Assembly (NCBI GenBank): GCA_040776945.1
Contig: JAXGZN010000001.1
Coordinates: 192,001 to 256,000 of the forward strand
Direction: 5' to 3'
Origin: Methanomassiliicoccaceae archaeon
GTDB lineage: Archaea; Thermoplasmatota; Thermoplasmata; Methanomassiliicoccales; Methanomassiliicoccaceae
Length of the DNA: 64,000 nt
Shown piece after piece: positions 1 through 64,000 of the stretch. Both the position numbers and the translations under genes were made by a program. How positions within the stretch are numbered: position 1 is the first letter of the stretch; each line of letters begins with the position of its first letter. The notes beneath the pieces were generated by a model. The model saw only the letters and a program-made list of their open reading frames with translations. It ran no database searches and was not told the origin of the DNA.

Positions 1-728
1 TTACCGGCCTGCTCCTCGCCCACCATCATGGCGTTTAGGTCTCTGGACAGCGCCATTATGACCGCCGAGCCCAGGACCATCGGGGCGATGGAGATCAGGA
101 CCTGGTCCCATTTCGCGTTGTTGAGCCCTCCCATCATCCAGAACACTATTCCGGAGAGCTGCTCTCCGGCGAAATATAGCATTCCGGAGACCAGCGCGCT
201 GAACAGCGAACCTATGGCAATCCCAGCCAGCAGTAGCGTTTCCACCGGCACATACCCGCTGCGGCTGCGAGAGACGGCGTAGACCAAGAACAGCGTAATG
301 AAGGCGAACACAAACGCCATCGCAGGTATGGCCAGGGCTCCGCTGGTCCACGATACCCCTAGCACGATGGCCAAGGCGGCCCCGAACGCCGCTCCCGAGG
401 ATATGCCGAGCACCGAGGGCGAGGCCATTGGATTGCGGAACAGGCCCTGCATTGTCGCCCCAGCAACGGCAAGGGATGCTCCGACTATCGCTGCCAGCAA
501 GATGCGGGGAAGCCGGATATTGATGATCACCCATCTCTGGCTATCGCTTCCTCCTCCCAGAAGGACCGTCAACACCTGTTCGAACGGTATATTGAAGACC
601 CCGATGCTGAGGCAGGCGACCATGGTTATGAGAAATGCCAGCATGAGCACGGTCAATATCAAGGTCCAGCGCGCGACCTTGTTCCTCTGCATCTCGATTA
701 TGTCCTCGACTGGCATCCGGTCCTCCAT
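1..728 (-). CDS. Iron/cobalamin chelate ABC transporter permease (FecCD/BtuC family), runs off the window edge
   Basis: Manual translation from ATG 728: MEDRMPVEDI...IINIRLPRILLAAIVGASLAVAGATMQGLFRNPMASPSVLGISSGAAFG, the FecCD signature. Missing from the ORF track because there is no stop inside the window. Confidence 0.92.
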   Translation of the reverse strand, partial: MEDRMPVEDIIEMQRNKVARWTLILTVLMLAFLITMVACLSIGVFNIPFEQVLTVLLGGGSDSQRWVIINIRLPRILLAAIVGASLAVAGATMQGLFRNPMASPSVLGISSGAAFGAALAIVLGVSWTSGALAIPAMAFVFAFITLFLVYAVSRSRSGYVPVETLLLAGIAIGSLFSALVSGMLYFAGEQLSGIVFWMMGGLNNAKWDQVLISIAPMVLGSAVIMALSRDLNAMMVGEEQAG

Positions 729-795
729 CCATAATTGGCTATTTGAGCTGATAGCTAGCGGAATGTAAATAAAAAATGGAATGGGTTTGGCCGCT

Positions 796-1728
796 TTAAG
801 GGAACAGCTCGGGATGGAACCATTTTGCAAGCTGCTCCAGCGCGTCAATGACCCGTGGGCTCGTGGTGAGGGTGGTCCCGTCGATGCGATAGATCTTGTC
901 CTCGGACACTGCGGTCACAGACGGACCGAGCGTCGACCTGAGCTCGTCGTTGGTCTTGGAGCTTTGGTTCTCGATCACGATGATGTCGGGGTTCTTCTCC
1001 AGGATGCTCTCGGTGGAGGCCTTCCAGTTACCGGTGCCGTTGTTGAAGATGTTCGATCCGCCGGCCATCTCGATAAGGTCGTTGCTCATAGTGCCGTTTC
1101 CAACGGTCTGGCCTCCCTTGCTCATAAGCTCCAGGTAAACCTTGGGCCTTTCCGATGCGGGAATGTCGGCGGTCTTCTGGACCACGGCGTCGATGCGGGT
1201 TTGAATGCCTGCGACCATCTGCTGGGCCTTGGCCTTCTCGCCGATAGCCTCTCCCATGACCTCTATGGTGTGCAGGATAGTGGTCACGTTCTTAGGATAG
1301 AACGCTGCCACCGAAATGTTGGAGTTCTCCATGTTCTCGATGAAGGCCGAGTACATGTTGAAGTTCCAAATGACCACCAGGTCTGGGTCCAGGGCCATGA
1401 TCGATTCCACACCCAGGGAGCTCACTCCGCCTAGGTTGGTGATGCCGTCGCCATCGCTTAGCAGCCAAGCCGAGGAACTGTCCACCGCCACCACGCGGTC
1501 CTTGGCGCCAAGGTCGAACGCGATCTCAGTGAACGCCGAGCCGAGACTTATTATGCGCTTAGGTGCGGCGGTGAGATTTATGGTCTTCCCACGGTCGTCG
1601 GTGAAGGAAATATCGCCGGCGATGTTCTCGTTGTTCCCCCCTTTGTTCAATAACAGCATGGCTGCGGCCGCGCTGGCTATTACCAGGACTGCGATGACCG
1701 CAACAACCAATATCGCTCTTTTGTTCAT
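796..1728 (-). CDS. ABC transporter substrate-binding protein (BtuF/FepB, Peripla_BP_2 family)
   Basis: N-terminal hydrophobic anchor, TDDRG...PKRIISL, E-I-ALDPDLV and NPDIIV motifs; directly upstream of the permease. Start refined to MNKRAI (1728). Confidence 0.9.
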   Translation of the reverse strand: MNKRAILVVAVIAVLVIASAAAAMLLLNKGGNNENIAGDISFTDDRGKTINLTAAPKRIISLGSAFTEIAFDLGAKDRVVAVDSSSAWLLSDGDGITNLGGVSSLGVESIMALDPDLVVIWNFNMYSAFIENMENSNISVAAFYPKNVTTILHTIEVMGEAIGEKAKAQQMVAGIQTRIDAVVQKTADIPASERPKVYLELMSKGGQTVGNGTMSNDLIEMAGGSNIFNNGTGNWKASTESILEKNPDIIVIENQSSKTNDELRSTLGPSVTAVSEDKIYRIDGTTLTTSPRVIDALEQLAKWFHPELFP

Positions 1729-1892
1729 GTGATCCCCTTTATCGTTCGATGGGGGCATGCCGCCCCCATTGACATGCCTTTGAGGGAGGGGGAGCGAAGA
1801 ATAAAAATGTTCTGCAACCTGGCAGGGACCATGCCCGGCGTCTCGACGCGGCATGGGAAAGCTTCTTGAGCTTGTGCAACATCCTCGACAAC

Positions 1893-2252
1893 ATGCGCAG
1901 CGTCCTCCGTGGAAAGATCCACCGTGCCACGGTCACCCATGCCGACCCAGATTATGTCGGCAGCATCATTATAGACCAGGCTCTGCTGGATGACGCGGAC
2001 ATTTGGCCGGGAGAGAAGGTACTGATTTCGGACGTCAACAACGGAGCGAGGTTCGAGACCTACACGGTGTCCGGGGAGAGAGGTTCAGGCGTCATATGCG
2101 TAAACGGGGCGGCGGCCCATCTTGTCCGCCTCGGGGACAAGGTCATCATAATGGCCTTTGAGCTGACCGATCGCCCCATCGAGCCTCGGATAGTACTGGT
2201 GGATGATAACAACTGCCGGACGAGGGTCCTTCGGGCCCCTGGACCAGGATGA
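1893..2252 (+). CDS. panD: Aspartate 1-decarboxylase (pyruvoyl-dependent)
   Basis: [13 protein letters not shown] (Gly-Ser autocleavage site), [20 protein letters not shown]. Confidence 0.93.
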
Positions 2253-2256
2253 TCCC

Positions 2257-2694
2257 GTGAAGCTCAAGGCCTACACAGATGGCGGCTCAAGGGGCAATCC
2301 CGGACCCGCGGCCTTCGCCCTGGTCATTACCGATGAGAGCGGGAGCATAATCAAAGAGTACGGTCGGTATCTGGGAAGGATGACCAACAACGAGGCCGAG
2401 TACAACGGCGCCATCGCCGCCCTCAAAGAGGCGCTTGCTCTCGGCGCGGACGAGATAGATGTATTCAGCGATTCTGAGGTTATGGTCCGCCAGGTGAACG
2501 GCGTGTATAGATGCAAGGCGGCCAATCTTCAGCCCTTTCTTGATCAGGTACGCGAACTGAGGTCCAAGTTCAAGCGCTCGTCCTTCTTTAACGTGCCCCG
2601 GGACCACCCCATGGTCTTCCGTGCTGATCGGCTGCTCAACGAGGAGCAGGACACCATGAGGTCACTGCAGCCCCGGGGCAGGCCCAATCCGTGA
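2257..2694 (+). CDS. rnhA: Ribonuclease HI family protein
   Basis: YTDGGSRGNPGPA, TNNEAEY, SDSE and N/V..AD motifs; GTG start just after panD. Confidence 0.9.
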   Translation: MKLKAYTDGGSRGNPGPAAFALVITDESGSIIKEYGRYLGRMTNNEAEYNGAIAALKEALALGADEIDVFSDSEVMVRQVNGVYRCKAANLQPFLDQVRELRSKFKRSSFFNVPRDHPMVFRADRLLNEEQDTMRSLQPRGRPNP

Positions 2695-3128
2695 CCGTCT
2701 GCCATTTGCAAAGAGGCTTGATGAACAGCATGCCTGCTTGCATCTCTATCGTTAAGCCCTGTGGGCGACCGCCAGCAGGTCGCGATCCAGAGCAAATCGC
2801 CTTTCCTTGTAATACGTAGCATAGGTACACCCTATGATGTCCTTTCCCCTCCCTCACAGGGCCTTAACATCAGCACGATATTGAACGCCGTGCCCTTAAG
2901 CGGCCCAATAGTGTCGGAGGGGGCATGATCTTTGTCGGGAACGTTCTGGGGCCCGGCGGACCAGAGGGGCAGAGCTGGAATGAGGTACAGAAGGGAAATG
3001 AGGAGGCCATGAAGCAACATTCAGGATGCGCGTTCTGCTTAGATGCTTAGAGCTAGGCCGCAGGGCCTTTCTTGAAACGGTTCCTCGACCTCACTTCTTG
3101 CGGGGGAACCGTGAGGCTATTACATAAC

Positions 3129-3136
3129 TTTATATA
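3129..3136 (+). promoter_or_regulatory. Archaeal TATA box (TTTATATA) with no downstream CDS
   Basis: Consensus TATA about 25 nt upstream of a long stem-loop starting near 3160. Confidence 0.6.
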
Positions 3137-3158
3137 GAAGTGTATTATAGGCAATATT

Positions 3159-3241
3159 AGTGCCTGGGGTCGGTGCCTCTACTCTCCTCCTATCAAGAGC
3201 TTTTTCCTCCGAATCCCCACCAAGCACCGGCCTCGGGCATT
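3159..3241 (+). ncRNA. Candidate small RNA: 16-19 bp closing stem enclosing CU-rich loops with CCUCC motifs
   Basis: 3161-3176 pairs fully with 3224-3239, including three G-U pairs that work only on the + strand; TATA box at the right spacing. Confidence 0.55.
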
Positions 3242-4493
3242 ACTGATCGCATCTTATCTCTGGGACGAGGTTCTCGATCGCCACCAGCCTCTGCTCGCCA
3301 GAGGCCATGTCCCTTATTGCCACTGAGCCTTGGGCCAGTTCTTTCTCCCCTACGATCACTGCCCGCTGGGCATTGATGGAAGCAGCATATTTGAAGTTCT
3401 TAGAGATGCTGCGACCCATCAGGTCAACCTCGGCGGATATGCCTTCCTGGCGCAGCCTGGCCGTGATCTTGAAGGCCTCGTCCTTCATCTTTTCGCTGAC
3501 AGGGATCACGTAAGCGTCGATATGGTATGGTGGCGCCTCATATCCTTCCCGTTCGAGCGCGAGAAGGGTCCTGTCGAAGCCTATTCCAAAACCGGTGGAG
3601 AAGGTTCTCTCCCCACCGAACAGCTCGGTGAGCGAGTAGGAACCGCCGCCGCATATCTGTTTCTCCGCTCCCAGCACAGGGGCGTCCATCTCAAACACCA
3701 AGCCCGTGTAGTAGTCGAGGCCGCGAACGACGCCCAGGTCCACCTCCACATTGGTAAAGCCGTAATCGGACAGTATGCGGAAAACAGCTGCAAGGTGGTC
3801 CTTGGCCTCTCCGCTGATCTTGTCCAAGGCCTCGACCGGACCGCGGGTCTTCGTGATCTCGATGATCCTCTCGACCTCCCCGGAGGAAATCCCGGCCTCT
3901 GCCATCCTGGCTTTAGCCTCTTCGTACTCTTTCTTGTCAAGCTTCTGCAGGATGGGGGGCGCCTGATCGGCGTCGATCCCGGCCTGGGCGAGCGCTCCGC
4001 GGAGGACGCCTATGTGACCGATCCGGATGCTGTACTGCCTGAGGCCGACCCGCCTCATGATCGAGGCCGCGAGAGCGATGACCTCAGCGTCCGATTCAGG
4101 ACCGGGGTTCCCTATCAGCTCTGCCCCGAACTGGTAGAACTCGCGAAAGCGGCCGGACTGCGGTCGCTCATAGCGGAAGCACTGGCCAAAATAGAACATC
4201 TTCAACGGACGTGGACAGTTGGTGAGCTCGTTGACAAAGAACCTCATTGCCGGAGCGGTCAGCTCGGGCCGGAGCGAGATCTCCCTGCCGCCCTTGTCCT
4301 GGAAGGCGTAGATCTCTTCTACCACGTTCGGGCCGGACTTGATGGTGAAGAGCTCGGTATGTTCGAAGATGGGCGTGGAGATCTCACGGAAGCCGAACAG
4401 CGCGGCCTCCCGGCGCATCATGCTCTCCAGACATCTCCTTTTTTCCATCTCCTGTGGGCCGAAGTCTCGGGTTCCCCGTGGCCTTTGGATCAT
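3240..4493 (-). CDS. hisS: Histidyl-tRNA synthetase
   Basis: RPRGTRDF, LRPELTA, FRYERPQSGRFREFYQFG, RGLDYYTG and GGGSY motifs. Confidence 0.97.
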   Translation of the reverse strand: MIQRPRGTRDFGPQEMEKRRCLESMMRREAALFGFREISTPIFEHTELFTIKSGPNVVEEIYAFQDKGGREISLRPELTAPAMRFFVNELTNCPRPLKMFYFGQCFRYERPQSGRFREFYQFGAELIGNPGPESDAEVIALAASIMRRVGLRQYSIRIGHIGVLRGALAQAGIDADQAPPILQKLDKKEYEEAKARMAEAGISSGEVERIIEITKTRGPVEALDKISGEAKDHLAAVFRILSDYGFTNVEVDLGVVRGLDYYTGLVFEMDAPVLGAEKQICGGGSYSLTELFGGERTFSTGFGIGFDRTLLALEREGYEAPPYHIDAYVIPVSEKMKDEAFKITARLRQEGISAEVDLMGRSISKNFKYAASINAQRAVIVGEKELAQGSVAIRDMASGEQRLVAIENLVPEIRCDQ

Positions 4494-4594
4494 CGCGGTC
4501 AAGATGGGGCGGCGTTATAAAATCATTTCTTATCCTGCCCCTGGCCATTGAGCGGAAATGCTTTAGCCCGAACTTCCGATACGGTCAGGATAGC

Positions 4595-5221
4595 ATGGGT
4601 GAAGCGGCATCGGGCGGAGGAAGGGCCGTTGAGGAGCGGGGCAATGGAAGGCTCGTCACGTCCCGCCCCCCTGAGCTCAAGGTGGTAATGGTGGCGGAAA
4701 GCCCATCGTCGGGGCTGATGACCATATTCGAGGCATGCAGTACCTTTGATGATGAGTCGGCCCGCCGCATGATCTTCGCCGCGGGCGAGCCTGGCCGGCT
4801 CCTGGTCCGGGTGCAGCACTTCCTTAGAGAGATGCAGGACGCTCATTATGAGGAGAAGATGAGACAGTTGTTCAAGCTGTTCCGGTTCGGCCATCTGATA
4901 TATCTGAACCCTTGTGCAGGAGAGGAGCGCATGACCTCTCGAACGCAGGACGCTGCCCGTAGGGAGATGGACGATGTCCTTAGCCAGGGGGTCCGGGCGG
5001 TCGTGGCCTTCGGAGACCTGGCCAAGAACTGGGTCCGCACGAACTTTCCACCCGAAGGCCTTGTGGTCGTCTTCCTGCCCCAGCCGTCCAATCACATCTC
5101 AAGCTGGTTTCCCTCCTTTCTGGAGAGGACCGCCAGGGAACGCGGGAGCGACGCCCTGGCCGTCCGTGACGCCATGGCGGTGCAGATCGATAAGCTGGTC
5201 CGTCTGTGCTCTGAACTATGA
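4595..5221 (+). CDS. Divergent uracil-DNA glycosylase superfamily-like protein
   Basis: KVVMVAESP (motif A-like), VVAFGDLA and LPQPS (HPS-like motif B with H>Q). Confidence 0.5.
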   Translation: MGEAASGGGRAVEERGNGRLVTSRPPELKVVMVAESPSSGLMTIFEACSTFDDESARRMIFAAGEPGRLLVRVQHFLREMQDAHYEEKMRQLFKLFRFGHLIYLNPCAGEERMTSRTQDAARREMDDVLSQGVRAVVAFGDLAKNWVRTNFPPEGLVVVFLPQPSNHISSWFPSFLERTARERGSDALAVRDAMAVQIDKLVRLCSEL

Positions 5222-6406
5222 GCACGCGGACCGCAGCGCCTGGTCGAGATCATCCTTCAGGTCCTCGGCGTCCTCGATCCCTACAGACAAGCGGATGAGC
5301 GAGTCCTTGATCCCTAACCTCGCCCGCTCCTCCGGCGGCAACGAGGAATGGGAGGTGTTGAGAGGCATGCTCGCCAGGCTCTCCACCCCTCCCAAGCTGG
5401 TAGCCATCTTGATCAGCTCCATCGACCTGATGGTCCGCTCTGCCGCCATCCTGCCGCCCCTGACCTCAAAGCTCATCATGCCCCCAAAACCGCTCATAAG
5501 CCGCCTCGCCAGCGAATGCTGGGGATGGCTCTCCAGACCAGGATAGTGGACCCTGTCGACCAGGGGATGGTCCTCAAGGAACTCGGCGATGGCCGCTGCG
5601 TTCTCGTTGTGGCGCCCCACCCTCAACGCCAGGGTCTTCATGCCCCTCTCCAACAGGAACGCCACCAGAGGGTCCGCGGAGCCGCCGAGCACGGTGCGCT
5701 TTTCCATCATCGGACCAAGGTCCAGGTCCCTGGTGGCGACCGAACCGGCCAAGAGGTCGGAGTGCCCCCCTAGGTACTTGGTCCCGCTCTCCAGGACCAG
5801 GTCGGCCCCGCTTTCCAGCGGCCTCTGGTTGATGGGGGTGGCGAAGGTGTTGTCCATGAACACAAGTGCACCCCTCTCATGGGCGGCCCGGATCACTTGA
5901 GGATAATCGACCAATTTCAACAGTGGGTTGGTCGGCGACTCCAACCATACCACCTTGGTCTGCGGGGCCATGGCATCGATCAAGGCCTCGGCATCGGCGG
6001 TAGGCGCGAACCTCACGTCGATGTCCAGCGGGGTCAGGTGATGACGGAGGAGGTTGTACGAGCCCCCATAGATGTCCTCCTGAGAGACCACCCGGTCGCC
6101 CGGCCTCAGGAAGGTGAGGAGTGCGGTCGATATCGCGGCCATCCCCGATGCGAAGAGCAGGCACCTCCTTCCTGACTCCAGTTCTGCGATCTTGCGCTCC
6201 GCCGCGACCACCGTGGGGTTGCCATGCCTGGTATAGATATAGGTCCCGTCCGGGACCTCGCCGTTCCAGGTGCGCCGGTCCGATGTCGGGAAAAAGAACG
6301 TGGACGATTGATATATCGGCGTATTGACCGCTCCGATCTCCCTGTCGATGTGCTCGCCCGAGTGCACGGATATCGTGGACAACCCTTTCTGACCGTTCAT
6401 TTGCAT
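5216..6406 (-). CDS. Cys/Met metabolism PLP enzyme (cystathionine gamma-synthase / methionine gamma-lyase family)
   Basis: YTRHGNPT, FASGMAA, ESPTNP, DNTFATP, SGTKYLGGHSD and SLGGVESL motifs. Confidence 0.93.
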   Translation of the reverse strand: MQMNGQKGLSTISVHSGEHIDREIGAVNTPIYQSSTFFFPTSDRRTWNGEVPDGTYIYTRHGNPTVVAAERKIAELESGRRCLLFASGMAAISTALLTFLRPGDRVVSQEDIYGGSYNLLRHHLTPLDIDVRFAPTADAEALIDAMAPQTKVVWLESPTNPLLKLVDYPQVIRAAHERGALVFMDNTFATPINQRPLESGADLVLESGTKYLGGHSDLLAGSVATRDLDLGPMMEKRTVLGGSADPLVAFLLERGMKTLALRVGRHNENAAAIAEFLEDHPLVDRVHYPGLESHPQHSLARRLMSGFGGMMSFEVRGGRMAAERTIRSMELIKMATSLGGVESLASMPLNTSHSSLPPEERARLGIKDSLIRLSVGIEDAEDLKDDLDQALRSACS

Positions 6407-6443
6407 CGTGTCAAGATATCATCTCGGCCAAGATAGAGATGTA

Positions 6444-7559
6444 CTATTCTCCGCCGCGCTTGACCACGATGGTGACGATGTCCCCGTTCATGAGAAGATG
6501 GTCGGCACCCACGGTCTGCCCGGGGAATTTGGCCGACTCGCCCCACACCGTGGCATAACGAAAGTTCTTCCGGAAGGACCGATGGATGCGGTCGCATAGG
6601 TCGCCGACCGTCGATCCGTTCATGATGACCATCGGTTCGTCCATGTCCGCTTCCTGGCCTTGAGGTTTGAGGAACACGTGGATGAACTCCAGCTTCCTGA
6701 AGATCTCCTCCTTCAGCTCGTCGAGGCCGATGTCCTTGTTGGCCGCCACGTACACCGGGCACCAGGGCTCCATCTTCGCCTTGACCTTGTTCAGGTGCTC
6801 TTCGTCGACCAGATCGATCTTGTTGACCACTACGGCCGATCTGAGATAGACGCGGTTGCCGGTGAGCACGTCGATGAGCTGTTCCTCGTCCACGTCCTCT
6901 CGGATAATGACCTCCGCGTTGATGTGACCGTAGGCCCCGACCATGTCCGCGGCCATCTCCGGGGTGATCTTCGTGAGCGGCACGGTCGGCTTGACCTCTA
7001 TGCCTCCTCGGTCGGTCTTGGTTATGACCACGTTCGGCGGCCTGGCGTTCAGCCTGATGCCGGTGTTGTACAGCTCGTTGACCAGGACATCGATGTTGGT
7101 GTCATAGACATCGATCACGAATAGAATGAGGTCGGAGGTGCGGACGACGGCGAGTACCTCCCTTCCCCGCCCTTTGCCCCGGGAGGCATCGCGGATTAGG
7201 CCGGGCATATCCAGGATCTGTATCTTGGCATATTTGTGATACATGATGCCCGGGATCACGTCCAGAGTGGTGAAGGCGTACGCGGCGACCTCGCTCTTGG
7301 CCCCCGTGAGCTTGTTAAGGAGCGTGGACTTGCCGACGCTCGGAAAACCGACCAGCGCGACCGTGGCATTGCCTGACTTCTTCACCGAGTAGCCTTGCCC
7401 TCCGCCCCCCGACGCGGCCCGGCGCTTCTCCTGCTCCATCCTGAGCCGGGCGATCTTGGCCTTCAGAAGACCTATGTGGCTCTCGGTCTTCTTGTTCTTC
7501 TGCGTCTTGAGGATCTCGTCCTCGATCGCTTTGATCTGCTCATCTATGGTAAGGGCCAC
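6444..7559 (-). CDS. Developmentally regulated GTP-binding protein (DRG/OBG family, TGS domain)
   Basis: GFPSVGKS, YAFTTL, DMPGLI, NKID motifs and a C-terminal TGS domain. GTG start at 7559 is inferred. Confidence 0.93.
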   Translation of the reverse strand: MALTIDEQIKAIEDEILKTQKNKKTESHIGLLKAKIARLRMEQEKRRAASGGGGQGYSVKKSGNATVALVGFPSVGKSTLLNKLTGAKSEVAAYAFTTLDVIPGIMYHKYAKIQILDMPGLIRDASRGKGRGREVLAVVRTSDLILFVIDVYDTNIDVLVNELYNTGIRLNARPPNVVITKTDRGGIEVKPTVPLTKITPEMAADMVGAYGHINAEVIIREDVDEEQLIDVLTGNRVYLRSAVVVNKIDLVDEEHLNKVKAKMEPWCPVYVAANKDIGLDELKEEIFRKLEFIHVFLKPQGQEADMDEPMVIMNGSTVGDLCDRIHRSFRKNFRYATVWGESAKFPGQTVGADHLLMNGDIVTIVVKRGGE

Positions 7560-7563
7560 GCGT

Positions 7564-8508
7564 TCACCGGTCGACGATTTGGGTTCCCGCCTTACTTGAC
7601 AATGCCGTATGTAAAAGTTCCGGTCTGGTGATGATGGCCTTGCGGCCCCCGGCACGAACAAAGGCTATGGCCGCCTCTACCTTAGGACCCATGGAGCCAG
7701 CATAGAAATGCCCCTCTCTTAGATAGCGCTCTGCCTCGTCAGCGGTGATCTCGCCCAGCAGCCTCTCCCTAGGAGAACCATGCTCCAGATATACGCCGTC
7801 CACATCCGTAAGCATGATCAGAAGGTCGACCTTCATGCCCTTGGCCAGACAGGCCGAGGCTAGGTCTTTGTCCACCACCGCCTCCACTCCCACGAGACGA
7901 CCATCCTGCCTCACCACCGGTATGCCTCCTCCGCCGGCGGCGATGACCAGGTCTCTGCCGCTGCATATGAGCCTGGAGATCGGCGCTGCCTCGACTATCT
8001 CCACTGGTCGGGGCGATGGCACGACGCGGCACCATCCGCCCCTGGCGCGGTCCTCCCTCATCACGCATCCGGTGGACAGCTCCATCTGCTCGGCCTCAGC
8101 GGCAGTATAGTAAGGCCCTATCGGCTTGGAGGGGCGGGAGAAGGCCTCATCGCCCGGATCTACGATCACGCGGGTCAACATGCATAGGACCGTCCGCTGG
8201 CAGCGGATCGTCTCTAGCTCTTCTGTGAGCGCTTGCTGGAACAGGTAGCCGATCATTCCCTGAGACTGGGCCACGCATACGTCCAATGGCATCGGTGGGA
8301 CCTCATACTTGGCCGCCTCGTTCTGAAGAAGGATGTCGCCCACCTGTGGACCGTTGCCATGGCTCAGGCTGATATTGTAACCGCCAGAGACCATGGCGGC
8401 TATGTGCTTGCTTATGCTCCTAAGGTTCTGCAACTGGTTATCCATCGTCGGCAGCTGCCCTCTTTTTAGGATGGCATTGCCGCCGACCGCCACGACCGCG
8501 GTCGTCAT
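7564..8508 (-). CDS. arcC: Carbamate kinase (copy 1)
   Basis: AVGGNA, HGNGPQVG, PSKPIGP, GGGGIPV, EAVVDKD and GSMGPK motifs. Confidence 0.93.
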   Translation of the reverse strand: MTTAVVAVGGNAILKRGQLPTMDNQLQNLRSISKHIAAMVSGGYNISLSHGNGPQVGDILLQNEAAKYEVPPMPLDVCVAQSQGMIGYLFQQALTEELETIRCQRTVLCMLTRVIVDPGDEAFSRPSKPIGPYYTAAEAEQMELSTGCVMREDRARGGWCRVVPSPRPVEIVEAAPISRLICSGRDLVIAAGGGGIPVVRQDGRLVGVEAVVDKDLASACLAKGMKVDLLIMLTDVDGVYLEHGSPRERLLGEITADEAERYLREGHFYAGSMGPKVEAAIAFVRAGGRKAIITRPELLHTALSSKAGTQIVDR

Positions 8509-8598
8509 ATCCGTCCACGTTGCTACCTTCCCATCCATTGAAAAAGGTTGCCCAGTCCAAGCATAGATTTTAAACCCATATGGGCATGCCTTAGGCCG

Positions 8599-9588
8599 AT
8601 GTCAGTGTTGGACGACCTCAAGGGTCGGTTTCTCAAGTTCCGCTCCAACAGATACGCGATCTATGTCGGCCTGGTCCTGACCTTTTTCGTGTGCACGCTG
8701 CTGCTCCTCTACTCATCCTACCTGATATGCTTCGGCCTCCTCCTGGTGGCCCTGGCCGGCTATTACATTCCGGTCCTGTTCGGGATGCGGTCCAGAAAGA
8801 AGCTGGCCGCATGGGGCCTTATCTTGGTCGTGCTCCTGTCCGTCCCTTATACGATGGCCACGATAGAACAGCAGAAGAGCGCTGAGAACATCAGGATCGG
8901 CACTGCCGATGGCTCCATGGTCAATGGCACGGTGACCCCTTTCTATGGCAACGCGTCGACGGTCCACGTGTTCAGCATCGAGGTGACCAACAGCTCGTAC
9001 ACCGACGTGCGCGTCCTGGTGTATGACATTCGCACTTACTCGATGGACGTGAACGCGACCATGGAGCCATCGCAGAACGGAACGCTATTTACCTACAGCA
9101 CCATGCTGAAGAACCAGACCAATTACGGATACCGGTTCGAGGCAAACACCAGTGAAGGGATGAAGGCCACGAGGACAGACAACTTCGGTCCGATGCACAT
9201 GAACGATGCAGAGATGTACGGGTACTTGTTCCCCTTGATACTGGTGGTGGTGCTCATCGAGGTGGGGGTCCTTTACTTCCTCCTCCTGATAATGGGCTTC
9301 TGGATGGAGCGTACCAAAGTAAAAGTGGCCGAGGCTCAGAAACAGCGGCCTAATGTTACCCTGCCGCCAGGTAAGGGCGGGAAAGAGGAAAGGTTCGTAT
9401 GCTCCGAGTGCGGGGCCGAGGTGTCGGACAGCGCCGATCGGTGCCCTCAGTGCGGGGAAAGGTTCGACGAGCCAAAGGACGAGACGAAGCGTCCGAAGAA
9501 GGACGAGTTCGTCTGCACCGAGTGCGGCGCGACCGTGGACGAGAACGCCTTGACGTGCTGGAACTGCGGGAAGGAGTTCGAGAACTGA
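8599..9588 (+). CDS. Membrane protein with extracellular domain and C-terminal double zinc ribbon
   Basis: Three N-terminal TM segments plus one C-terminal TM; CSECG..CPQCG and CTECG..CWNCG. Confidence 0.8.
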   Translation: MSVLDDLKGRFLKFRSNRYAIYVGLVLTFFVCTLLLLYSSYLICFGLLLVALAGYYIPVLFGMRSRKKLAAWGLILVVLLSVPYTMATIEQQKSAENIRIGTADGSMVNGTVTPFYGNASTVHVFSIEVTNSSYTDVRVLVYDIRTYSMDVNATMEPSQNGTLFTYSTMLKNQTNYGYRFEANTSEGMKATRTDNFGPMHMNDAEMYGYLFPLILVVVLIEVGVLYFLLLIMGFWMERTKVKVAEAQKQRPNVTLPPGKGGKEERFVCSECGAEVSDSADRCPQCGERFDEPKDETKRPKKDEFVCTECGATVDENALTCWNCGKEFEN

Positions 9589-9648
9589 TGCCGTTGTCGG
9601 CACCCCGCGGTGAAACCTTATAAAACCCCTTAACTTTGAGGTTACGGG

Positions 9649-11643
9649 ATGCCCTCTACTACCGCGCATAAGCTGGCCAAAGGCCAGAAGGAGATCTCGG
9701 TGTCCGAGTTCTTCGAGAAGAACCGTCAGATCCTGGGCTTCGACTCTCCGGTCAAATCGCTCATCATGGGCGTCAAGGAGGCGGTGGACAACGCCCTCGA
9801 CGCCTGCGAGGAGGCCCAGATGTTACCTGAAATCGTGGTCAGGATCGACAAGATCGACCAGAAGGAGTACCGCGTCAGCGTGGAGGACAATGGTCCGGGG
9901 ATCGTGTCCACCTCCATGCCCAACGTTTTCGGCCGGCTTCTGTACGGCTCGAGGTTCCATGCGGTCAGGCAGTCCCGGGGTCAGCAGGGCATCGGAATCT
10001 CCGCGACCATCATGTACGGTCAGATCACCACCGGCAAGGCGGCCACAGCCCGCTCGAAGGTGGAAGGGGCGGAAGCGGCCAAGGAGATCGACATCATTAT
10101 AGACACAAAGAAGAACGCCCCCGTGCTGCTCAGGGAGGACTTCATACCTTGGAACGAGAAGGAGCATGGCACCCGGGTAGCGTTCTACATGAACGGACGC
10201 TATGTCACAGGCAAGCAGTCGGTGCTTGAATACCTGAGGCAAACGGCCATAGTGAACCCCCACGCCAGCATAACCTTTATCGACCCGGACGGCAGGCGGT
10301 ACAACTTTGAGCGGGCGACCGAGCAGATGCCGCCTCTTTCCAAGGAGATAAAACCGCACCCGGACGGCATCGAACTCGGTACGCTAATGAACATGATCAA
10401 AGCCACCAAGGAGAAGACACTGGTCAAGTTCCTGCAGAACGATTTCAACCGGATCTCGGAAAGGGTGGCCAAGGAGATCTGCGCGGCTGCGGCGCTGCCC
10501 GAGAGCACAAGGCCCTCAAACCTTACCCTGGAATCGTCCAAACAGCTGCTGGAGGGCATGGGAAAGGTCAAGATCATGGCGCCGCAGGTGGACTGCCTGT
10601 CGCCCATCGGAGGGAACCTCATCCGCAAGGGCCTTAAGCATGTCCTGATGGACATCAAGCCGGAATTCTACGCGCCGCCCATCAGCAGGGAGCCCAAGGT
10701 GCACACCGGAAATCCGTTCCTGATCGAGGTCGGCATAGTATATGGCGGGGACATGCCGTCAGACCAGCCGGTCCAGATATTGAGGTTCGCCAACCGCGTG
10801 CCCCTGTTGTACCAACAGGGAGCTTGCGTGATAACTAAGGCCATCGAGAGCACCGACTGGAGGCGCTACGGCCTGGAGCAAAGAGGGGGCTCGGGGATAC
10901 CGTTCGGCCCGGCCATCATCCTGGTGCATGTCGCCTCCACCAAGATACCTTTCACCTCCGAGGCCAAGGAGGCCATCGCCTCGGTCCCCGCGATCCAGGA
11001 GGAGATCGCCCTTGCGCTCAAGGCGTGTGGCCGCAGCCTGAAGACGCACCTGAACAAGAAGGAAAGGAAGACCAGGACGCGCTCCAAGTTCGAGATCGTC
11101 CAGATCATAATCCCGCTGATGGCCGAGAAGACCGCCAAGATCGTCGGCAAGCCCGTTCCGGACCTTAGGGGAACGCTCACGAAGATCATGAATGTGGTGT
11201 GGATCGATGATTCGGTAATTTATGAGAAGAAACGGCACCGGGTGAAGGTGCAGGTGTACAACTACACTCCCAAGCAACAGAGGTTCAAGGTGCACACCGT
11301 CCTGCCCAAGGGAGGCTTGGACCTGGCGTCGTGCAGCCTGAGGCCCTCGGAGATCAAGGATGACGAGAAGATCACCTGGGAGCTGCCTAAGATCGCCTCC
11401 ACGGCCCTGTACGAGATCAGCTTCGAGCTGAAGGGCCTGGACCAGGACGCCTTCTCCGAGACCGAACTGTATGTCTCTGGCATCAACCCGGTGGACGTGA
11501 TGGGCGCCGATCCGCTCCCCGGTGACTGGGACCTCGAAGGGGTGAACTTCACCGAGACCGAGGCGCCGGCAGCGGAGAAGGCCGAGGACGAGGAGGACGA
11601 GCCGGATTACGACGAGTCGGGAGAGGAGCTCAATGACGAATAA
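9649..11643 (+). CDS. top6B: DNA topoisomerase VI subunit B
   Basis: EISVSEFFEKN, EAVDNALDA, DNGPG, SRGQQGIG GHKL motifs and RFANRVPL. Confidence 0.97.
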   Translation: MPSTTAHKLAKGQKEISVSEFFEKNRQILGFDSPVKSLIMGVKEAVDNALDACEEAQMLPEIVVRIDKIDQKEYRVSVEDNGPGIVSTSMPNVFGRLLYGSRFHAVRQSRGQQGIGISATIMYGQITTGKAATARSKVEGAEAAKEIDIIIDTKKNAPVLLREDFIPWNEKEHGTRVAFYMNGRYVTGKQSVLEYLRQTAIVNPHASITFIDPDGRRYNFERATEQMPPLSKEIKPHPDGIELGTLMNMIKATKEKTLVKFLQNDFNRISERVAKEICAAAALPESTRPSNLTLESSKQLLEGMGKVKIMAPQVDCLSPIGGNLIRKGLKHVLMDIKPEFYAPPISREPKVHTGNPFLIEVGIVYGGDMPSDQPVQILRFANRVPLLYQQGACVITKAIESTDWRRYGLEQRGGSGIPFGPAIILVHVASTKIPFTSEAKEAIASVPAIQEEIALALKACGRSLKTHLNKKERKTRTRSKFEIVQIIIPLMAEKTAKIVGKPVPDLRGTLTKIMNVVWIDDSVIYEKKRHRVKVQVYNYTPKQQRFKVHTVLPKGGLDLASCSLRPSEIKDDEKITWELPKIASTALYEISFELKGLDQDAFSETELYVSGINPVDVMGADPLPGDWDLEGVNFTETEAPAAEKAEDEEDEPDYDESGEELNDE

Positions 11644-12736
11644 TGAACGCAACACCGAGGCCATAAAGCGGCTCTATTCCATCTCCGAGTCCATCTATGA
11701 GCAGTTGGACAAGGGACAGATACCCAAGATGGTCCTGCCCTTGAGGACCAAGGCCAACATCAAGTTCGATGCGCGCACCAACGTGTGGAAGTACGGCAGC
11801 CTGAGGGGAGCCCGCAGTGCCAAGAAGGTCAAGGGGGCCATGATGCTCCTGCGCACCTCGTACATGCTGGAGCTCATCCAAGAGATGATCGAGACCAACA
11901 AGTCCTCGACGCTCAGGGAAGCCTACTACATCTCTGAGGGTTGGGGGAAAGCGAAGTTCCATTCCCAGGACGAGTCGAACTTGCTGACCGAGGACCTTGA
12001 GATCGTGACCCAGTGCCTGCGCGAGGATTTCAAGCTCCGTCCGGAGGAGAACGGGGCGAGCATCATCGGCGACATAAACATCGTGGAGACGGACCGCAAG
12101 GGCCGCAAGAAGGCGGTCAACTGCCGCGACGACGTGGGCGACTCCGGGTACGGGATACCGTACAACGTGGAGAAGGAGAAGATCGAGATCAAGAACACCT
12201 CGGCGAGGTTCGTGGTGGCGGTGGAGACGGGAGGCATGTTCGACCGGCTGGTGGAGAACGGCTTCGATGAGGACCAGAACGCCATCCTGGTGCACCTCAA
12301 GGGGCAGCCGGCCCGCTCCACCCGGAGGTTCATCCGCCGGCTCAACGACGAACTGCGCCTGCCGGTCATCGTCTTCACCGACGGCGACCCCTGGTCGTTC
12401 CGCATCTATGCGTCGGTGGCATACGGGGCGATCAAGACCGCTCACCTGTCCGAGTACCTCGCTACGCCAACGGCGGAGTTCATCGGGATCACCGCCTCGG
12501 ACATCGAGAACTACGATCTGCCGACTGACAAGCTGACGGACATGGACACCCGGGCGCTCAACGCAGAGCTCAAGGACCCGAGGTTCAATACCGCCTTTTG
12601 GAAGGGAGAGATAGATCTCATGCTGAAGCTCGGCCGGAAGTCGGAGCAGCAGGCGTTGGCGAAATACGGCCTGAACTTCGTCACCGACACCTACCTGCCG
12701 GACAAGCTCAACGAGCTGGGCCTCCTGAAGAAATGA
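11633..12736 (+). CDS. top6A: DNA topoisomerase VI subunit A
   Basis: STLREAYY (catalytic Tyr), VETGGMF, KGQPAR and DGDPW TOPRIM motifs; overlaps top6B. Confidence 0.97.
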   Translation: MTNNERNTEAIKRLYSISESIYEQLDKGQIPKMVLPLRTKANIKFDARTNVWKYGSLRGARSAKKVKGAMMLLRTSYMLELIQEMIETNKSSTLREAYYISEGWGKAKFHSQDESNLLTEDLEIVTQCLREDFKLRPEENGASIIGDINIVETDRKGRKKAVNCRDDVGDSGYGIPYNVEKEKIEIKNTSARFVVAVETGGMFDRLVENGFDEDQNAILVHLKGQPARSTRRFIRRLNDELRLPVIVFTDGDPWSFRIYASVAYGAIKTAHLSEYLATPTAEFIGITASDIENYDLPTDKLTDMDTRALNAELKDPRFNTAFWKGEIDLMLKLGRKSEQQALAKYGLNFVTDTYLPDKLNELGLLKK

Positions 12737-13139
12737 GGTTGGCCGTCCTCTTTTTTCAATTTTCTCCCAACTCCATGATCAGGCATAGCCTCGGCCGAAT
12801 GTGATGACCGGTCTCAATGCCCTTCCGGGCCGATCCGTTCACAGCACATTGTCCATCTATGAAGGCAAAGGGCGTGTAAGTGGGGGGGGGCTGAAATGAC
12901 CCATGAAGGTGGAAGGGGCAGTGATCGCAGAGGGTCCGACCGCCACTGGAATGTTATTCTGCGGCCCTTTATGGCAAAGGAGGGTCCGTTGCTCCTGAAC
13001 GTCGGGGGCGCTTTCGCTGACGAGCTTTTTGCCGTAAGCTGACCAGCGATATCATTGGGGTCCATGAAATGCGCGCTTTTTTCCTGAACCATCGGGAGGG
13101 GATCGAATCGTTGGGACCGGTACAGCGATCGCCTGCGGC

Positions 13140-14684
13140 CTACTTTCCCGCTTCCCTGATCCGGCCGAGCACGAAGTCCCGGTCCAACGTCGAAAGGAAG
13201 AACCCGAGCCTCGGCCCTTGTTTCTGGTCGCAGAAGATGCGGTAAAGCGTCTGGAACCCTCCCCGGGCGCCGATGGCCGCACCCTTGGCGCAGCCGTACA
13301 TGGCATCGTGGATCCTCTCGCCCTTCCATTCCACCCCTTCCATAGCCGCCAAGAGGTCGCGCAGGAAGGTCTTCTCCTGCTCCGTGAGCTCGCATGCAGG
13401 CATTGCCTCACACACCGCGAACTTGACCTCGTTGGGAGCGAAGGAGTCGAGCCAGTAGCGGACACAGTCGACCCTCTGCTTCAAGATGCCCATGTCCTCA
13501 GGGGAGACGGAGTCGTCGATGGCGCCCATGCGCCTGAGAACGGAGAGCACGCCGTCGAAGCCGTCGGTGATCTGCACCAGCGATACCAGGTGACGGTACG
13601 GTACCTGCAGTGGCAGCTTGGAGCGCGGACCTTCGGGCTGCGACAGCTCGTACCCGCGCAGCAGGTCCCTGTCCCTCTCCTCGCATCCCCCGCAGTAGTA
13701 CATGTTCTCCACACGGTCGTACTCATCGACCATGTCCAATATGCCCAACCCGGCGTCGTAGTCGATGTGGCGGTTGGGGTTCACCCGGAGCACGATGTAG
13801 TTCATCACCGAGGCCGGGGTGATCCTAAGGGCATCAACGCCGGTGACCGAGGAGCCAGTGGACTTGTGCATCTGTCCCTTGCCCTTCAGCTGCACGAACT
13901 CGTAGGGAATGGGGTGCGGGGGATCTATGCCGAAGACCTCTCTGGCCAGCCTCACCCCGGTATCATAGGACCCGCCGGCCGCGGCATGGTCTTTACCGAA
14001 CGGCTCGCAGGTGACGCCGAAGACCTTCCACTTGGCGGCCCACTCCACCCGCCAGGGCATCTTGCCGTCCGCCCTCCTGATGTCCGCTCTGCCATGATGG
14101 CCGCAGGCGCAGGTGTACGACACGTACGGGAACTCGTACCCCTCGACCTTGGCGTGGGTGAGCCGCCCGCACTCGGAGCAGCGCGGCGAGTAAGGATAGA
14201 AGCCCTTGGGAACGTCCCGGCCGGAGACCTCCTTGAGGATCTGCGTTACAAGGTCCTTCTTTGTGATGGCCATGTCGATGACCTCGGCGAACTTGCCCTG
14301 CTCATATTGCTCGTGGGTCCACAGCACGTCGCAATGGATGCCAAGTTCCTTGATGGAGTCCAGGAACGGCTGGATGTAATGCTGGGCGTAGTTCTTGTGC
14401 TCACCGCAGGGACATGGAATGTATGCCAGCGCCCGTCCGACCTCGGCCTCAAAGCTCTCCGGCAGGAAGGGATACCGCTTGCGAAGGGGATCGAAGGAAT
14501 CGACCAGATAGATCATGCGGACGTTCGCTCCCAGCTTGGCGACCGCCTTCCTTACTGCCTCAGCGGTTATGGCCTCCCTCAAAGTACCGACATGCAAGGT
14601 GCCGGATGGGGTGATGCCGGTATTGATGAGATGTATGCTGCCCTTTTGCAGCAGGGTATTGGCCTCTACGTCTGCCCAGTGCAT
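13140..14684 (-). CDS. lysS: Lysyl-tRNA synthetase, class I
   Basis: MHWAD, GITPSGTLHVG, EPFGKDH, QMHKSTG and GPRLG motifs. Confidence 0.96.
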   Translation of the reverse strand: MHWADVEANTLLQKGSIHLINTGITPSGTLHVGTLREAITAEAVRKAVAKLGANVRMIYLVDSFDPLRKRYPFLPESFEAEVGRALAYIPCPCGEHKNYAQHYIQPFLDSIKELGIHCDVLWTHEQYEQGKFAEVIDMAITKKDLVTQILKEVSGRDVPKGFYPYSPRCSECGRLTHAKVEGYEFPYVSYTCACGHHGRADIRRADGKMPWRVEWAAKWKVFGVTCEPFGKDHAAAGGSYDTGVRLAREVFGIDPPHPIPYEFVQLKGKGQMHKSTGSSVTGVDALRITPASVMNYIVLRVNPNRHIDYDAGLGILDMVDEYDRVENMYYCGGCEERDRDLLRGYELSQPEGPRSKLPLQVPYRHLVSLVQITDGFDGVLSVLRRMGAIDDSVSPEDMGILKQRVDCVRYWLDSFAPNEVKFAVCEAMPACELTEQEKTFLRDLLAAMEGVEWKGERIHDAMYGCAKGAAIGARGGFQTLYRIFCDQKQGPRLGFFLSTLDRDFVLGRIREAGK

Positions 14685-14819
14685 GATATCGACCATTCGC
14701 GAAAACAAAGCACCATAATTAAACTATCTCGCCGTCGCCGCAACGAGATCAAGTCACGTTGAAATATCGAACGAGCTAGAGAAAATGGGATATGCATGAA
14801 GGGACCATAATAAGTATTT

Positions 14820-15176
14820 ATGTCGACCTTGCCAATGATCAGGAACATCGCGGTCGAGAGAGCCAGGGAGCTTCAGGAACATTGTCCTGAGGCTCAGGTC
14901 ACCCATGAGCTGTTGGAGGACCGCGCCATAATATCGGTCCGCCTTCACGACAGGATTTTGGAGACCGATTTCATCGAGTCACGCCGCTCGATATCGCATC
15001 CGCGAAGGAGCAATGAATACTACGACGTGCTGGCGCAGGGCATCAAGCTTGGGATCCTGGTGCCCCGCAGGGACGTGGAAGGAGAGAAGGTAAAAATGAA
15101 GAGAGTGAAAGGCCCGGACCGCCTTGTGGTCATCGGGTACGATGAGGAGTTCGGCTATCGTCCTGCGATCATCTAG
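14820..15176 (+). CDS. Hypothetical protein
   Basis: Clean 118-aa ORF divergent from lysS, typical codon usage, AT-rich upstream sequence. Confidence 0.6.
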   Translation: MSTLPMIRNIAVERARELQEHCPEAQVTHELLEDRAIISVRLHDRILETDFIESRRSISHPRRSNEYYDVLAQGIKLGILVPRRDVEGEKVKMKRVKGPDRLVVIGYDEEFGYRPAII

Positions 15177-15227
15177 GCCGTACCTCAAAATATTTAATAT
15201 CCGGAGCGTTTCTGGAGGTTTGAGCAT

Positions 15228-15398
15228 ATGCCTCCGAAGAGCAAGAAGAACACGGGGTTCCAGTCTGCCGCCGGCCTTATCCGCTATTTTGACAACGAGG
15301 CCGAGAAAGGGCCGGTGCTGAAGCCCTGGTACGTCGTTGGCGGGATCGTCGCCATCGTGGTCATAGTATCCCTGGCCAAGGTCATCTGGCCGATGTGA
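15228..15398 (+). CDS. secG: Preprotein translocase subunit Sec61beta/SecG
   Basis: Manual translation MPPKSKKNTGFQSAAGLIRYFDNEAEKGPVLKPWYVVGGIVAIVVIVSLAKVIWPM; SAAGL.RYF motif plus one TM; GGAGG upstream. Below the ORF-track cutoff. Confidence 0.9.
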   Translation: MPPKSKKNTGFQSAAGLIRYFDNEAEKGPVLKPWYVVGGIVAIVVIVSLAKVIWPM

Positions 15399-15546
15399 TC
15401 GCTCCACCGTCCCAGCGGCCCAAGCCCTTTGCCTATAAACCGAATTATCTGCAGTTCATGCTTGCAGGCCGGCCGGTCCACGGTCAGCTACCGGCTTGGA
15501 AATCATTAAATCGGAGGTTCATGGTCCCAGGTCGAGTGAACATCAT

Positions 15547-16077
15547 ATGACCATGTGGAAAGAACTGCCGGTAGGGAGAGATCCACCTAACATCATCAAC
15601 GTCATAGTGGAGACCCCGAAGGGCAGCAAGAACAAATATGAAGTGTCCAAAGACTATGACGCGATCGTGCTGGACAGGGTCCTGCACTCCAGCGTGGTGT
15701 TCCCACTCGAGTATGGAATGGTCCCTCGGACCTTCTATGAGGACGGTGACGCCATTGACGCCATGGTCGTAATGTCGGAGCCCACTTTCACTGGGTGCAT
15801 CGTGGAGGCCCGGCCCATAGGGGTCCTGCGCATGAGGGACGAAAAGGGCGCGGACGATAAGGTGTTGTGCGCCGCGACCAGGGACCCTCGGAACCGTGAG
15901 TATCATGATCTGAGCGACCTTCCCACCCACTACCTGGAAGAGATCGCGGAGTTCTTCCGGACATATAAGCGCCTTGAGGAGGGGAAGAACACCGAGGTCC
16001 TAGGATGGGAGGGCAAGAGGTCCGGTCTCGAGTGCATTCTCAACGGGATGGAACTTTTCAAGAAGAGCTTCGAGTAA
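15547..16077 (+). CDS. ppa: Inorganic pyrophosphatase
   Basis: ETPKGSKNKYE, LDRVL, YGMVPRT..EDGDAIDA and DDKVL motifs. Confidence 0.95.
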   Translation: MTMWKELPVGRDPPNIINVIVETPKGSKNKYEVSKDYDAIVLDRVLHSSVVFPLEYGMVPRTFYEDGDAIDAMVVMSEPTFTGCIVEARPIGVLRMRDEKGADDKVLCAATRDPRNREYHDLSDLPTHYLEEIAEFFRTYKRLEEGKNTEVLGWEGKRSGLECILNGMELFKKSFE

Positions 16078-16099
16078 AAGGAACGGGGGTCGGACCCCC

Positions 16100-16768
16100 T
16101 TACTTCTCATCCCCCCGGCGCTCGACCCTGTAGGTCTCCTTCCTGATCTCAGTCGCTCCCTTGCGTGCGGGCTCAGACATCGAGGGATCTGCACCATGGC
16201 GGCCTTCCCTGCCTGCCCGGCCCTCATGGCCTTTTTGCCCTTTATGCCCCTCGAGCCCCTTCTTGAGACCTGAGCCGATCTCCTTTGTGACGGAGACCGT
16301 TTTACGGATTGCCCGCCCTATCGCCTCTCCGGCACGGCCAGCGATGTCTTCGACCTTCTGGCCGCTCCCCGTTGCCTTGGCCTGTCCAGCCGGCCTGATT
16401 CCGCCTTCCCTGCTGACGTTCTCGCCGGTGGTGATATGTTCGCCTTCATATGCCGGTCTGCCACCTCCGCCGGCTCCGTATTGTCCAGTTTCTGTGGGCG
16501 GCCGAGGCGCGCCCTCTTTGCCCCACATGGCCATCTGGGCCTGCCGGGTCTCCCCCAGGCCGCTATGGGTCCCCTCTCTGGCGAACCCTTGGATCGTTTT
16601 CTCCTGGGGGGTTAGCTGGGGGGCCTCTCTGGTCTCGCCTCCCCGGGAAAGCTGGACCCGTTCCATCTCGAGCTGGGCCCTCATATCCTCGCCACCCTCT
16701 CTCATCATGCGGACACGGTCCTCGTCCTCCAGCTTCCTCCTGATCTCCGCTTGCTTTTGCTCATTCAT
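16100..16768 (-). CDS. Hydrophilic Gly/Glu/Arg-rich protein (LEA/general-stress-like)
   Basis: Low-complexity charged sequence; GAGG-containing upstream sequence before MNEQKQ. Confidence 0.6.
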   Translation of the reverse strand: MNEQKQAEIRRKLEDEDRVRMMREGGEDMRAQLEMERVQLSRGGETREAPQLTPQEKTIQGFAREGTHSGLGETRQAQMAMWGKEGAPRPPTETGQYGAGGGGRPAYEGEHITTGENVSREGGIRPAGQAKATGSGQKVEDIAGRAGEAIGRAIRKTVSVTKEIGSGLKKGLEGHKGQKGHEGRAGREGRHGADPSMSEPARKGATEIRKETYRVERRGDEK

Positions 16769-17025
16769 GGATGTACCTCTCTTCCGTGATCTTTGCCCTA
16801 GCCTGTGCGTCCCGGCCCGGGGCCGGTTCACCCGACTCTGGAAGATCATCGGCCCGCACTGCCCTGACAACGTAGCTTTTTGGAGCCTACAATATAAACA
16901 ATTTACTGCTATCGCATTAGATATTGCTCAGCCCAGACAAAACAAAATTGATAATAACATATTATAAAATAAATTATATTGCATTGGAATCTTCAATAGG
17001 GCAGGCATCGCCAGGTCAGGGGGCC

Positions 17026-17826
17026 CTAGAACATCTCCAGGGTGCCTTTGCGGCGGGATAGGTGCTCGAACATCAGCATCATGAGGTAGCCGATAAGGAT
17101 GGCAGCCGTCATTACGATCAGCTCTGAGCCGAGAAGACCGCTCACGTCAGCCAGGCTGGCCCCGTCGACCGCCATACGGGCCGCGTCGGTGGCGTAGGTG
17201 ATCGGGAAGATGTACGACACCGGCTGCAGGTACTCCGGAAGCATGCTCACCGGGAAGTTGACCCCGCAGAACAGCAGGCCCAGGAACAGGAATATGTTGG
17301 CCACAACCATAGATGTCCTCAGGTAGAAGCCCAGAGACGATAGCATCAGCCCGAAGCCAACGGTGGCGAAGGCGGTGACCAGGACGACCACGCCCAAGGT
17401 CAGGAAGTCGGCCCTAGAGAAGTCCACGCCGAACACCGCCGCAGCGTAGAACAGCCCTATGGCCACCGTGGCCATGCTGTTCACCACTTGGAACATGGCC
17501 CTGCCTACGAAAAGTGAGAACCTGTTGGCCGGCGTGACCAATATTCCCGGCAGCGTTCCGGCCTCCTTCTCCTCGGTGGTTACGTTGGTGACAGCGAAGA
17601 TGGCCACATATGCGATGCTCTGGATGGCGTTCCCGACCGCGACGTAGGCTACACTGGCCTGAGGATTGCCCACATACATCGATATGTACACGAAGAAGGC
17701 CATCTGGAACAGGGACATGGTGAACATCTGCATGAGCCACAGTCCCGGCGATAACCATGCGAAGAGCGCTTTCTTGGCTATGACCGCCGAGGACCAGAAG
17801 ACCCTGGCCGATCTAATGATGTTCAT
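17026..17826 (-). CDS. ABC-2 type exporter permease
   Basis: About 6 TMs, EKEAGTL..L.TP and G..FP...LP motifs. Confidence 0.88.
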   Translation of the reverse strand: MNIIRSARVFWSSAVIAKKALFAWLSPGLWLMQMFTMSLFQMAFFVYISMYVGNPQASVAYVAVGNAIQSIAYVAIFAVTNVTTEEKEAGTLPGILVTPANRFSLFVGRAMFQVVNSMATVAIGLFYAAAVFGVDFSRADFLTLGVVVLVTAFATVGFGLMLSSLGFYLRTSMVVANIFLFLGLLFCGVNFPVSMLPEYLQPVSYIFPITYATDAARMAVDGASLADVSGLLGSELIVMTAAILIGYLMMLMFEHLSRRKGTLEMF

Positions 17827-17827
17827 T

Positions 17828-18635
17828 TCAGATCCTCCCCAGATTGCCGTCGATCCTGGCCCGGCGGTCCACGACCCTGAAGAGGTTGAAGGCGATGACC
17901 AGGTAGGCTAGGGCCATGATGATGACCACGGCTATGTCCACCATGAACGCGGAACCGGGGTCCAGGGTTCCAACGAACCCGTCCCAGAGGCCCTGTGGGT
18001 TGTATCCGGCGGCGATGCGGATGGCATCGATGCCCCACGAGGGGGCGAGCGACAGCGACAGCGGGCCGGCCCAGAACGGAAGGATGGCGATCGGGTACAT
18101 GCACCCGGTGGCCACATAGATGGGGAACTCCAGACCGTTGGTCAGCACGCCCGCCTGGCGGGTGAGGACGAAGGCAGAGCTGAACACCAGGCCCAGGGCG
18201 GCCAGGGACAGCAAGGTGATGAGGAACGCAAGCAAGAACATCGGCAGATCGGCAACGGTCACCGGAGCATGGAGGACGAACACCGCGACGACCAGGATGG
18301 CGACGCCGTTAACTATACCGATCAAGGCGTTCCATATGGTCCTCCCGGCGATGATCCATATAAGCGGCGTGGGCACGGCTAGGATCGACTCCAGAGTGCC
18401 CCACCATCTCTCCGACTGTATAGAATAACCAGATGCGTACAGCGTGTTTCCCCACATCCCCATCATGCCCCCGCCCAGAACGGCGTACATGACGATCGGG
18501 CCCTCGTTGCTGCTGTACAGCATCAGCGCCACCAGGGTTATGACGAAGGGCAATATGATGTTGGGGATCAGCCATCCCGGGTCGGACAGGAAATGCCTGG
18601 CCTGGTGCTCGAAGGCCGCCTTCACCGCCCGCATC

Positions 18636-18643
<8 letters not shown>
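17828..18643 (-). CDS. ABC-2 type exporter permease
   Basis: About 6 TMs, ERWWGTLE..L..P and G..YP motifs. Confidence 0.88.
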
Positions 18644-19610
<967 letters not shown>

Positions 19611-19792
19611 GGCCTGGCCGGCGACGCTTTGTTGTTATTAAACGATATCGCAGGTGGCATCTTGTCGAGACGCGGCGATCGCCGAGGCCGTTCGGACCAC
19701 CGGTCATCAAGGATAGCCGTTCATGGTCCCATTTCCGGGTAAGATGCGAGGTTATCGCAGTTTATATAGGTCCGGGTGAAATATTCGAAAGC

Positions 19793-20125
19793 ATGGCTGA
19801 ACTTCTCGACATCACGGTAGGTTTCATTATCGCACTGATCGTCAGCTCGATCATAATCTGGTTCGTGGCAAAGATCACTGGGGAGAAGGAGGGCATCGGG
19901 ACCGCGTTTCTGGCCGCGTTGGTCGGTGCGATCATATACGCCATTGTATACTTTCTGCTGGGCAACGGACTACTTGCAGCGATCGTAGGAGGCATCATAT
20001 GGCTGCTAGCGCTGAAGGCGCTTTACAAGATCGGATGGCTCAAGGCCCTGCTCATCGCTATCCTCATCTGGATAATCACCGCGATCGTTGGGATCTTCCT
20101 CCCTACGCTAGCCGGCCCTTTGTAG
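19793..20125 (+). CDS. Small multi-pass membrane protein
   Basis: Four hydrophobic helices; TTTATATA about 30 nt upstream of ATG 19793. Confidence 0.8.
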   Translation: MAELLDITVGFIIALIVSSIIIWFVAKITGEKEGIGTAFLAALVGAIIYAIVYFLLGNGLLAAIVGGIIWLLALKALYKIGWLKALLIAILIWIITAIVGIFLPTLAGPL

Positions 20126-20214
20126 ATGGGCCCTGGGAACCACATAGGGCCTGCAGGGGCCCTTCCTCACATCGATGACCGGGCCTGAGGAACGTCGTGC
20201 CCGGAGCGTTTCGT

Positions 20215-20763
20215 TCAAAGCGATCTTCCCACTGACCTGGCCTCCTCCATGAGGTCCTTACGGTTTCGAGCTGCCGAGGGATCGTTCCCGGCCACCATGT
20301 GGATCCCCCCGACCTTAAGGAAGCCGTAGGTCGTCAGGAGCTTGTCGAAGTCCGTCAGGACGTTATTGAACGCCTGAACGTCCGGATTCCCCTGGCTGGT
20401 GATGACCACTGCCTTCTTTCCCTTAGGCAGCTTCACCGTGAAATCGGGGTTGAGGAACATATACAGCCGGTCGATGAACGTCCGGAACTGGCTGGTGAAC
20501 TCCCAGTAGTAGAGGGGGGACCCAAACACCACGGCGTCCGCCGTCTTCATCGATTCCATCAAGCGTGAGATATCATCATCCTGGTGGCAGCGGTCATGGG
20601 TCTTACAATACATGCAGGCTTGGCACCCTTTGCCATCCATCTGGTTGAGATAGTAGGTCTCGACCTGGTATCCGTTCTCCGATGCGGCGCTCAAAACCTC
20701 TCTGACCAAAGTGTCAGTGTTGCCGTCCTTGCGGGGGCTTGCTATGATGCCTATGGCCTTCAT
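20215..20763 (-). CDS. Iron-sulfur flavoprotein (Isf / NADPH-dependent FMN reductase family)
   Basis: SPRKDGNT, CQACMYC-x5-C cluster motif, GSPLY. Confidence 0.9.
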   Translation of the reverse strand: MKAIGIIASPRKDGNTDTLVREVLSAASENGYQVETYYLNQMDGKGCQACMYCKTHDRCHQDDDISRLMESMKTADAVVFGSPLYYWEFTSQFRTFIDRLYMFLNPDFTVKLPKGKKAVVITSQGNPDVQAFNNVLTDFDKLLTTYGFLKVGGIHMVAGNDPSAARNRKDLMEEARSVGRSL

Positions 20764-20941
20764 TCCGATCGTTCCCGAAAGGTTCTCTCCATTACATTAA
20801 TGACCGCCTCGGGTCCGCCGTCATGAGACGCAGGGAAGAGCACCTTCAGCCGGTTCTTACAAGGCGATGACGCATCGATCTGCGGTGATAGCTTTAATTT
20901 CCAGAAAACGATAATGCTTGTGCAGGGAGGATAGGAGCGAA

Positions 20942-21406
20942 ATGAGGGTTCTGATGGTCTACGACACAGTCTCTGATGCTAAGGTCACCGGGCAGGTCGC
21001 TGAAACTATCGTTGCGGCGATGAGGGAGGCCTCCATGCAGGTAGAGGCATACCTGACGGAGGACGCGGACAAAGCCAGCATAAAGGACTTTGACTGCCTA
21101 GTGGTAGGGGCCCCTACCATGGCATGGAGGCCATCGAAGCGAATGAAGGCCTATTTGACAGGTCTCGCGGCGAACGATCACACGGGTAAAAAGGCCGCAG
21201 CCTTTGACACTCAAATAAGATCGAGCGTCAGCGGTAATGCCACCAAGCACATGGAAAGAAGCCTGACCGCCATGGGCTTCAAGATAGTCGCTCCTGCCCT
21301 GATCGCATATGTCGAGAGCAAGGACCATGCGTACCGCCTCAAGAACGGGGAGATGGAAAAAGCGAGGAACTGGGGAAAGGAGCTGGCCCGGATCTTGACG
21401 AAATAG
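20942..21406 (+). CDS. Flavodoxin-like protein
   Basis: VYDT...T..VA, VVGAPT and AAAFDT motifs. Confidence 0.85.
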   Translation: MRVLMVYDTVSDAKVTGQVAETIVAAMREASMQVEAYLTEDADKASIKDFDCLVVGAPTMAWRPSKRMKAYLTGLAANDHTGKKAAAFDTQIRSSVSGNATKHMERSLTAMGFKIVAPALIAYVESKDHAYRLKNGEMEKARNWGKELARILTK

Positions 21407-21757
21407 GGTTTTCTGAATGGTCTGAACGGAACAGGCTGATGGGCGCCTGCAGCAATGGAGGCCATTGATCCCTAGGGCTTCCGGAGCTGACCGTGGACCC
21501 GACCGCCATGCTCACCTGATCGGATGCTTCGGTCAAGCCGCTCGAAGCTCACACGGCTACCGGGCACTTATAAAAGGTCGCAAGAACCGCCTCCCCATTG
21601 CCCGTTGACGACAGCCGGAACCTCCGCTTGGCCATGATCGTGCGCAATGTTCCAACATCCATCGGGATGCATTGCCCTTGGCCAGCCAGGTAAGGAAATC
21701 AAGGGGCGGTGGGGGCGCTATCGCTAAATACGGCAAGTGTAGAAAGCAAGGTGATGG

Positions 21758-24301
21758 ATGAGCGAAGATGCGAAGGGTCCTGCAAACGGTAAAGAACAGG
21801 AATTGCAGGACTCGGCCCAGGTCCTTGAGACAAGGACCATGGATGAGGCGTTCGAGCGCCTCTCGAGCAGCGAGAGGGGCCTGAGCGATGAGGATGTTAA
21901 AGAACGGCGCGAAAAGTATGGGCCCAATGAGATAACGGAGAAAAGGGTCGGCCCGCTGCGCAAGTTCTTGGGATACTTCTGGGGCCCCATCCCGATCATG
22001 ATCATCGTGGCCGTCGTCCTCTCTGCGATCATCGGCCACTGGGACGATTTCTTCATCATCCTAGCACTTCTGTTCGTTAACGCCATAGTCGGATTCTATC
22101 AGGAGAACAAGGCGACCGACGCCATAGAGCTTCTGAAGGAACGTCTTGCACCGGAGGCCAGGGTCCTGCGGAATGGCGAGTGGAGCAATTTGCCGTCTCG
22201 GGAACTGGTCCCGGGGGACGTCGTCCGTGTGCGCCTGGGAGACATAGTTCCCGCCGACATCAAGCTCTTCCAGGGCGATTATCTGGAGGTCGACCAATCG
22301 GCACTGACCGGAGAGTCTCTGCCAGTGGACAAGAAGAACGGCAATGTGGCGTTCTCCGGCTCCATCATCCGCAAGGGAGAGATGAACGGCCTCGTGTTCG
22401 CCACCGGCCTTAACACCTTCTTCGGACGAACCGCCAAGCTGGTGGGAGAGGCCAAAACCATCAGCCATTTCCAGCGAAACGTGATGAAGATCGGGGACTA
22501 CCTCATCGTTCTTGACGTAATACTGGTCGCATTGGTCTTCATCATGGCCATCCTGCGCCACCAGAGCCTCTTGGAGACCTTGCAGTTCGCCCTGGTCCTG
22601 ACCATAGCCGCCATACCAGTGGCCCTGCCTGCGGTGCTCTCGGTGACCATGGCAGTAGGCGCCATCGCACTGGCGAAGAAGGAGGCGATTGTCAGCAGAC
22701 TGATCGCCATCGAGGAGATGGCGGGCATGGACATCCTATGCTCGGACAAGACCGGCACCATAACCCAGAACCTGCTGAGCGTGGCCAAGGTGATCACCTA
22801 TGGAGACACCTCCGAGGCCGAGGTCCTGACCGAGGCCGCACTTGCTTCCAGGACCGAGGACGAGGACCCCATAGACAACGCCATAATAAAGAGGGCGGAG
22901 GACACCCAAGGGGTCAAAGAAAGTATGGCGGAATACAGGGTAACGGGCTTCACCCCCTTCGATCCGGTAATTAAGCACACCGAGGCCGTTTTGGAAGGGA
23001 AGGGGGGAGAGATCAAGGTGGCCAAGGGAGCTCCCCAGGCCATCTTGGAGATGTCGGCCAACAAGGGCCCCATAGGCGATAAGGTAAATAAGGACGTCCA
23101 AGACCTGGCTTCCCTCGGATACCGTGCCCTTGGTGTCGCGAGGGCAACGGACGGAAGATGGCAGTTCACGGGGCTCATCGGGCTCCACGACCCTCCTCGC
23201 GAGGATTCAAAAAGGACGATAAGTGCGGCCGAAAGGATGGGACTGGACGTCAAGATGGTCACCGGGGACCATACGGATATTGCCAAGGAGATAGCCAAGG
23301 AGGTCGACATGGATCCGAACATCCTTCCCGCGAGCTCCTTCATCGATGCTCCGGACGACAAGGCCGGGGACATGGCGGAAAGGGCCGATGGGTTCGCCGA
23401 GGTGTTCCCTGAGCATAAGTTCCGCATAGTCAAGCTTCTCCAGGACAGAGGCCATATAGTAGGAATGACCGGAGATGGGGTCAATGATGCCCCGGCCCTT
23501 AAGAAGGCGGACGCGGGGATCGCAGTGGAGGGATCCACGGACGCTGCTAAATCAGCGGCGGACATCGTGCTCACGCGTCCCGGCCTGAGCGTGATAGTCG
23601 ATGCCATCATCGAGAGCAGGAAGATATTCCAGCGGATGATCAACTATTCCATCTACCGCATCTCGGAGACCTTCCGGGTATTGATATTCGTCACCATTTC
23701 CATATTAATATTCCAATTTTACCCGATAACCGCATTGATGATCGTTCTTCTGGCATTGTTGAACGATCTTCCTATCCTTACCATAGCCTTCGACAACGTG
23801 CGATTCTCGGCCAAGCCGGAAAAATGGGACATGCGGATCATCATCCTGGTGGGTTCGTATCTCGGAGCGATAGGGGTGGCCCAATCATTGGTCATCATGT
23901 ATATTGGCCTTGAGGTCTTTCATCTGAACCTATCGGTGCTCCAATCCTACATCTACCTGGTGCTTTCCGTTGGCGGGCACCTGGTCCTCCTGGCCGCCCG
24001 TACTAAAGGCCCGTTCTGGTCGGTGAGACCCGCGCCCAGGCTCCTGTGGGCCATCATACTGACCCAGTTGACAGCGACCATACTCGTGCTCTTCGGAATA
24101 TTATTGCCTCAACTGGACCCTATCTACGTCGCGTTCATATGGGGCCAAGGGCTTCTTACCTTCCTCATTGTGGACTCCACCAAGGTCATGCTGTACAAGT
24201 ATCTGATCAAGAAGGGACTTGTAGGAAAAGGCATCTCGGACCCTGAGAGCATCGGCAAGGAAGGAAAAAGACCGGTCGCTGCCGATGTGGCTGAGCGATA
24301 G
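21758..24301 (+). CDS. P-type H+-exporting ATPase (type IIIA, PMA1-like)
   Basis: LTGES, IPVALP, CSDKTGT, KGAPQ, DPPR, TGDH, GDGVNDAPAL and LLND motifs. Confidence 0.95.
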   Translation: MSEDAKGPANGKEQELQDSAQVLETRTMDEAFERLSSSERGLSDEDVKERREKYGPNEITEKRVGPLRKFLGYFWGPIPIMIIVAVVLSAIIGHWDDFFIILALLFVNAIVGFYQENKATDAIELLKERLAPEARVLRNGEWSNLPSRELVPGDVVRVRLGDIVPADIKLFQGDYLEVDQSALTGESLPVDKKNGNVAFSGSIIRKGEMNGLVFATGLNTFFGRTAKLVGEAKTISHFQRNVMKIGDYLIVLDVILVALVFIMAILRHQSLLETLQFALVLTIAAIPVALPAVLSVTMAVGAIALAKKEAIVSRLIAIEEMAGMDILCSDKTGTITQNLLSVAKVITYGDTSEAEVLTEAALASRTEDEDPIDNAIIKRAEDTQGVKESMAEYRVTGFTPFDPVIKHTEAVLEGKGGEIKVAKGAPQAILEMSANKGPIGDKVNKDVQDLASLGYRALGVARATDGRWQFTGLIGLHDPPREDSKRTISAAERMGLDVKMVTGDHTDIAKEIAKEVDMDPNILPASSFIDAPDDKAGDMAERADGFAEVFPEHKFRIVKLLQDRGHIVGMTGDGVNDAPALKKADAGIAVEGSTDAAKSAADIVLTRPGLSVIVDAIIESRKIFQRMINYSIYRISETFRVLIFVTISILIFQFYPITALMIVLLALLNDLPILTIAFDNVRFSAKPEKWDMRIIILVGSYLGAIGVAQSLVIMYIGLEVFHLNLSVLQSYIYLVLSVGGHLVLLAARTKGPFWSVRPAPRLLWAIILTQLTATILVLFGILLPQLDPIYVAFIWGQGLLTFLIVDSTKVMLYKYLIKKGLVGKGISDPESIGKEGKRPVAADVAER

Positions 24302-24761
24302 TGCGGGGGAGCATCATCTCCTGCACGCCGCGACCTCTGGAACTGATGGAGAACTATGCGGTCCTGGCATGACAGCAGCATCTCGTGCTGGGCCTGCGCC
24401 CGCTTCTTCAAGAGCCGCAGATCCGATAGGGCTCTGGGCCCTGCCTGATCGGGACGACTTCCGTCAGGTGGTCTTGTAAAAACCATAGATAACTTTCATG
24501 CAGTGGCAGGTGTCCCATGGCCGTCGAGGATGGCGACCGTGCTCGGTCGGCCGTTGAAGGGCGGTACATGCCGTCATGCCTTAAGGCAAGAAGATGGAGG
24601 ACAGGCCTTCCCTTGCGTTTCGTGGACCGTTGAGCGAGGACGGAACAGGGAGCCAGGGAACACAGGTGCGTTACCGTGCCGTGAGCCAGGCGATGGATGT
24701 TTTGAGCCATCATTCCCATTGTGGAGCGTAAAGATGATGCGGGCATCGGTCCTGGACCGGA

Positions 24762-25565
24762 TCAACCGAACGGACCGCAATTGCTCCGCCAATTGCGAAA
24801 GATGTACCATATTCCAGAGATTATGTCGCTGCCGCTTGAATGGCCATACTTGGTGAGATCATAAGCGGCTTGACCGATCTTTCCGTTCCCCAACATCGCA
24901 TCCCCCAACCTCTTCACCGGAAGCGCGTACTGGCCGTCGAGGGCATCGAGCAGAATGGTCCGGGAAAGAGGATTTTCATAGGCCTCCACTATACCGCGGA
25001 CCTCCTGGACGCTTGACCCTACCAGTTCGTGGGCGAGGATGATGCCTAAGATGAAGTCGTCCCCCGAGGGCGTGAGCCCATAGCCCAGACCAAGCATCCT
25101 TCGGGCAAGCTCGATCGGCCCGGGGGACCCCTCGAGCAACGACGCTTGCTTCCTGGCCATCCACCCCTCCATCCCCTCCGGCGCTTCGGCCCGGCCAAGG
25201 TGCATGAGGAGCGGGGTCGTCATGCTCATCCTCTTCTTAACGATGAATGGGGTCAAGGAACGGAGGCATGGGACCATATCGAGCGGGCCGGACGGTTCCA
25301 GGGCCAGGTCCTTGGGCTCGCAGAGCTGCACGGAGTAGTTCCCCGCGTCAAGAACACCGTCGACCATGGCGGCGTGGTCCGAGCGCGGCATCTCCTCGAT
25401 CTCCACCACTATGCTCGAAGGGGCCGCGGTCCCCTCTTTATTGGTCAGGGTGACCGTTCTGTTGCCGAAGAGGAAGGCGCACGCTTTCTTAGAGCGGAGC
25501 AGCATCGTCCCCTTGCCCGATCTGGCGACCCGGTTGCCGCAGAACATCGAGCCGAGCGTCAACAT
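24762..25565 (-). CDS. DUF2877 / YlbF(AllH)-like protein
   Basis: LGLGYGLTPSGDDF and GHSSGSD motifs; last gene of the fdrA operon. Confidence 0.85.
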   Translation of the reverse strand: MLTLGSMFCGNRVARSGKGTMLLRSKKACAFLFGNRTVTLTNKEGTAAPSSIVVEIEEMPRSDHAAMVDGVLDAGNYSVQLCEPKDLALEPSGPLDMVPCLRSLTPFIVKKRMSMTTPLLMHLGRAEAPEGMEGWMARKQASLLEGSPGPIELARRMLGLGYGLTPSGDDFILGIILAHELVGSSVQEVRGIVEAYENPLSRTILLDALDGQYALPVKRLGDAMLGNGKIGQAAYDLTKYGHSSGSDIISGIWYIFRNWRSNCGPFG

Positions 25566-25567
25566 AG

Positions 25568-26848
25568 CTACAGTCCGTATCGCGAAGCGTACCTCCTCAG
25601 GGCATCATTGAACGCTTCCATCGGCGCGTGCGATATGCCGCCCCCGATCTGTCCGACCCCCGGTTTCTTGGCAGCGATCCCGGTGTTCGACTTGGGCAGG
25701 AGGCCGGTGCGGTTCACCTTGATCATGTCTATGCCAAGGGGGCAGCCCTTGAAGTTCAGCGACGGGATCATGAAGTCCCTGTTAACCCCGTGACAGACCT
25801 TGTAACCGTCCATGGTCATCTGGACGGCATCCTGGACCGTGCCGCCAACGAACCTCGTCACGGCGGGCGACGCGGCCGACGCATATCCGCCCAGCCCCAT
25901 GACCTCCATGATCGCGCTGTCCCCGAAATCCCCTGCGGCGTCGGATTCGCTGAAACCTGGGAAGTACAGTCCTTTGGGGATCACCACGGGCCCCACGAAC
26001 CATTCTCCTTTCAGGCCGCTGATGCCGATGCCGTAACCGACGCCGTTCCTCGTCAACCTGGTGACTATGGTGCTGTTCTCGATCCCGTCAGCGGGATCTG
26101 CCAGTGCCTTCATGGCAGGCATGGCGAGGTTCAGGTAGTACTGCTCCCTGTCGCTGATGAACTTGATGACCTCCTTGCCTTCCGGCTGGTCCAGCAGGCC
26201 ATCTAGGACTGTCCTCAAGAACAACAGGCTCGAGGCATCATATCGCTCGTGGAGCTCATCACCCATCACCAGGCCCTTGGAGACGATGACCTTCAGATCG
26301 ATGGGGCTCTTCTTGACCACCTTCCTCAGCGCCGGGGCCAGCACGTCGTTCATCCATTGCAACCGCTTCAGCACCTCTTCGTCCCAGCCGCCGAAGCGAA
26401 GGATCTTGCCCCTTCCCTCGTGAAGGTTGCAGTAGGCTCGATTGCCAAAGGTCGGGTTCTCCACCACGCATACCATTTTCCCAGGCGTCACTATCCCGGC
26501 CATGGGCGCCACCGTGGAGTGCTCGTGACAAGGGGAGAACTCCAGCTCCCCGCTCCTGGCCAGCTCGTCCGCTTGCTTCAGGTCCTTGGCCTTGCCTTCG
26601 AACACCAGCGATCCCTGTACGGCAGCCTGCATGGGTGCGATCATCTTCTCATATTCAATGGGAGGGCCGGCGTGGAGGACAGTGTTGTCCTTCATTCCGG
26701 GGATCACGTTCTTGGCAAGGTCGAAATCGACCAGCATGGCGCGGCCCTTGTTCATCCTGTCCACTGCCTTGTCGTTCGCTTCGGCGATCCTGTCCATCAC
26801 CGCGGTAGAGGGCCGCTCCTTGTGGGCCGTTGTGGATGAGGGGGTCAT
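25568..26848 (-). CDS. DUF1116 / YlbE(AllG)-like protein
   Basis: LHAGPP, PCH...VAPMAG, GDELH, RNGV.YG and NTGIA....G.GQIGGG motifs. Confidence 0.88.
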   Translation of the reverse strand: MTPSSTTAHKERPSTAVMDRIAEANDKAVDRMNKGRAMLVDFDLAKNVIPGMKDNTVLHAGPPIEYEKMIAPMQAAVQGSLVFEGKAKDLKQADELARSGELEFSPCHEHSTVAPMAGIVTPGKMVCVVENPTFGNRAYCNLHEGRGKILRFGGWDEEVLKRLQWMNDVLAPALRKVVKKSPIDLKVIVSKGLVMGDELHERYDASSLLFLRTVLDGLLDQPEGKEVIKFISDREQYYLNLAMPAMKALADPADGIENSTIVTRLTRNGVGYGIGISGLKGEWFVGPVVIPKGLYFPGFSESDAAGDFGDSAIMEVMGLGGYASAASPAVTRFVGGTVQDAVQMTMDGYKVCHGVNRDFMIPSLNFKGCPLGIDMIKVNRTGLLPKSNTGIAAKKPGVGQIGGGISHAPMEAFNDALRRYASRYGL

Positions 26849-27000
26849 CCTCCCACCGCCTGCAAAATGCGGGAGATGTCCTCCGGCACTTCGATCGGGG
26901 GCGTCCAGTCCACCTTCTCCACATCCATCTCCTGGCTGACCATCTCGCGGAGGAACCATTCCGAACCTACACAGAAGACCTTTAACTGACCTTTCATCAT
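26845..27000 (-). CDS. Small stand-alone FdrA C-terminal-domain protein (51 aa)
   Basis: Manual translation MMKGQLKVFCVGSEWFLREMVSQEMDVEKVDWTPPIEVPEDISRILQAVGG; ATGA overlaps with both neighbours; VDW.PP motif like the FdrA C-terminus. Confidence 0.75.
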   Translation of the reverse strand: MMKGQLKVFCVGSEWFLREMVSQEMDVEKVDWTPPIEVPEDISRILQAVGG

Positions 27001-28454
27001 CCAACATCACCCATGACCTTCGCGGCATACGCCGCAGCATTGCCAGATGATCCGAACACTACCACTCCGAGGTCCTTCAGCTCATCGGCTATCCTATCAT
27101 AGTCTTGCTTATCCGCCTTCGTTCCGCATATCGAGGCTATCGCCAGAGGGCCCCTCTGCAGACCGTCCAGCCCGGCCAACGGATCATCGGCGCTTCCCCA
27201 GCCGAGCATGATCTCGAACAGCAGCACCGCGACATCGTCCCTCCTGCTCTCCTTGACCAGCCACGAGTTCCTGGCCTGGGGATCGATCATCGGATGGGGC
27301 CTGCCTTTGACATACTCCTCGGCACCGGTATCGATGCACACGTTGAGGTTATCGTAATCATCCGGGAGGGACAGTTCCTTCTTTGTCGGGGCGTTCGAGT
27401 ATACCTTGATGCCCGCCTTCCCAATGATGGCCTGGGCCTGATAACATAGGCTGCCACCGACGAAGAGCCCTCGAAGATACTTACGGCCGTCCAGCTTGGC
27501 GCTCTCCTTGGGTGCCGCTTCCCGCAGCTCGGCCTTGCCCATCGCTTTCAGGATGTGGTCCACCCCTCGATCGATGGAGCCGGTCGAAAGGATATCGCCC
27601 TCTATGTGCTCCTCGCTCTCTCCCAGGGAGATGAACGCCGCCTTGCGTCCTTTGATCATGCTCAATATCTCATCTTTGACCCTCTTGTCCGGTTTCTTGC
27701 CTATTATGATGAGCCCATCGGAGACGCCAAGGCTTTCAATGGCCATCTTGGTCATCGTCCCGTCGATCTCCTCGGTCATGTCCTTGCTGCCCACCCCAAT
27801 GGCATATGAAGTCCCCAGGCCGCCCCTGTCCAGAAGGACCGTGGTCTCCTGCATTCCCGATCCCGAAGAGCCGATGACCGCGACATTTCCCGTCTTGACC
27901 GCATTGGCGAAGCCGAGGCCTTTGCCATCGATTATCACCGTGCCGGCGTCCGGGCCCATCACGAGAAGCCCTTTTTCCTTCCCTTTCCTCTTCAGGCTCA
28001 TCTCCACCTCGGTCGGCACGTTGCTGCTGAAGATGTGGAGATGGGCGCCCGCATCGAGACCGTCGTTCGCCAGCTTTTCGACGTACTGCCCCGGCGTGGA
28101 TATGAACAGGATCGGAAGGTCGCCCTTCCGTATCGTGTCCTTGAGCGTTCCCATGGTGGTGATCTCGACCTGGGGGCCTGACGTCTTCTCCCTGTCCATG
28201 AGGTCGATCGCGCTCTTGATGGCCGCCTCGGCGTGCTCATCATTGTCGGCCTCTATGGCGATCAATATGGATGAGGGCTTGACATTGGAAGGAGGGGAGA
28301 ACCCGGCGTTCCTCAGGAGGTCCAGGTTCTCCTTGGTCGCGGTGACCATGCCTGCCTTCTTCACTCCTATTTCCTTCTCCACGTCCCTGCTTACACCCAT
28401 GAGGAGGACCGAGTCCATGTATCGGTTCTCTATTTCGTGATAGCGTGTGCTCAT
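26997..28454 (-). CDS. fdrA: FdrA(AllF)-like acyl-CoA synthetase-fold protein
   Basis: YMDSVLLM, IFSSNV, MGPDAGT, GLGFAN, GLFVGGSLC and GRPHPMIDP motifs. Confidence 0.88.
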   Translation of the reverse strand: MSTRYHEIENRYMDSVLLMGVSRDVEKEIGVKKAGMVTATKENLDLLRNAGFSPPSNVKPSSILIAIEADNDEHAEAAIKSAIDLMDREKTSGPQVEITTMGTLKDTIRKGDLPILFISTPGQYVEKLANDGLDAGAHLHIFSSNVPTEVEMSLKRKGKEKGLLVMGPDAGTVIIDGKGLGFANAVKTGNVAVIGSSGSGMQETTVLLDRGGLGTSYAIGVGSKDMTEEIDGTMTKMAIESLGVSDGLIIIGKKPDKRVKDEILSMIKGRKAAFISLGESEEHIEGDILSTGSIDRGVDHILKAMGKAELREAAPKESAKLDGRKYLRGLFVGGSLCYQAQAIIGKAGIKVYSNAPTKKELSLPDDYDNLNVCIDTGAEEYVKGRPHPMIDPQARNSWLVKESRRDDVAVLLFEIMLGWGSADDPLAGLDGLQRGPLAIASICGTKADKQDYDRIADELKDLGVVVFGSSGNAAAYAAKVMGDVG

Positions 28455-28463
28455 CCCATCACC

Positions 28464-29066
28464 TCAACCCGTCTTGGCCTTCGCCGGCTCACCGGGCACC
28501 TCGACCTCCTTGGGGAAGGAGAGGTATATCTGAAGATAGCCCCAGATCGGTCCGAGCAGGTTCATGAGCAGACCGCTGAACCAGGCCACGACGACCTCTG
28601 CACCTCCGAAGCCGGGCATCAGGCCGAACAGGCCGAAGTAGGTGGCAAAGAAGGTGGCGAAGCCATAGAAGTGGGCCGGCGTGTACGAAAGCGTCTTGAT
28701 GTACTTCGAACCCCAGAGGATCGGCTGGTTCACCAGGAAGATTACAAGGACATCAAAGGCCAGCATCCACACCAGATTATCTGCCAGCGGCGGGTTGCCG
28801 AAGGTCATCAATACGCCAGCGATAAAACCCCAGAACGACCCCCATATGATGCATGGATAGATCTTCTTATAGACCTCCTTGGTCTTGCCCGGTCCTCCTC
28901 CTCCCGCCGCGAAATATCCGGCCCAGGTTATGAAGACGCCCCATCCGCCGAAGTTGAGGGCGAATGGAGCGGCGAGCACCCCCGGGATCGACATGAAGAC
29001 CGTCAATGCTGCAAGGATCCCGCCGGTGAACGCCGTCGGGACCCTCTCCTTCGTCACTTTGGCCAT
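28464..29066 (-). CDS. DUF1097-like membrane protein
   Basis: About 6 TMs, W..FI.WA.YFA.G and P..F.GFA..F motifs. Confidence 0.7.
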   Translation of the reverse strand: MAKVTKERVPTAFTGGILAALTVFMSIPGVLAAPFALNFGGWGVFITWAGYFAAGGGGPGKTKEVYKKIYPCIIWGSFWGFIAGVLMTFGNPPLADNLVWMLAFDVLVIFLVNQPILWGSKYIKTLSYTPAHFYGFATFFATYFGLFGLMPGFGGAEVVVAWFSGLLMNLLGPIWGYLQIYLSFPKEVEVPGEPAKAKTG

Positions 29067-29083
29067 AAGGCATCACACGCCCC

Positions 29084-30388
29084 TCAGGCTCGAAGCACCT
29101 CAGGCTGCCTGATCTCCATTGGCTCATTGGGATCGATGCGCCCCCCGCTCCATTTCATGACCTCGGGGTGCTCGCTGCGGTAGATCATCTTCCCTCTCTT
29201 GATGATGTAGCGGCGGATCGGGGGATCTATGAAGATGTCCCCCACGTGCTTGGAGCCGAGGACGACGAGGTCCGCGTTCTTGCCCTCCTCTAGCCCGTAG
29301 GTGTCCTCTATGTGCAACACCTTGGCCGGGTTCCTCGTGATCATGTCCAACAGCATCCTCTGATCGGCAGGGGTGCCGAGGTAGCAGGCGTGGGCATAAA
29401 GATTGCCGATCAGCAGCAGGTCCCCGTTCCCGAACGGCGTGAACCCGTTCTGGATGTTGTTGGTGGAGAAGCAATGGTTGACGCCCTTCTCTATGAACGG
29501 CTTTGGACTGAGGAGCCCTCTGCGCTTCGCCTTCTCATCGTTCCTTCCGCTCAGGAACATGTCCGTCGCTGCCAAGGTTATCAGGTTGATCTTGGCCTCC
29601 GCCATGCGCTTGGCGGTGTCGTCACGCACCTTCGGGTCCACGCTGGAGAGCGTGGTCATATGCCCGACCGAAACCCTTCCTTGGTACCCGTTCTCGATGG
29701 TCTGCTTGATTATGTAGTCGATGGAACGATAGCGCATGTCGTCGACATTATCCCCAAAGTCGGCATGGAACGAGCAATCCTTATCATACTTCTTCGCCAG
29801 TTCGAAGATCGCATCCACGTGTTGCTTTGTCCCTTCGAAATCATTCTCGTTGTAGGGGCATCCAGCCACCGAGTCCGCGCCCTTCTTCAAGGCCTGGTCC
29901 AGGAAATCATAGGCGGTTGGAGCCTTGACTATGCCTTCCTGAGCGAAGGCACAGACGTGCATGTCCACGTATTCCTTGTAGTCCTCCTTCAGCCTCATCA
30001 TCGCATCGAAGCCGACCAGCCTTGCGAGCGGGTCCGTATCGGGCTGCGCCTTGATGATGGTCGAGCCATGGCGAAGGCACATTTCCAGCACCTGCTTGGA
30101 ACGTTCATAGACCTCTTCGTCCTGGAAGGCCTTCTTCAGCTCCCCAGTGGTCTTGATCGCCCCCATGAGGGTGCCCTCCTTGTTCGGCCTGACCTTTTCC
30201 AGCAGAGCCTTGTCGATGTGTATGTGGCTCTCGATGAACGTTGGAACCACCACATCACCGGCGAGGTCGACCTCGATATCGCCTCTTAGACCGGTCCCTA
30301 TTTCCGATATCTTACCCTTGTCGATCGCAATGTCGGTCAAAGGCCTTTCATCATCGATCCTCGCGTTTTTCAATACCAGTTCAGGCAT
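29084..30388 (-). CDS. Cytosine-deaminase-family metal-dependent amidohydrolase, atypical active site
   Basis: ESHIHIDKA, FAQEG, HADF, GHMTT, TNNIQNGFTPFG and G.NADLV motifs. Confidence 0.88.
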   Translation of the reverse strand: MPELVLKNARIDDERPLTDIAIDKGKISEIGTGLRGDIEVDLAGDVVVPTFIESHIHIDKALLEKVRPNKEGTLMGAIKTTGELKKAFQDEEVYERSKQVLEMCLRHGSTIIKAQPDTDPLARLVGFDAMMRLKEDYKEYVDMHVCAFAQEGIVKAPTAYDFLDQALKKGADSVAGCPYNENDFEGTKQHVDAIFELAKKYDKDCSFHADFGDNVDDMRYRSIDYIIKQTIENGYQGRVSVGHMTTLSSVDPKVRDDTAKRMAEAKINLITLAATDMFLSGRNDEKAKRRGLLSPKPFIEKGVNHCFSTNNIQNGFTPFGNGDLLLIGNLYAHACYLGTPADQRMLLDMITRNPAKVLHIEDTYGLEEGKNADLVVLGSKHVGDIFIDPPIRRYIIKRGKMIYRSEHPEVMKWSGGRIDPNEPMEIRQPEVLRA

Positions 30389-30538
30389 TCGTAACACCCT
30401 TGGTCTCAGGTGTCCAGGCACGATATTTAGCCTTTAACCGCAAAATGTGTGGCCTATCCCGACGAACCCATATTGCAAGGACGGTCCCAGAGCGGTCTCG
30501 CGCAGGATGAAATACGAGGAGGGTGCAAAGGGAGGGGC

Positions 30539-31492
30539 ATGGACGATGCGGAAAGGGGGAGCGTGCTCGTCGCTCTCGGCGGAAATGCGATCCTCAAGCA
30601 TACCGAGCAGGGCACGGCGGAGGAACAGAGACACAACATCGGCGTCACCGCAACATGGCTGGTCGAGATGATCAAGCACGGTTTCAGAATTGCCATCACT
30701 CACGGCAACGGTCCTCAGGTGGGAGATATCCTGCTCAAGAACGAGATCGCCAAGGGAACGTTGCCGCCAATGCCCATCGATGTCTGCGGAGCGGAGAGCC
30801 AGGGCCTTATCGGCTACTTCCTGCAGCAGACGATGCACAACGAGCTGGTCCGGCAAGGGTTGAACCTGCCATTGGCGACCGTCCTCAGCCAATGCATCGT
30901 CGGGGAGGACGATCCCGCGCTAAAGGACCCTTCCAAGCCTATCGGGCCGTTCTATACTGTAATGGAGGCATCGAAGCTTAGGGAGGAACGGGGGTGGACA
31001 ATGATAGATGACAGTGGAAGAGGTTGGCGTCGTGTGGTGCCCTCTCCCAAGCCCGTGTCCATCGTCGAGGGGCAGGTCATCAAGAGACTGTATGATGAAG
31101 GCTTCATCGTCATCGCCTGCGGCGGGGGCGGCGTGCCCGTGGTGCGGGAAGAGGGCGACCGCCTCAAGGGCATAGAGGCCGTTATCGATAAGGACCATAC
31201 CGCGTCGGCCCTCGCCAGGCTGATCGGGGCCGATACGCTGCTTATCCTGACGGACGTTGAGGGCGTCTACGCCCATTTCGGGAAGAAGGAGCAATCACTG
31301 ATCGGGGAGCTGACGGCGGATAAGGCCAGGGATATCATCGTCAATGGCAGCCTGCCCTCCGGGAGCATGAGGCCGAAGGTCGAGGCTGCCGTGCAGTTCG
31401 TGGAGGGAGGCGGGAAGAGGGCGATAATCACCTGCCTGGAATGTGCCCTTCTTGGACTGGAGGGCAAGAGGGGGACAACCATAATTAAGTGA
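30539..31492 (+). CDS. arcC: Carbamate kinase (copy 2, cluster-associated)
   Basis: ALGGNA, HGNGPQVG, PSKPIGP, RRVVPSP, EAVIDKD and GSMRPK motifs; divergent from the amidohydrolase-fdrA operon. Confidence 0.93.
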   Translation: MDDAERGSVLVALGGNAILKHTEQGTAEEQRHNIGVTATWLVEMIKHGFRIAITHGNGPQVGDILLKNEIAKGTLPPMPIDVCGAESQGLIGYFLQQTMHNELVRQGLNLPLATVLSQCIVGEDDPALKDPSKPIGPFYTVMEASKLREERGWTMIDDSGRGWRRVVPSPKPVSIVEGQVIKRLYDEGFIVIACGGGGVPVVREEGDRLKGIEAVIDKDHTASALARLIGADTLLILTDVEGVYAHFGKKEQSLIGELTADKARDIIVNGSLPSGSMRPKVEAAVQFVEGGGKRAIITCLECALLGLEGKRGTTIIK

Positions 31493-31609
31493 GCCTCAGG
31501 GCATGGACGTAGACGGTCGTTAGCTTCTGCCAGGCCCATGTTCTGGGGCCAAAGGCCGGCCGTTCGATGTGCCATTGCTCCTTGATCCCTCCGTCCGTAG
31601 CTCCTGCCC

Positions 31610-32890
31610 CTATTTTGAGCCCATTTCCGCCGCGACCTTTCCTTTGGGCCGCGGACGGTGATACTTCCTGAAGAAGAGCATCGTGAGCCCGGAAATTACC
31701 TGAAATGTACCGAGCATCACCAGTCCCAGAGAGTATGTTCCGGTCAAGGCCACGGCCAGGCCCACCAGGACCGTCCCGAACACGCCTGAGCCGTTCGAGA
31801 CGCCGTTGAGAAAACCTGTAGCGCCCCCGATCTGTTCTTCTGGAGCGATGTCCTGCAGCAGGGTGAACTGGTTCGGCTGAATGATGGAGATGAAGAAGAA
31901 CACCATGGTCATGAAAAATATGATCACGATGAAATCGGCGATGGGGATGACCAGAAAGATGAACGCTCCGGAAAGGATGCCGAATATCATGGCGATCTCC
32001 ACCAATCTGCCGGTTCGGGTGTCCAGAGTAGAGCCGACGATCAGACCGAGCACACCGCCGACATAGGGGATCGACGCGGCCCAGATCAGGTCCTGGTCAG
32101 TAAAGCCCTTCGCCATTATCAGGTAGGTAGGCAGCCACAGCGAAAGGCCCCACCAGGTCAGATTGGTCGTTATATCGGAAAGGACCAATATGTGGATGCC
32201 CTTGAGCTTGATCGTCTTCTTGACGCTATCGATCGATCGTCTCATCTGGCCTCGGAGATCGACGCTCTTGCGGGGGTAATTTCCCGTTGGAGTGTCCGCC
32301 AGCTTGAAGTACAATATCACCACCAGGATGAACCCTGCGATCCCCACCGAATAGAATGCGAACGTCCAGTTGGTTACGAGGATGAGCGGGACGATCAGGA
32401 GCGCGGCGAGCAGATTGGATATATACAGTGCGCTGAAGTACGCCGAGTTCACTCTTGCCCTGATCGACGGCCTGAACCATTCCTGGGTGATCTTGCTGTC
32501 GCTCGGAAATAGAGGCCCTTCCGCCAACCCTAGTATCAATCTGAACAGAATGAACAGGCCGAGGATGAGACCGACGACCCCCGTGAAGAACGTGATCAAG
32601 GACCAGATCGACATTATGCCTATGAGCGCCCTCCGTGGCCCGACGCGATCGATCATCGGCGCCAGGAAGATGTTCGAGAAACCGTAGCCGACGAGGAACA
32701 TGCCGAGAAGTATCCCGCCGTACAGCCCGTTCTCGTAGCTGTTCCAGCCGTACGCATCGCTTATGAACGGCAGCGCTACCGAGATGTTCACTCGGGTCAG
32801 ATAGCCGACCAGGGTGCTCAGGAACAACAGTACGGCAATGGTCAGGCCTCTGCCCTTGATCTTGCTGAGCTGTGTCCCTTGGTCGTTCAT
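31610..32890 (-). CDS. MFS transporter (anion:cation symporter-like)
   Basis: About 12 TMs, R.NISVA, DRVGPRR, R..LG.AEG..FP and WF...R motifs. Confidence 0.9.
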   Translation of the reverse strand: MNDQGTQLSKIKGRGLTIAVLLFLSTLVGYLTRVNISVALPFISDAYGWNSYENGLYGGILLGMFLVGYGFSNIFLAPMIDRVGPRRALIGIMSIWSLITFFTGVVGLILGLFILFRLILGLAEGPLFPSDSKITQEWFRPSIRARVNSAYFSALYISNLLAALLIVPLILVTNWTFAFYSVGIAGFILVVILYFKLADTPTGNYPRKSVDLRGQMRRSIDSVKKTIKLKGIHILVLSDITTNLTWWGLSLWLPTYLIMAKGFTDQDLIWAASIPYVGGVLGLIVGSTLDTRTGRLVEIAMIFGILSGAFIFLVIPIADFIVIIFFMTMVFFFISIIQPNQFTLLQDIAPEEQIGGATGFLNGVSNGSGVFGTVLVGLAVALTGTYSLGLVMLGTFQVISGLTMLFFRKYHRPRPKGKVAAEMGSK

Positions 32891-33093
32891 TCGGTAGTAC
32901 CAACTCCAACCGATGGTTGAAATGCTTTTCGCGCCGCTAGCGGCTCTTCCGCTACCTCGGCCTCGCTGACCTGGAAAAGATCGAGCGCTTCTCCCGCGCT
33001 GTCACTGGCCGCCATGCTCGCTTGCTGCTCCCCGAACGGAGAGGCGGTGAAAGCAGGGTCTTGAATTATCAGGCCGGTCGCCGTGGCCGCCGC

Positions 33094-33483
33094 TCAGCTT
33101 CCGTCTGCCATCTCCCGGCAGACGCTCAAGCAGTCCCGGCGGACCTGGGCGCATGCCTTCATGGCCTGATCGTCGAAAGCGTCGCAGCTCTCGGCGCAGT
33201 TGTCGCAGACGTCCGCGCTCATCCTGCACGCTTGGTTCACGAGCTTGGAGCTGCGGAGCATGAGGTTCTCGCTCTGCTCGCATATGTCCGCGCGATCGCG
33301 CATAAGGCGGACATGCAATATCTCTGCGTGCTTGCCGCACATGTTCAGACAGTGGATCGTCGTCTCGGTGCATACGACACGGCACTCCTTGCAGGCGCCT
33401 ATGCAGCGGTTCACCACGTCGCTCCTTTCCAATATCACGGCCCTTGGCATAAAGCTGAAAAGCGCTTCGTCGCCCAAGGTCAA
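33094..33483 (-). CDS. Cys-rich four-helix-bundle copper-storage protein (Csp3/DUF326-like), possibly degenerate
   Basis: Repeated CxxxC/CxxC helices; several expected Cys appear as Arg/Ser; start uncertain. Confidence 0.7.
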   Translation of the reverse strand: MTLGDEALFSFMPRAVILERSDVVNRCIGACKECRVVCTETTIHCLNMCGKHAEILHVRLMRDRADICEQSENLMLRSSKLVNQACRMSADVCDNCAESCDAFDDQAMKACAQVRRDCLSVCREMADGS

Positions 33484-33486
33484 AGA

Positions 33487-33744
33487 TGATAGTTACCCGT
33501 TGTGTCGACCCCATCCAGTTGGCCGCCTTCACTGAGGAGCACGAGAATGCTCGAGACTAATGGCGTCTCTTGCCATATTCGATAACTTGCTCACGAGCAA
33601 CCAGGCGAGCGGGCGGTAGCTCCGAGGCTCGGGTCGTAAGAACATAGGGCCTACGTGAGGCCGACCATTTCTCACGCCTGGTCCTATCATCAGATGTTCG
33701 TTCTGTGTTGAGTTTCTCCACATGAAGAAAAGGGGTAACTATCA
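33487..33744. repeat. Inverted repeat pair TGATAGTTACCC / GGGTAACTATCA (MITE-like or IS-end remnant)
   Basis: Perfect 12-bp IR (14/15 when extended inward) at 33487-33498 and 33733-33744; no TSD seen. Confidence 0.5.
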
Positions 33745-33959
33745 GGGACCTAGCAAAGCTCGGAGCTAATGCGATGAAGCAGTATGCTCGAAGACTAGCA
33801 TGCCCGGCGGCAGTTCCTCGATCGGATCGATGATGGGGCGCCACATTGAGAGCCATGTTAGAGTGGAGGAGCTAAGGCGCCAGAATATGCTTGAAGAGGG
33901 CGGGGAACCAAGGTCCAATTGGAGACGCCTTAAAATCATCTTGACGCCTGCACGCTCGA

Positions 33960-34777
33960 TCTAGAGGCGATGCGAAAGCGAACTCGTTCGCTTTCTAGCA
34001 GCGTCGCTGCCGCACCGGACGACCGCCGACGGACGAGAGAGCGCTTCTCGTGGCGTCCCTGCTCCGGGAGCTTCTCGATCTGACGTTCCGCGAGACGGGG
34101 GGGCTTCCTGGCGGGGTTTAGCTCGTACTACTCGTTGGAGCGTGTTCCGGACCACTCCACGCTCTCTCGCAAGCTGTCGTCGAAGCGCTGGACGACGGTG
34201 TTAGAGCGGTTCATCCAGCATCTTGCCGACGAAACGCTGGAAGGCAAGGCGATGACCGCCGCCGATGCGAGCGGATAAAGTGGACGCAAGCGCGGATGGA
34301 GGAAAACGAAGCACGCTTGGCGGGCGAGGAGGGACTGGGTCAAGGTGCACGCGATGGTGGAAGTCGATGAGTTCCTCGTTCTTTCGTACTCACTTACGAG
34401 ATCGAAAGTGCACGACAGCCGCGAGTTCGCGAACGTCTGGAACAAGTTGCCGTCGAACGTTTCACCGACGCATTAGCTGGCCGTAACTGCCGCATGCCAT
34501 CAAGAAGAACTCTCGTCTCTTCGCGAAACCGTGTAGCTTCCATCAAAAATTGGTAATTTTCGCTCGACACTGGCCTAACCGGTTCAAGTCGCTGTACGCC
34601 AAGCGCGCGCACGCCGAGACGGCGTTCTCGATGACCTTCGAGCTATTCGAGCACCGATTGAAATGTCGAGCGAATAATAGTAAGAAAAACGAGGTTCAGG
34701 TGAAGCTCGCTCTGTTCGACCTGATCCAGCTGGTTATGAGGCCAGAGTTCTGATCGCGAGGGATATACAACAAGGCC
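33960..34777 (+). mobile_element. Degenerate IS5-family (IS903-like) transposase remnant with right end
   Basis: Fragments VPDHSTLSR, ADASG*, DWVKVH, HDS and YAKRAHAETAFS, broken by stops, a frameshift and a deletion; ends in CAACAAGGCC (reverse complement GGCCTTGTTG, IS903-like). Left boundary approximate. Confidence 0.8.
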
Positions 34778-34959
34778 GATAGTATTAATTTCTAGAGTAT
34801 GATAATGCTCGAACAGGAAGGAGAGGAACGAGAAGCGGGTCTTGATGGTATGTGATCACCAATATCGAGAGCAAGGACCACGCATACCTCTTGATGAACA
34901 GAGAGATGGAAAAGGCGAAGGCCTGGGGAAAGGGGCTGGCCAAGGCCTTGGAGAAGTAG
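34778..34959 (+). pseudogene. Internally deleted paralogue of the flavodoxin gene at 20887-21406 (promoter, 5' end and last ~31 codons)
   Basis: gatagtattaatttctagagtatgataatgct vs gatagctttaatttccagaaaacgataatgct; IESKDHAYLLMNREMEKAKAWGKGLAKALEK* vs VESKDHAYRLKNGEMEKARNWGKELARILTK*. Confidence 0.85.
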
Positions 34960-35066
34960 GTTAACGCGGTGGCCCTGGAGTCACCCATAAAACGGACCTT
35001 ACGAAGAATTAACAGCCGAAGGAGCTTGAGATCTTGAAAACTAAAGCTAAGGCGGGGCGGGGGAAA

Positions 35067-35825
35067 ATGAGAAGGGATTCGTTCATCATCGTGGGTTTGT
35101 TAGCGGCAGCGATCGGTCTTTTATCCTTGATCCCAACGGCGATGGGCGAGTCGTCGACGGTTGTCTGGAGGGAGGATTTTGACCATGGGTCCCTAAGTGA
35201 GATGACCTCTGCGGGATGGACCATAGGCAATGCGGCCGAGACCTCACTGGGCGGAGGGCAGGTCTCACTTGGTTCATCTACATCGAATGGCGCAAGCATC
35301 GTTTTCGATGGGTTGCCCGATGGGATCGTAGACTGGACCGTGGAAGCCAACTGCAGTTGGATCGGCGGCTCGGTTGGAAGTCTAATGGTGAGTGTCGGGA
35401 CCACTACCCATTCCTACGCATGGTGGGGGGATGGCTATTACGGCGAGTTCGTTTTCTCGCGTGACGGCGTCAAAGTGATGAAGTTTTCAGGATACGCTCC
35501 TCAAATGAACACTGGGTGCGTACTAAAAATGGACAAGGTGGGCAACAATTTTAATCTGTTTTTCAACGGGGAGCTGAAAAGAACTTTCACCGAGACGGGG
35601 GAAACGGGCGTGGCAACATCCGTTTCCACGATAGGTCCATGGCACGGCCAGTCCAGCTATGATTGGATCGAGCTGCGCATCCCTAACGCCGTGAGCAGTA
35701 CTCCTGCCCCTGGGTTCTTCGATCTGTCCAACCCATGGTTCGTGGGCGGGATCGTGGTCATCATTGGCGGCCTGGCTGGAGCTGGCCTAATTCTCTACCG
35801 TCGGCAGCGTCGGCGGGATGATTGA
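35067..35825 (+). CDS. Exported, C-terminally anchored protein with beta-rich (concanavalin/LamG-like) domain
   Basis: Signal peptide, W.EDF, beta-rich body, C-terminal TM followed by RRQRRR. Confidence 0.7.
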   Translation: MRRDSFIIVGLLAAAIGLLSLIPTAMGESSTVVWREDFDHGSLSEMTSAGWTIGNAAETSLGGGQVSLGSSTSNGASIVFDGLPDGIVDWTVEANCSWIGGSVGSLMVSVGTTTHSYAWWGDGYYGEFVFSRDGVKVMKFSGYAPQMNTGCVLKMDKVGNNFNLFFNGELKRTFTETGETGVATSVSTIGPWHGQSSYDWIELRIPNAVSSTPAPGFFDLSNPWFVGGIVVIIGGLAGAGLILYRRQRRRDD

Positions 35826-35886
35826 AGCAGGAGGGACTGGCAGCGGCACGGGAATCTCAGAAGCAGGCGGGACATGAGGTGGCACC

Positions 35887-36546
35887 ATGGTCCGTCCGGA
35901 GGGCCAAGGCACGACAGGAAGCGGGAGCAACTCTGAACTGAGCATCGAATCAGAGCACGCCAAGATGCTGACGGACCAGCATATCTCGCGGGCCCTCCTC
36001 TCGCTTCTTCAGGGCCATACCAGCACCCTTCAAGCCCAGGAACAGGCCCTCGGTCAGAGCCAACAGGCCATGCAGCATATGCGCCAGGCTGTCGCCGACC
36101 TGAGCTCACGGATCGACCATGCCAACCAGCAGATCGCTGACCTGACCTAAGGATTGATCAGACCTATGTAAACACAAATGGCCGAGGCTCAGGGGCAGTC
36201 CTTGCCTAACCCGTCGAACACCGACCCTGGAAGCTTGGGCGTCTTCTCAAATCCGACCACGCCTGCAGGGAACGCCCTTATCGCCTCGGCTAACGACATG
36301 AAAGCTCAGGCGGCACAGATGGAGGCGCGGAGGGCGCGGCTGGAATCACAGAAGGTAGAATTGCAGGCGATGCTCTAGAAGAACAAGGTCCAGCAGGTGA
36401 CGCAACAGCAGCAGATGCAGGCCAACGAGTTGCAAGTACAACGGACCCAATGGCAGATGCAGCAGACCCGGCGGCAGCTTCAGCAACTTCAAATGGAGAA
36501 CCAGAATGCCGGTTCTGCCGGTCCCCATTCAGAGAACGTAGTTTAA
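35887..36546 (+). pseudogene. Gln-rich coiled-coil gene broken by three in-frame stops
   Basis: One frame continues through TAA 36148-36150, TAA 36169-36171 and TAG 36376-36378 to TAA 36544-36546, Gln-rich throughout. Confidence 0.65.
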
Positions 36547-36799
36547 AGAGGTTTGTGATTGGTCTTGTACGCCATCACCTTCCTCCATTCCTTGTTGCAA
36601 CAGGGGCTCTGTCCCTCGATCCCCTCATAGTCGGGTCCAACCTGCCAAGGAAAGCGCGGGTAATCCCTCCTTCGGACTAATGGATGGGGAGAAGGTTGGC
36701 TTTGTTCTCTCGATCTACTCTAGAGACCACTCTTCGATCCATGCAAGGTGGAAGAATGGTTTTCATCATCTTCGAGAACACATCATAAGAATATTGTAG

Positions 36800-36872
36800 T
36801 GCTCCCGTCGGGATTTGAACCCGAGTCGAAGCCTCGAGAGGGCTTCATGATTGGCCACTACACTACGGGAGC
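36800..36872 (-). tRNA. tRNA-Glu(CUC)
   Basis: GCTCCCG acceptor, AAGCC-CTCTCGA-GGCTT anticodon arm, GGGTTCAAATCCC T-arm; TTTATA upstream. Confidence 0.96.
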
Positions 36873-36914
36873 GTACTTCTTGGCAAATATGGATGTCTTT
36901 TATAAACCTTTCCA

Positions 36915-37463
36915 TTGACCGATGTTCTCGATCTTTTCGCCTCTCCTAGAAAGAGGGATATCGGTGGACCGATTGGCAGATGGTCGATGTGGAGGTCGTT
37001 CCCCTACTCCCGGCGATCGTTGGCGCAGAACGCGATCTACATCGGTGCCATCATCCCCGTCACCCTGGCCCTATTCATCATGATCGAGGCGGACCTTCCC
37101 TATCTCCTGCTCATCATCCTGCTGGAGGCCGTCATGTTCACGGTGATGGGCATATCCCCGCTGCTCACAGCGCATGAGCTCGTCGACGGCGTCCTGGTCC
37201 TCCGCCAGGGATGGTACTTCCGTGCCCGGGTGCCTTTGGACGAGATCATATCGGTAAAACGCCTAAACAGAGGCCCGAAGCGCACCGGCGTGTTCTTCCG
37301 CCTCACCGGCTCCACGCTGCACGTCACAACCAGGCGCGATGATCTGATCGAGATCGAGCTTGCCGGAAAGCGCTCGTTCGGGTGGGCGCTGGGCAAGAGG
37401 GCGGACCGCATCATCTTTGACGCGGAGGACAGCGGCGCCTTGCTAGCCGCTCTGAAAAGGTGA
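36915..37463 (+). CDS. Membrane protein with two TMs and a PH-like soluble domain
   Basis: Hydrophobic hairpin followed by L.LRQG......VPLDEI; start uncertain. Confidence 0.6.
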   Translation: MTDVLDLFASPRKRDIGGPIGRWSMWRSFPYSRRSLAQNAIYIGAIIPVTLALFIMIEADLPYLLLIILLEAVMFTVMGISPLLTAHELVDGVLVLRQGWYFRARVPLDEIISVKRLNRGPKRTGVFFRLTGSTLHVTTRRDDLIEIELAGKRSFGWALGKRADRIIFDAEDSGALLAALKR

Positions 37464-37464
37464 G

Positions 37465-38265
37465 CTATTCCCGCCAATCCAAACCGAGCGTTCTCAGTCC
37501 GAGCTTGGGGATGAGCGGCGTCTTCCGCTTGTGTGCGGTGCGGAGATGCATCGACCGGACCTTGCGCACCTGGGCCAGGGATATGGAGGTCTCGGCCGCC
37601 ACCGCCTCATCGCTGAGGGAGCGCTCGAAGCCGAACAGCACCTGGTCCAGCTCATCGTAGGTTATGCCCATCTCCCCCTCGTCGGTCTGTCCCGGCCACA
37701 GCCCGGCCGACGGCGCCTTCTCGATCATCGCCTCCGGAACACCAATCTCCCTGGCCAGCTGCCTGACCTCCGTTTTATAGAGATCGCCAATGGGAAAGAA
37801 ATCCGCGCCCCCGTCCCCGAACTTGGTGAAGTAGCCGGTCAGTAGCTCGCTCTTGTTGCTGGTGCCCATGACCGCCCTCCCCATAAGCCAGGCGTGATGG
37901 AACAGGACGATCATGCGGCACCGGGCGGCCACGTTGCCAACGCATTCCTTCCTATCCGGCTGGGGCAACATGGAACGGAAGGCCTCGACCGCCGGGGCGA
38001 TCTCCACCACCGATAGTGGTATGCCGAGCTCATTGGAGAACTCCTCGGCATCCCGCCGGTCCTCCTCGGACGTGGTGGAGGCGGGCATGAATATGTTGAG
38101 CACCTTCTCCGGCCCCAGGGCATCGGCGCACAGCTTGGACACCGTCACCGAGTCCAAACCTCCGCTGAGGCCGACGACCACGCCGTTCCCGCCACATTCT
38201 TCGACCTTCTGGCGGATGAAGGCCTCGATGGCCGGACGGGCATACTCCTTCAGCTTCGGCCTCAT
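37465..38265 (-). CDS. nadE: NH3-dependent NAD+ synthetase
   Basis: GLSGGLDS, GTSNKSE..GYFTKFGDG, LYKTEV and PSAGLWPGQTDE motifs. Confidence 0.95.
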   Translation of the reverse strand: MRPKLKEYARPAIEAFIRQKVEECGGNGVVVGLSGGLDSVTVSKLCADALGPEKVLNIFMPASTTSEEDRRDAEEFSNELGIPLSVVEIAPAVEAFRSMLPQPDRKECVGNVAARCRMIVLFHHAWLMGRAVMGTSNKSELLTGYFTKFGDGGADFFPIGDLYKTEVRQLAREIGVPEAMIEKAPSAGLWPGQTDEGEMGITYDELDQVLFGFERSLSDEAVAAETSISLAQVRKVRSMHLRTAHKRKTPLIPKLGLRTLGLDWRE

Positions 38266-38323
38266 ATGGGGCAGGGAAGAAGGTACGCTCTTTTATCTCT
38301 TGCCTTGCCATCATGCTCCCATC

Positions 38324-39103
38324 ATGTTGCGCATCGCCCTTGCCCAGGTTCCGTGTGCCCTCGGCGATAAGAAGAAGAACGTCTCCCGCATGAGCGAGGT
38401 GGTCAGAAGCGGGGATGCCGACCTGTACGTTTTCCCTGAACTGTACCTAACTGGTTACATGGTCCGCGACGACGTCTTCCGCCTGGCCGAGGGAACGGAC
38501 GGGGCGAGCGTGAGGGCCGTGGAGAGACTGTGCGACGAGCATGGCGCGCACGTCCTCTTCGGCATGCCCGCCTGGGACGAGCAGGTGCCGGGGGTCCTTC
38601 GCAACAGCGCTGTCCTGGTGTCCCCGGACGAGGTCGTCCAGCGGTATGACAAGGTCAACCCGGCGAGCTTCGGGCCGTTCGAGGAGTCCCTGTACTTCGG
38701 CGCAGGAACGACCGGCGCGCTCATGGACATCGAGGGCCGGAAGGTAGGGGCGGTCATATGCTACGATCTCTTCTTCCCCGAGCTCTCGAGATCGTATGCT
38801 CTAGCCGGCGCCGAGGCCATCATCTGCATCTCCGCCTCGCCCGTGACCTCGCGCGAGTACTTCGAGAAGCTCATCCCGGCGAGGGCCATCGAGAACACGG
38901 CGTACATGGTCTACGTGAACCAAGTCGGGACCCAGCTGAACCAGGTGTACTTCGGCGGCGGGGAGGCGTGCGGCCCCCTGGGGGGAAGGCTGGTCAAGAA
39001 CAAGTACTTCGAGCGGGACATGGGGACGTTCGAGATGTCCGTCGATGAGATCAGGGCTGCCAGGCGGGGGCGTCCCACGCTGCGGGACGCGCTCTCCCGC
39101 TGA
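38324..39103 (+). CDS. Carbon-nitrogen hydrolase (nitrilase superfamily)
   Basis: E-K-C triad in FPEL, YDK and ICYD; ARAIEN. Confidence 0.92.
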   Translation: MLRIALAQVPCALGDKKKNVSRMSEVVRSGDADLYVFPELYLTGYMVRDDVFRLAEGTDGASVRAVERLCDEHGAHVLFGMPAWDEQVPGVLRNSAVLVSPDEVVQRYDKVNPASFGPFEESLYFGAGTTGALMDIEGRKVGAVICYDLFFPELSRSYALAGAEAIICISASPVTSREYFEKLIPARAIENTAYMVYVNQVGTQLNQVYFGGGEACGPLGGRLVKNKYFERDMGTFEMSVDEIRAARRGRPTLRDALSR

Positions 39104-39111
39104 GCGCGGCC

Positions 39112-39300
39112 TCAGCTGTCGTCGATGATCCGGCACGGACATGTCATGTCCGCACAGGGGAGGGCGTGCGAGCCCTTTTCCGTGTCCCTCTTCCTCCCCG
39201 GCCGCTTCCCCTCGGCCCTCTCCGGAAGCCTGTCGATCGGCCGAGCCAGCTCCTTTTTGAGCTCCTCCATCGCGTCCTCGTCTTTTCTGATGATCGCCAT
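39112..39300 (-). CDS. Small hypothetical protein
   Basis: Charged ~62-aa ORF ending in C-x4-CPC; plausible codon usage. Confidence 0.4.
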   Translation of the reverse strand: MAIIRKDEDAMEELKKELARPIDRLPERAEGKRPGRKRDTEKGSHALPCADMTCPCRIIDDS

Positions 39301-39735
39301 CACGCTCACGATCATTTATTCCCATCCTCGTTCAGCTCACTTCTCCCGGGAGGTGGACGAAAACCGCATTTACGAGCCAAAGGGTGGCCTGATCGTGCAG
39401 TGCTGAAAATGGGCCTTTCGATAGAACGAGAGGATCTCAGGTCTTGGTTGTTGCCCACGGGCTTGAACGCGACGTCGTTCGTCGGATGAGCGATAGAGTG
39501 AACGAGCTTCCTGCATCGATGGTGGCGCGGTCCTGACGAACTCGCACCGCCTATTCTTGCGGCAACACGCAAAGAGATCGCTGAACGCTTTCGAAAGACG
39601 CTCCGCCTGGCTCAGGAGCACCATATGTGGGACCGAACTGAGGTGAAAGGCCGATCGTCGCCGACCATGACGCTCATGATGAATGCCCTCCAGCGACAAT
39701 GTTTATAAACATTGATGCGGTAACCGCAAGAACGA

Positions 39736-39819
39736 GCCGAGGTGGCCCAGACCGGTAAGGCGCAAGCCTGGAAAGCTTGTGTCCGCAAGGACTCGGGAGT
39801 TCAAATCTCCCCCTCGGCG
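39736..39819 (+). tRNA. tRNA-Ser(GGA)
   Basis: GCCGAGG/CCTCGGC acceptor, CAAGC-CTGGAAA-GCTTG, long variable arm, GTTCAAATC; TTTATAAA at 39702. Confidence 0.96.
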
Positions 39820-40134
39820 CTTCACGCTCTTTTCATGTTCTATCTCTGCTCTATCTCAAGACTTCTCTCTTTTGAATGGACCGTAGGAACTTCGAACCTG
39901 CCTGGGCGAGCGGGGCACGGCCATTGCCCAGGGCGGCTTCCTCAACTATCGCGGTCGCATCACCGCTCCCCGAGCACGTCTCTTGATCCTGAATATGATA
40001 TCACCAATGCGGTGGCCGGAGATGCATGCATCAGGGCAAGATGGCGTCCCGCTCGAGGAGTTGCCGGCGAGCGGCCGCGACAATATCAAATATGCCGCAA
40101 GGTGTCAGGACGCGGGATACTGGAAGGTAACCTC

Positions 40135-40629
40135 ATGAAGGTGAACGTAGACCTACGGCTGAAGGACATTCCCGGGCAACTGGTAGGGGCCCTGGAACCC
40201 ATCTCCGCGAACGACGGCAACATCAGAGGAGTGGTGCACCACCATGACGACAGGGTCGGCGGGAGGATCGCGGTCAACGTCACCTTCGAGGTCCGCTCGG
40301 AGCACGCGCTGAATAAGATCCTGGAGGTGTGGCGGAAGAGAGAGGTCGATGTCGCCAAGATCGACTCGTTCTTCGAGACCTTTCCCATTCAATATCTCAT
40401 TGTGGGCAGCATACCGACCAAGGAGCTGGAGAGCATCACCAAGGCGCTGGAGTCCATGGAGAACGTGGCGTTCATCGAGGTCCGCTACACCGGCTCGGCG
40501 AACTCCTCGTCCCGCGCCGCGCTGGTGACCGGGAAGGCCTCAAAGAAGGAGACCATCGCCTCCCTCGACCAGTTCTTCAAGCAGCGCTCGGAGAAGCACG
40601 ATTACATCCTCATCAGGGGGTTGGATTAG
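40135..40629 (+). CDS. ACT-domain protein (putative allosteric partner of homoserine dehydrogenase)
   Basis: LKDIPGQL..AL.PIS...GNI..V.H ACT motif; abuts hom. Confidence 0.85.
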   Translation: MKVNVDLRLKDIPGQLVGALEPISANDGNIRGVVHHHDDRVGGRIAVNVTFEVRSEHALNKILEVWRKREVDVAKIDSFFETFPIQYLIVGSIPTKELESITKALESMENVAFIEVRYTGSANSSSRAALVTGKASKKETIASLDQFFKQRSEKHDYILIRGLD

Positions 40630-41643
40630 ATGAAGGTCGTTATCGCCGGCTTCGGAACGGTGGGACAGGGCATCGCCGAGGTCATCGGCATGCGGCAGGA
40701 GCTGTTCTCCAAGAGCTTCGGGCAGCAGGTGAAGATCGTCGGAGCGTTCGACTCCTCTACCATCGTCAAGAACGCCAGGGGGCTCGACCCCGTGGAGCTG
40801 GTGCGGCGCAAGGCGTCCACCGGCACAGTGGGCACCCGCAAGGTCGATGGCGGGGTGAAGGAGCTCATCGAGGAATATGACTTCGACACGCTTATCGAAA
40901 CTACGCCGACGAACATCCTGGACGCCGAGCCGGGCTACACGCACATAATGGCCGCGCTGGGCTCCGGAAAGAACGTGATCACCTCCAACAAGGGCCCCCT
41001 GGCGCTGAGGTTCCGGGAGCTGTCCAAGGCCGCGGCGAGGAACAAGGTCCAGCTGAGGTACGAGGCCTCGGTGGGCGGGGCCATGCCGGTGATCAATCTC
41101 TCCAGGGAGCTGCTCAGGGGCGAGGAGATCTTCTCCCTGCGGGGCATTCTCAACGGCACCTGCAACTTCATACTTAACCGGATGAAGGACGAGGGGCTTC
41201 CGTTCGAGCAGGCCTTGCGGGAGGCCCAGGAGATGGGCATCGCCGAGAGGGACCCTTCCTACGACATAGACGGAGTGGACTCTGCGTGCAAGCTTGCGAT
41301 CCTGGCCAACGCGATCTTCGGCAAGGACGTTACGTACAACGACGTCATAAGGACTGGCATCCGGAACATCACCGAGGACGCCATCGCCCTGGCCGGGGAG
41401 CAGAACAAGGTCATCCGCCTGATCGGCGAGATCAACAAGGACCGCCTGGAGGTCTCTCCTCGCATGGTGCCCAACGGCCACCCACTGGCAATAGGGGGCA
41501 CTCTGAACATCGTGCAGTTGCTGACCGACCTCGCCGGAGAGGTGACGGTGGTCGGCCGCGGCGCCGGGAGGATGGAGACCGCGAGCGCGATCCTCAGCGA
41601 CCTGCTGGCCATCCTCAGCGAGGACCGCGCCAAGGGCAGGTAA
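40630..41643 (+). CDS. hom: Homoserine dehydrogenase
   Basis: GFGTVG, TSNKGP, YEASVGGAMP, GILNGT, AERDPSYDIDG and GRGAG..ETA motifs. Confidence 0.95.
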   Translation: MKVVIAGFGTVGQGIAEVIGMRQELFSKSFGQQVKIVGAFDSSTIVKNARGLDPVELVRRKASTGTVGTRKVDGGVKELIEEYDFDTLIETTPTNILDAEPGYTHIMAALGSGKNVITSNKGPLALRFRELSKAAARNKVQLRYEASVGGAMPVINLSRELLRGEEIFSLRGILNGTCNFILNRMKDEGLPFEQALREAQEMGIAERDPSYDIDGVDSACKLAILANAIFGKDVTYNDVIRTGIRNITEDAIALAGEQNKVIRLIGEINKDRLEVSPRMVPNGHPLAIGGTLNIVQLLTDLAGEVTVVGRGAGRMETASAILSDLLAILSEDRAKGR

Positions 41644-41876
41644 GCAGAGAGGCGACCGCAGTTCCGGCAGTGTTCCATTATTCGTCCGCTGGGGTCTGGG
41701 ACGGTCGTTTCCTGCCCCCTCGTGCCGGCCGAGGGGAACGGTGGAAGCGTCATGGTGGAGCGATATAGATGGTCCGCTGGAATCGATATTTCGCAATGTT
41801 TAATTAGCAAACCGCATTACGGTTAATCTGTCTCGGAGTAGATTTTCTATGAAGAACGAAAGGCGGGATCGCTTTA

Positions 41877-43445
41877 TTGGGCCGTAAAGTGGCCATCTAC
41901 GACACCACACTTAGGGACGGCACCCAATCGGAGGGTGTTTCTTTCTCCACCGAGGATAAGCTGGATATAACCCGGCGCCTCGACCAGTTCGGCATGGACT
42001 ATATCGAGGGCGGGTGGCCCGGATCGAACCCCAAGGACCAGGCCTTCTTCGAGGCCGCCTCAAGGATGAGGTTCGAGCATGCTCGCCTTGTGGCGTTCGG
42101 CAGCACCCGCAAAGCATCCGCGAAAGCCTCCGAGGATGCCAACCTGAGGGCGCTGGTGGAGTCGAAGGCGCCATGCGTGGCCGTCTTCGGGAAGAGCTGG
42201 GACCATCATGTGAAAAACGCCCTGAAGGTCGCTCTCGAAGATAACCTGGAGATGATCGCCGACAGCGTGGCCTATCTAAAGGACCACGGTCTTGAGGTCG
42301 TGTATGATGCGGAGCATTTCTTCGATGGCTATAAGGCGAACCCGGAGTACGCCTTGGCCACGCTCAAGGCGGCGGCCGACGCCGGTGCGGATTGGCTCGT
42401 GCTCTGCGACACCAACGGAGGCTCCTTGCCTGGCGAGGTGGGGGAGGCCTTCAATGTGGTGCGCGAGCGCTTCAGCATCCCGCTGGGTGCTCACGTCCAC
42501 AACGACGGGGACCTGGCAGTGGCCAACTCGCTCGCCGCGGTCGAGCACGGAGCGACCATGGTCCAGGGGACAGTTAACGGCCTGGGGGAAAGGTGCGGCA
42601 ACGCCAACCTATGCTCCATCATACCGACCCTGACTCTCAAGATGGGCAGGGAACTGTCTATCAGGGACCTATCCCACCTCACTTCGCTGTCCACCTTTGT
42701 GAGCGAGACCGCGAATGTTGCCGCGGACCCCCGTCTGCCGTATGTCGGACGAAGCGCGTTCGCCCACAAGGGCGGCGTTCACGTCAGCGCGGTCATGAAG
42801 GACGCCACGACCTATGAGCACATACGGCCCGAGGTGGTCGGCAATGAGCGGCGGGTGCTGGTCTCCGAGCTTGCCGGCACGGCCTCCATATTGGCTAAGA
42901 TGAGGGAGTTCGGAATCGACCCCGACAAGGGATCGGGCAGGTTGGTCCTGGACCGCCTCAAGGAGATGGAGTCCGAGGGGTACCAGTTCGAGGGCGCCGA
43001 GGCATCGTTCGAGCTGCTGGTGCGCAGGCTTCAGGACGGCATCAGGCCGCCGTTCCGCCTCGAGGGCTTCCGCATATTCGTGGACGTCGCCGGCAGCAAC
43101 GTCTCCTCGGAGGCGAGTATCAAGGTCATAGACTCCACCGGCGCGATGGAGCATACCGCGGCCGACGGGAACGGGCCGGTGAACGCCCTTGACCGGGCGG
43201 TCCGCAAGGCGCTGGAGCGCTTTTACCCGGAGCTGCGCCAGGTCAGGCTCGCGGACTACAAGGTCAGGGTCATCGACAGCAAGGACGCCACCGGAGCAAA
43301 GGTGCGGGTGCTCATCAGGTCGACGGACGGCGAGAGGTCGTGGACCACGGTCGGCGTCTCCACCAACGTCATCGAGGCCTCGCTCGCCGCACTGCTGGAC
43401 AGCATGGAGTACAAGCTGATGCTGGTCCGCAACGGGGGTCCGTGA
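41877..43445 (+). CDS. cimA: Citramalate synthase (LeuA-like DRE-TIM, bacterial-type CimA)
   Basis: DTTLRDGTQ.EG, EGGWPGSNPKD, DAEHFFDG, GERCGNA, HKGG.H and GNGPVNALD motifs. Confidence 0.85.
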   Translation: MGRKVAIYDTTLRDGTQSEGVSFSTEDKLDITRRLDQFGMDYIEGGWPGSNPKDQAFFEAASRMRFEHARLVAFGSTRKASAKASEDANLRALVESKAPCVAVFGKSWDHHVKNALKVALEDNLEMIADSVAYLKDHGLEVVYDAEHFFDGYKANPEYALATLKAAADAGADWLVLCDTNGGSLPGEVGEAFNVVRERFSIPLGAHVHNDGDLAVANSLAAVEHGATMVQGTVNGLGERCGNANLCSIIPTLTLKMGRELSIRDLSHLTSLSTFVSETANVAADPRLPYVGRSAFAHKGGVHVSAVMKDATTYEHIRPEVVGNERRVLVSELAGTASILAKMREFGIDPDKGSGRLVLDRLKEMESEGYQFEGAEASFELLVRRLQDGIRPPFRLEGFRIFVDVAGSNVSSEASIKVIDSTGAMEHTAADGNGPVNALDRAVRKALERFYPELRQVRLADYKVRVIDSKDATGAKVRVLIRSTDGERSWTTVGVSTNVIEASLAALLDSMEYKLMLVRNGGP

Positions 43446-43502
43446 CCTTTCCCGCCCCTTATATCCCGATGATGCGATGGCGGTGCGGGGATCCGAACGG
43501 CG

Positions 43503-44566
43503 AAGGGCGGAGGGCCCGGTAGACCGCGATCATGGATCGTGGTGACATTGGCGGCCGTGGAGATAATGATCGAAGCGCTGGCCGCGGTCATGCCGTACAT
43601 GGATGCCGGGGACAGCAGTTACCGCCGAGAGGCAGGCCAGACCACCTGGTAGATGATCATTAGCTCATCAATTGGAGCCAACGGTACGGTCATGGGCGAC
43701 TCGCCCGACACCCTGTTCATCGCCGACAGCCTGGCCGAGGTGGCGCAGCGCGTTCTGGTCGTCGGTGTTAGTGCGAGCTTCGATGCCGATGAGGTGCTGT
43801 GCGTCGACTGCACCGGAATGACCGAGGAACGCCTATTCAGGTTGACCGCGCCGATCAGGACCTTCATCCTCCGGGGAGCGCCGGTGATCTTCCTCAACGA
43901 TACCTCGGGAACGATGGCGCGAGCGATCGACGGGGAGAAGATGTCGTGCGTCAACGCGATCGCCGGGGACGTCTCCCCGATCGCGGTCCGGGCGCTGAAG
44001 CACGACCCCCTGGGCGGTCACTCCGGCAGCCTGCGCCTGGGAGGGAGCGCTTCGAACCGCGGCCAGTTTGCCGGCGCGCTGCGCATCGCCCACAACTGGT
44101 CGGCAGAGCGCCTGAAGAACGCCGACGCTTCCGGCGAGCTCGATGATCGCGTCCGCGTCTACGCGGCCTTCTCCTATTCCTACTACTCCGGGGAGGCCTG
44201 CGCCCCCTATGGGCGCTTCGCCGTTTCCAACACCTACGTCCGAACGATCTGGAACATGACCCAGGACTAAGACTGGTGGAGCGTGCACTACCGCATGGGA
44301 ACGGGCCCGGCTATGGCGCCTACGATAACGATCAACGGACCGGAGAGATGACCATGGGCTCGACCTTCGGCAGCAGGGCGGTCCTGAGCCGGCACTATGC
44401 CAGCACCTCCTCCGGTGCCGACAGTGTGGGCATCTACATGAGCCCCGGCGAACACGGAGGGCCGGGGGCCGGCGTGAGAGCGGACAGGGATGCGGGCATA
44501 ACCTTCCAGGAGAGCTACAGCATCGACTGGCAGAGGCCATCGCTCTTCACCTGGGAGTCCCGCTAG
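43503..44566 (+). pseudogene. Degenerate exported-protein gene
   Basis: Hydrophobic leader in frame with ORF 43653 across TAG 43650; TAA 44268 then a frameshift into ORF 44276; no in-frame ATG at the expected 5' end. Confidence 0.55.
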
Positions 44567-44638
44567 GTGTCTCTGACGGTCGAGGGCCGCTTGAACTAGG
44601 GGCAATGATTTATCCCGCCATCTCCCTCCCCGACCTCG

Positions 44639-45598
44639 ATGGCCTATAAAGTCGATATCATCGGCCCGGAGGAGCGCGAGGGCCTCTTCCGCCGCTACGA
44701 GCCCCGATACCTGTACTCTTCGAAGTGCGAGCTCCACGGCACCTGCATCCGCCTGCTCACCGACCAGGCGAACACCAACAACTACTGGGAGGACAACTTC
44801 TATAGCATGTCGGAGAGCGTCCGCTCCCATGGCCGCCTGGTGGTTCTGGACGATCCGGAGCAGGAGATGGGCGTAAGGTACGATCCGCTCACCAGGACCG
44901 CGTTCCTGTTCAACATCGACTACTACGGCTGGGTGAAGAGCATCGCCCTGGCCCTGGCCGGCGACATCCTGGAGGACCAGCACCGCATCCACTCCGTCCA
45001 CGGGGCGGCGCTGGACGTGGCCGGGAAGGGCGTGACGCTGATCGCCCCGTCGAAGTCGGGGAAGACGACACACTCCTGGGGCCTGCTCCGGTCGAACGAT
45101 GCCCGCCTGGTGACCGATGACTGGTTCTTCGTGCGCATGTCCTCAAAGCGCCCGCTTGCCTACGGCTCGGAGAAGAACTTCTACGTGGAGGGGGACATCG
45201 CCAGCATCTGGCCCGAGTACCAGCACCTGGTGGACAAGGCGACCTTCGATAATCGCGGAAGGGCCATCGTGAACGTCCGCTGGACGGTGGGACAGGGCGG
45301 GGTGGTTCCCATGGCCACCATGTACAAGGTCATCTTTCTGAAGAGGGACAAGGGCGACCCGGAGGTCAGCAGGCGGCTCAGCGTCGAGGAGTCGATGGCT
45401 TATCTGGAAGCGAACAACTTCTGCAACCCCCATCAGCTGGTCAAGGACGAGAGGAAGATGAGGCTGCGTCGTGACTTCTTCCGCGAGTTCCTAAGACAGT
45501 GCGAGGTGCACATAGTGAACACCGTTGCCCCGCCTCTGGAGGTCCAAGAGGTCGTCCGCGGCATCGCCTGTGGCAAGGGGTCGGCGGACAAGTGCTAG
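44639..45598 (+). CDS. HPr-kinase/PEPCK-like P-loop protein
   Basis: VHGAAL....G..L.APSKSGKTT and LVTDDW motifs. Confidence 0.7.
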   Translation: MAYKVDIIGPEEREGLFRRYEPRYLYSSKCELHGTCIRLLTDQANTNNYWEDNFYSMSESVRSHGRLVVLDDPEQEMGVRYDPLTRTAFLFNIDYYGWVKSIALALAGDILEDQHRIHSVHGAALDVAGKGVTLIAPSKSGKTTHSWGLLRSNDARLVTDDWFFVRMSSKRPLAYGSEKNFYVEGDIASIWPEYQHLVDKATFDNRGRAIVNVRWTVGQGGVVPMATMYKVIFLKRDKGDPEVSRRLSVEESMAYLEANNFCNPHQLVKDERKMRLRRDFFREFLRQCEVHIVNTVAPPLEVQEVVRGIACGKGSADKC

Positions 45599-45740
45599 AG
45601 GCCAGTGGACCAACGGATGTTCTTGAGAGAGGAGCCCCCGAAGATTAAAGAAATGGTGGGGAAGTTGGAGAAGGTCCACGGGGACTCCCCACCCTCATAT
45701 TGAGGAAGGGCTTATAATAATTATCCCCACTTTTTCTAAA

Positions 45741-45818
45741 CTCGCCGACGAGGCTAGAGCGGCCGGGGACCAGGTCCCCGAGGCCGAAAGCCCCCGTAAG
45801 CAAGTTCAGACCGGCGAG
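45741..45818 (+). ncRNA. Candidate structured small RNA
   Basis: CTCGCCG/CGGCGAG closing stem, nested ggct/agcc, cggcc/ggccg and ggggac/gtcccc helices; TTATAATA about 25 nt upstream. Confidence 0.5.
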
Positions 45819-46008
45819 AAGATGGAACATGGCATCGTAAGGGAGGGGCCGGCGGAATTGGGAAGCCTTCGCTCCTGCAGCTGGGCAGCATATCGATGAA
45901 CGGCACATGATGTGGGCCGTTCGTTCCCATGCCTGAAAACGAGCCGCCAGGGTCGGTACGATGAGGGCCGTGCAAAAAGGGCAAGGGGGCGGACCGGTCC
46001 CGCCCCGC

Positions 46009-46587
46009 CTAACGTTCCTCGCTGGCCGCCGGCCTCTTCACCTCTCCGTGGACCTTGATTCCGGAGGCGATGTTGAGTATGCCGACCACTATCAGGAAGG
46101 TCCCGATCAGCCACAGCAAGGCCAATATGCCCGCGCCAGGGAACACCGCCAGAAGAACGCCGATGACCAGGGACCATATGCCAGATATGACCAACAGACC
46201 ACGGTTCGAGGTGCCAAAGGCGGTCTGGCCCTTGGGGGCCGCGATCCCTTCTGCTATCTGCAGTATCCCGGTGATCACGGCGAAAGCCCCGAACAGATAT
46301 ATCGCCCATAGGGCGGTGATCCCCGGTGCAAGCAGCGCGATCAATCCCAGAATAACTACAATGGCCCCTTCCGCAAGGTTCAATGTCCGCCATCTGCCTC
46401 CGGCCTCCTTTTGCCTGCTGTAGGCGATCAGCATGATGCCACTGATGATCAGGAGCAGGCCGAATGCATATAGGAACAGAACGAGCGTGAACCCTGGGAC
46501 AAGCAGGAAAGCCAACCCGAACACGAGGGCCATTATGCCTACGGCCATCCGGCCCCACCATGTCCTCGTTATTTTTTCATCTGCCAT
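46009..46587 (-). CDS. HdeD/DUF308 family membrane protein
   Basis: Six TMs with repeated G...++.G+...+.P..T motif. Confidence 0.85.
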   Translation of the reverse strand: MADEKITRTWWGRMAVGIMALVFGLAFLLVPGFTLVLFLYAFGLLLIISGIMLIAYSRQKEAGGRWRTLNLAEGAIVVILGLIALLAPGITALWAIYLFGAFAVITGILQIAEGIAAPKGQTAFGTSNRGLLVISGIWSLVIGVLLAVFPGAGILALLWLIGTFLIVVGILNIASGIKVHGEVKRPAASEER

Positions 46588-47139
46588 CCAGTTCGACCTC
46601 CGTTCCGGGTCGCTGCCCGGCCATCTTACATTTCCGACCGCGGCCTATAAAAACCGATCCATCGGCATTGGGCACATATGGGCGGATGGAGCGCTGTTCG
46701 GGCGGTGATCTGAACGCGTTAATGTTAAGGCGAGATGGCGCAGCGGTTCCGTCGGCGATGTTCGTTGCTAAAAGGCCGTTGGCGGAAGCCTCTATGCTCA
46801 TGAGAGGTTCGTCCGACCGACCCTCCGTGAGGGACGTTGACATTGTGATCCTACCTCTTCTTAGGAGCGAGCATGAATGCCTGTATAAAGGTCCCTGATG
46901 CCATGGCGGCCATCATCACATCGGGATCAATGAATGTACTCCGCCCGCTCGCGGACGACCTGGTGCTGGTGAAGCGACCTGGTCCCGAACATTGGATGCC
47001 ATCGACCTCGTCCTCGTAACGCCAGGGCCTAGGTGCTAATAGAAAGGCCAGATGAGAAAGGACATGCCAGCCCTATCATTAGAGGTAATCATATTTCATT
47101 CCATGTTGGAAATATATTTAAATGGAGGCCGATGATGCT

Positions 47140-47283
47140 ATGGGCATGGAAGAGAACGGATCGATGCAGAGTGCTCCACAGGCTCGTGAGACGCGGAACA
47201 CCAAGAGGTTCGACCGCTTCCTTCTGGCCTACTTCCTTGGCATCGTGCTCATCTCCTTCTATGCGCTGTTCTCCCAGCACTGA
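47140..47283 (+). CDS. Small single-TM protein (47 aa)
   Basis: Manual translation MGMEENGSMQSAPQARETRNTKRFDRFLLAYFLGIVLISFYALFSQH; TATATTTAAA and GGAGG upstream. Confidence 0.55.
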   Translation: MGMEENGSMQSAPQARETRNTKRFDRFLLAYFLGIVLISFYALFSQH

Positions 47284-47372
47284 GAACCAAGGAGCATAGG
47301 TGCAGGCAAAGGCCGGCGGGTCAAAGGGCAGCTCATGAGGAACGGTCAATAGGTCCCATCGGCCTCATGGAG

Positions 47373-48812
47373 CTAGCTCTTCCGGTGGCCCCCTTCTTCC
47401 TTTTTCGTCTCCTTTTCACTGGCCCAGGATGTCACCGCGCCGATTAGTGAGAGCGCTCCTGCGATGGCCACCGCCACGGCGACGGAGGAGGCTAGCTCGG
47501 AGGCGAGAGGACCGCCGGCGATGGCGCTGTAGTCCATTGAGCCCATCAGGATGGTCATGATCATGGTCGCCAAGGAGACCCCGATCGCTGCGCTGAGGTT
47601 CCTGATGGTCGCCTGGACGCTCGAGGCCAGGCCGCTCTTCTCTCTGGGAAGCGCAAGCATGAACTCGTTGTTGTTCGGCGTCTGGAAAACGCTGCTGCCG
47701 ACGCCCATGCAAGCAAAGGACACGAGGGTCAGCGGCACATCCTCCGTGAGGTACGCGAAGGCCAGGAGGAACAGCGAGGCCGCCCTGACCAGATGGCCGA
47801 TGGTGGCATAGGGCCGGAACCTCGCCCGATCGTACATGCGGCCAACCAACGGAGAGCCTACCATGAGCACGGCGGGAAGGATCATGAAGATAATGCCGAT
47901 GGTCTCTGGATCGTAGTCCAAGACTCCCTCGTAGTAGAACGGCCCCAGTATGGAAACCATGTTGAGCGATATGAAGAACAGGAGCATGCTGAGGCCGACG
48001 AGGTCGAACCTCAGGACCTTGAAGATGGAGAGGTCGAGCAGCGGCTCTCCGGTCCGACGCTCCCATAATATGAAGAGGATGAGGGTGACGACGAATATCA
48101 CCAGGTAGCTCATAGAGGCAGGGTCCGGCCTGCCGCTGTCTCCCAGCGAGCCCAACATGAGGACCAAGGAGGCGATGCATGCCGTCCACAGCACAGAGCC
48201 TGGAAGGTCCAATCGAAGGCGGTCGCACAGCACTTCGTCGTCCTTCATTACCTTGATCGCTATCGCCGCCGCCACCAGCCCTATCGGCACGTTGACGAAG
48301 AATATCGATTGCCATCCCAGGGTGCCCACCAACAGGCCGCCGATCACCGGACCGAGCAGCGCGCCCATGGCGACGATGGCCCCCAGGAACCCCATGGCCT
48401 TGCCTCGTTCTGACGGACCGAAGGTCCTGAAGACGATGGCGGTGGACACGCTGAACAACATCGACGCGCCCAAGCCCTGGATGGTCCGGAAGATGATGAG
48501 CTGAGAGAGCCCGGAGGACAGGGCACAGAGGAGTGAGGATATCGAGAAGACGACCAGGCCGACGTTGAACATCTTTGCCTGGCCCACGCGCTCGGCGACC
48601 TTTCCCGAGATTATGAGCGCGCAGGTCTGGACCAGCACGTAGGCGGTCACCACCCACTGGGCGTCCGCCACCGCCACGTCGTAGTAGGTGGTTATGGCCG
48701 GCAGGGCGATGTTCAGGGCCACGGTGTCCAGGACCGACATGAACACTCCGGTAAGGATGATGGCCAGGACCAGATAGCGCCTCCCGCCATCGCCTGAGCT
48801 GCCAATGCGCAT
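47373..48812 (-). CDS. MFS drug:H+ antiporter (DHA2, EmrB/QacA family)
   Basis: LDT...NIALP, WVVTAY, R.IQGLG, GP.IGG and W..IF.VNVPIG motifs; about 14 TMs. Confidence 0.93.
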   Translation of the reverse strand: MRIGSSGDGGRRYLVLAIILTGVFMSVLDTVALNIALPAITTYYDVAVADAQWVVTAYVLVQTCALIISGKVAERVGQAKMFNVGLVVFSISSLLCALSSGLSQLIIFRTIQGLGASMLFSVSTAIVFRTFGPSERGKAMGFLGAIVAMGALLGPVIGGLLVGTLGWQSIFFVNVPIGLVAAAIAIKVMKDDEVLCDRLRLDLPGSVLWTACIASLVLMLGSLGDSGRPDPASMSYLVIFVVTLILFILWERRTGEPLLDLSIFKVLRFDLVGLSMLLFFISLNMVSILGPFYYEGVLDYDPETIGIIFMILPAVLMVGSPLVGRMYDRARFRPYATIGHLVRAASLFLLAFAYLTEDVPLTLVSFACMGVGSSVFQTPNNNEFMLALPREKSGLASSVQATIRNLSAAIGVSLATMIMTILMGSMDYSAIAGGPLASELASSVAVAVAIAGALSLIGAVTSWASEKETKKEEGGHRKS

Positions 48813-48910
48813 GAGAGCACCGGAGCGTGGACTGAAGAATAAAGCTTGGCATAGCCGCAGCGTAAGAACTAGCGAGATGGCATCAGGCCGGACGCCGCCA
48901 TCTCCGAAGC

Positions 48911-49405
48911 CTAGGTCCGCTCCAGGATCTGGGTGACGAACATCAGGACCTTCTCCTGCCAGCCATCCAGCAGAGGCCCTTTCATGGTGTCCGGGTTCAC
49001 GAAGGCACGCATCTCCGCCACCTTGATCATGCCCTTGGCCTTGAGCTGCTCGTCGATCATCGGCACGGTGCGGCGGACCCTCTCCAGCTCATCCTCCGCC
49101 GGCATCTTTCCGGTTCGCTTGTCCGGCATGGCCGCGCTGAAGGTGGCGATGACCGCGTACCTTGTGCCGGGAGGCAGGGACAGCTTCTTCAGGAACCGGA
49201 TCATGTCCCCCGGCGCCTTGCCGAAGTGGGTCGGAGAGCCGAAGACGTACAGGTCGGCCGGCGGGACGTCCCGGGGGCTCATATCGCTCACGTGGTGGAC
49301 CTCCACCTCGTTCCCCTTCTCTACCATCAGCTTCCTGAGCTCTTCCGCCAGCTTTGCTCCGTTCCCGTACTTAGAGGCGTGATAGACCGCGATCCTCATG
49401 CCCAC
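48911..49405 (-). CDS. Flavodoxin-like protein
   Basis: HASKYGNG..LA and YVFGSPT motifs. Confidence 0.85.
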   Translation of the reverse strand: MGMRIAVYHASKYGNGAKLAEELRKLMVEKGNEVEVHHVSDMSPRDVPPADLYVFGSPTHFGKAPGDMIRFLKKLSLPPGTRYAVIATFSAAMPDKRTGKMPAEDELERVRRTVPMIDEQLKAKGMIKVAEMRAFVNPDTMKGPLLDGWQEKVLMFVTQILERT

Positions 49406-49563
49406 ACCCTAATGGATATTCCAGCCACCATGTAATATTGTTGGCGATAGGCCCTTGGATGCCGCGGCTCTCGCGAGGCGGCCGTTGAATGCCGTCGAGA
49501 GATCGTCTGGCCTGCCGTCCGCGATCCTATATTGAAAAAGGAAGATCAGGAACGGGAGAGTTC

Positions 49564-50688
49564 CTATTCCTTCATCCTGCCTCCGTCCCTGGACCCCTGG
49601 ACGAACGCTCGGAAGTTCGCTTCGGACATCATGGGAGGGCATTCGCAGGCCATTGAGGCGAAGAAGCCGTTCTTGAAGTGCTTGTACCTCATGGCATCCT
49701 TGTATGCCTGTTCGTATATCTGCTGGGGCGTGCCATTGAACGCGAGGATGGTGTCGGTGTTGCCCATTAGGCAGCACTTGCTCTCGTAGATCTTGGCGGC
49801 CTTGATCAGGTCGAACGGTTTCTGGCCGTCATAGGCGATGTGCATTACCGAGCCGGTCGGGAACGGCATGTCCTCGCACAGGTGGTAGTCCTGGCCGTGG
49901 TCGCCGCATTGATGGTAGAATATTCCGGTCGTACCGGAGCCGATGCCTATGATCTTGTTCAGAGCATCCTTCATGTAGTCGGTGGCGAACTCCTTGCACT
50001 GGTCGACGGACATCGTCGAGCTGTTCGCCAGCAGGGTGGCGCAGGATGTTTTGAACGGCTTTCCACCGTAGAGGTCGCTCACCGCCTCGCAGGCGTTGAC
50101 GCAATGCACCACGACCTTCCTCATGATGCTGTGCACGAGCTCCGGTTCCTGGAAGCACCACATCAGCATGTTCTCCGGCGAGACCCAGAACGAACCGATG
50201 ACGAACGGCTCGTAGATGAACTGCCATGGTTTGTAGCCCTTGCCTGAGTATGCCTCCGCCGCCTTCAGTCCCCTGGCGTGCAGCGCCATGGTCGGGCCCT
50301 TTGCCAGCTCCTCCGTCGACAGCGGCTCGATCTTATCGGCCTTGTCCACCGTATCCGCCGGGTAGGTCAGTATCCCGGGGGCGGGCATGAGGCCGGTGGG
50401 CATCTTTATCGTTCCGCCGTAGTCCTCGCTCCAATAGACCGAATAGTTCCAGTTGAGGTACGGCACGAAGCTGTGCATCCGGGCGGTGTCCAGCTGCCAG
50501 GCGATGGCCTTCTCCGGCTCCGTATAGTACTCGTACAGGGAGTGGCCGCAAGCGGTGGCCGCGTAACCGCCGACCAGCGGAGCTATGGGCGCCTGGTCGT
50601 GGTCCCTGCCCACGAACATCCTCTTGATGTTCTCCCTCTGCCGATCGTAGTTCTCTCTCGTCCCGGGGGGCAGCGATTCCCAGCTCAT
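49564..50688 (-). CDS. MtaA/CmuA (UroD-fold) methylcobamide:CoM methyltransferase-family protein
   Basis: EPELVH, H-x-C zinc motif (HQCG), MGN.D, GTP and C-terminal CECP. Confidence 0.8.
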   Translation of the reverse strand: MSWESLPPGTRENYDRQRENIKRMFVGRDHDQAPIAPLVGGYAATACGHSLYEYYTEPEKAIAWQLDTARMHSFVPYLNWNYSVYWSEDYGGTIKMPTGLMPAPGILTYPADTVDKADKIEPLSTEELAKGPTMALHARGLKAAEAYSGKGYKPWQFIYEPFVIGSFWVSPENMLMWCFQEPELVHSIMRKVVVHCVNACEAVSDLYGGKPFKTSCATLLANSSTMSVDQCKEFATDYMKDALNKIIGIGSGTTGIFYHQCGDHGQDYHLCEDMPFPTGSVMHIAYDGQKPFDLIKAAKIYESKCCLMGNTDTILAFNGTPQQIYEQAYKDAMRYKHFKNGFFASMACECPPMMSEANFRAFVQGSRDGGRMKE

Positions 50689-51087
50689 TTCAGCTCCCTC
50701 ATCGTCTTCACCATCTCATCATCTACGCCCTCATTAAGGATCGCTTGATCTGAGCAGGGTCAGCGATCGTGCCGCGGAACCCCTTTTTTCGGGCGATATC
50801 CTTTTTGCATATGGTTCAGCATATATGCAACTTGCTGGCACTATCGCAGAACGGCGATGTCTTGCCCTGCGGGACCTGTTCAGATCATGACCTCCAAGGC
50901 GGCAGGACCAGGAGGCCATGCATTGCTCTTATCATGAAGATCGATCGCCTATGGCACGGTTGAGATGGAGGGTGAGGAGCCAGAGACCATTTGGACAACG
51001 AACATCTCCTCGAATTGCATATTTCCCTCAACGAAGAGAGGGCGCATATGGAGGAAAGGCAAAAATCGACTTGACCAGATTAAGGAG

Positions 51088-51259
51088 TGGGGGCACTGGG
51101 ATTTGAACCCAGATCAGCGGGTTTCCACCGGACAGGGAGCGACCCTGTCGGAATCGTACGGGTCAACGCTCCAGTCAATCATCACTGGTCAGCAAACCCG
51201 TTCTCTTTCATTCCCGTATAACTGGAGCCCGCGAGGATACCGAACTACCCCATACCCCC
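51088..51259 (-). tRNA. tRNA-Trp(CCA) with 89-nt canonical intron (51123-51211) carrying a box C/D guide
   Basis: GGGGGTA/TGCCCCC acceptor, GCGGG-CTCCAG|A-CCCGC; the intron has CTGA, GTGATGA and GACTGGAGC complementary to its own anticodon loop. Confidence 0.93.
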
Positions 51260-51270
51260 ACTGTTCAGCA

Positions 51271-51378
51271 TTATACCTTGCGCATCTTCTGCGCGCGCTT
51301 GCGGCGCCTCATCTTCTTCTTGCGCCACTTCCATCTTTGATTGCCTCGCTTCTTCCAAGCGCGTGAGCTTCTCTTCAT
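51271..51378 (-). CDS. rpl41e: Ribosomal protein L41e-like
   Basis: MKRSSRAWKKRGNQRWKWRKKKMRRRKRAQKMRKV; KWRKK.MRR motif; GAGGAG RBS. Confidence 0.85.
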   Translation of the reverse strand: MKRSSRAWKKRGNQRWKWRKKKMRRRKRAQKMRKV

Positions 51379-51445
51379 CAGTACTCCTCAGTGCTATATT
51401 CTTGCCCTGAATCATCGGGCCCATATGAAGGTTTGGATTGGGAAA

Positions 51446-51565
51446 TGGCGGGCTCGTCGGGAATTTCGCCTTCTCCAGAAGGTTTCGAACCCGAGACCAC
51501 TGACTTGCTTCCATGGCAGGCCACGGTAGAAGGCCAGTGCTATATCCAGGCTAAGCCACGAGCCC
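51446..51565 (-). tRNA. tRNA-Arg(UCU) with two introns (37/38 at 51506-51526; 59/60 at 51463-51483) and encoded CCA
   Basis: GGGCTCG/CGAGCCC acceptor followed by GCCA; removing two 21-nt BHB introns restores CTGGC-CTTCTAA-GTCAG and TCGGG-TTCGAAT-CCCGA. Confidence 0.9.
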
Positions 51566-51715
51566 GTAAACCCTCGATAGGGCTTTTGCAATAAAAGGTT
51601 TGGCCCACTGCCATGAGCACACACGCGGACCGAATTTGGCCTGGGCCCCCGCCATCGCCCTGGCCGCAACAAATAATGATATTGGCTTGAACGGCCTTTC
51701 CAGCCCGAAGATCAT

Positions 51716-52279
51716 ATGGATGTGAGCGACGCTGTTCAGCACCGGAGGGCCTTGCGGACGTTCGACCCCCGGCCAGTGGAGGAGGAGAAGGTCCGTGCCA
51801 TGATCGAGGCCATGCGATTGGCGCCGAGCTGCAATAATAACCAACCCTGGAGGCTGGTGGTCTGCTCAGGGAGCGTCCTGAGCAAGGTGAAGGAGTGCCT
51901 GAACCGGGGCAATGTCTGGGCTACCGCGGCGCCGCTGATAATGGTCCTTGCCGCCAAGCCGTCAGATGATTGCCGGCTGAACGAAGGCCGCGACTACTAT
52001 CTGTTCGGTTGCGGCATGGCCGTCGGCCAGATGCTCCTCCAGGCCACCGAGTTGGGGCTGACCGCGCATCCCATCGCGGGGTACGATCCGGTCATGGCCA
52101 GAGTAGTTTTAGGCATACCGAACGACTATGTGGTCATCGCGTTCATCATCTGTGGTTACCCCGGCGAGGACGACAGCCTCCTATCGGACAGGCAGAAGGT
52201 ACAGCAATTGCTGCGACCGGAGAGGCGACCGATCGGGCACGATTTCTTCCTGGATGCCTGGGGCCGCCCCATATCGTGA
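51716..52279 (+). CDS. Nitroreductase family protein
   Basis: RRALR.F, APSCNNNQPW and LQATELGL motifs. Confidence 0.92.
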   Translation: MDVSDAVQHRRALRTFDPRPVEEEKVRAMIEAMRLAPSCNNNQPWRLVVCSGSVLSKVKECLNRGNVWATAAPLIMVLAAKPSDDCRLNEGRDYYLFGCGMAVGQMLLQATELGLTAHPIAGYDPVMARVVLGIPNDYVVIAFIICGYPGEDDSLLSDRQKVQQLLRPERRPIGHDFFLDAWGRPIS

Positions 52280-52298
52280 TTGTGCGAAGCGGGGGAGG

Positions 52299-53189
52299 TC
52301 ACAGCCCGAGCAGTCGCCGCATGTTCCCACCCAGCACCTTGGCCTTGGTATCTTCGTCAGCCCACGGCCGATCCCTGACAAAGTTCAGCCACATCTCCGA
52401 TGGGTAGGATAGGTCGAACAGCGGGAAATCGGTCCCGAAGGAGGCGCGGTCGGGAACCTTCTCCGCCACCTCCTTGAGCCGGGACATGCAGGTGTCGGGA
52501 TCGGAGGGCAGCCATCCCTGGAGGGCGGAGATGTCCGTGAAGCAGTTCGAATGCTTAGCACATAGCTCATAGGTCTCAGAACGATACTTCCCGCCGATAT
52601 GGGCAATGACCACCCGGAGGTCTGGATAGCGGTGCAGTACCTCATCGTAGAACGATGGCCTGGTGTATTTCTCGTCCAAAGGTCCCCAGGCCGCGCCGCC
52701 ATGGGTGATCACCACGAGCCCTAGGTCATCGGCATGCTCCCAGAACCTCTGAACCCGTTCCTCGTTGGGGTACCAACCGGTGGCTGGATATACCTTGATC
52801 CCGGGAGCATCGTACTTCTTCACAAACTTCTCCATGATGCTGATGGCCCGGTCCCCTCGCTGAGGATCGATGCCCACGAACGGAATGATGCGGTCTCGGT
52901 AAGGGGCCGCGCCCTCGAAGGCCCAAATATTGTACTGTTCGATGTCCACCCTTGCCTGGTCCACGAGGTTGTAATCGATGGGCAGCACCACCGCTCGGTC
53001 CACTTTGCCGGCGGACATCATCTCCAGCACCTTGTTGACGTCCACGCCATATTCAGGCCATACTTCCTCGGCGTCGACCTCCCAGTCGAAGAGGTCCTTG
53101 AGGGCGTTCAGCGGTTCCAGATAGGCCCGCACCATGGAATCGGGGAGGTGCTCCCTCATCCATATGTGAACATGGCTGTCGATTATCAT
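52299..53189 (-). CDS. Amidohydrolase (Amidohydro_2 family)
   Basis: IIDSHVH, GIKVYP, THGG, AHIGG and FGTDFP motifs. Confidence 0.9.
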   Translation of the reverse strand: MIIDSHVHIWMREHLPDSMVRAYLEPLNALKDLFDWEVDAEEVWPEYGVDVNKVLEMMSAGKVDRAVVLPIDYNLVDQARVDIEQYNIWAFEGAAPYRDRIIPFVGIDPQRGDRAISIMEKFVKKYDAPGIKVYPATGWYPNEERVQRFWEHADDLGLVVITHGGAAWGPLDEKYTRPSFYDEVLHRYPDLRVVIAHIGGKYRSETYELCAKHSNCFTDISALQGWLPSDPDTCMSRLKEVAEKVPDRASFGTDFPLFDLSYPSEMWLNFVRDRPWADEDTKAKVLGGNMRRLLGL

Positions 53190-53280
53190 CGCCTGTGCAT
53201 TCACCGTCGACCATTTAACGGTGTCTAGCCATACCGCTTGATTAATTATCCTCGGCCTCGATAGCGTTTCATGTGATGCA

Positions 53281-53598
53281 ATGAAGATGATTGTCCGCTT
53301 GACCTCCGAACTTCCGCCTGGCAAGATGACCACTGTGGACGTCCTGGGGCGGACGCTGCTAGTGGCCAATGTCGATGGTGCCTTCTTCGCGATGGACGGA
53401 ATATGCTCTCATGGCTTCGCCGACCTGTCCCGCGGACGACTGGACGGCTTCATGGTCGAGTGCCCAAGGCATTTCGCCCGCTACGATGTACGCGACGGCA
53501 AGCTCGTGCGCCGCCCTGTTGATGCCGAGGGACATGCCTTTGACCTCCGCTCCTATCCTGTCACCGTGGACAAGGACCGCATCATTGTGGACATATAG
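53281..53598 (+). CDS. Rieske-type [2Fe-2S] ferredoxin
   Basis: CSH...L..G......ECPRH...YDV..G. Confidence 0.9.
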   Translation: MKMIVRLTSELPPGKMTTVDVLGRTLLVANVDGAFFAMDGICSHGFADLSRGRLDGFMVECPRHFARYDVRDGKLVRRPVDAEGHAFDLRSYPVTVDKDRIIVDI

Positions 53599-53637
53599 CA
53601 CGAAAACAGCTTATTGCCCAAGCCCCTTATCTAAGGC

Positions 53638-55182
53638 ATGTCCTTTCGCGAGGTTTCAATCCAGCGGGCCGCCGACGCCGACATCCTGGCCTCGCTGCAG
53701 GGCCTGTACCCGGTATCATGCGGTGATTCCATACGCCTCCTGTCGAGAAAGAGGATAATGGGCCTCATCGAAGAGGGGAGGCATGGCGGGAGCCCCGGAG
53801 ACGTTTCCCATTTGCTGAAGGCGCTGGAGTTCAACGGCGAGGCGGTCTTCCGCAACAGCTTCTCCCAGATGGCCTCAAGGAGCGTGGCCCTGCGTACCTC
53901 GACCATGTTCCGAATGTTGGAGGTCATGTCAAGAACCGGCGAAAGCCGAGACGATCTGATGCGCCGCCTCCTGGCGCCCCTGATATCCGATCTCCTCGAG
54001 GACCTGGCCGAGGACATCGACGAGGAGAAGAGGGAGCTTCTGCAGCTCTCACTGGAAGATTGGAAAAGCAAACGGATAGGCCAGGACGAGGTGGAAGCTG
54101 ATGATCTGGCGGGATCGTTCGAGGGCATCCCCTCGCCGCCCGTCCTGCGGATCAGGCTTGGCAGGAACGACCTGCCCGGGGAGCTGATGAAGTCCTCGAG
54201 GTACTTCTTGAAGAACCTGTTCCGATTGAACAACGTCCATGGGATGAACGAGTTCTACCATCCTCCCGAGGTCATCGAGAACTATTGGGAGGTTGTATCG
54301 CCGGAGCAGGGCGTGTTTCATCTCGAGATCTCCCCCGCCACGAAGAGCATCACCATCGGCCTGTACCGCACCTCCAGGTCCTTCGGCCTGATGAGGACGG
54401 AAAACCCCGATTACTATGACATGGCGGAGTTCCTTATCAGTGAGAAGCGCGCCCCCAACATTAAGGGCTGCCGTGTCGAGGTCCACGGAGCGACCGCCGC
54501 CGATGAGATCGTACTGCAGGAGGCCCTTAGCATAGATTCCATGCTGGTTGAGGACCCTTTGGCCGCCGGAGCGGCCGCCACCGTGCCCCGACCTATGAGC
54601 CCAGAGGGCCTCTCGGCCTTCCGCAACACGCTGATGCGGTTGACCGGGATAAGGTCGGAGGTGCGCTTCCCGGTGAACCTCCAGGACCCCTTTTGCGGTG
54701 ACCAGGACTTCTCCATTATAGGCTTCGATATCCGACTGGACCCCGACGTCGGCCGATTCATCATCGATGACGTGCCGGTACTGGAGGCTAACCTGAGCGG
54801 AGTAGGCCTGGCCTTCGCCTCGAGGCTCCTTGGACTGTCCAGACAGGTGTACCGCGACCCTCCCCGCTTCCCACAACCGGACCTCGATCTTCTTGATGCC
54901 GAGGTCCATGCTCTAATGGCCAAAGCGGAGCGCGAGGAGCTCACCGACGACCTGGCCCGGGAGATCGTGGCCAAGATAACCGTTCTGGACTACTATGAGT
55001 CGCTGGCCAGATACAGCTATGCCCTGGGCGAACAGCTGGTGCAGGTGCTCACAGGAAGGCAGAAGGTCACCTTCACCATCCCCCGAATCCTCCTTGCGCT
55101 CCTCAACGCTGCCATTGGGCCTGATGACCTGGAAGAGATGGTCCTCTTGGCCTTGAACGACAGGAGGGATGGGCCCCGGTGA
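53638..55182 (+). CDS. Hypothetical 514-aa protein
   Basis: Long clean ORF with coding-like bias, GTGA overlap with the next gene; no motif recognised. Confidence 0.75.
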   Translation: MSFREVSIQRAADADILASLQGLYPVSCGDSIRLLSRKRIMGLIEEGRHGGSPGDVSHLLKALEFNGEAVFRNSFSQMASRSVALRTSTMFRMLEVMSRTGESRDDLMRRLLAPLISDLLEDLAEDIDEEKRELLQLSLEDWKSKRIGQDEVEADDLAGSFEGIPSPPVLRIRLGRNDLPGELMKSSRYFLKNLFRLNNVHGMNEFYHPPEVIENYWEVVSPEQGVFHLEISPATKSITIGLYRTSRSFGLMRTENPDYYDMAEFLISEKRAPNIKGCRVEVHGATAADEIVLQEALSIDSMLVEDPLAAGAAATVPRPMSPEGLSAFRNTLMRLTGIRSEVRFPVNLQDPFCGDQDFSIIGFDIRLDPDVGRFIIDDVPVLEANLSGVGLAFASRLLGLSRQVYRDPPRFPQPDLDLLDAEVHALMAKAEREELTDDLAREIVAKITVLDYYESLARYSYALGEQLVQVLTGRQKVTFTIPRILLALLNAAIGPDDLEEMVLLALNDRRDGPR

Positions 55183-55943
55183 CCACGGTAGGCATCTACG
55201 TGGACGGACCTAACATGGAACGGGGACTCTATACATCGGGCGACCTCGCCATCCTTGAACGTATAGGGAGCCTTCTAATGGAACATGCCCAGACCATTGG
55301 CGAGGTCATCGAGGCGAAGGTCTTCCTGGACGAGGCCACGATGTGGAGGTCGCAGAAGACCCGCGAGGACTATGAGTTGAACGGCTTCTATTTCCAGGAG
55401 AGCAAATCCTTCAAACGGGTGGATAGCAGGACCGGGGCCTTCTCCTTCGGCAAGAGCCTGACCGACCCTTCCATGCACTGCGCCCTGGTCGATAGGCTCC
55501 ATGACCCCGACTGCCCTGACGTGATGATGCTGGTCACTGGGGACAAGGACATCACCGTTGTGCTGGACTACATACACGACCATGAGAAGCGGGCGGAGAT
55601 CGTCGGCGAGGCAAATTCCCTCTCCGCGTTCTTGGTGTCCAAGTGCGAGTCCATGGGGTTCGGCTGCCATGTCCTGCAGTTGCTAGCCCGGGGGAGCAAA
55701 CTGATGAGAGGGCAGCCAGCTGCGCAGGCGAGGGTCGATCCCCGGAAGTGCACCGGACTGAGGGTGACCGACGAATCTGGAAAGCAGGTGAGCACCCAGC
55801 TTTTCATGGAATACCGGAACGAGCGCTCAAACCAGAAGAACCCCAACAACATCGCCTACTGGCGGGCCCGGGGATATCGCGAGCGGCCTCCGGACTGGGA
55901 AGAAAGGCTGAAAAGGGAGAAAAGGAAACTGGCCGTTAAGTGA
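55179..55943 (+). CDS. NYN (LabA/DUF88, PIN-like) domain protein with C-terminal extension
   Basis: IYVDGPN, K..TD and LVTGDKD PIN/NYN acidic motifs. Confidence 0.8.
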   Translation: MTTVGIYVDGPNMERGLYTSGDLAILERIGSLLMEHAQTIGEVIEAKVFLDEATMWRSQKTREDYELNGFYFQESKSFKRVDSRTGAFSFGKSLTDPSMHCALVDRLHDPDCPDVMMLVTGDKDITVVLDYIHDHEKRAEIVGEANSLSAFLVSKCESMGFGCHVLQLLARGSKLMRGQPAAQARVDPRKCTGLRVTDESGKQVSTQLFMEYRNERSNQKNPNNIAYWRARGYRERPPDWEERLKREKRKLAVK

Positions 55944-56010
55944 TCGCTGCGCTCCGGCCTCGACAGACCTCATATGGTCCTGCCTCCAGAGAGGGTTCGA
56001 GGGATCTAAG

Positions 56011-56311
56011 ATGACCGCGGAAGGCGTTCTCCTCTCAATGTCCGTGTTGGACGTCAAGAGGGGAAGGGGAGGATGGGTTCGTGGATGCCTGGAGTTTGTT
56101 CGAGGAGTGGACCAGGACGACCTGCAGAGGCACGCTAGGTGCTAGCCCGTTGAAAGAGCGGACGTTCTCGCAGCGCTTTGTGACCGCCGGGCAATGGGGG
56201 GACGTGGGGATTCATGAAGTGGTGGGGAGAGAGGAGTTCGAAGGGTTCATGGGCCTGGCAAGAAAGCTGAGCGCTGACATCCGGCAGACGACCTTGGAAT
56301 CCATGACATAG
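56011..56311 (+). pseudogene. Frameshifted ABM (antibiotic biosynthesis monooxygenase)-like small protein
   Basis: MTAEGVLLSMSVLDVKRGR then an extra G in GGAAGGGGAGG, continuing EDGFVDAW..F.EWT....G...RFVT.G.W. Confidence 0.55.
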
Positions 56312-56376
56312 GTCCCTGCCCTCGAGGCACCGGCCGGCCGATAAGGCCACGGCAGGAGAGCGATATTGGGGCAGAT

Positions 56377-57870
56377 TCACGGTTCTGGCGGGGGGTCTGG
56401 TGGGGGCTCGGGCCCTCGCACGGTGAAGATGGTCCCTCCGATGCTTCCGGAGGGCTCCGGCGATAGCGCCATGCCGGTGGACACGTCCTCTAGCCAGTAA
56501 TGTCCGTCGGCGGGCTGATATGCGCCGTTGTCCTCGCCTAGCTGCACCCTGACATGGACCTCGTGGGGACGGCCGTCATGTGTCCAAACGACGATGTATT
56601 CCCCAAGGCTGTTCGCCGTTAGTAGCGTCTCGCTGCCGTCCGTTCCTATTAACCACACGCTCGAGGCGTGCGGGCATTTGAGCACCGAGCGGACCTCTCC
56701 GCGATACTGGTCGTAGCGGCAGGAGTCCGCGAAGGAAATATTGTAGATCTTGCCAGGAACGAACGGGTCCTCGATATCAGTGGCCATAACGGTATCGAAC
56801 ATGCCGTAGGCTCCGGTTGAACCGTATATGGAATAGCTCGTGGCCGCGACGTCCGATATCCTCGCCCCGCTCCCTGCATCATGCGCATACAAGCGCATCC
56901 CGTGCATCCCTAGCTTGAACGTGGTCACCGACAGCGTGACGTTATGATAGATGGACACACCATCATAATGCCAGGTCCAGTTGCCGCCTGCCCTCGCAGG
57001 TTCATCTACTAGTACGCCATAGCAGCCCGCTGCGCCGTCCGAGATCAAAGGCACTGTTATCGACGGTCCGCTCTCGAATGAAGCTTGGACGATCACCTGG
57101 CCAGGAACGAGGTCTGGGAACTGGACGAACACGGCGATGTCGGCAGCGTCCCCGGCCCGGGTCACCTTGGCGATCACCTTGCCTGGGACCGGCTCACCAA
57201 AGAGAGGCGGGCCGCCATCGAAATATGCTGGCCTCAGGGGCAGCGTCTCATCGATCCTCAAGGAGACCACGGGGGCGGCCCTGACAGGGACCTCTGGGTC
57301 GGGTGTTGGCGGCTCAGGGGTCGGCGTCTCTTCCTTAGGTCCTGGGAGCGGCGTCTCTTCCTTAGGTCCTGGGAGCGGCTCCTCCGGTGCTTCTTCAACC
57401 TTAGGCGGGTCCGGTAGGTGTTGGCCTTGGGATGCGATCGGCATGATGGCCCTTAGGTAATGCTCTCCCCGCACCAGGTCGATGACGAATATCTCGATAT
57501 CGTCAAGCTCCTCGAACACTACAAGGAAGCTCCCGGTGGAGCCAGGGGCTACCGCGTCGGGACCGCGGCAGGAGGCATTGATCCGGGCCATCGTGGTCAG
57601 GGTGACGAACGCCCTCATGTCCTTGATGCTGATCGACGACCCCCGATGGTTTGTAACGTTCATCGGCACCTCGTAGCCTGTCGCCGTTCTCACCGCCAGG
57701 CCAGTTATCACTACGTCCACACCATCCATGGCCACAGCATCATTGGTGAGCGGAGCTGACGATGTTCTGGTCTCCGGTGTCCCGTAGACCATGGCCGCAG
57801 AGAGCACGATAAGCAATACCAGGCTGCTCACTACGAGTACCCTGACCTCATGTTTTCTGATCGTTCCCAT
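56377..57870 (-). CDS. Exported/surface protein with Pro-rich linker
   Basis: N-terminal TM, PLPGPKEET repeats, Pro-rich C-terminus. Confidence 0.7.
   Translation of the reverse strand: MGTIRKHEVRVLVVSSLVLLIVLSAAMVYGTPETRTSSAPLTNDAVAMDGVDVVITGLAVRTATGYEVPMNVTNHRGSSISIKDMRAFVTLTTMARINASCRGPDAVAPGSTGSFLVVFEELDDIEIFVIDLVRGEHYLRAIMPIASQGQHLPDPPKVEEAPEEPLPGPKEETPLPGPKEETPTPEPPTPDPEVPVRAAPVVSLRIDETLPLRPAYFDGGPPLFGEPVPGKVIAKVTRAGDAADIAVFVQFPDLVPGQVIVQASFESGPSITVPLISDGAAGCYGVLVDEPARAGGNWTWHYDGVSIYHNVTLSVTTFKLGMHGMRLYAHDAGSGARISDVAATSYSIYGSTGAYGMFDTVMATDIEDPFVPGKIYNISFADSCRYDQYRGEVRSVLKCPHASSVWLIGTDGSETLLTANSLGEYIVVWTHDGRPHEVHVRVQLGEDNGAYQPADGHYWLEDVSTGMALSPEPSGSIGGTIFTVRGPEPPPDPPPEP
57323..57380. 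repeat. 27-bp tandem repeat (about 2 copies) inside the surface protein
   Basis: cggcgtctcttccttaggtcctgggag repeated head-to-tail. Confidence 0.85.
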
Positions 57871-58016
57871 CCCTTCCTAGGTCCCGAGGTCGCTCCCGGG
57901 CGGATGGGAGAATGACCTGGGAATACAAATATCTAATTAGATAATGATAAGTATCGAGAAATAATATGCCCGGTCCGCATCAGCGATACGACAGGGCCAG
58001 TATAGGAAGATTGAGG

Positions 58017-58724
58017 ATGGACCGAGAGAAGAGGATGGAACGGGTCAGGGCTAACTTTGCAGCCGGGTCGAACGATTACGATGACCGCATCCGGAAGATC
58101 GTCCCCCGATACGACGAGATGCTTTGCGCACTGGTGGGGAGTGCGGCCTTAAAAGAAGGAGAGGCGCTCAGGGCTCTGGACATCGGATGCGGCACTGGTG
58201 CGGCGTCCTCTCTGCTGCTGAAGGCCCATCCGAAGATCGAACTTACTTGCTTGGACATGACCGAGAGCATGCTGGATCTGGCCAGAAGGAGACTGGCGGA
58301 CCAAGATGCGCGGTTCGTCCTTGCCGACGTCCATGATTTCGAGCCCGATGGCCCATATGATGCCGTGATATCTTCGCTGGCATTGCACCACGTGGTGACC
58401 GATGCGGACAAGAGAACGCTATATCGGAAGATCTTCAGCGCCCTCGCTCCAGGCGGCTCTTTCTACAACGCGGACATCGTGCTTGGTTCCGACGATTCCA
58501 TCCAGGAGATATACATGATGCGGTGGAAGGAGCATATGTACAGAAGCTTCTCGGCCGAGGAGGTCGACGTCGTCAATGTGCCCCGTTATCTTCGCGAGGA
58601 CAATCCTTCAAAGCTGATGGACCACCTTCGATGGCTCGAGGAGGCGGGATTTGAAGCGGTCGATGTGATATGGAAGCACTATAATTTCGCGGTGTACGGA
58701 GGAAAGAAGAGGGCAGTTCCATGA
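58017..58724 (+). CDS. Class I SAM-dependent methyltransferase (CmoA-like)
   Basis: LDIGCGTG, SSLALHH, L.PGG.F.NAD and LEEAGF motifs. Confidence 0.9.
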   Translation: MDREKRMERVRANFAAGSNDYDDRIRKIVPRYDEMLCALVGSAALKEGEALRALDIGCGTGAASSLLLKAHPKIELTCLDMTESMLDLARRRLADQDARFVLADVHDFEPDGPYDAVISSLALHHVVTDADKRTLYRKIFSALAPGGSFYNADIVLGSDDSIQEIYMMRWKEHMYRSFSAEEVDVVNVPRYLREDNPSKLMDHLRWLEEAGFEAVDVIWKHYNFAVYGGKKRAVP

Positions 58725-59117
58725 TCATTCGAGTCCCGAACGGCGGGGAGCGTCCGCAGCGGTCTCGGGAGCGTCCTCCTTCTCCGCCTCGAAGGTCAGG
58801 ACCGCCGACCCGTCAGGCGCGAGCATGGTGAGCGTTTCCCCGCCCTCCTCTACCCTGCTGACCATGTCCAGTGCCTGGAAGAAGGCGCTCTCAACGTGCA
58901 TGGAGCCCTCACAGTACATCAGGGTCGACCCCAGAGGACCGAACCTTATCTCCGAGCCGTCGAGGGAATATTTCCCGAAGAACCTATTGCATCCGCCCCT
59001 TCCGTACGCTCGATCATCGTTGCCAAGCACGATGTATGCGCCTGCATTCTCCACCCCTGCTATTCGTTCGCCATCAAGAACGATCGCCTGGAGACACCAT
59101 CTCCTGCCCCGAAGCAT
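58725..59117 (-). CDS. META-domain (HslJ-like) protein
   Basis: G.GGCNRFFG.Y and STLMYC.....E..F motifs; start approximate. Confidence 0.85.
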   Translation of the reverse strand: MLRGRRWCLQAIVLDGERIAGVENAGAYIVLGNDDRAYGRGGCNRFFGKYSLDGSEIRFGPLGSTLMYCEGSMHVESAFFQALDMVSRVEEGGETLTMLAPDGSAVLTFEAEKEDAPETAADAPRRSGLE

Positions 59118-59390
59118 GCTTGATCCCCTGTGACGAATCTGCATATAAGGAATATGAAATTTCACTTGATGCGGCATTGCATAGGGGGCTGAGGGTCGAA
59201 GCCTAGGGCGAACGTTGGAACATCAAGGACCGTGCCCGACCCTTGATCCCCTTACTGGCCATCGCCGGCAACGTGGAAGGAACGGGGCCTTGCTCATGGG
59301 CCAAGGGGTCTCGACATGGAAAAAAGAGGTTCGGATGCGGCAGGCCATGTGAGCTTTGCCAGTTAATGAAAAAAGAGGGATGCCGACCGT

Positions 59391-59744
59391 TCAGTGGCAT
59401 CCTCGGACGTGGTCCCGGTCCCTCTCTGCCGTAGCGACGCGGTCCTGGTTGGGGCAGGACGCGCTGCATTGGCAAGCGAGCCGGGGAGCGTGGTCGCAGG
59501 CCGCTGTCCTGTCCGCAGCCATTTCACAGGTTCCCCGATGCTCGTGACAATCGTTCGATGTGCATTCTCCGTTCCTATGGCCCATGCCATGCCCGTTCAA
59601 TGCATCCGTTCCACCATGGCCGTTCATGATGCCGAACCCGTCGCCGGCATGTCCGCCGCTCGCTACCGCTCCGCCCGCGAGGGCGATGGCCGCGACGGCG
59701 CAGACGGCCGCGACAAGCGCGGCGACCTTGATCGCTGTTCTCAT
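59391..59744 (-). CDS. Small secreted His/Gly/Cys-rich protein
   Basis: Signal peptide, then NGHG repeats and several Cys; GGAAGGTG RBS. Confidence 0.55.
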   Translation of the reverse strand: MRTAIKVAALVAAVCAVAAIALAGGAVASGGHAGDGFGIMNGHGGTDALNGHGMGHRNGECTSNDCHEHRGTCEMAADRTAACDHAPRLACQCSASCPNQDRVATAERDRDHVRGCH

Positions 59745-59858
59745 TTTCGTACACCTTCCGGGCCTTTGCCCAATGGGATTTTCAAGGGTGAAAGAGCATT
59801 TAGCTCTGTTCCTTGCAAGAGGTGAAAGGGGTGAAAGAGGTGGGTCTGGACCATCGAT

Positions 59859-60524
59859 CTAGACATCTATCTGTATCCGGACCTTGTTGCCCATCCCATT
59901 GCGTTCTTTGACCACGAGGCCTTTCTCCACCAGCCTGTCTAGGACCCTTGACACCTTGGCCTCCGACATCTTGGTGGTGAGGACTATGTCGCGCTGCAGC
60001 ACCTCGCCGCCCGACTCCTTGATGGTCCGGAAGACGGTCCGTTCATCCCCGTTCAGAAGTCGTAGTACAAGGGAGCTCTCCATTTCAGGCACCTGATATG
60101 TTGAGGCGGTCTCTGCTGCCTCGGGTGGGTTCGTGAGCGCTGATGAAGGTGCGGCCATCCCGTTGCCTCCGGTCGATGCAGGACCGGGGCCGCGTTGCTC
60201 GTACAATACCGTTGGCGTCTCCTCATGCCTAACGTACGGTCCTGGTTCCCAGAAGGGGGTCCGGGGGAAGGGTGCCGTTCCGTAAGGCCGCCACATGGCA
60301 ACGAAGATCGCCCCGGAGGCGAACATCATGGCGCCGACCATCGCCATGAACATATTGGTGAGCGTATAGTAGCGGAATCCGGTAGAACCGCCCATCATGC
60401 CTCCGTGTTCGCCGGACGCACCTGCTCCGCTCTGGAAGGCCATGAGCGAATAGATCATCAACATCAGGCCTGCCGCTGCGATCAATGCTGCTAGCACTCG
60501 AGCATTGTTCGTTCTATGTTCCAT
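59859..60524 (-). CDS. Membrane-anchored winged-HTH protein
   Basis: Two TMs with an MMGG loop; C-terminal GGE..Q......MS.AKVSR.LDRL..KG.V...R.G..N. Confidence 0.8.
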   Translation of the reverse strand: MEHRTNNARVLAALIAAAGLMLMIYSLMAFQSGAGASGEHGGMMGGSTGFRYYTLTNMFMAMVGAMMFASGAIFVAMWRPYGTAPFPRTPFWEPGPYVRHEETPTVLYEQRGPGPASTGGNGMAAPSSALTNPPEAAETASTYQVPEMESSLVLRLLNGDERTVFRTIKESGGEVLQRDIVLTTKMSEAKVSRVLDRLVEKGLVVKERNGMGNKVRIQIDV

Positions 60525-60758
60525 GCGCTCCTCCCCTCTGCCATTGAAGTACTTATCCTGTTCGGTCTCTACATCGGCACTTCATAGCCATTAATGTCGG
60601 TCGATCGATGAGACGACGTGCAGCGATGGACGAGCGAGCGTCGGCACCTTCGACCGTTGGTCCTTTTTAGATCGCGGACCTATCATGAAGGATGCGTTGT
60701 AGGAGCATATGCATTTGCATTTGCTGCGGACCATATGATATCGAGAAATACGGGAGAT

Positions 60759-60834
60759 TGGTGGACAGGGGGGGATTTGAACCCCCGGCCTCTACCATGC
60801 CAAGGTAGCGATCTTCCAACTGATCTACCTGCCC
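60759..60834 (-). tRNA. tRNA-Ala(GGC) with encoded CCA
   Basis: GGGCAGG/CCTGTCC acceptor (G3:U70), CTACC-TTGGCAT-GGTAG, GTTCAAATC. Confidence 0.96.
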
Positions 60835-61275
60835 AGTGTTACCTGGCAAAGTAATGCCTCTAATTAAAGGTTTTCATACGGACCCAGACGTCCGGGCGCC
60901 GCCGGCCGCTCATGTGGTTGATGGCCTGGGGAGCGATGATGCGTGCTACCTCTCGGAAGATCTCCCGGCCTAGAGCCTGGCGTTGGTCGGACCAGTCCGC
61001 CTGTGAGCATGCCGGGAGAGCGGTCCCCGGTCGTGACGGTTCCCTCTTTCGCCGTTGTCCCCTCTCAGAACATGAAGCCTGTCCATGGCGACCATATGCG
61101 GCTTAGGCCCAGCATGGGCCAACGGCCGCCCGATGAAGGCGGACGAGAGCGATCGGCTCTGGAGGATGTGTTGGAGGGACCGGTACCTGATGCCCTTCCC
61201 TGCAAGATGTCGGGGACAAGGTGGGTTCAGCGTGAGAGGGCCACGCGACGCACGTTCCCTCCGAATGAGGAGAGG

Positions 61276-62691
61276 TCAGATGTCCAGTTTTCTCTGGAAC
61301 CGCATCTTCTCTCCAGGCACGTTCGTAGGGTACTCGCCGTTGAGGCATGCCAGGCACAGATCGTTCTCCGGGATGTTAAGCGCCTCCTCTAAGCCCTTTA
61401 GTGATATGTATCCGAGCGAATCAGCGGTCAGGTACTCAGCGATCTCCGGCATGGTCTTATTGTTGGCTATGAACTGTTCCCTTGTCTTCATGTCTACGCC
61501 GTAGTAGCATGGCGCGACCACAGGCGGGCATCCGATGCGCACATGGATCTCCCGCGCCCCGCCCCGTCGGAGCATCTGCACTATCTTGCGCAAGGTCGTG
61601 CCTCGAACGATCGAGTCATCGACCACCACCACTCTTTTATCCTTGATGGTTGACCGGATGGGATTGAGCTTAATGCTGACCCCTTCCTCCCTCTGGAGCT
61701 GCTCAGGCATGATGAAGGTTCGCTCGATATAGCGGTTCTTCATCAGCCCCTCGTCGTACGGTATGCCGGAACCGATGGCGAAACCGAGCGCGTGCGCGCG
61801 GCCCGAGTCGGGGACGGGGATCACCACGTCCGCATCCACCGGATGCTCTCTGGCAAGGATCTTGCCGATGATCTTACGGACTTCGTAAACCTCCCGGCCG
61901 TCGATCACCGAGTCCGGCCGGGCAAAGTATACCCACTCGAACATGCAGTGGGCCCTGCTAGATGGCCTTGCCGTTCGGGACGATGAGTATGAATCGGTTG
62001 TGATCTCGATGACCTCACCGGGCAGTATGTCTCTGATGAACTCTCCCTGCAAGATGTCGAACACCGCCGACTCTGACGCTAGACAATATCCGCGCGAGAG
62101 CTTTCCCAGGCAGAGCGGCCGGAAGCCCAGGGGGTCCCGGACCCCGAAAACCCGGTTCCCGATCATGATCACGAGGGAATAGGCCCCGTCGAGCAGCTTC
62201 ATCGTCGACCTTATCGCTTTTACAGGGTCCGCCCCCTGCTTGAGCTCGTTGGCCAGGATCCGCACTATGATCTCCGAGTCGGTTGTGGTCAAGAAGGCCC
62301 AGCCATCGCTCTGGTACTTTGACCTCAGCTTCGCCGAGTTGACGATGTCGCCGTTGTGACCTAGGGCCACGTCCCCGGCCGCCGATGTAACAACGATGGG
62401 CTGGGCGTTATCCGAGCAGGACGTACCCGTGGTGGCGTATCGGACATGACCGATGCCTACGCAGCCCTTCAGGGAATCGAACTCCTTGCCACCCAGTACC
62501 TCGTGGACCAGGCCGGCGCCCCTCAGGTAGGAAAGGCTGCCTTTATCGGAGACGGCTATGCCCGCGGCCTCTTGGCCCCTATGCTGCATTACTCGCAGGG
62601 CTCGCTTAAGCTCGGGGGCGGCCCTGACATCGAGGGCCATGGCGACAACCCCACAATAATGCTTGGGATCGTCATCCATCGGATCTACCAT
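61276..62691 (-). CDS. purF: Amidophosphoribosyltransferase
   Basis: Propeptide + CGV, QHRGQEAAG, GHVRYAT, CMFEWVYFARPDS and VVDDSIVRGTT motifs. Confidence 0.97.
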   Translation of the reverse strand: MVDPMDDDPKHYCGVVAMALDVRAAPELKRALRVMQHRGQEAAGIAVSDKGSLSYLRGAGLVHEVLGGKEFDSLKGCVGIGHVRYATTGTSCSDNAQPIVVTSAAGDVALGHNGDIVNSAKLRSKYQSDGWAFLTTTDSEIIVRILANELKQGADPVKAIRSTMKLLDGAYSLVIMIGNRVFGVRDPLGFRPLCLGKLSRGYCLASESAVFDILQGEFIRDILPGEVIEITTDSYSSSRTARPSSRAHCMFEWVYFARPDSVIDGREVYEVRKIIGKILAREHPVDADVVIPVPDSGRAHALGFAIGSGIPYDEGLMKNRYIERTFIMPEQLQREEGVSIKLNPIRSTIKDKRVVVVDDSIVRGTTLRKIVQMLRRGGAREIHVRIGCPPVVAPCYYGVDMKTREQFIANNKTMPEIAEYLTADSLGYISLKGLEEALNIPENDLCLACLNGEYPTNVPGEKMRFQRKLDI

Positions 62692-62695
62692 GAGA

Positions 62696-62863
62696 TCAGT
62701 GTTGCTTGGCCCAGGAATAGGACCTCAGTTTCGTGGTCTTACCATATCCACAGGAAGCGCAGGCTCCCTTCTGCATATTGTATGAGCTCTTCCCGCAGCG
62801 GCGGCAGGGGATGTGCGACTTGCCGCTTGACCTCTTACCCATTGATGGAGTGCCCTTTCCCAT
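62696..62863 (-). CDS. rpl37e: Ribosomal protein L37e
   Basis: [11 protein letters not shown]...[10 protein letters not shown]......CASCGYG.....R.Y.W; below the ORF-track cutoff. Confidence 0.95.
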
Positions 62864-62875
62864 GTCCTAGTCTCC

Positions 62876-63091
62876 TTACGGTGAAATGTAAATGACGTTG
62901 TCCCCTCGCACGATGGTCACATCGAGCTTTCTCACCACTTCGTTGTTGATGAGCTCTTCTGCGTTCTTGAGGACCAGGTTCATGTGGGGATCGTATCCGT
63001 CGAGGATCCCCCGGTACTCCCTGTTGGCCTTCAGCTCGACGATCACGGGACGGTTGATCGCCTGGTTCAGAACGGTCAGAGGTTTCTGCAT
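62876..63091 (-). CDS. Sm-like archaeal protein (SmAP/Lsm)
   Basis: [12 protein letters not shown] and [11 protein letters not shown] motifs; canonical synteny with rpl37e. Confidence 0.95.
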
Positions 63092-63151
63092 GTTACAGCC
63101 ACCAATCTGCCCGATAAACCGCGGAGTATTTTAAGCTTACTAGTGTGGGGC

Positions 63152-63967
63152 TTAAAGGAAGGCACCTATGGCAGGGGCGTCCAGACGGTCCATGTCGTAG
63201 GCGATTATTCCCTCGATCATGCCCTGTCGGTCGAGCTTGCCGCCACGGATATGAGCTATCAAGGAGGAGCGCCATAAAAGGTCCATGGCCGCCGCCGCCA
63301 GGGCGCCGTAATAGGTGTTAGAAAGATAGTCCTCATAGCCGTAGTCATCGACCAGGAAGCATGCATATCCATACATCGAGTCCCTGCGGTTAAGGGTGCT
63401 CATGTAAGAGCAGAAGACGTCGAGGCCCTGACCTTCGGGCACAAGCAAGGGAACCTGCTTCGGGTCGATGGTCCGCCGGGGATCGAGAGATCCATCGTCG
63501 TTCATCACTGACCACTCCACCTTGCCGTTCTTCGAAAGCAGGATGTTCCACTTCCCTTCGGGGTCGCAGTACACCGGTGCGGAGTAGACGTCGTCGGAGC
63601 TAAGGGACTCCAGGCCGGTCTCGGCCGCCGAGGCCTTGAGCTCCTTCGGATCATACTGCGGTGAGGACAGGGGGGCGGGGAGGGCTTCCATCTCCTCTTC
63701 CTCGGCGGACAGGTCGAGGACCTTTGCCAAATACTGGACGTCCGATAGTTCCTTGATGCGGGGAGCGACATTGCGCCGTAGCCCCTCGGGGGCCCTGTAG
63801 ATGCCCGAGTCGGCACAGTTGGCTTCGAACTCCCTGTACACCGCGCGAGATTCACGAAGCGCCCTAAGTAGCGCTTCACGGTTTTCAGCGACCATCTTGC
63901 CGCCTGTGACCAGGGCGTCCTCCCGTCCGCCGTACCATACTCCTCTGCATGATAGGTCCAGTTCCAC
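63152..63967 (-). CDS. Hypothetical protein
   Basis: 271-aa ORF with coding-like composition; no motif recognised. Confidence 0.65.
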   Translation of the reverse strand: MELDLSCRGVWYGGREDALVTGGKMVAENREALLRALRESRAVYREFEANCADSGIYRAPEGLRRNVAPRIKELSDVQYLAKVLDLSAEEEEMEALPAPLSSPQYDPKELKASAAETGLESLSSDDVYSAPVYCDPEGKWNILLSKNGKVEWSVMNDDGSLDPRRTIDPKQVPLLVPEGQGLDVFCSYMSTLNRRDSMYGYACFLVDDYGYEDYLSNTYYGALAAAAMDLLWRSSLIAHIRGGKLDRQGMIEGIIAYDMDRLDAPAIGAFL

Positions 63968-64000
63968 CTGGACCCTCGTGCTGATATAGAGATGGAAGGG

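Follow-up and report, generated by a model that had tools for sequence, protein, structure and literature searches.

A probable degradation cluster for a urea-like nitrogen compound in a methanogenic archaeon, with AllFGH and carbamate kinase families and a CodA-like amidohydrolase that lacks the beta-8 Asp

The AllFGH system of Escherichia coli is among the described systems closest to the gene cluster reported here. The purified enzyme is reported to interconvert oxalurate and carbamoyl phosphate plus oxamate, with a Km for oxamate of 36.9 mM, and its genes form an operon with that of the carbamate kinase AllK (PMC11326118). The archaeal cluster shares three subunit families and an adjacent carbamate kinase with this E. 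coli oxamic (oxamate) transcarbamylase (Kim & Kim 2022, 2024; PMC9843812, PMC11326118), and by analogy it presumably follows the same logic, in which phosphorolysis of an N-carbamoyl amide yields carbamoyl phosphate and then ATP. The partner genes differ from those of E. coli; they encode an MFS permease, a DUF1097 protein and a CodA-like amidohydrolase whose beta-8 residue is Asn. Similar allFGHK clusters, likewise without upstream purine-degradation genes, are described in ammonia-oxidising archaea and comammox Nitrospira, where they are read as serving external ureide use and occur with biuH, a gatA-like amidase, purE and bmpA-nupABC (PMC12625717, 2025). The accessible portions of that report contain neither 'cytosine deaminase' nor 'codA' in the text or two supplementary files, and no DUF1097 in the text. 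The first-pass annotation of this locus had considered such a route to be undescribed in methylotrophic methanogens. For methanogens we found no such cluster in the published literature, but AllFGHK clusters in general are already described, given those of the nitrifiers. Catabolic transcarbamylase and carbamate kinase pathways that likewise give ATP and NH3 are associated, in lactic acid bacteria, with the ability to tolerate acid (PMC3282769). AllFGH is unrelated to those transcarbamylases, not having the ATCase/OTCase fold, and the substrate class is different.

Older work, reportedly including that of Tigier and Grisolia in 1965, concerns the conversion of oxalurate or parabanate to carbamoyl phosphate by a stand-alone pathway that likewise has its own carbamate kinase. 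Streptococcus faecalis is said to catabolise oxalurate by a pathway that includes a carbamate kinase of its own, and parabanic acid reportedly induces oxamate transcarbamylase in one study; to our knowledge no genes were assigned. This pathway would correspond to clusters of Enterococcus species (loci L033, L037-L039, L048 and L053) that carry PucR, FdrA-AllG, ArcC, U450, AllH and an amidohydrolase of the same family as ours. The archaeal version has DUF1097 in place of U450, and no PucR.

The window is a stretch of 64,000 nucleotides from a Methanomassiliicoccaceae archaeon (GCA_040776945.1 JAXGZN010000001.1:192001-256000), a methane-producing host, as had been supposed, with mcrA in its genome. 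The interval 24762-32890 holds a minus-strand operon that encodes, in order, the CodA-like amidohydrolase, DUF1097, FdrA, a 51-residue FdrA tail, AllG and AllH, and beside it the divergent carbamate kinase gene arcC2 and the MFS permease gene. Every gene named in the first-pass annotation was recovered at its position, and the scores of Pfam and NCBIfam profile matches were judged against curated family cut-offs (Table 1). The operon is tightly coupled, as that annotation also held: intergenic gaps measure 17, 9 and 2 nt, and start and stop codons overlap as ATGA at the FdrA/small ORF and small ORF/AllG junctions. All seven cluster genes are intact and translationally coupled, with family-invariant residues retained, and the GC content of the cluster is that of the genome. 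A/T-rich stretches (ATATTTAG and TTTAAC) lie in the region between the amidohydrolase gene and arcC2, which is presumed from its sequence to be a bidirectional promoter. For three of the genes the open frame is longer than the likely gene. Two further ORFs (24408-24746 and 33002-33532) look spurious because they match no family and have no homologue among 80 related loci.

Table 1. Positions of cluster and neighbouring features in the window.
Feature	Position	Strand	Length	Basis or match
Carbamate kinase ArcC1	7576-8520	-		48% identical to ArcC2
P-type H+-ATPase	21758..24301	+		TIGR01647, 1020.4 bits (cut-off 615.5)
AllH (DUF2877)	24762..25565	-	267 aa	PF11392, 63.6 bits (cut-off 25)
AllG (DUF1116)	25568..26848 (ORF 25568-27040; likely start ATG 26848, or 26797)	-		PF06545, E 6.5e-76
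FdrA C-terminal tail as separate gene	26845..27000	-	51 aa	Profile alignment to FdrA tails
FdrA (AllF), succinyl-CoA-synthetase alpha-like	26997..28454	-	485 aa	PF00549, PF02629
DUF1097 small membrane protein	28464..29066	-	200 aa	PF06496, 47.7 bits (gathering 24.6)
CodA/AtzC-like amidohydrolase	29084..30388 (open frame to 30421; likely start ATG 30388)	-	434 aa	PF07969, PF01979
Divergent intergenic region	30389..30538	.	150 bp	Between amidohydrolase and arcC2
Carbamate kinase ArcC2 (AllK-like)	30539..31492 (ORF 30449-31492; likely start ATG 30539)	+		TIGR00746, 386 bits (cut-off 358.25)
MFS permease	31610..32890	-	426 aa	PF07690 (MFS_1), 148 bits

All three AllFGH subunit families are present, and AllG and AllH exceed their Pfam cut-offs. 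FdrA scores above the cut-off for Ligase_CoA (51.1 bits) and 0.5 bit short of it for CoA_binding (21.8 against 22.3); against the NCBIfam model 'FdrA' (NF004760) it reaches 275.7 bits, under the cut-off of 433, and spans profile positions 8-493 of 555. It is 32% identical to E. coli FdrA over 497 aa, and its His387 is kept in at least 95% of 32 FdrA sequences. Unlike the E. coli protein it is split, with the tail as a gene of its own. The small ORF matches no Pfam or NCBIfam family. When it was combined with nine archaeal copies in a profile, this aligned to bacterial FdrA over the ~45 residues of the C-terminal tail, at residues 512-554 of 555 in E. coli and 529-570 of 576 in L085, with E-values that are modest in a search against a six-sequence database. 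The ORF occurs in nine of the 13 archaeal loci at 41-63% identity. In Listeria grayi FdrA and AllG are fused and the profile also matches the linker of that fusion, which argues for one complex. AllG is 42.5% identical to E. coli YlbE over 414 aa and matches an uncharacterised protein of known structure (PDB 3clq, 376 bits); the first 64 codons of its 490-aa ORF are not AllG, and the copy in genome G043 is 424 aa long and 76% identical. AllH has 31% identity to E. coli YlbF over 106 aa of the C-terminal domain and 40% to the G043 copy.

ArcC2 is 43% identical to E. coli YbcF and is indeed, as first described, a second carbamate kinase beside ArcC1. It groups with the cluster-linked ArcC of a Methanoregulaceae metagenome-assembled genome (MAG; SH-aLRT 95), apart from ArcC1, and eight of the 13 archaeal loci carry an ArcC, mostly divergent from the amidohydrolase gene as here. 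Since the ArcC2 and AllG trees share a subclade comprising the window, G043 (locus L007) and the Methanoregulaceae locus L014, the kinase belongs to the unit. It may nevertheless have another partner, because the congener G037 has arcC2 and the MFS gene with neither amidohydrolase nor AllFGH; the G043 operon has no arcC within 10 kb.

The amidohydrolase is of the same fold family as CodA and AtzC, mononuclear-type members of the amidohydrolase superfamily, which its family profile matches in the PDB with 293 and 280 bits, respectively. It reaches none of the NCBIfam cytosine-deaminase cut-offs, scoring 246.7 bits with the best model, NF005748 (cut-off 438), 209.9 with NF006685 (483) and 178.4 with NF005759 (403). 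Its description as an atypical deaminase is well founded at the active site. The metal ligands His61 and His63 (the HxH pair) and His214 of CodA are retained, as are the equivalents of Gln156 and His246, which together with Glu217 are catalytic residues of CodA; Asp313-Asp314, however, is replaced by Asn-Asn, and there is a three-residue insertion at the position of Glu217, where an Asp is aligned. The [ST]NN motif, with Asn for the beta-8 Asp, is found in 112 of the best 120 homologues, and neighbouring 'Amido2' paralogues in firmicute clusters keep the Asp. The beta-8 Asp is otherwise near-universal, and the protein here may catalyse poorly, may act other than by hydrolysis or may serve in binding.

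The neighbourhood survey proposed with the first-pass annotation links this amidohydrolase to AllFGH in every one of the 13 loci from archaea and in 26 of the 67 from bacteria. The family is tied to AllFGH beyond mere adjacency; all three genomes tested with a 'stand-alone' U450-amidohydrolase pair have AllG elsewhere. AllG is absent from both Burkholderiales genomes tested that have the amidohydrolase with DUF1097, and in one of these the pair is flanked by gamma-glutamyltransferase (GGT) family genes. A membrane protein adjoins the amidohydrolase in 69 of 80 loci, as expected of an enzyme that takes the first step on a compound brought in from outside: DUF1097 lies directly downstream in archaea, Burkholderiales and Actinobacteria, and in firmicute clusters U450 is the single transporter.

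The MFS permease may import the substrate or export a product. Among NCBIfam models it comes nearest to TIGR00893 (2A0114, D-galactonate transporter, anion:cation symporter family), whose cut-off of 395 it misses at 160 bits, and homologues lie beside the cluster in G043 (57% identity) and beside arcC2 in G037 (75%). The gene for the P-type H+-ATPase, of the plasma-membrane type, adjoins the cluster in the host genome, in G043 and in the Methanoregulaceae MAG, and congeners hold 67-73% identical copies with no cluster genes near. It is a possible accessory gene, and this proton pump may offer a parallel with the acid-tolerance pathways of lactic acid bacteria.

Unlike E. coli, the host has no allBCDE, allantoin permease or glyoxylate branch. 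A tblastn search of the 2.17-Mb genome with the E. coli proteins AllA, AllC, AllD, AllE, GlxK, Hyi and GlxR gave no match, a result that applies to homologues of these proteins and not to analogues such as PuuE or allantoicase. The only allB-like gene was rejected as an allantoinase, with 255 bits against a cut-off of 358 for that model and 326.7 against 279 for the dihydroorotase model TIGR00857. The earlier statement that a conventional allantoin route is absent thus agrees with these searches. Since carA and carB supply biosynthetic carbamoyl phosphate, biosynthesis does not depend on the cluster and the catabolic role first proposed for it fits. Metatranscriptome contigs from four runs match parts of the cluster with at least 99% identity, and the flanks at similar low depth; these are a weak sign of expression, to which DNA carry-over may contribute.

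Within the order, three genomes out of 201 have AllG, and none of ten congeners does. The operon lies in a variable 16-kb interval beside tRNA-Glu, the content of which is wholly different in the complete genome G054. Its closest relatives come from two more genomes with mcrA, of which the Methanoregulaceae MAG is one, and horizontal acquisition is the best reading. Among archaeal loci long enough to be counted, the order amidohydrolase-DUF1097-FdrA-small ORF-AllG-AllH is kept in L007, L008 and L010-L015, and L016 ends at AllG. The six bacterial loci that were fully annotated have no allantoin genes; the module looks self-contained there, usually with a PucR regulator. In a quick IQ-TREE search with 39 rows, archaeal AllG forms a distinct clade of nine rows (support 100), separate from a clade of 17 rows in which E. 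coli AllG nests (SH-aLRT 100) among AllG proteins linked to the same amidohydrolase family. The first-pass annotation had favoured a substrate other than oxalurate. Nothing shows such a substrate, and the nesting of E. coli AllG tells against the idea, although the long stem between the two clades (0.88 changes per column) and their weak common node (support 82) mean that the archaeal substrate may differ from that of E. coli.

Taken together, these findings indicate that the cluster probably degrades a urea-like nitrogen compound taken up by the cell, with ammonia, carbon dioxide and one ATP as the products. We favour, with a probability of roughly 0.55, a self-contained and horizontally acquired module of import, hydrolysis, phosphorolysis and carbamate kinase that serves an oxalurate-type ureide. 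Given the gene identities, operon coupling, synteny, co-inheritance and active-site substitutions established here, we infer every catalytic step, and the substrate, as follows. A small ureide or imide would be imported; DUF1097 is the membrane protein with which the first enzyme is conservatively paired, and the MFS permease is a second candidate carrier or a product exporter. The Asn-variant amidohydrolase would carry out one hydrolytic step, converting the imported compound to an oxalurate-type N-acylurea, and its place upstream as a feeder falls a little short of even odds. The four-piece AllF/tail/AllG/AllH enzyme would convert the N-acylurea and phosphate to carbamoyl phosphate and an amide (oxamate), and ArcC2 would use carbamoyl phosphate and ADP to make ATP, NH3 and CO2; we regard it as likely that these two form a phosphorolytic pair that turns a carbamoyl group into ATP. 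Oxalurate itself is a tentative choice of donor, less likely than not. Conversion of parabanate to oxalurate is the leading guess for the amidohydrolase step, and yet parabanate is an unlikely import, as it is a product of urate oxidation and is reported to open spontaneously to oxalurate at neutral pH (PMC5703782), so that it is doubtful whether anoxic digesters supply it and whether an enzyme would be needed.

The order of steps could be reversed, with oxalurate imported and used first by AllFGH and ArcC2, the amidohydrolase acting downstream on oxamate to give oxalate and NH3, and DUF1097 or the MFS permease exporting oxalate; the amidohydrolase would then recover the second nitrogen. We consider this unlikely, albeit the best of the alternatives. 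It would suit the position of E. coli AllG among amidohydrolase-linked proteins, and perhaps the predicted structure of DUF1097 (AF2, pLDDT 81), whose top PDB matches are ALMT organic-anion channels (Z 7.9, 6.6 and 6.0). Many hosts of GGT-type clusters are Oxalobacteraceae or Paraburkholderia, groups that include oxalate users. Oxalurate is also described as a fermentable energy source for streptococci (PMC3282769, PMC6022934). The GGT family, however, includes the oxamate amidohydrolase HpxW (PMC12625717), and in L061 and L008 a GGT-family gene and the amidohydrolase both lie inside or beside AllFGH, so that the amidohydrolase is unlikely to be an oxamate amidase. In firmicute clusters, moreover, the gene just upstream of the amidohydrolase is that of the only transporter, U450, a position in keeping with an enzyme that takes the first step. 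Nor do we know of any CodA-like enzyme that is a simple primary-amide hydrolase.

Scavenging of biuret, triuret or allophanate-type nitrogen, as proposed for ammonia-oxidising archaea, is less probable again. Here AllFGH would cleave allophanate or a similar carbamoyl-urea in place of oxalurate, and the precursor, deaminated by the amidohydrolase, would resemble a triazine or guanylurea. The biuret or triazine substrate suggested in the first-pass annotation has some backing from other archaeal loci, eight of 13 of which have an isochorismatase-like hydrolase and three an amidase-signature protein next to the cluster, but none from the host genome, which contains no isochorismatase-like match and a single amidase-signature match far from the cluster. 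Two Thaumarchaeota contigs have the amidohydrolase directly before AllG, AtzC scores nearly as well as CodA against the family profile, and biuH, the gatA-like amidase and allFGHK occur together in ammonia-oxidising archaea (PMC12625717). Against this, the isochorismatase matches to BiuH/RutB models are weak (55-70 bits, far under the BiuH cut-off of 370), the G043 locus has no such hydrolase, and no annotated locus has a cyanuric-acid hydrolase. It is improbable that the cluster is a passenger of its variable region with no current role or an anabolic maker of carbamoyl phosphate, as its absence from congeners, the differing G054 interval and the reported assay of E. coli AllFGH in the synthetic direction might suggest, in view of the intact and coupled genes, the genome-like GC content, the presence of carAB, the E. 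coli Km for oxamate given above (PMC11326118) and the recurrence of the same genome-wide DNA in metagenomes of sludge and digesters from five studies, where at least 98% of the words sampled were present.

Degradation of an imported oxalurate-type ureide thus remains the preferred reading. The gain from each molecule would be one ATP by substrate-level phosphorylation and one NH3 or more, independently of methanogenesis, and, if this is true, a methanogen would have a side route to nitrogen and ATP outside methanogenesis.

ORF and family searches across 24762-32890 bore out every gene that the first-pass annotation had named there: a minus-strand operon for a CodA-like amidohydrolase, a DUF1097 membrane protein, FdrA, a 51-aa ORF, AllG and AllH, accompanied by a carbamate kinase (ArcC2) and an MFS permease. 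The operon is compact: three of its gaps measure just 17, 9 and 2 nt, and there are two ATGA start/stop overlaps, one joining FdrA to the small ORF and the other joining the small ORF to AllG, and AllG read from the ATG at 26848 has approximately the length of its closest homologue (424 aa). ArcC2 is divergent from the amidohydrolase, the likely starts of the two genes leaving a 150-bp intergenic region with A/T-rich boxes, and the MFS gene is convergent on ArcC2. Two additional frames, orf112 (24408-24746) and orf176 (33002-33532), were rejected as cluster genes, having no family, no homologue in 80 related loci and an off-frame-like composition. No NCBIfam names were found for DUF1097, AllG, AllH or the 51-aa ORF.

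Coordinates of the cluster genes and of related features (positions are those of the window unless a locus or contig is named)
Feature	Coordinates	Strand	Remarks
CodA-like amidohydrolase	ORF 29084-30421, likely start ATG 30388	-	first gene of operon
DUF1097 membrane protein	28464-29066	-	above Pfam cut-off
FdrA	26997-28454	-	ligase domain above Pfam cut-off; 32% identity to E. coli FdrA
51-aa ORF	26845-27000	-	between FdrA and AllG
AllG/DUF1116	25568-26848, open frame to 27040	-	6.5e-76; 42.5% identity to E. coli YlbE
AllH/DUF2877	24762-25565	-	above Pfam cut-off; 31% identity to YlbF, C-terminal 106 residues
ArcC2 carbamate kinase	ORF 30449-31492, likely start ATG 30539	+	386 bits vs curated 358; 43% identity to YbcF
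MFS permease	31610-32890	-	MFS_1 above Pfam cut-off
ArcC1 carbamate kinase	7576-8520	-	315 aa; 48% identity to ArcC2
H+ P-type ATPase	21758-24301	+	plasma-membrane type (TIGR01647, 1020 bits)
P-type ATPase copies	L007 7259-9778; L014 16677-19154
Repeated ~0.8-kb stretch	33962-34789		copies at 65-73% identity at C2:330830-331680 and in congeners
arcC2-MFS pair, locus L090	G037:C43, 2548-4944		78% and 75% identity
Different AllFGH cluster, locus L006	G035:C26, 2117-10680		AllG 38% identical
GGT-type loci	L022 8246-13726		and 16 further bacterial loci (L019-L032, L036, L059, L074, L086)
U450 membrane protein	L056 8584-9945; L084 8592-9977; L044 8607-9968		and ~40 other loci

The 51-aa ORF is kept in nine of the 13 archaeal loci, at 41-63% identity. 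Its profile aligns with the last ~45 residues of bacterial FdrA (512-554 of 555 in E. coli, 529-570 of 576 in the bacterial locus L085) and also matches the linker of a Listeria grayi FdrA-AllG fusion (996 aa; L084 3807-6797); such a fusion is apparently also present in several Enterococcus loci. The ORF is a genuine gene, and archaeal AllFGH is accordingly a four-piece version of the enzyme. The SCS-alpha-like fold and the conserved His387 of FdrA would be compatible with a mechanism in which an activated acyl donor gives rise to an acyl phosphate. The cluster is AllFGH plus carbamate kinase of known type, with new partners and a split subunit.

With a profile of 14 members of the amidohydrolase family, E. 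coli cytosine deaminase gives 293 bits and AtzC 280 bits. Compared to CodA, the family keeps the HxH motif, the equivalents of His214 and His246, and Gln156, but Asp313-Asp314 are replaced by Asn-Asn and three residues are inserted at the position of Glu217; for the functional roles of these residues we take those in the CodA literature to apply. The window's protein reaches none of the NCBIfam cytosine-deaminase cut-offs, and an ESM Atlas look-up returned nothing beyond generic 'amidohydrolase' and 'cytosine deaminase' clusters. Its earlier description as an atypical deaminase is a fair label, with deamination itself putative. When the 120 best database homologues were collected independently of the [ST]NN motif, 112 of them proved to carry it, and the paralogous amidohydrolases in firmicute clusters retain Asp. 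Loss of the beta-8 Asp leaves room for unexpected chemistry.

A pattern scan using one genome per species recovered at least 546 relatives, and the best 80 loci were examined with HMMs built from the seed genes; one of the two scan patterns was the NN motif, and the locus set is therefore unfit for counting that motif. Among these best 80 of at least 546 loci, a membrane-protein gene directly flanks the amidohydrolase in 69, DUF1097 lying downstream of it in archaea, Burkholderiales and Actinobacteria and an unnamed protein (U450) upstream of it elsewhere. FdrA or AllG shares the locus in all 13 archaeal and 26 of the 67 bacterial loci of this set, genes of the gamma-glutamyltransferase (GGT) family are found instead in 17 bacterial loci, and 24 have neither. 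AllG is encoded elsewhere in all three 'neither' genomes tested for it; it is absent from both Burkholderiales genomes tested, those of Herminiimonas (GGT-flanked) and Paraburkholderia L040 (counted under 'neither').

The firmicute gene order is PucR-AllH-FdrA-AllG-ArcC-U450-Amido, sometimes with further amidohydrolases after, and many archaeal loci add an isochorismatase-like hydrolase (8/13), some an amidase-signature protein (3/13). No allantoin genes occur in six fully annotated bacterial loci. No riboswitch pointing to a ligand was found in the window, where only three tRNAs were detected, and none of relevance in seven bacterial loci. U450 is ~450 aa long with ~12 helices and matches no Pfam or NCBIfam family. 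In Firmicutes, Wohlfahrtiimonas and others it is invariably the gene immediately before the amidohydrolase on the upstream side, and it is a candidate substrate carrier. The best structural matches of the DUF1097 AlphaFold model (pLDDT 81) are plant ALMT organic-anion channels, aligned over their membrane domain (Z 7.9, 6.6 and 6.0), even the top match (rmsd 5.6, 170 aligned) being under the tool's trust level for helical bundles.

In Herminiimonas and its relatives the typical arrangement is GGT-Amido-DUF1097-GGT, with one or two GGT genes, and in this version hydrolysis seems to take the place of phosphorolysis. Scores do not single out the GGT neighbours as specific orthologues of HpxW, the known oxamate amidohydrolase: the Herminiimonas protein scores 294 bits against the 'cephalosporin acylase' 2nlz, 256 bits against a Thermoplasma GGT-related protein and 186 bits against 5hft, which we take to be HpxW. 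As for the transcarbamylase, YlbE of the E. coli oxalurate enzyme nests (support 100) in a 17-sequence AllG clade whose other members, every one tied to this amidohydrolase family, come from Methylobacteriaceae, Enterococcus, Listeria, Erysipelothrix and others. Such enzymes, at least the bacterial ones, are therefore no separate lineage from the oxalurate enzyme. The archaeal AllG proteins form a long-stemmed clade adjoining that of YlbE.

The host genome (2.17 Mb in two contigs, 99.8% complete, with the window at C1:192001-256000) encodes McrA, and the host is therefore a methanogen, as had been claimed. It also carries both carA and carB, so that biosynthetic carbamoyl phosphate is already supplied, and an anabolic role for the cluster was rejected on this ground. 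Nor was a conventional allantoin route found elsewhere in the genome with the E. coli-type enzymes as queries: tblastn with E. coli AllA, AllC, AllD, AllE, GlxK, Hyi and GlxR gave zero matches, and the single AllB-like gene, just beyond the window, is accepted by the dihydroorotase model but not by the allantoinase one. Ad hoc HMMs made from related-cluster genes found no isochorismatase-like hydrolase, GGT, U450, second amidohydrolase or PucR in the host genome, and neither an isochorismatase-like hydrolase nor an amidase-signature protein accompanies the cluster here; the host's version is the minimal one. The window's other carbamate kinase, ArcC1, has no adjacent transcarbamylase and neighbours a GTPase and a zinc-ribbon protein.

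Within the order, three of 201 sampled genomes have AllG (host counted), and none of the ten other genomes of the genus does. The DNA from AllH to the amidohydrolase (24760-30450) is unmatched in these ten congeners, and the left flank matches at 79-83%. The FMN-reductase gene of window 20215-20763 and the tRNA-Glu of 36799-36872 are neighbours in the complete genome G054 too, where they enclose 14 kb of unrelated DNA, which identifies the window's ~20.8-36.8 kb as a variable region beside a tRNA gene. GC content is not deviant. One congener (G037) has arcC2 and the MFS gene only, lacking the amidohydrolase and AllFGH, a pair that may be left over from the cluster or may work with another enzyme. 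For the repeated stretch at 33962-34789, a protein family, an RNA family and a pyrrolysine read-through frame were all looked for and none was found; pyrrolysine read-through genes at 33.5-36.8 kb were dismissed, no long frame being seen.

Of the full copies, the closest belongs to G043 (locus L007), a Methanomassiliicoccales MAG from a different family, with identities of 76% for AllG, 75.5% for the amidohydrolase, 63% for FdrA, 64% for DUF1097, 57% for the MFS permease and 40% for AllH. Those of L014, a Methanoregulaceae MAG, and of L008, an unclassified archaeon, come next. The window groups with its closest relatives in both AllG and ArcC trees (SH-aLRT 95-100), and its AllG falls, by a quick tree search, in a nine-sequence archaeal clade (support 100) that is otherwise Thermoplasmata. 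The mcrA gene is also present in G043 and the Methanoregulaceae genome, and absent from two Thermoplasmata hosts tested. The cluster has been acquired horizontally by this methanogen, and the simplest reading is that it has been transferred among archaea, methanogens of two different phyla included. A different AllFGH cluster occurs in an mcrA-bearing genome of the same order (L006), built around a Bmp/PnrA-type ABC transporter and without the amidohydrolase; no carbamate kinase was seen in its 19-kb stretch.

Each of the three genomes of the closest subclade that have mcrA carries a P-type ATPase gene within ~3 kb of the cluster, and the arrangement differs in all three. Its candidacy as a strict island gene is weakened by copies 67-73% identical in three congeners with no cluster genes nearby. 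It is a possibility that carbamate-kinase ATP drives proton extrusion by this enzyme.

At least 98% of the sampled words of the stretch are present in bioreactor, activated sludge and anaerobic digester metagenomes (14 entries from five studies); the assembly may itself come from any one of these. In four metatranscriptomic runs, contigs of at least 99% identity cover parts of the amidohydrolase, DUF1097, FdrA, AllG, arcC2, MFS and flanks, at a similar low depth on cluster and flanks. This is a weak hint that the cluster is transcribed, RNA-library contigs being unable to rank genes, DNA carry-over being possible and uncovered bins being uninformative.

From gene context we infer the following route. 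A small ureide would be imported via DUF1097 and/or the MFS permease, and the amidohydrolase would turn it in one step into an oxalurate-type N-acylurea. The complex of FdrA, its detached tail, AllG and AllH would convert this with phosphate to carbamoyl phosphate and an amide, and ArcC2 would then yield ATP, NH3 and CO2. We place the amidohydrolase upstream because it is coupled to a carrier gene, because firmicute clusters contain that single carrier only, because some clusters hold the amidohydrolase together with a GGT, the family of the known oxamate amidohydrolase, and because what comes after is AllFGH with ArcC in anaerobes and fermenters or, in aerobic Burkholderiales, hydrolases of the GGT family, apparently two alternative routes for disposing of one product. 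The interpretation given in the first-pass annotation is partly supported: its genes, its methanogen host and the missing allantoin route stand, and the deaminase chemistry is putative.

The published record touches this route at several points. AllFGH is described as oxamic transcarbamylase, sharing an operon with allK, in PMC11326118. Ammonia-oxidising archaea and comammox bacteria are stated to have AllFGHK with biuH and without upstream purine genes, and a CodA-like enzyme is unmentioned in the text and two supplementary files of that report (PMC12625717). Parabanic acid, stable as long as the pH is below 5, opens at neutral pH to give oxalurate (PMC5703782), and Burkholderia cenocepacia is recorded in PMC5491218 as using it as an NtrC-dependent nitrogen source; the NtrC regulon supplement of the latter contains no identifiable homologue of the cluster. 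Literature searches on DUF1116, DUF2877 or DUF1097 with carbamate kinase turned up nothing on methanogens, and those on Methanomassiliicoccales with carbamate kinase, judged by title, nothing on the topic.

Our fullest reading is an unlikely one, with a probability of roughly 15%. It holds that carbamate kinase, AllFGH, the Asn-variant CodA-like hydrolase and a membrane carrier dedicated to it form a widespread module for a ureide that has gone unrecognised in the environment, either parabanate or some other product of urate or guanine oxidation lying one step before oxalurate. Gene transfer would have carried one archaeal version from methanogens of one phylum to those of another, beside a proton-pumping P-type ATPase. 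That version would provide substrate-level ATP and ammonia without methanogenesis, the ATP being spent on pumping out protons to sustain membrane potential or pH homeostasis.

The comparison exposes a conserved unit of a membrane carrier and an amidohydrolase family lacking the beta-8 aspartate, which goes with AllFGH in archaea, Firmicutes and Actinobacteria and with GGT-family hydrolases in Burkholderiales. A 1986 study reportedly described an oxalurate catabolic pathway with a third carbamate kinase in S. faecalis, and the identity of the substrate would assign genes to the 'oxalurate/parabanate' fermentation of enterococci of the 1960s-80s. It would also reveal what feeds AllFGH in ammonia-oxidising archaea and others without purine catabolism, and define a new catalytic variant in the amidohydrolase superfamily. 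Methanogens of the host's order are not known to conserve energy other than by hydrogen-dependent methyl reduction; conversion of a ureide through carbamoyl phosphate to ATP would, if true, be a genuine if minor exception, and would give digesters a nitrogen route. The main interest is the widespread carrier-plus-amidohydrolase unit, whose substrate is directly testable, and, if the reading is true, the making of ATP by a methanogen outside methanogenesis.

Follow-up and report, generated by a model that had tools for sequence, protein, structure and literature searches.

A tRNA-Arg(UCU) gene with a canonical and a T-loop intron in a Methanomassiliicoccaceae archaeon

Multi-intron tRNAs of Thermoproteales and other Crenarchaeota are said to have been described by Marck and Grosjean in 2003 and by Sugahara in 2008. 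Passages of four publications (PMC4090602, PMC4033280, PMC5829648 and PMC3239211) connect the position of archaeal tRNA introns with the architecture of the splicing endonuclease EndA. According to these passages, Euryarchaeota with alpha4 or alpha'2 enzymes carry a single intron at the canonical position, and introns that are non-canonical or multiple occur only alongside (alpha-beta)2 or epsilon2 enzymes. Specifically, alpha'2 enzymes are said, in sections of two reviews (PMC4090602, PMC4033280), to act on strict bulge-helix-bulge (BHB) motifs in the canonical location only. Position 59/60 stands on the list of non-canonical intron sites in the cited part of PMC4090602, and introns at this site are documented, in a passage of PMC3239211, for tRNA-Cys and tRNA-Pro of ARMAN-2. 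In addition, an excerpt of PMC5829648 reports that the alpha'2 EndA of A. fulgidus cut a relaxed intron of M. kandleri poorly.

Within the order to which the present genome belongs, a close published case is a 139-nt tRNA-Lys(UUU) of Candidatus Methanomassiliicoccus intestinalis, given as a new tRNAscan-SE 2.0 prediction in a portion of PMC8450103; the same portion holds no statement on tRNA-Arg(UCU) in that order. Borrel 2014 (PMC4153887), in the relevant passage, found no tRNA-Lys in M. luminyensis and blamed missing sequence. Our literature search, which reached neither subscription journals nor Figure 7 of PMC5829648 nor Table S7 of PMC8450103, found no description of introns of the kind reported here for Methanomassiliicoccales or Thermoplasmata. 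The portions of PMC4153887 and PMC9499178 that were searched contain no such description, and the supplement text of PMC5829648 leaves the lineage unmentioned. Under Thermoplasmata, the same search returned T-loop tRNA introns in ARMAN papers only, and it returned no account of Marine Group II with noncanonical introns.

Here, we describe a tRNA-Arg(UCU) gene of a Methanomassiliicoccaceae archaeon that is interrupted at both 37/38 and 59/60, and we compare it with its orthologues, with RNA contigs and with the systems named above.

Structure of the gene and its place in the genome

The gene for pre-tRNA-Arg(UCU) runs from 51565 to 51446 on the minus strand of the window, by which we mean the whole 64,000-nt stretch of DNA that was analysed. 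It is 120 nt long unspliced, and each of its two introns has 21 nt. Its features, each with the basis of its assignment, are the following.

51446..51565, minus strand: whole pre-tRNA-Arg(UCU) gene, from G1 to the encoded 3′ CCA (51448..51446); ARAGORN after both introns are cut
51527..51565, minus strand: exon 1, with the acceptor 5′ strand, D-arm, anticodon stem 5′ strand and loop positions 32-37 (CTTCTA, anticodon TCT); layout of the spliced gene
51506..51526, minus strand: intron 1, 21 nt, at the canonical site 37/38, strict BHB; ARAGORN after removal, and covariation
51484..51505, minus strand: exon 2, 22 nt, with A38, anticodon stem 3′ strand, variable loop, T-stem 5′ strand and T-loop positions 54-59 (TTCGAA); layout of the spliced gene, and orthologues
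51463..51483, minus strand: intron 2, 21 nt, in the T-loop at 59/60, strict BHB (GGG-TTCG-AAA-CCTTCT..AGAAGG-CGAA-ATT-CCC); ARAGORN, covariation and the contig of RNA run X8
51446..51462, minus strand: exon 3, 17 nt, with T60, T-stem 3′ strand, acceptor 3′ strand, discriminator G and CCA; layout of the spliced gene, and orthologues
51457..51494, minus strand: T-arm BHB, with the T-stem, a 4-bp central helix TTCG/CGAA, two 3-nt bulges, a 6-bp inner helix and a GGAG loop; alignment and fold
51500..51537, minus strand: anticodon-arm BHB, with stem CTGGC/GTCAG, central helix CTTC/GAAG, bulges TAC and CAA, and inner helix CGTGG/CCATG; alignment
51589..51596, minus strand: TATA-like box TTTTATTG, 24-31 nt upstream of G1, with an A-rich stretch before it; read by eye

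Both intron junctions consist of a 3-nt bulge, a 4-bp helix and a 3-nt bulge between flanking helices, and a cut after the second base of each bulge yields 7-nt loops, CTTCTAA in the anticodon arm and TTCGAAT in the T-arm. With both introns removed, ARAGORN reports a 78-nt tRNA-Arg(tct) with a regular cloverleaf. The program makes no tRNA call on the unspliced gene or on the gene with intron 1 alone cut, and its call of a tRNA-Glu(ctc) with intron 2 alone cut is spurious. The minimum-free-energy fold of the unspliced 120 nt (−51.9 kcal/mol, z = −2.72, with 1 of 200 shuffles as stable) forms the acceptor stem and the predicted T-arm BHB unaided, and its anticodon arm lies slightly off register from the predicted BHB. 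Judged by the spacing that is usual for archaeal promoters, the TATA-like box TTTTATTG is likely the promoter of the gene.

On the unspliced window, ARAGORN and Rfam at its gathering threshold list three other tRNAs and miss the tRNA-Arg(UCU) locus. At a relaxed threshold, Rfam RF00005 gives the unspliced gene a partial match of 15.6 bits against a cut-off of 29, with the 3′ half wrong. A further RF00005 match at 51088-51129 on the minus strand (14.1 bits, E = 6) is taken as chance. An sR43 C/D-box match at 51352-51417 on the minus strand (10.1 bits) was rejected, since a small conserved open frame begins within it. A 35-aa small open frame near the gene has no match in Pfam or NCBIfam.

We also scanned the 2.17-Mb genome on both strands for BHB motifs with 3 bp in the outer, 4 bp in the central and 3 bp in the inner helix, allowing G-U pairs and introns of 10-130 nt, and obtained 31,737 candidates. 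When each candidate was removed and ARAGORN was run on the product, 4 calls (with the strict spacer option) or 6 calls lay across the junction. Among these, only tRNA-Arg(UCU) and tRNA-Asn(GUU), the latter with a canonical 37/38 intron of 21 nt, are anything other than repeat calls of a neighbouring or already complete tRNA gene; the matches to Lys ctt, Asp, Leu and Trp are re-calls of neighbouring or intact tRNAs. The genome's other non-canonical introns have imperfect outer helices and for that reason escaped the scan. Since BHB-like motifs are common by chance, it is the cloverleaf, the relatives and the RNA contig that make the case for the tRNA-Arg(UCU) gene, and not the motif count.

The genome comprises two contigs with 59.6% G+C and encodes tRNA-Pyl; we take its owner for a methanogen that resembles Methanomassiliicoccus, in the class Thermoplasmata. 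ARAGORN finds 37 tRNA genes in it without the introns option and 44 with it, and RF00005 gives 40 matches above cut-off. No second tRNA-Arg(UCU) is found anywhere in the genome by ARAGORN, with or without introns, or by RF00005, the Arg anticodons present being UCG, GCG and CCU only. No tRNA-Arg(CCG) is found in the genome by any of the routes tried; an ARAGORN call of 'ccg' is an intron-bearing tRNA-Trp, and a second call of 'gcg' is tRNA-Leu(CAA). The codon AGA is in use, with 1,457 occurrences (4.8 per 1000) in 527 open frames of at least 400 codons, some of which may be spurious. In an annotation without this gene the genome seems to have no AGA decoder, and the decoders tRNA-Lys(UUU), tRNA-Thr(CGU) and tRNA-Leu(CAA) are likewise seemingly absent from annotation. 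We hold with high confidence that the locus is functional, that it is the only tRNA-Arg(UCU) gene, that it is needed for AGA codons and that it is spliced at both introns.

The sequence-only reading of this DNA had proposed a tRNA-Arg(UCU) with two 21-nt BHB introns at 37/38 and 59/60, and this proposal is upheld by splicing followed by ARAGORN, by the orthologues and by covariation. The strings that it quoted are all found on the minus strand. Its expectation that standard tRNA finders would miss the gene agrees with the absent ARAGORN call and the subthreshold RF00005 score, and its question about another tRNA-Arg(UCU) is answered by the genome-wide searches, which found none.

Conservation and covariation in the order

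We searched 41 genomes at the DNA level, namely the genome itself and members of its genus, family and order. The gene is found in 38 of them, complete in 36 and cut by contig ends in two (L015, L039); the DNA search did not find it in G006 (67% complete), G032 (97%) and G039 (94%). When the same splice rule is applied to the orthologues, ARAGORN returns tRNA-Arg(tct) for all 36 complete genes. Their introns are distributed as follows.

Both introns: 23 of 36 complete orthologues
T-loop intron only: 4 of 36 (L026, L036, L037, L038)
Anticodon intron only: 4 of 36 (L028-L031)
No intron: 5 of 36 (L032-L035, L040)

The T-loop intron is present in 27 of the 36 complete orthologues of the order, and intron lengths range from 20 to 29 nt for intron 1 and from 20 to 25 nt for intron 2. 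In all nine orthologues that lack a T-loop intron, the T-loop reads TTCGAAT, which is identical to the predicted spliced loop; with nine of 36 genes lacking it, the intron has clearly been lost at the DNA level several times within the order. In the genus, all eight complete orthologues retain the T-loop intron, and their exons are identical at 78 of 78 positions in every copy, with differences in the intron loops. Of the 38 loci compared, 26 have an exon 1 that is 100% identical. The end bases of the T-loop intron vary (A or T at the first position; T, C or G at the last), and the flanking bases A58, A59 and T60 are invariant.

The two BHB motifs were examined in a T-arm alignment (A1; 27 sequences, 23 of them distinct) and an anticodon-arm alignment (A2; 27 sequences). 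In the T-arm, 94.8% of cells are paired, and both sides have changed in 8 of 15 pairs, including all six pairs of the inner helix. The covariation score is reached by none of 500 shuffles, a count that is not a probability because the sequences are related. Sliding the partners against each other lowers the pairing in the T-arm from 94.8% to at most 62%. The anticodon arm behaves alike in the shuffle and register tests, with 96.0% of cells paired and all five inner-helix pairs changed on both sides. The weight is carried by the register test and the intron-less orthologues, not by the shuffle counts. The two-intron tRNA-Arg(UCU) gene is real, functional and ancient.

RNA contigs and the proposed splicing pathway

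Part of the stretch is contained in 17 RNA runs, four of which (X1, X5, X8 and X10, from four studies) were compared as assembled contigs, not as reads. A contig of run X8 (416 nt, depth 12.6) covers 51250-51532 and lacks 21 letters at 51463, with no other difference. It is identical to the window at the other 262 aligned bases, intron 1 and the spacer included, and still contains intron 1 together with the 3′ trailer and the small gene downstream. The sequence-only reading would have been contradicted by mature reads that retain the T-loop insert; exactly these 21 bases are absent from the X8 contig, which speaks in its favour, and the insert is kept in the contigs of X1, X5 and X10, so that the spliced T-loop junction is seen in one of the four runs. 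Because they retain intron 2, the three other contigs are uninformative on splicing. Neither the removal of intron 1 nor a mature tRNA is seen in the contigs of the four runs, none of which covers 51556-51565.

As read from the sequence, a deletion by slippage of the CGAAA repeats on either side would have measured 19 bases and not 21. Furthermore, exon 2 is only 22 nt long, and the 31-mers behind the X8 contig must therefore connect the spliced T-loop junction with intron 1 on its one side and with the trailer on its other, which means that such molecules (or such DNA) existed. The sole spliced contig keeps the anticodon intron and the 3′ trailer, which suggests that the T-loop intron can be removed first.

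Three other readings of these data have to be weighed. That the locus is a decaying tRNA pseudogene with two insertions, from which no functional tRNA is made, is a reading to which we give practically no credence. The missing calls by ARAGORN and Rfam, with RF00005 at only 15.6 bits, and the 31,737 BHB-like motifs that occur in the genome by chance would speak for a pseudogene, but the locus is the only Arg(UCU) gene of a genome that uses AGA codons, its exons are invariant in the genus while its introns vary, both BHB helices keep their pairing through compensating changes, the gene occurs in 38 of 41 genomes, and RNA contigs cover it. Alternatively, the gene might be functional with only its anticodon intron spliced, the T-loop insert being retained as an enlarged T-arm hairpin. 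The contigs of three of the four RNA libraries keep the insert, and the sections cited from the reviews limit alpha'2 enzymes to the canonical site (PMC4090602, PMC4033280). Nevertheless, the X8 contig is without exactly 21 bases, the strict 3-4-3 BHB is conserved with covariation, and the nine insert-free orthologues with TTCGAAT show the spliced form to be the conserved product. In addition, an insert at 59/60 would destroy the T-loop/D-loop elbow of the tRNA, and we regard retention of the insert as very improbable.

The remaining reading accepts splicing as proposed and takes the X8 contig for an intron-less DNA variant, in which case no direct RNA evidence would be at hand. Loss of the T-loop intron at the DNA level has happened, as 9 of 36 orthologues are without it; run X8 has no second, intron-bearing contig; and RNA libraries can carry DNA. 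However, the X8 contig matches the window at all other aligned bases, including intron 1 and the spacer, whereas even the closest genome (L004) differs in the spacer and inside intron 1, and for this reason we consider a DNA variant unlikely. Moreover, all eight complete orthologues of the same genus keep the intron, and the presence of intron 1 and the trailer in the contig is what a processing intermediate would show. We accordingly interpret the X8 contig as a splicing intermediate.

The structure of the gene, its conservation, its covariation, the presence of the enzymes described below and one RNA contig with the exact junction are established. The pathway that we propose would begin with transcription into a 120-nt precursor with two short introns, each of which, together with the flanking exon bases, would fold into a strict BHB, in the anticodon arm (37/38) and in the T-arm (59/60). 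An alpha'2 EndA homodimer would recognise the motif regardless of its position in the tRNA and would probably cut after the second base of each 3-nt bulge, and RtcB would then join the exons, so that the loops read CUUCUAA in the anticodon arm and UUCGAAU in the T-arm. Both introns are presumably handled by the same enzymes, and the T-loop intron could be removed before the anticodon intron. The 3′ end of the T-loop intron is fixed as CGAA because the T-loop bases T54-G57 must pair with it (palindrome TTCGAA), and the rest of the intron drifts with compensating changes.

Splicing enzymes, further introns and known systems

One EndA gene is present in the genome (G000:C1:721264-722316). Its product of 351 aa has two N-terminal and two catalytic-type domains and is 84-90% identical to proteins of Methanomassiliicoccus sp. 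Among solved structures, its best relatives are 5X89, the fused enzyme of M. kandleri (E = 1e-40), and 1R0V, the alpha'2 enzyme of A. fulgidus (E = 2e-29), the alignment to the latter spanning residues 41-334. Neither separate alpha and beta subunits nor a three-unit epsilon protein was found, EndA being a single 351-aa protein. Judged from its sequence, the architecture is that of an alpha'2 homodimer. The crenarchaeal specific loop appears to be absent, as ten residues of the A. pernix alpha subunit (3P1Z_B) around K44 face gaps in the alignment. We take these ten residues to be the loop that was reportedly described for this subunit by Hirata in 2011, and Lys44 to be its conserved lysine. 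The ligase RtcB is encoded at G000:C2:480716-482020 (591 bits).

The EndA typing that the sequence-only reading had suggested gives, as just described, an alpha'2 architecture, and the link that it drew to broad-specificity endonucleases does not apply here, where the enzyme is of the alpha'2 type without the crenarchaeal loop. In a passage of PMC8707768, the homodimeric EndA of Ferroplasma (Thermoplasmata) cleaves minimal BHB substrates; by analogy, this activity would fit position-independent cutting in the present organism.

The tRNA-Arg(UCU) gene is not the only one in the genome with non-canonical introns. The gene for tRNA-Lys(UUU) (C1:~643700-643843, 144 nt) contains a D-loop intron and a T-loop intron at 59/60, the latter recurring in relatives with compensating changes, and the genes for tRNA-Thr(CGU) and tRNA-Leu(CAA) contain D-loop introns. 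For the tRNA-Lys that was not found in M. luminyensis, cryptic introns are a likelier cause than missing sequence. A looser T-loop pattern gave six matches in the genome against six control matches, of which only Arg(UCU) and Lys(UUU) are real; another of its candidates, at C2:673216-673253, yielded no credible tRNA under any deletion tried.

Across the class, the T-loop intron signature GGTTCGAA-N13-30-CGAAANTCC is found in 248 of 401 sampled genomes, whereas a reversed control is found in 2 of 401; the former figure includes the unpublished genomes G135 and G244, and without these and G333 it becomes 246 of 398. Among the matches listed, we picked 20 loci in 13 genomes by hand, so as to spread over families, and cut the predicted intron, whereupon ARAGORN found a tRNA at the expected spot in 19 of the 20. 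In seven of these hand-picked loci no additional intron had to be cut (Lys CUU, Gln CUG twice, Arg UCG twice, Gly UCC and Asp GUC). By eye, the same two-intron Arg(UCU) is seen in another family (L044), Lys(UUU) with D-loop and T-loop introns in L049 and L050, and Arg(CCG) with T-loop introns in L048 and L060. The sequence-only reading had called such introns unusual in Thermoplasmata, which agrees with the reviews and not with the genomes, given 27 of 36 orthologues in the order, tRNA-Lys(UUU) in the same genome and 248 of 401 genomes in the class.

The signature is absent from the sampled genomes of families f24 (0 of 43), f19 (0 of 8), f25 (0 of 6) and f37 (0 of 6), and the EndA of these four families matches the present EndA weakly, with E-values of 1e-5 to 1e-30 versus at most 1e-37 elsewhere. 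The absence of the intron together with a strongly diverged EndA would fit a co-evolution of enzyme and intron inside the class. However, families f13 (0 of 10) and f23 (0 of 5) are also signature-free and break the pattern, and kinship confounds it, so that it serves only as a lead.

Tentatively, T-loop BHB introns at 59/60 could be a trait that is old and class-wide in Thermoplasmata, occurring in many isoacceptors (Arg, Lys, Gln, Gly, Asp and others) and spliced by an ordinary alpha'2 EndA that lacks the loop; T-loop splicing may also be an obligatory first step that gates end-trimming and removal of the anticodon intron. We put this forward as a possibility, and a rather doubtful one. If the class-wide trait is real, textbooks would be mistaken in tying intron position to endonuclease architecture, and nothing but how strict the motif is would count. 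As the gene, its order-wide conservation and the class-wide signature indicate, strict 59/60 BHB introns thrive with what appears to be a loop-less alpha'2 enzyme, which contradicts the reviews. Methanomassiliicoccus has cultured members, and the order of splicing and the position-independence of the enzyme are directly testable.

The comparison with known systems draws on passages of the publications concerned. ARMAN-2 shares with the present genome protein-spliced BHB introns located precisely at 59/60, genes with more than a single intron and genes that ordinary finders miss. It differs in its three-unit epsilon2 EndA with a specificity loop of its own and in that 56% of its tRNA genes are disrupted, whereas here the enzyme is of the alpha'2 type and lacks the crenarchaeal loop; in addition, the other intron of the gene studied here is the canonical one at 37/38. 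Thermoproteales and other Crenarchaeota likewise have non-canonical sites including 59/60, up to three introns per gene and a BHB at each junction (passages of PMC4090602 and PMC4033280), but they combine an (alpha-beta)2 EndA that carries the crenarchaeal loop with many relaxed motifs (hBH, HBh'), in contrast to the strict motif and euryarchaeal alpha'2 enzyme found here. The pre-tRNA-Glu(UUC) of Methanopyrus kandleri, as presented in an excerpt of PMC5829648, is likewise euryarchaeal and combines a canonical with a non-canonical intron. There, the enzyme is an (alpha-beta)2 heterotetramer and the non-canonical intron is a relaxed HBh' in the D-loop, whereas the non-canonical motif of the present gene is strict.

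The tRNA-Lys(UUU) of M. intestinalis belongs to the same order, is about 65 nt too long and was missed by older tools; its entry, in the portion of PMC8450103 concerned, implies that tRNAscan-SE 2.0 can detect such genes in the order. It is, however, another isoacceptor, and the accompanying supplement gives no intron positions and the text is silent on the lineage. Compared with the canonical archaeal BHB intron at 37/38, intron 1 is an ordinary example, and intron 2 differs in lying in the T-loop. Taken together, the tRNA-Arg(UCU) gene is a split gene of an already known kind, with no new mechanism, and of a kind that is common in Thermoplasmata.

Other intron-bearing tRNA genes of the genome

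Outside the window, the genome that holds it (G000, contigs C1 and C2) carries three more tRNA genes with introns outside the anticodon loop:

G000:C1:643700-643843, minus strand, tRNA-Lys(UUU), 144 nt, two introns, one in the D-loop and one in the T-loop (59/60)
G000:C1:801413-801511, plus strand, tRNA-Thr(CGU), with an intron in the D-loop
G000:C2:1055485-1055594, minus strand, tRNA-Leu(CAA), with an intron in the D-loop

The tRNA-Lys(UUU) gene is picked up by neither ARAGORN nor the Rfam model RF00005, and its T-loop intron is kept, with compensating changes, in two related genomes (G004 and G012). The tRNA-Leu(CAA) gene is labelled wrongly by ARAGORN, as Arg(gcg). In the tRNA-Leu(CAA) precursor, the outer helix of the BHB (bulge-helix-bulge) motif seems to form through an alternative pairing, in which D-loop bases pair with the 3′ strand of the D-stem.

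Intron variation, intron loss and the splicing endonuclease

In tRNA-Arg(UCU), RNA contigs assembled from two runs of different studies (X1 and X5) both end at window position 51513, which falls within the intron 1 loop. The loop around this position varies between close strains, as seen when the copy of the closest genome (L004) is compared with the window. The shared stop most likely marks a break in the assembly at a strain polymorphism and not the end of an RNA.

Genus g3 of family f1 (L032-L035) has lost the two introns of tRNA-Arg(UCU) together, in contrast to the rest of the family, yet its tRNA-Lys(UUU) retains the T-loop intron. Such a joint loss would be expected if a version copied from the spliced RNA had taken the gene's place.

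Across the class, the T-loop intron signature is present in most families having a full-length two-repeat tRNA splicing endonuclease (EndA), with families f13 (0/10) and f23 (0/5) as exceptions to the pattern, and is missing from all 63 genomes of families f24, f19, f25 and f37, counts that take in the unpublished genomes G135, G244 and G333. The EndA of these four families is strongly diverged from that of G000 (E = 1e-5 to 1e-30), an association that is confounded by kinship.

Surroundings of tRNA-Arg(UCU)

The features around the gene are as follows, in window coordinates:

49564-50688, minus strand, URO-D family protein
51271-51378, minus strand, 35-aa open frame, extremely basic, MKRSSRAWKKRGNQRWKWRKKKMRRRKRAQKMRKV
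51352-51417, minus strand, rejected match to the sR43 C/D-box sRNA
51716-52279, plus strand, nitroreductase
52299-53369, minus strand, amidohydrolase

The URO-D family protein (this family is that of the methylcobamide:CoM methyltransferases), the nitroreductase and the amidohydrolase flank tRNA-Arg(UCU) and have no evident tie to it. The 35-aa open frame starts 68 nt past the tRNA gene and is preceded by a conserved, A/T-rich, promoter-like element. Its start is kept among relatives, and it is covered by RNA contigs in all four runs. The frame has no match in Pfam or NCBIfam; we presume a resemblance to ribosomal protein eL41. The weak Rfam match to sR43 (10.1 bits, where the cut-off is 45) was treated as chance, because it overlaps the start of this frame.

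Decoding of CGG

Searches of the whole genome with ARAGORN, RF00005 and BLAST using the other Arg tRNAs did not find a tRNA-Arg(CCG), although CGG makes up 15 of every 1000 codons. Either UCG decodes CGG, or a further cryptic gene is still hidden. A T-loop intron interrupts the tRNA-Arg(CCG) gene in two further families of the class (L048 and L060).
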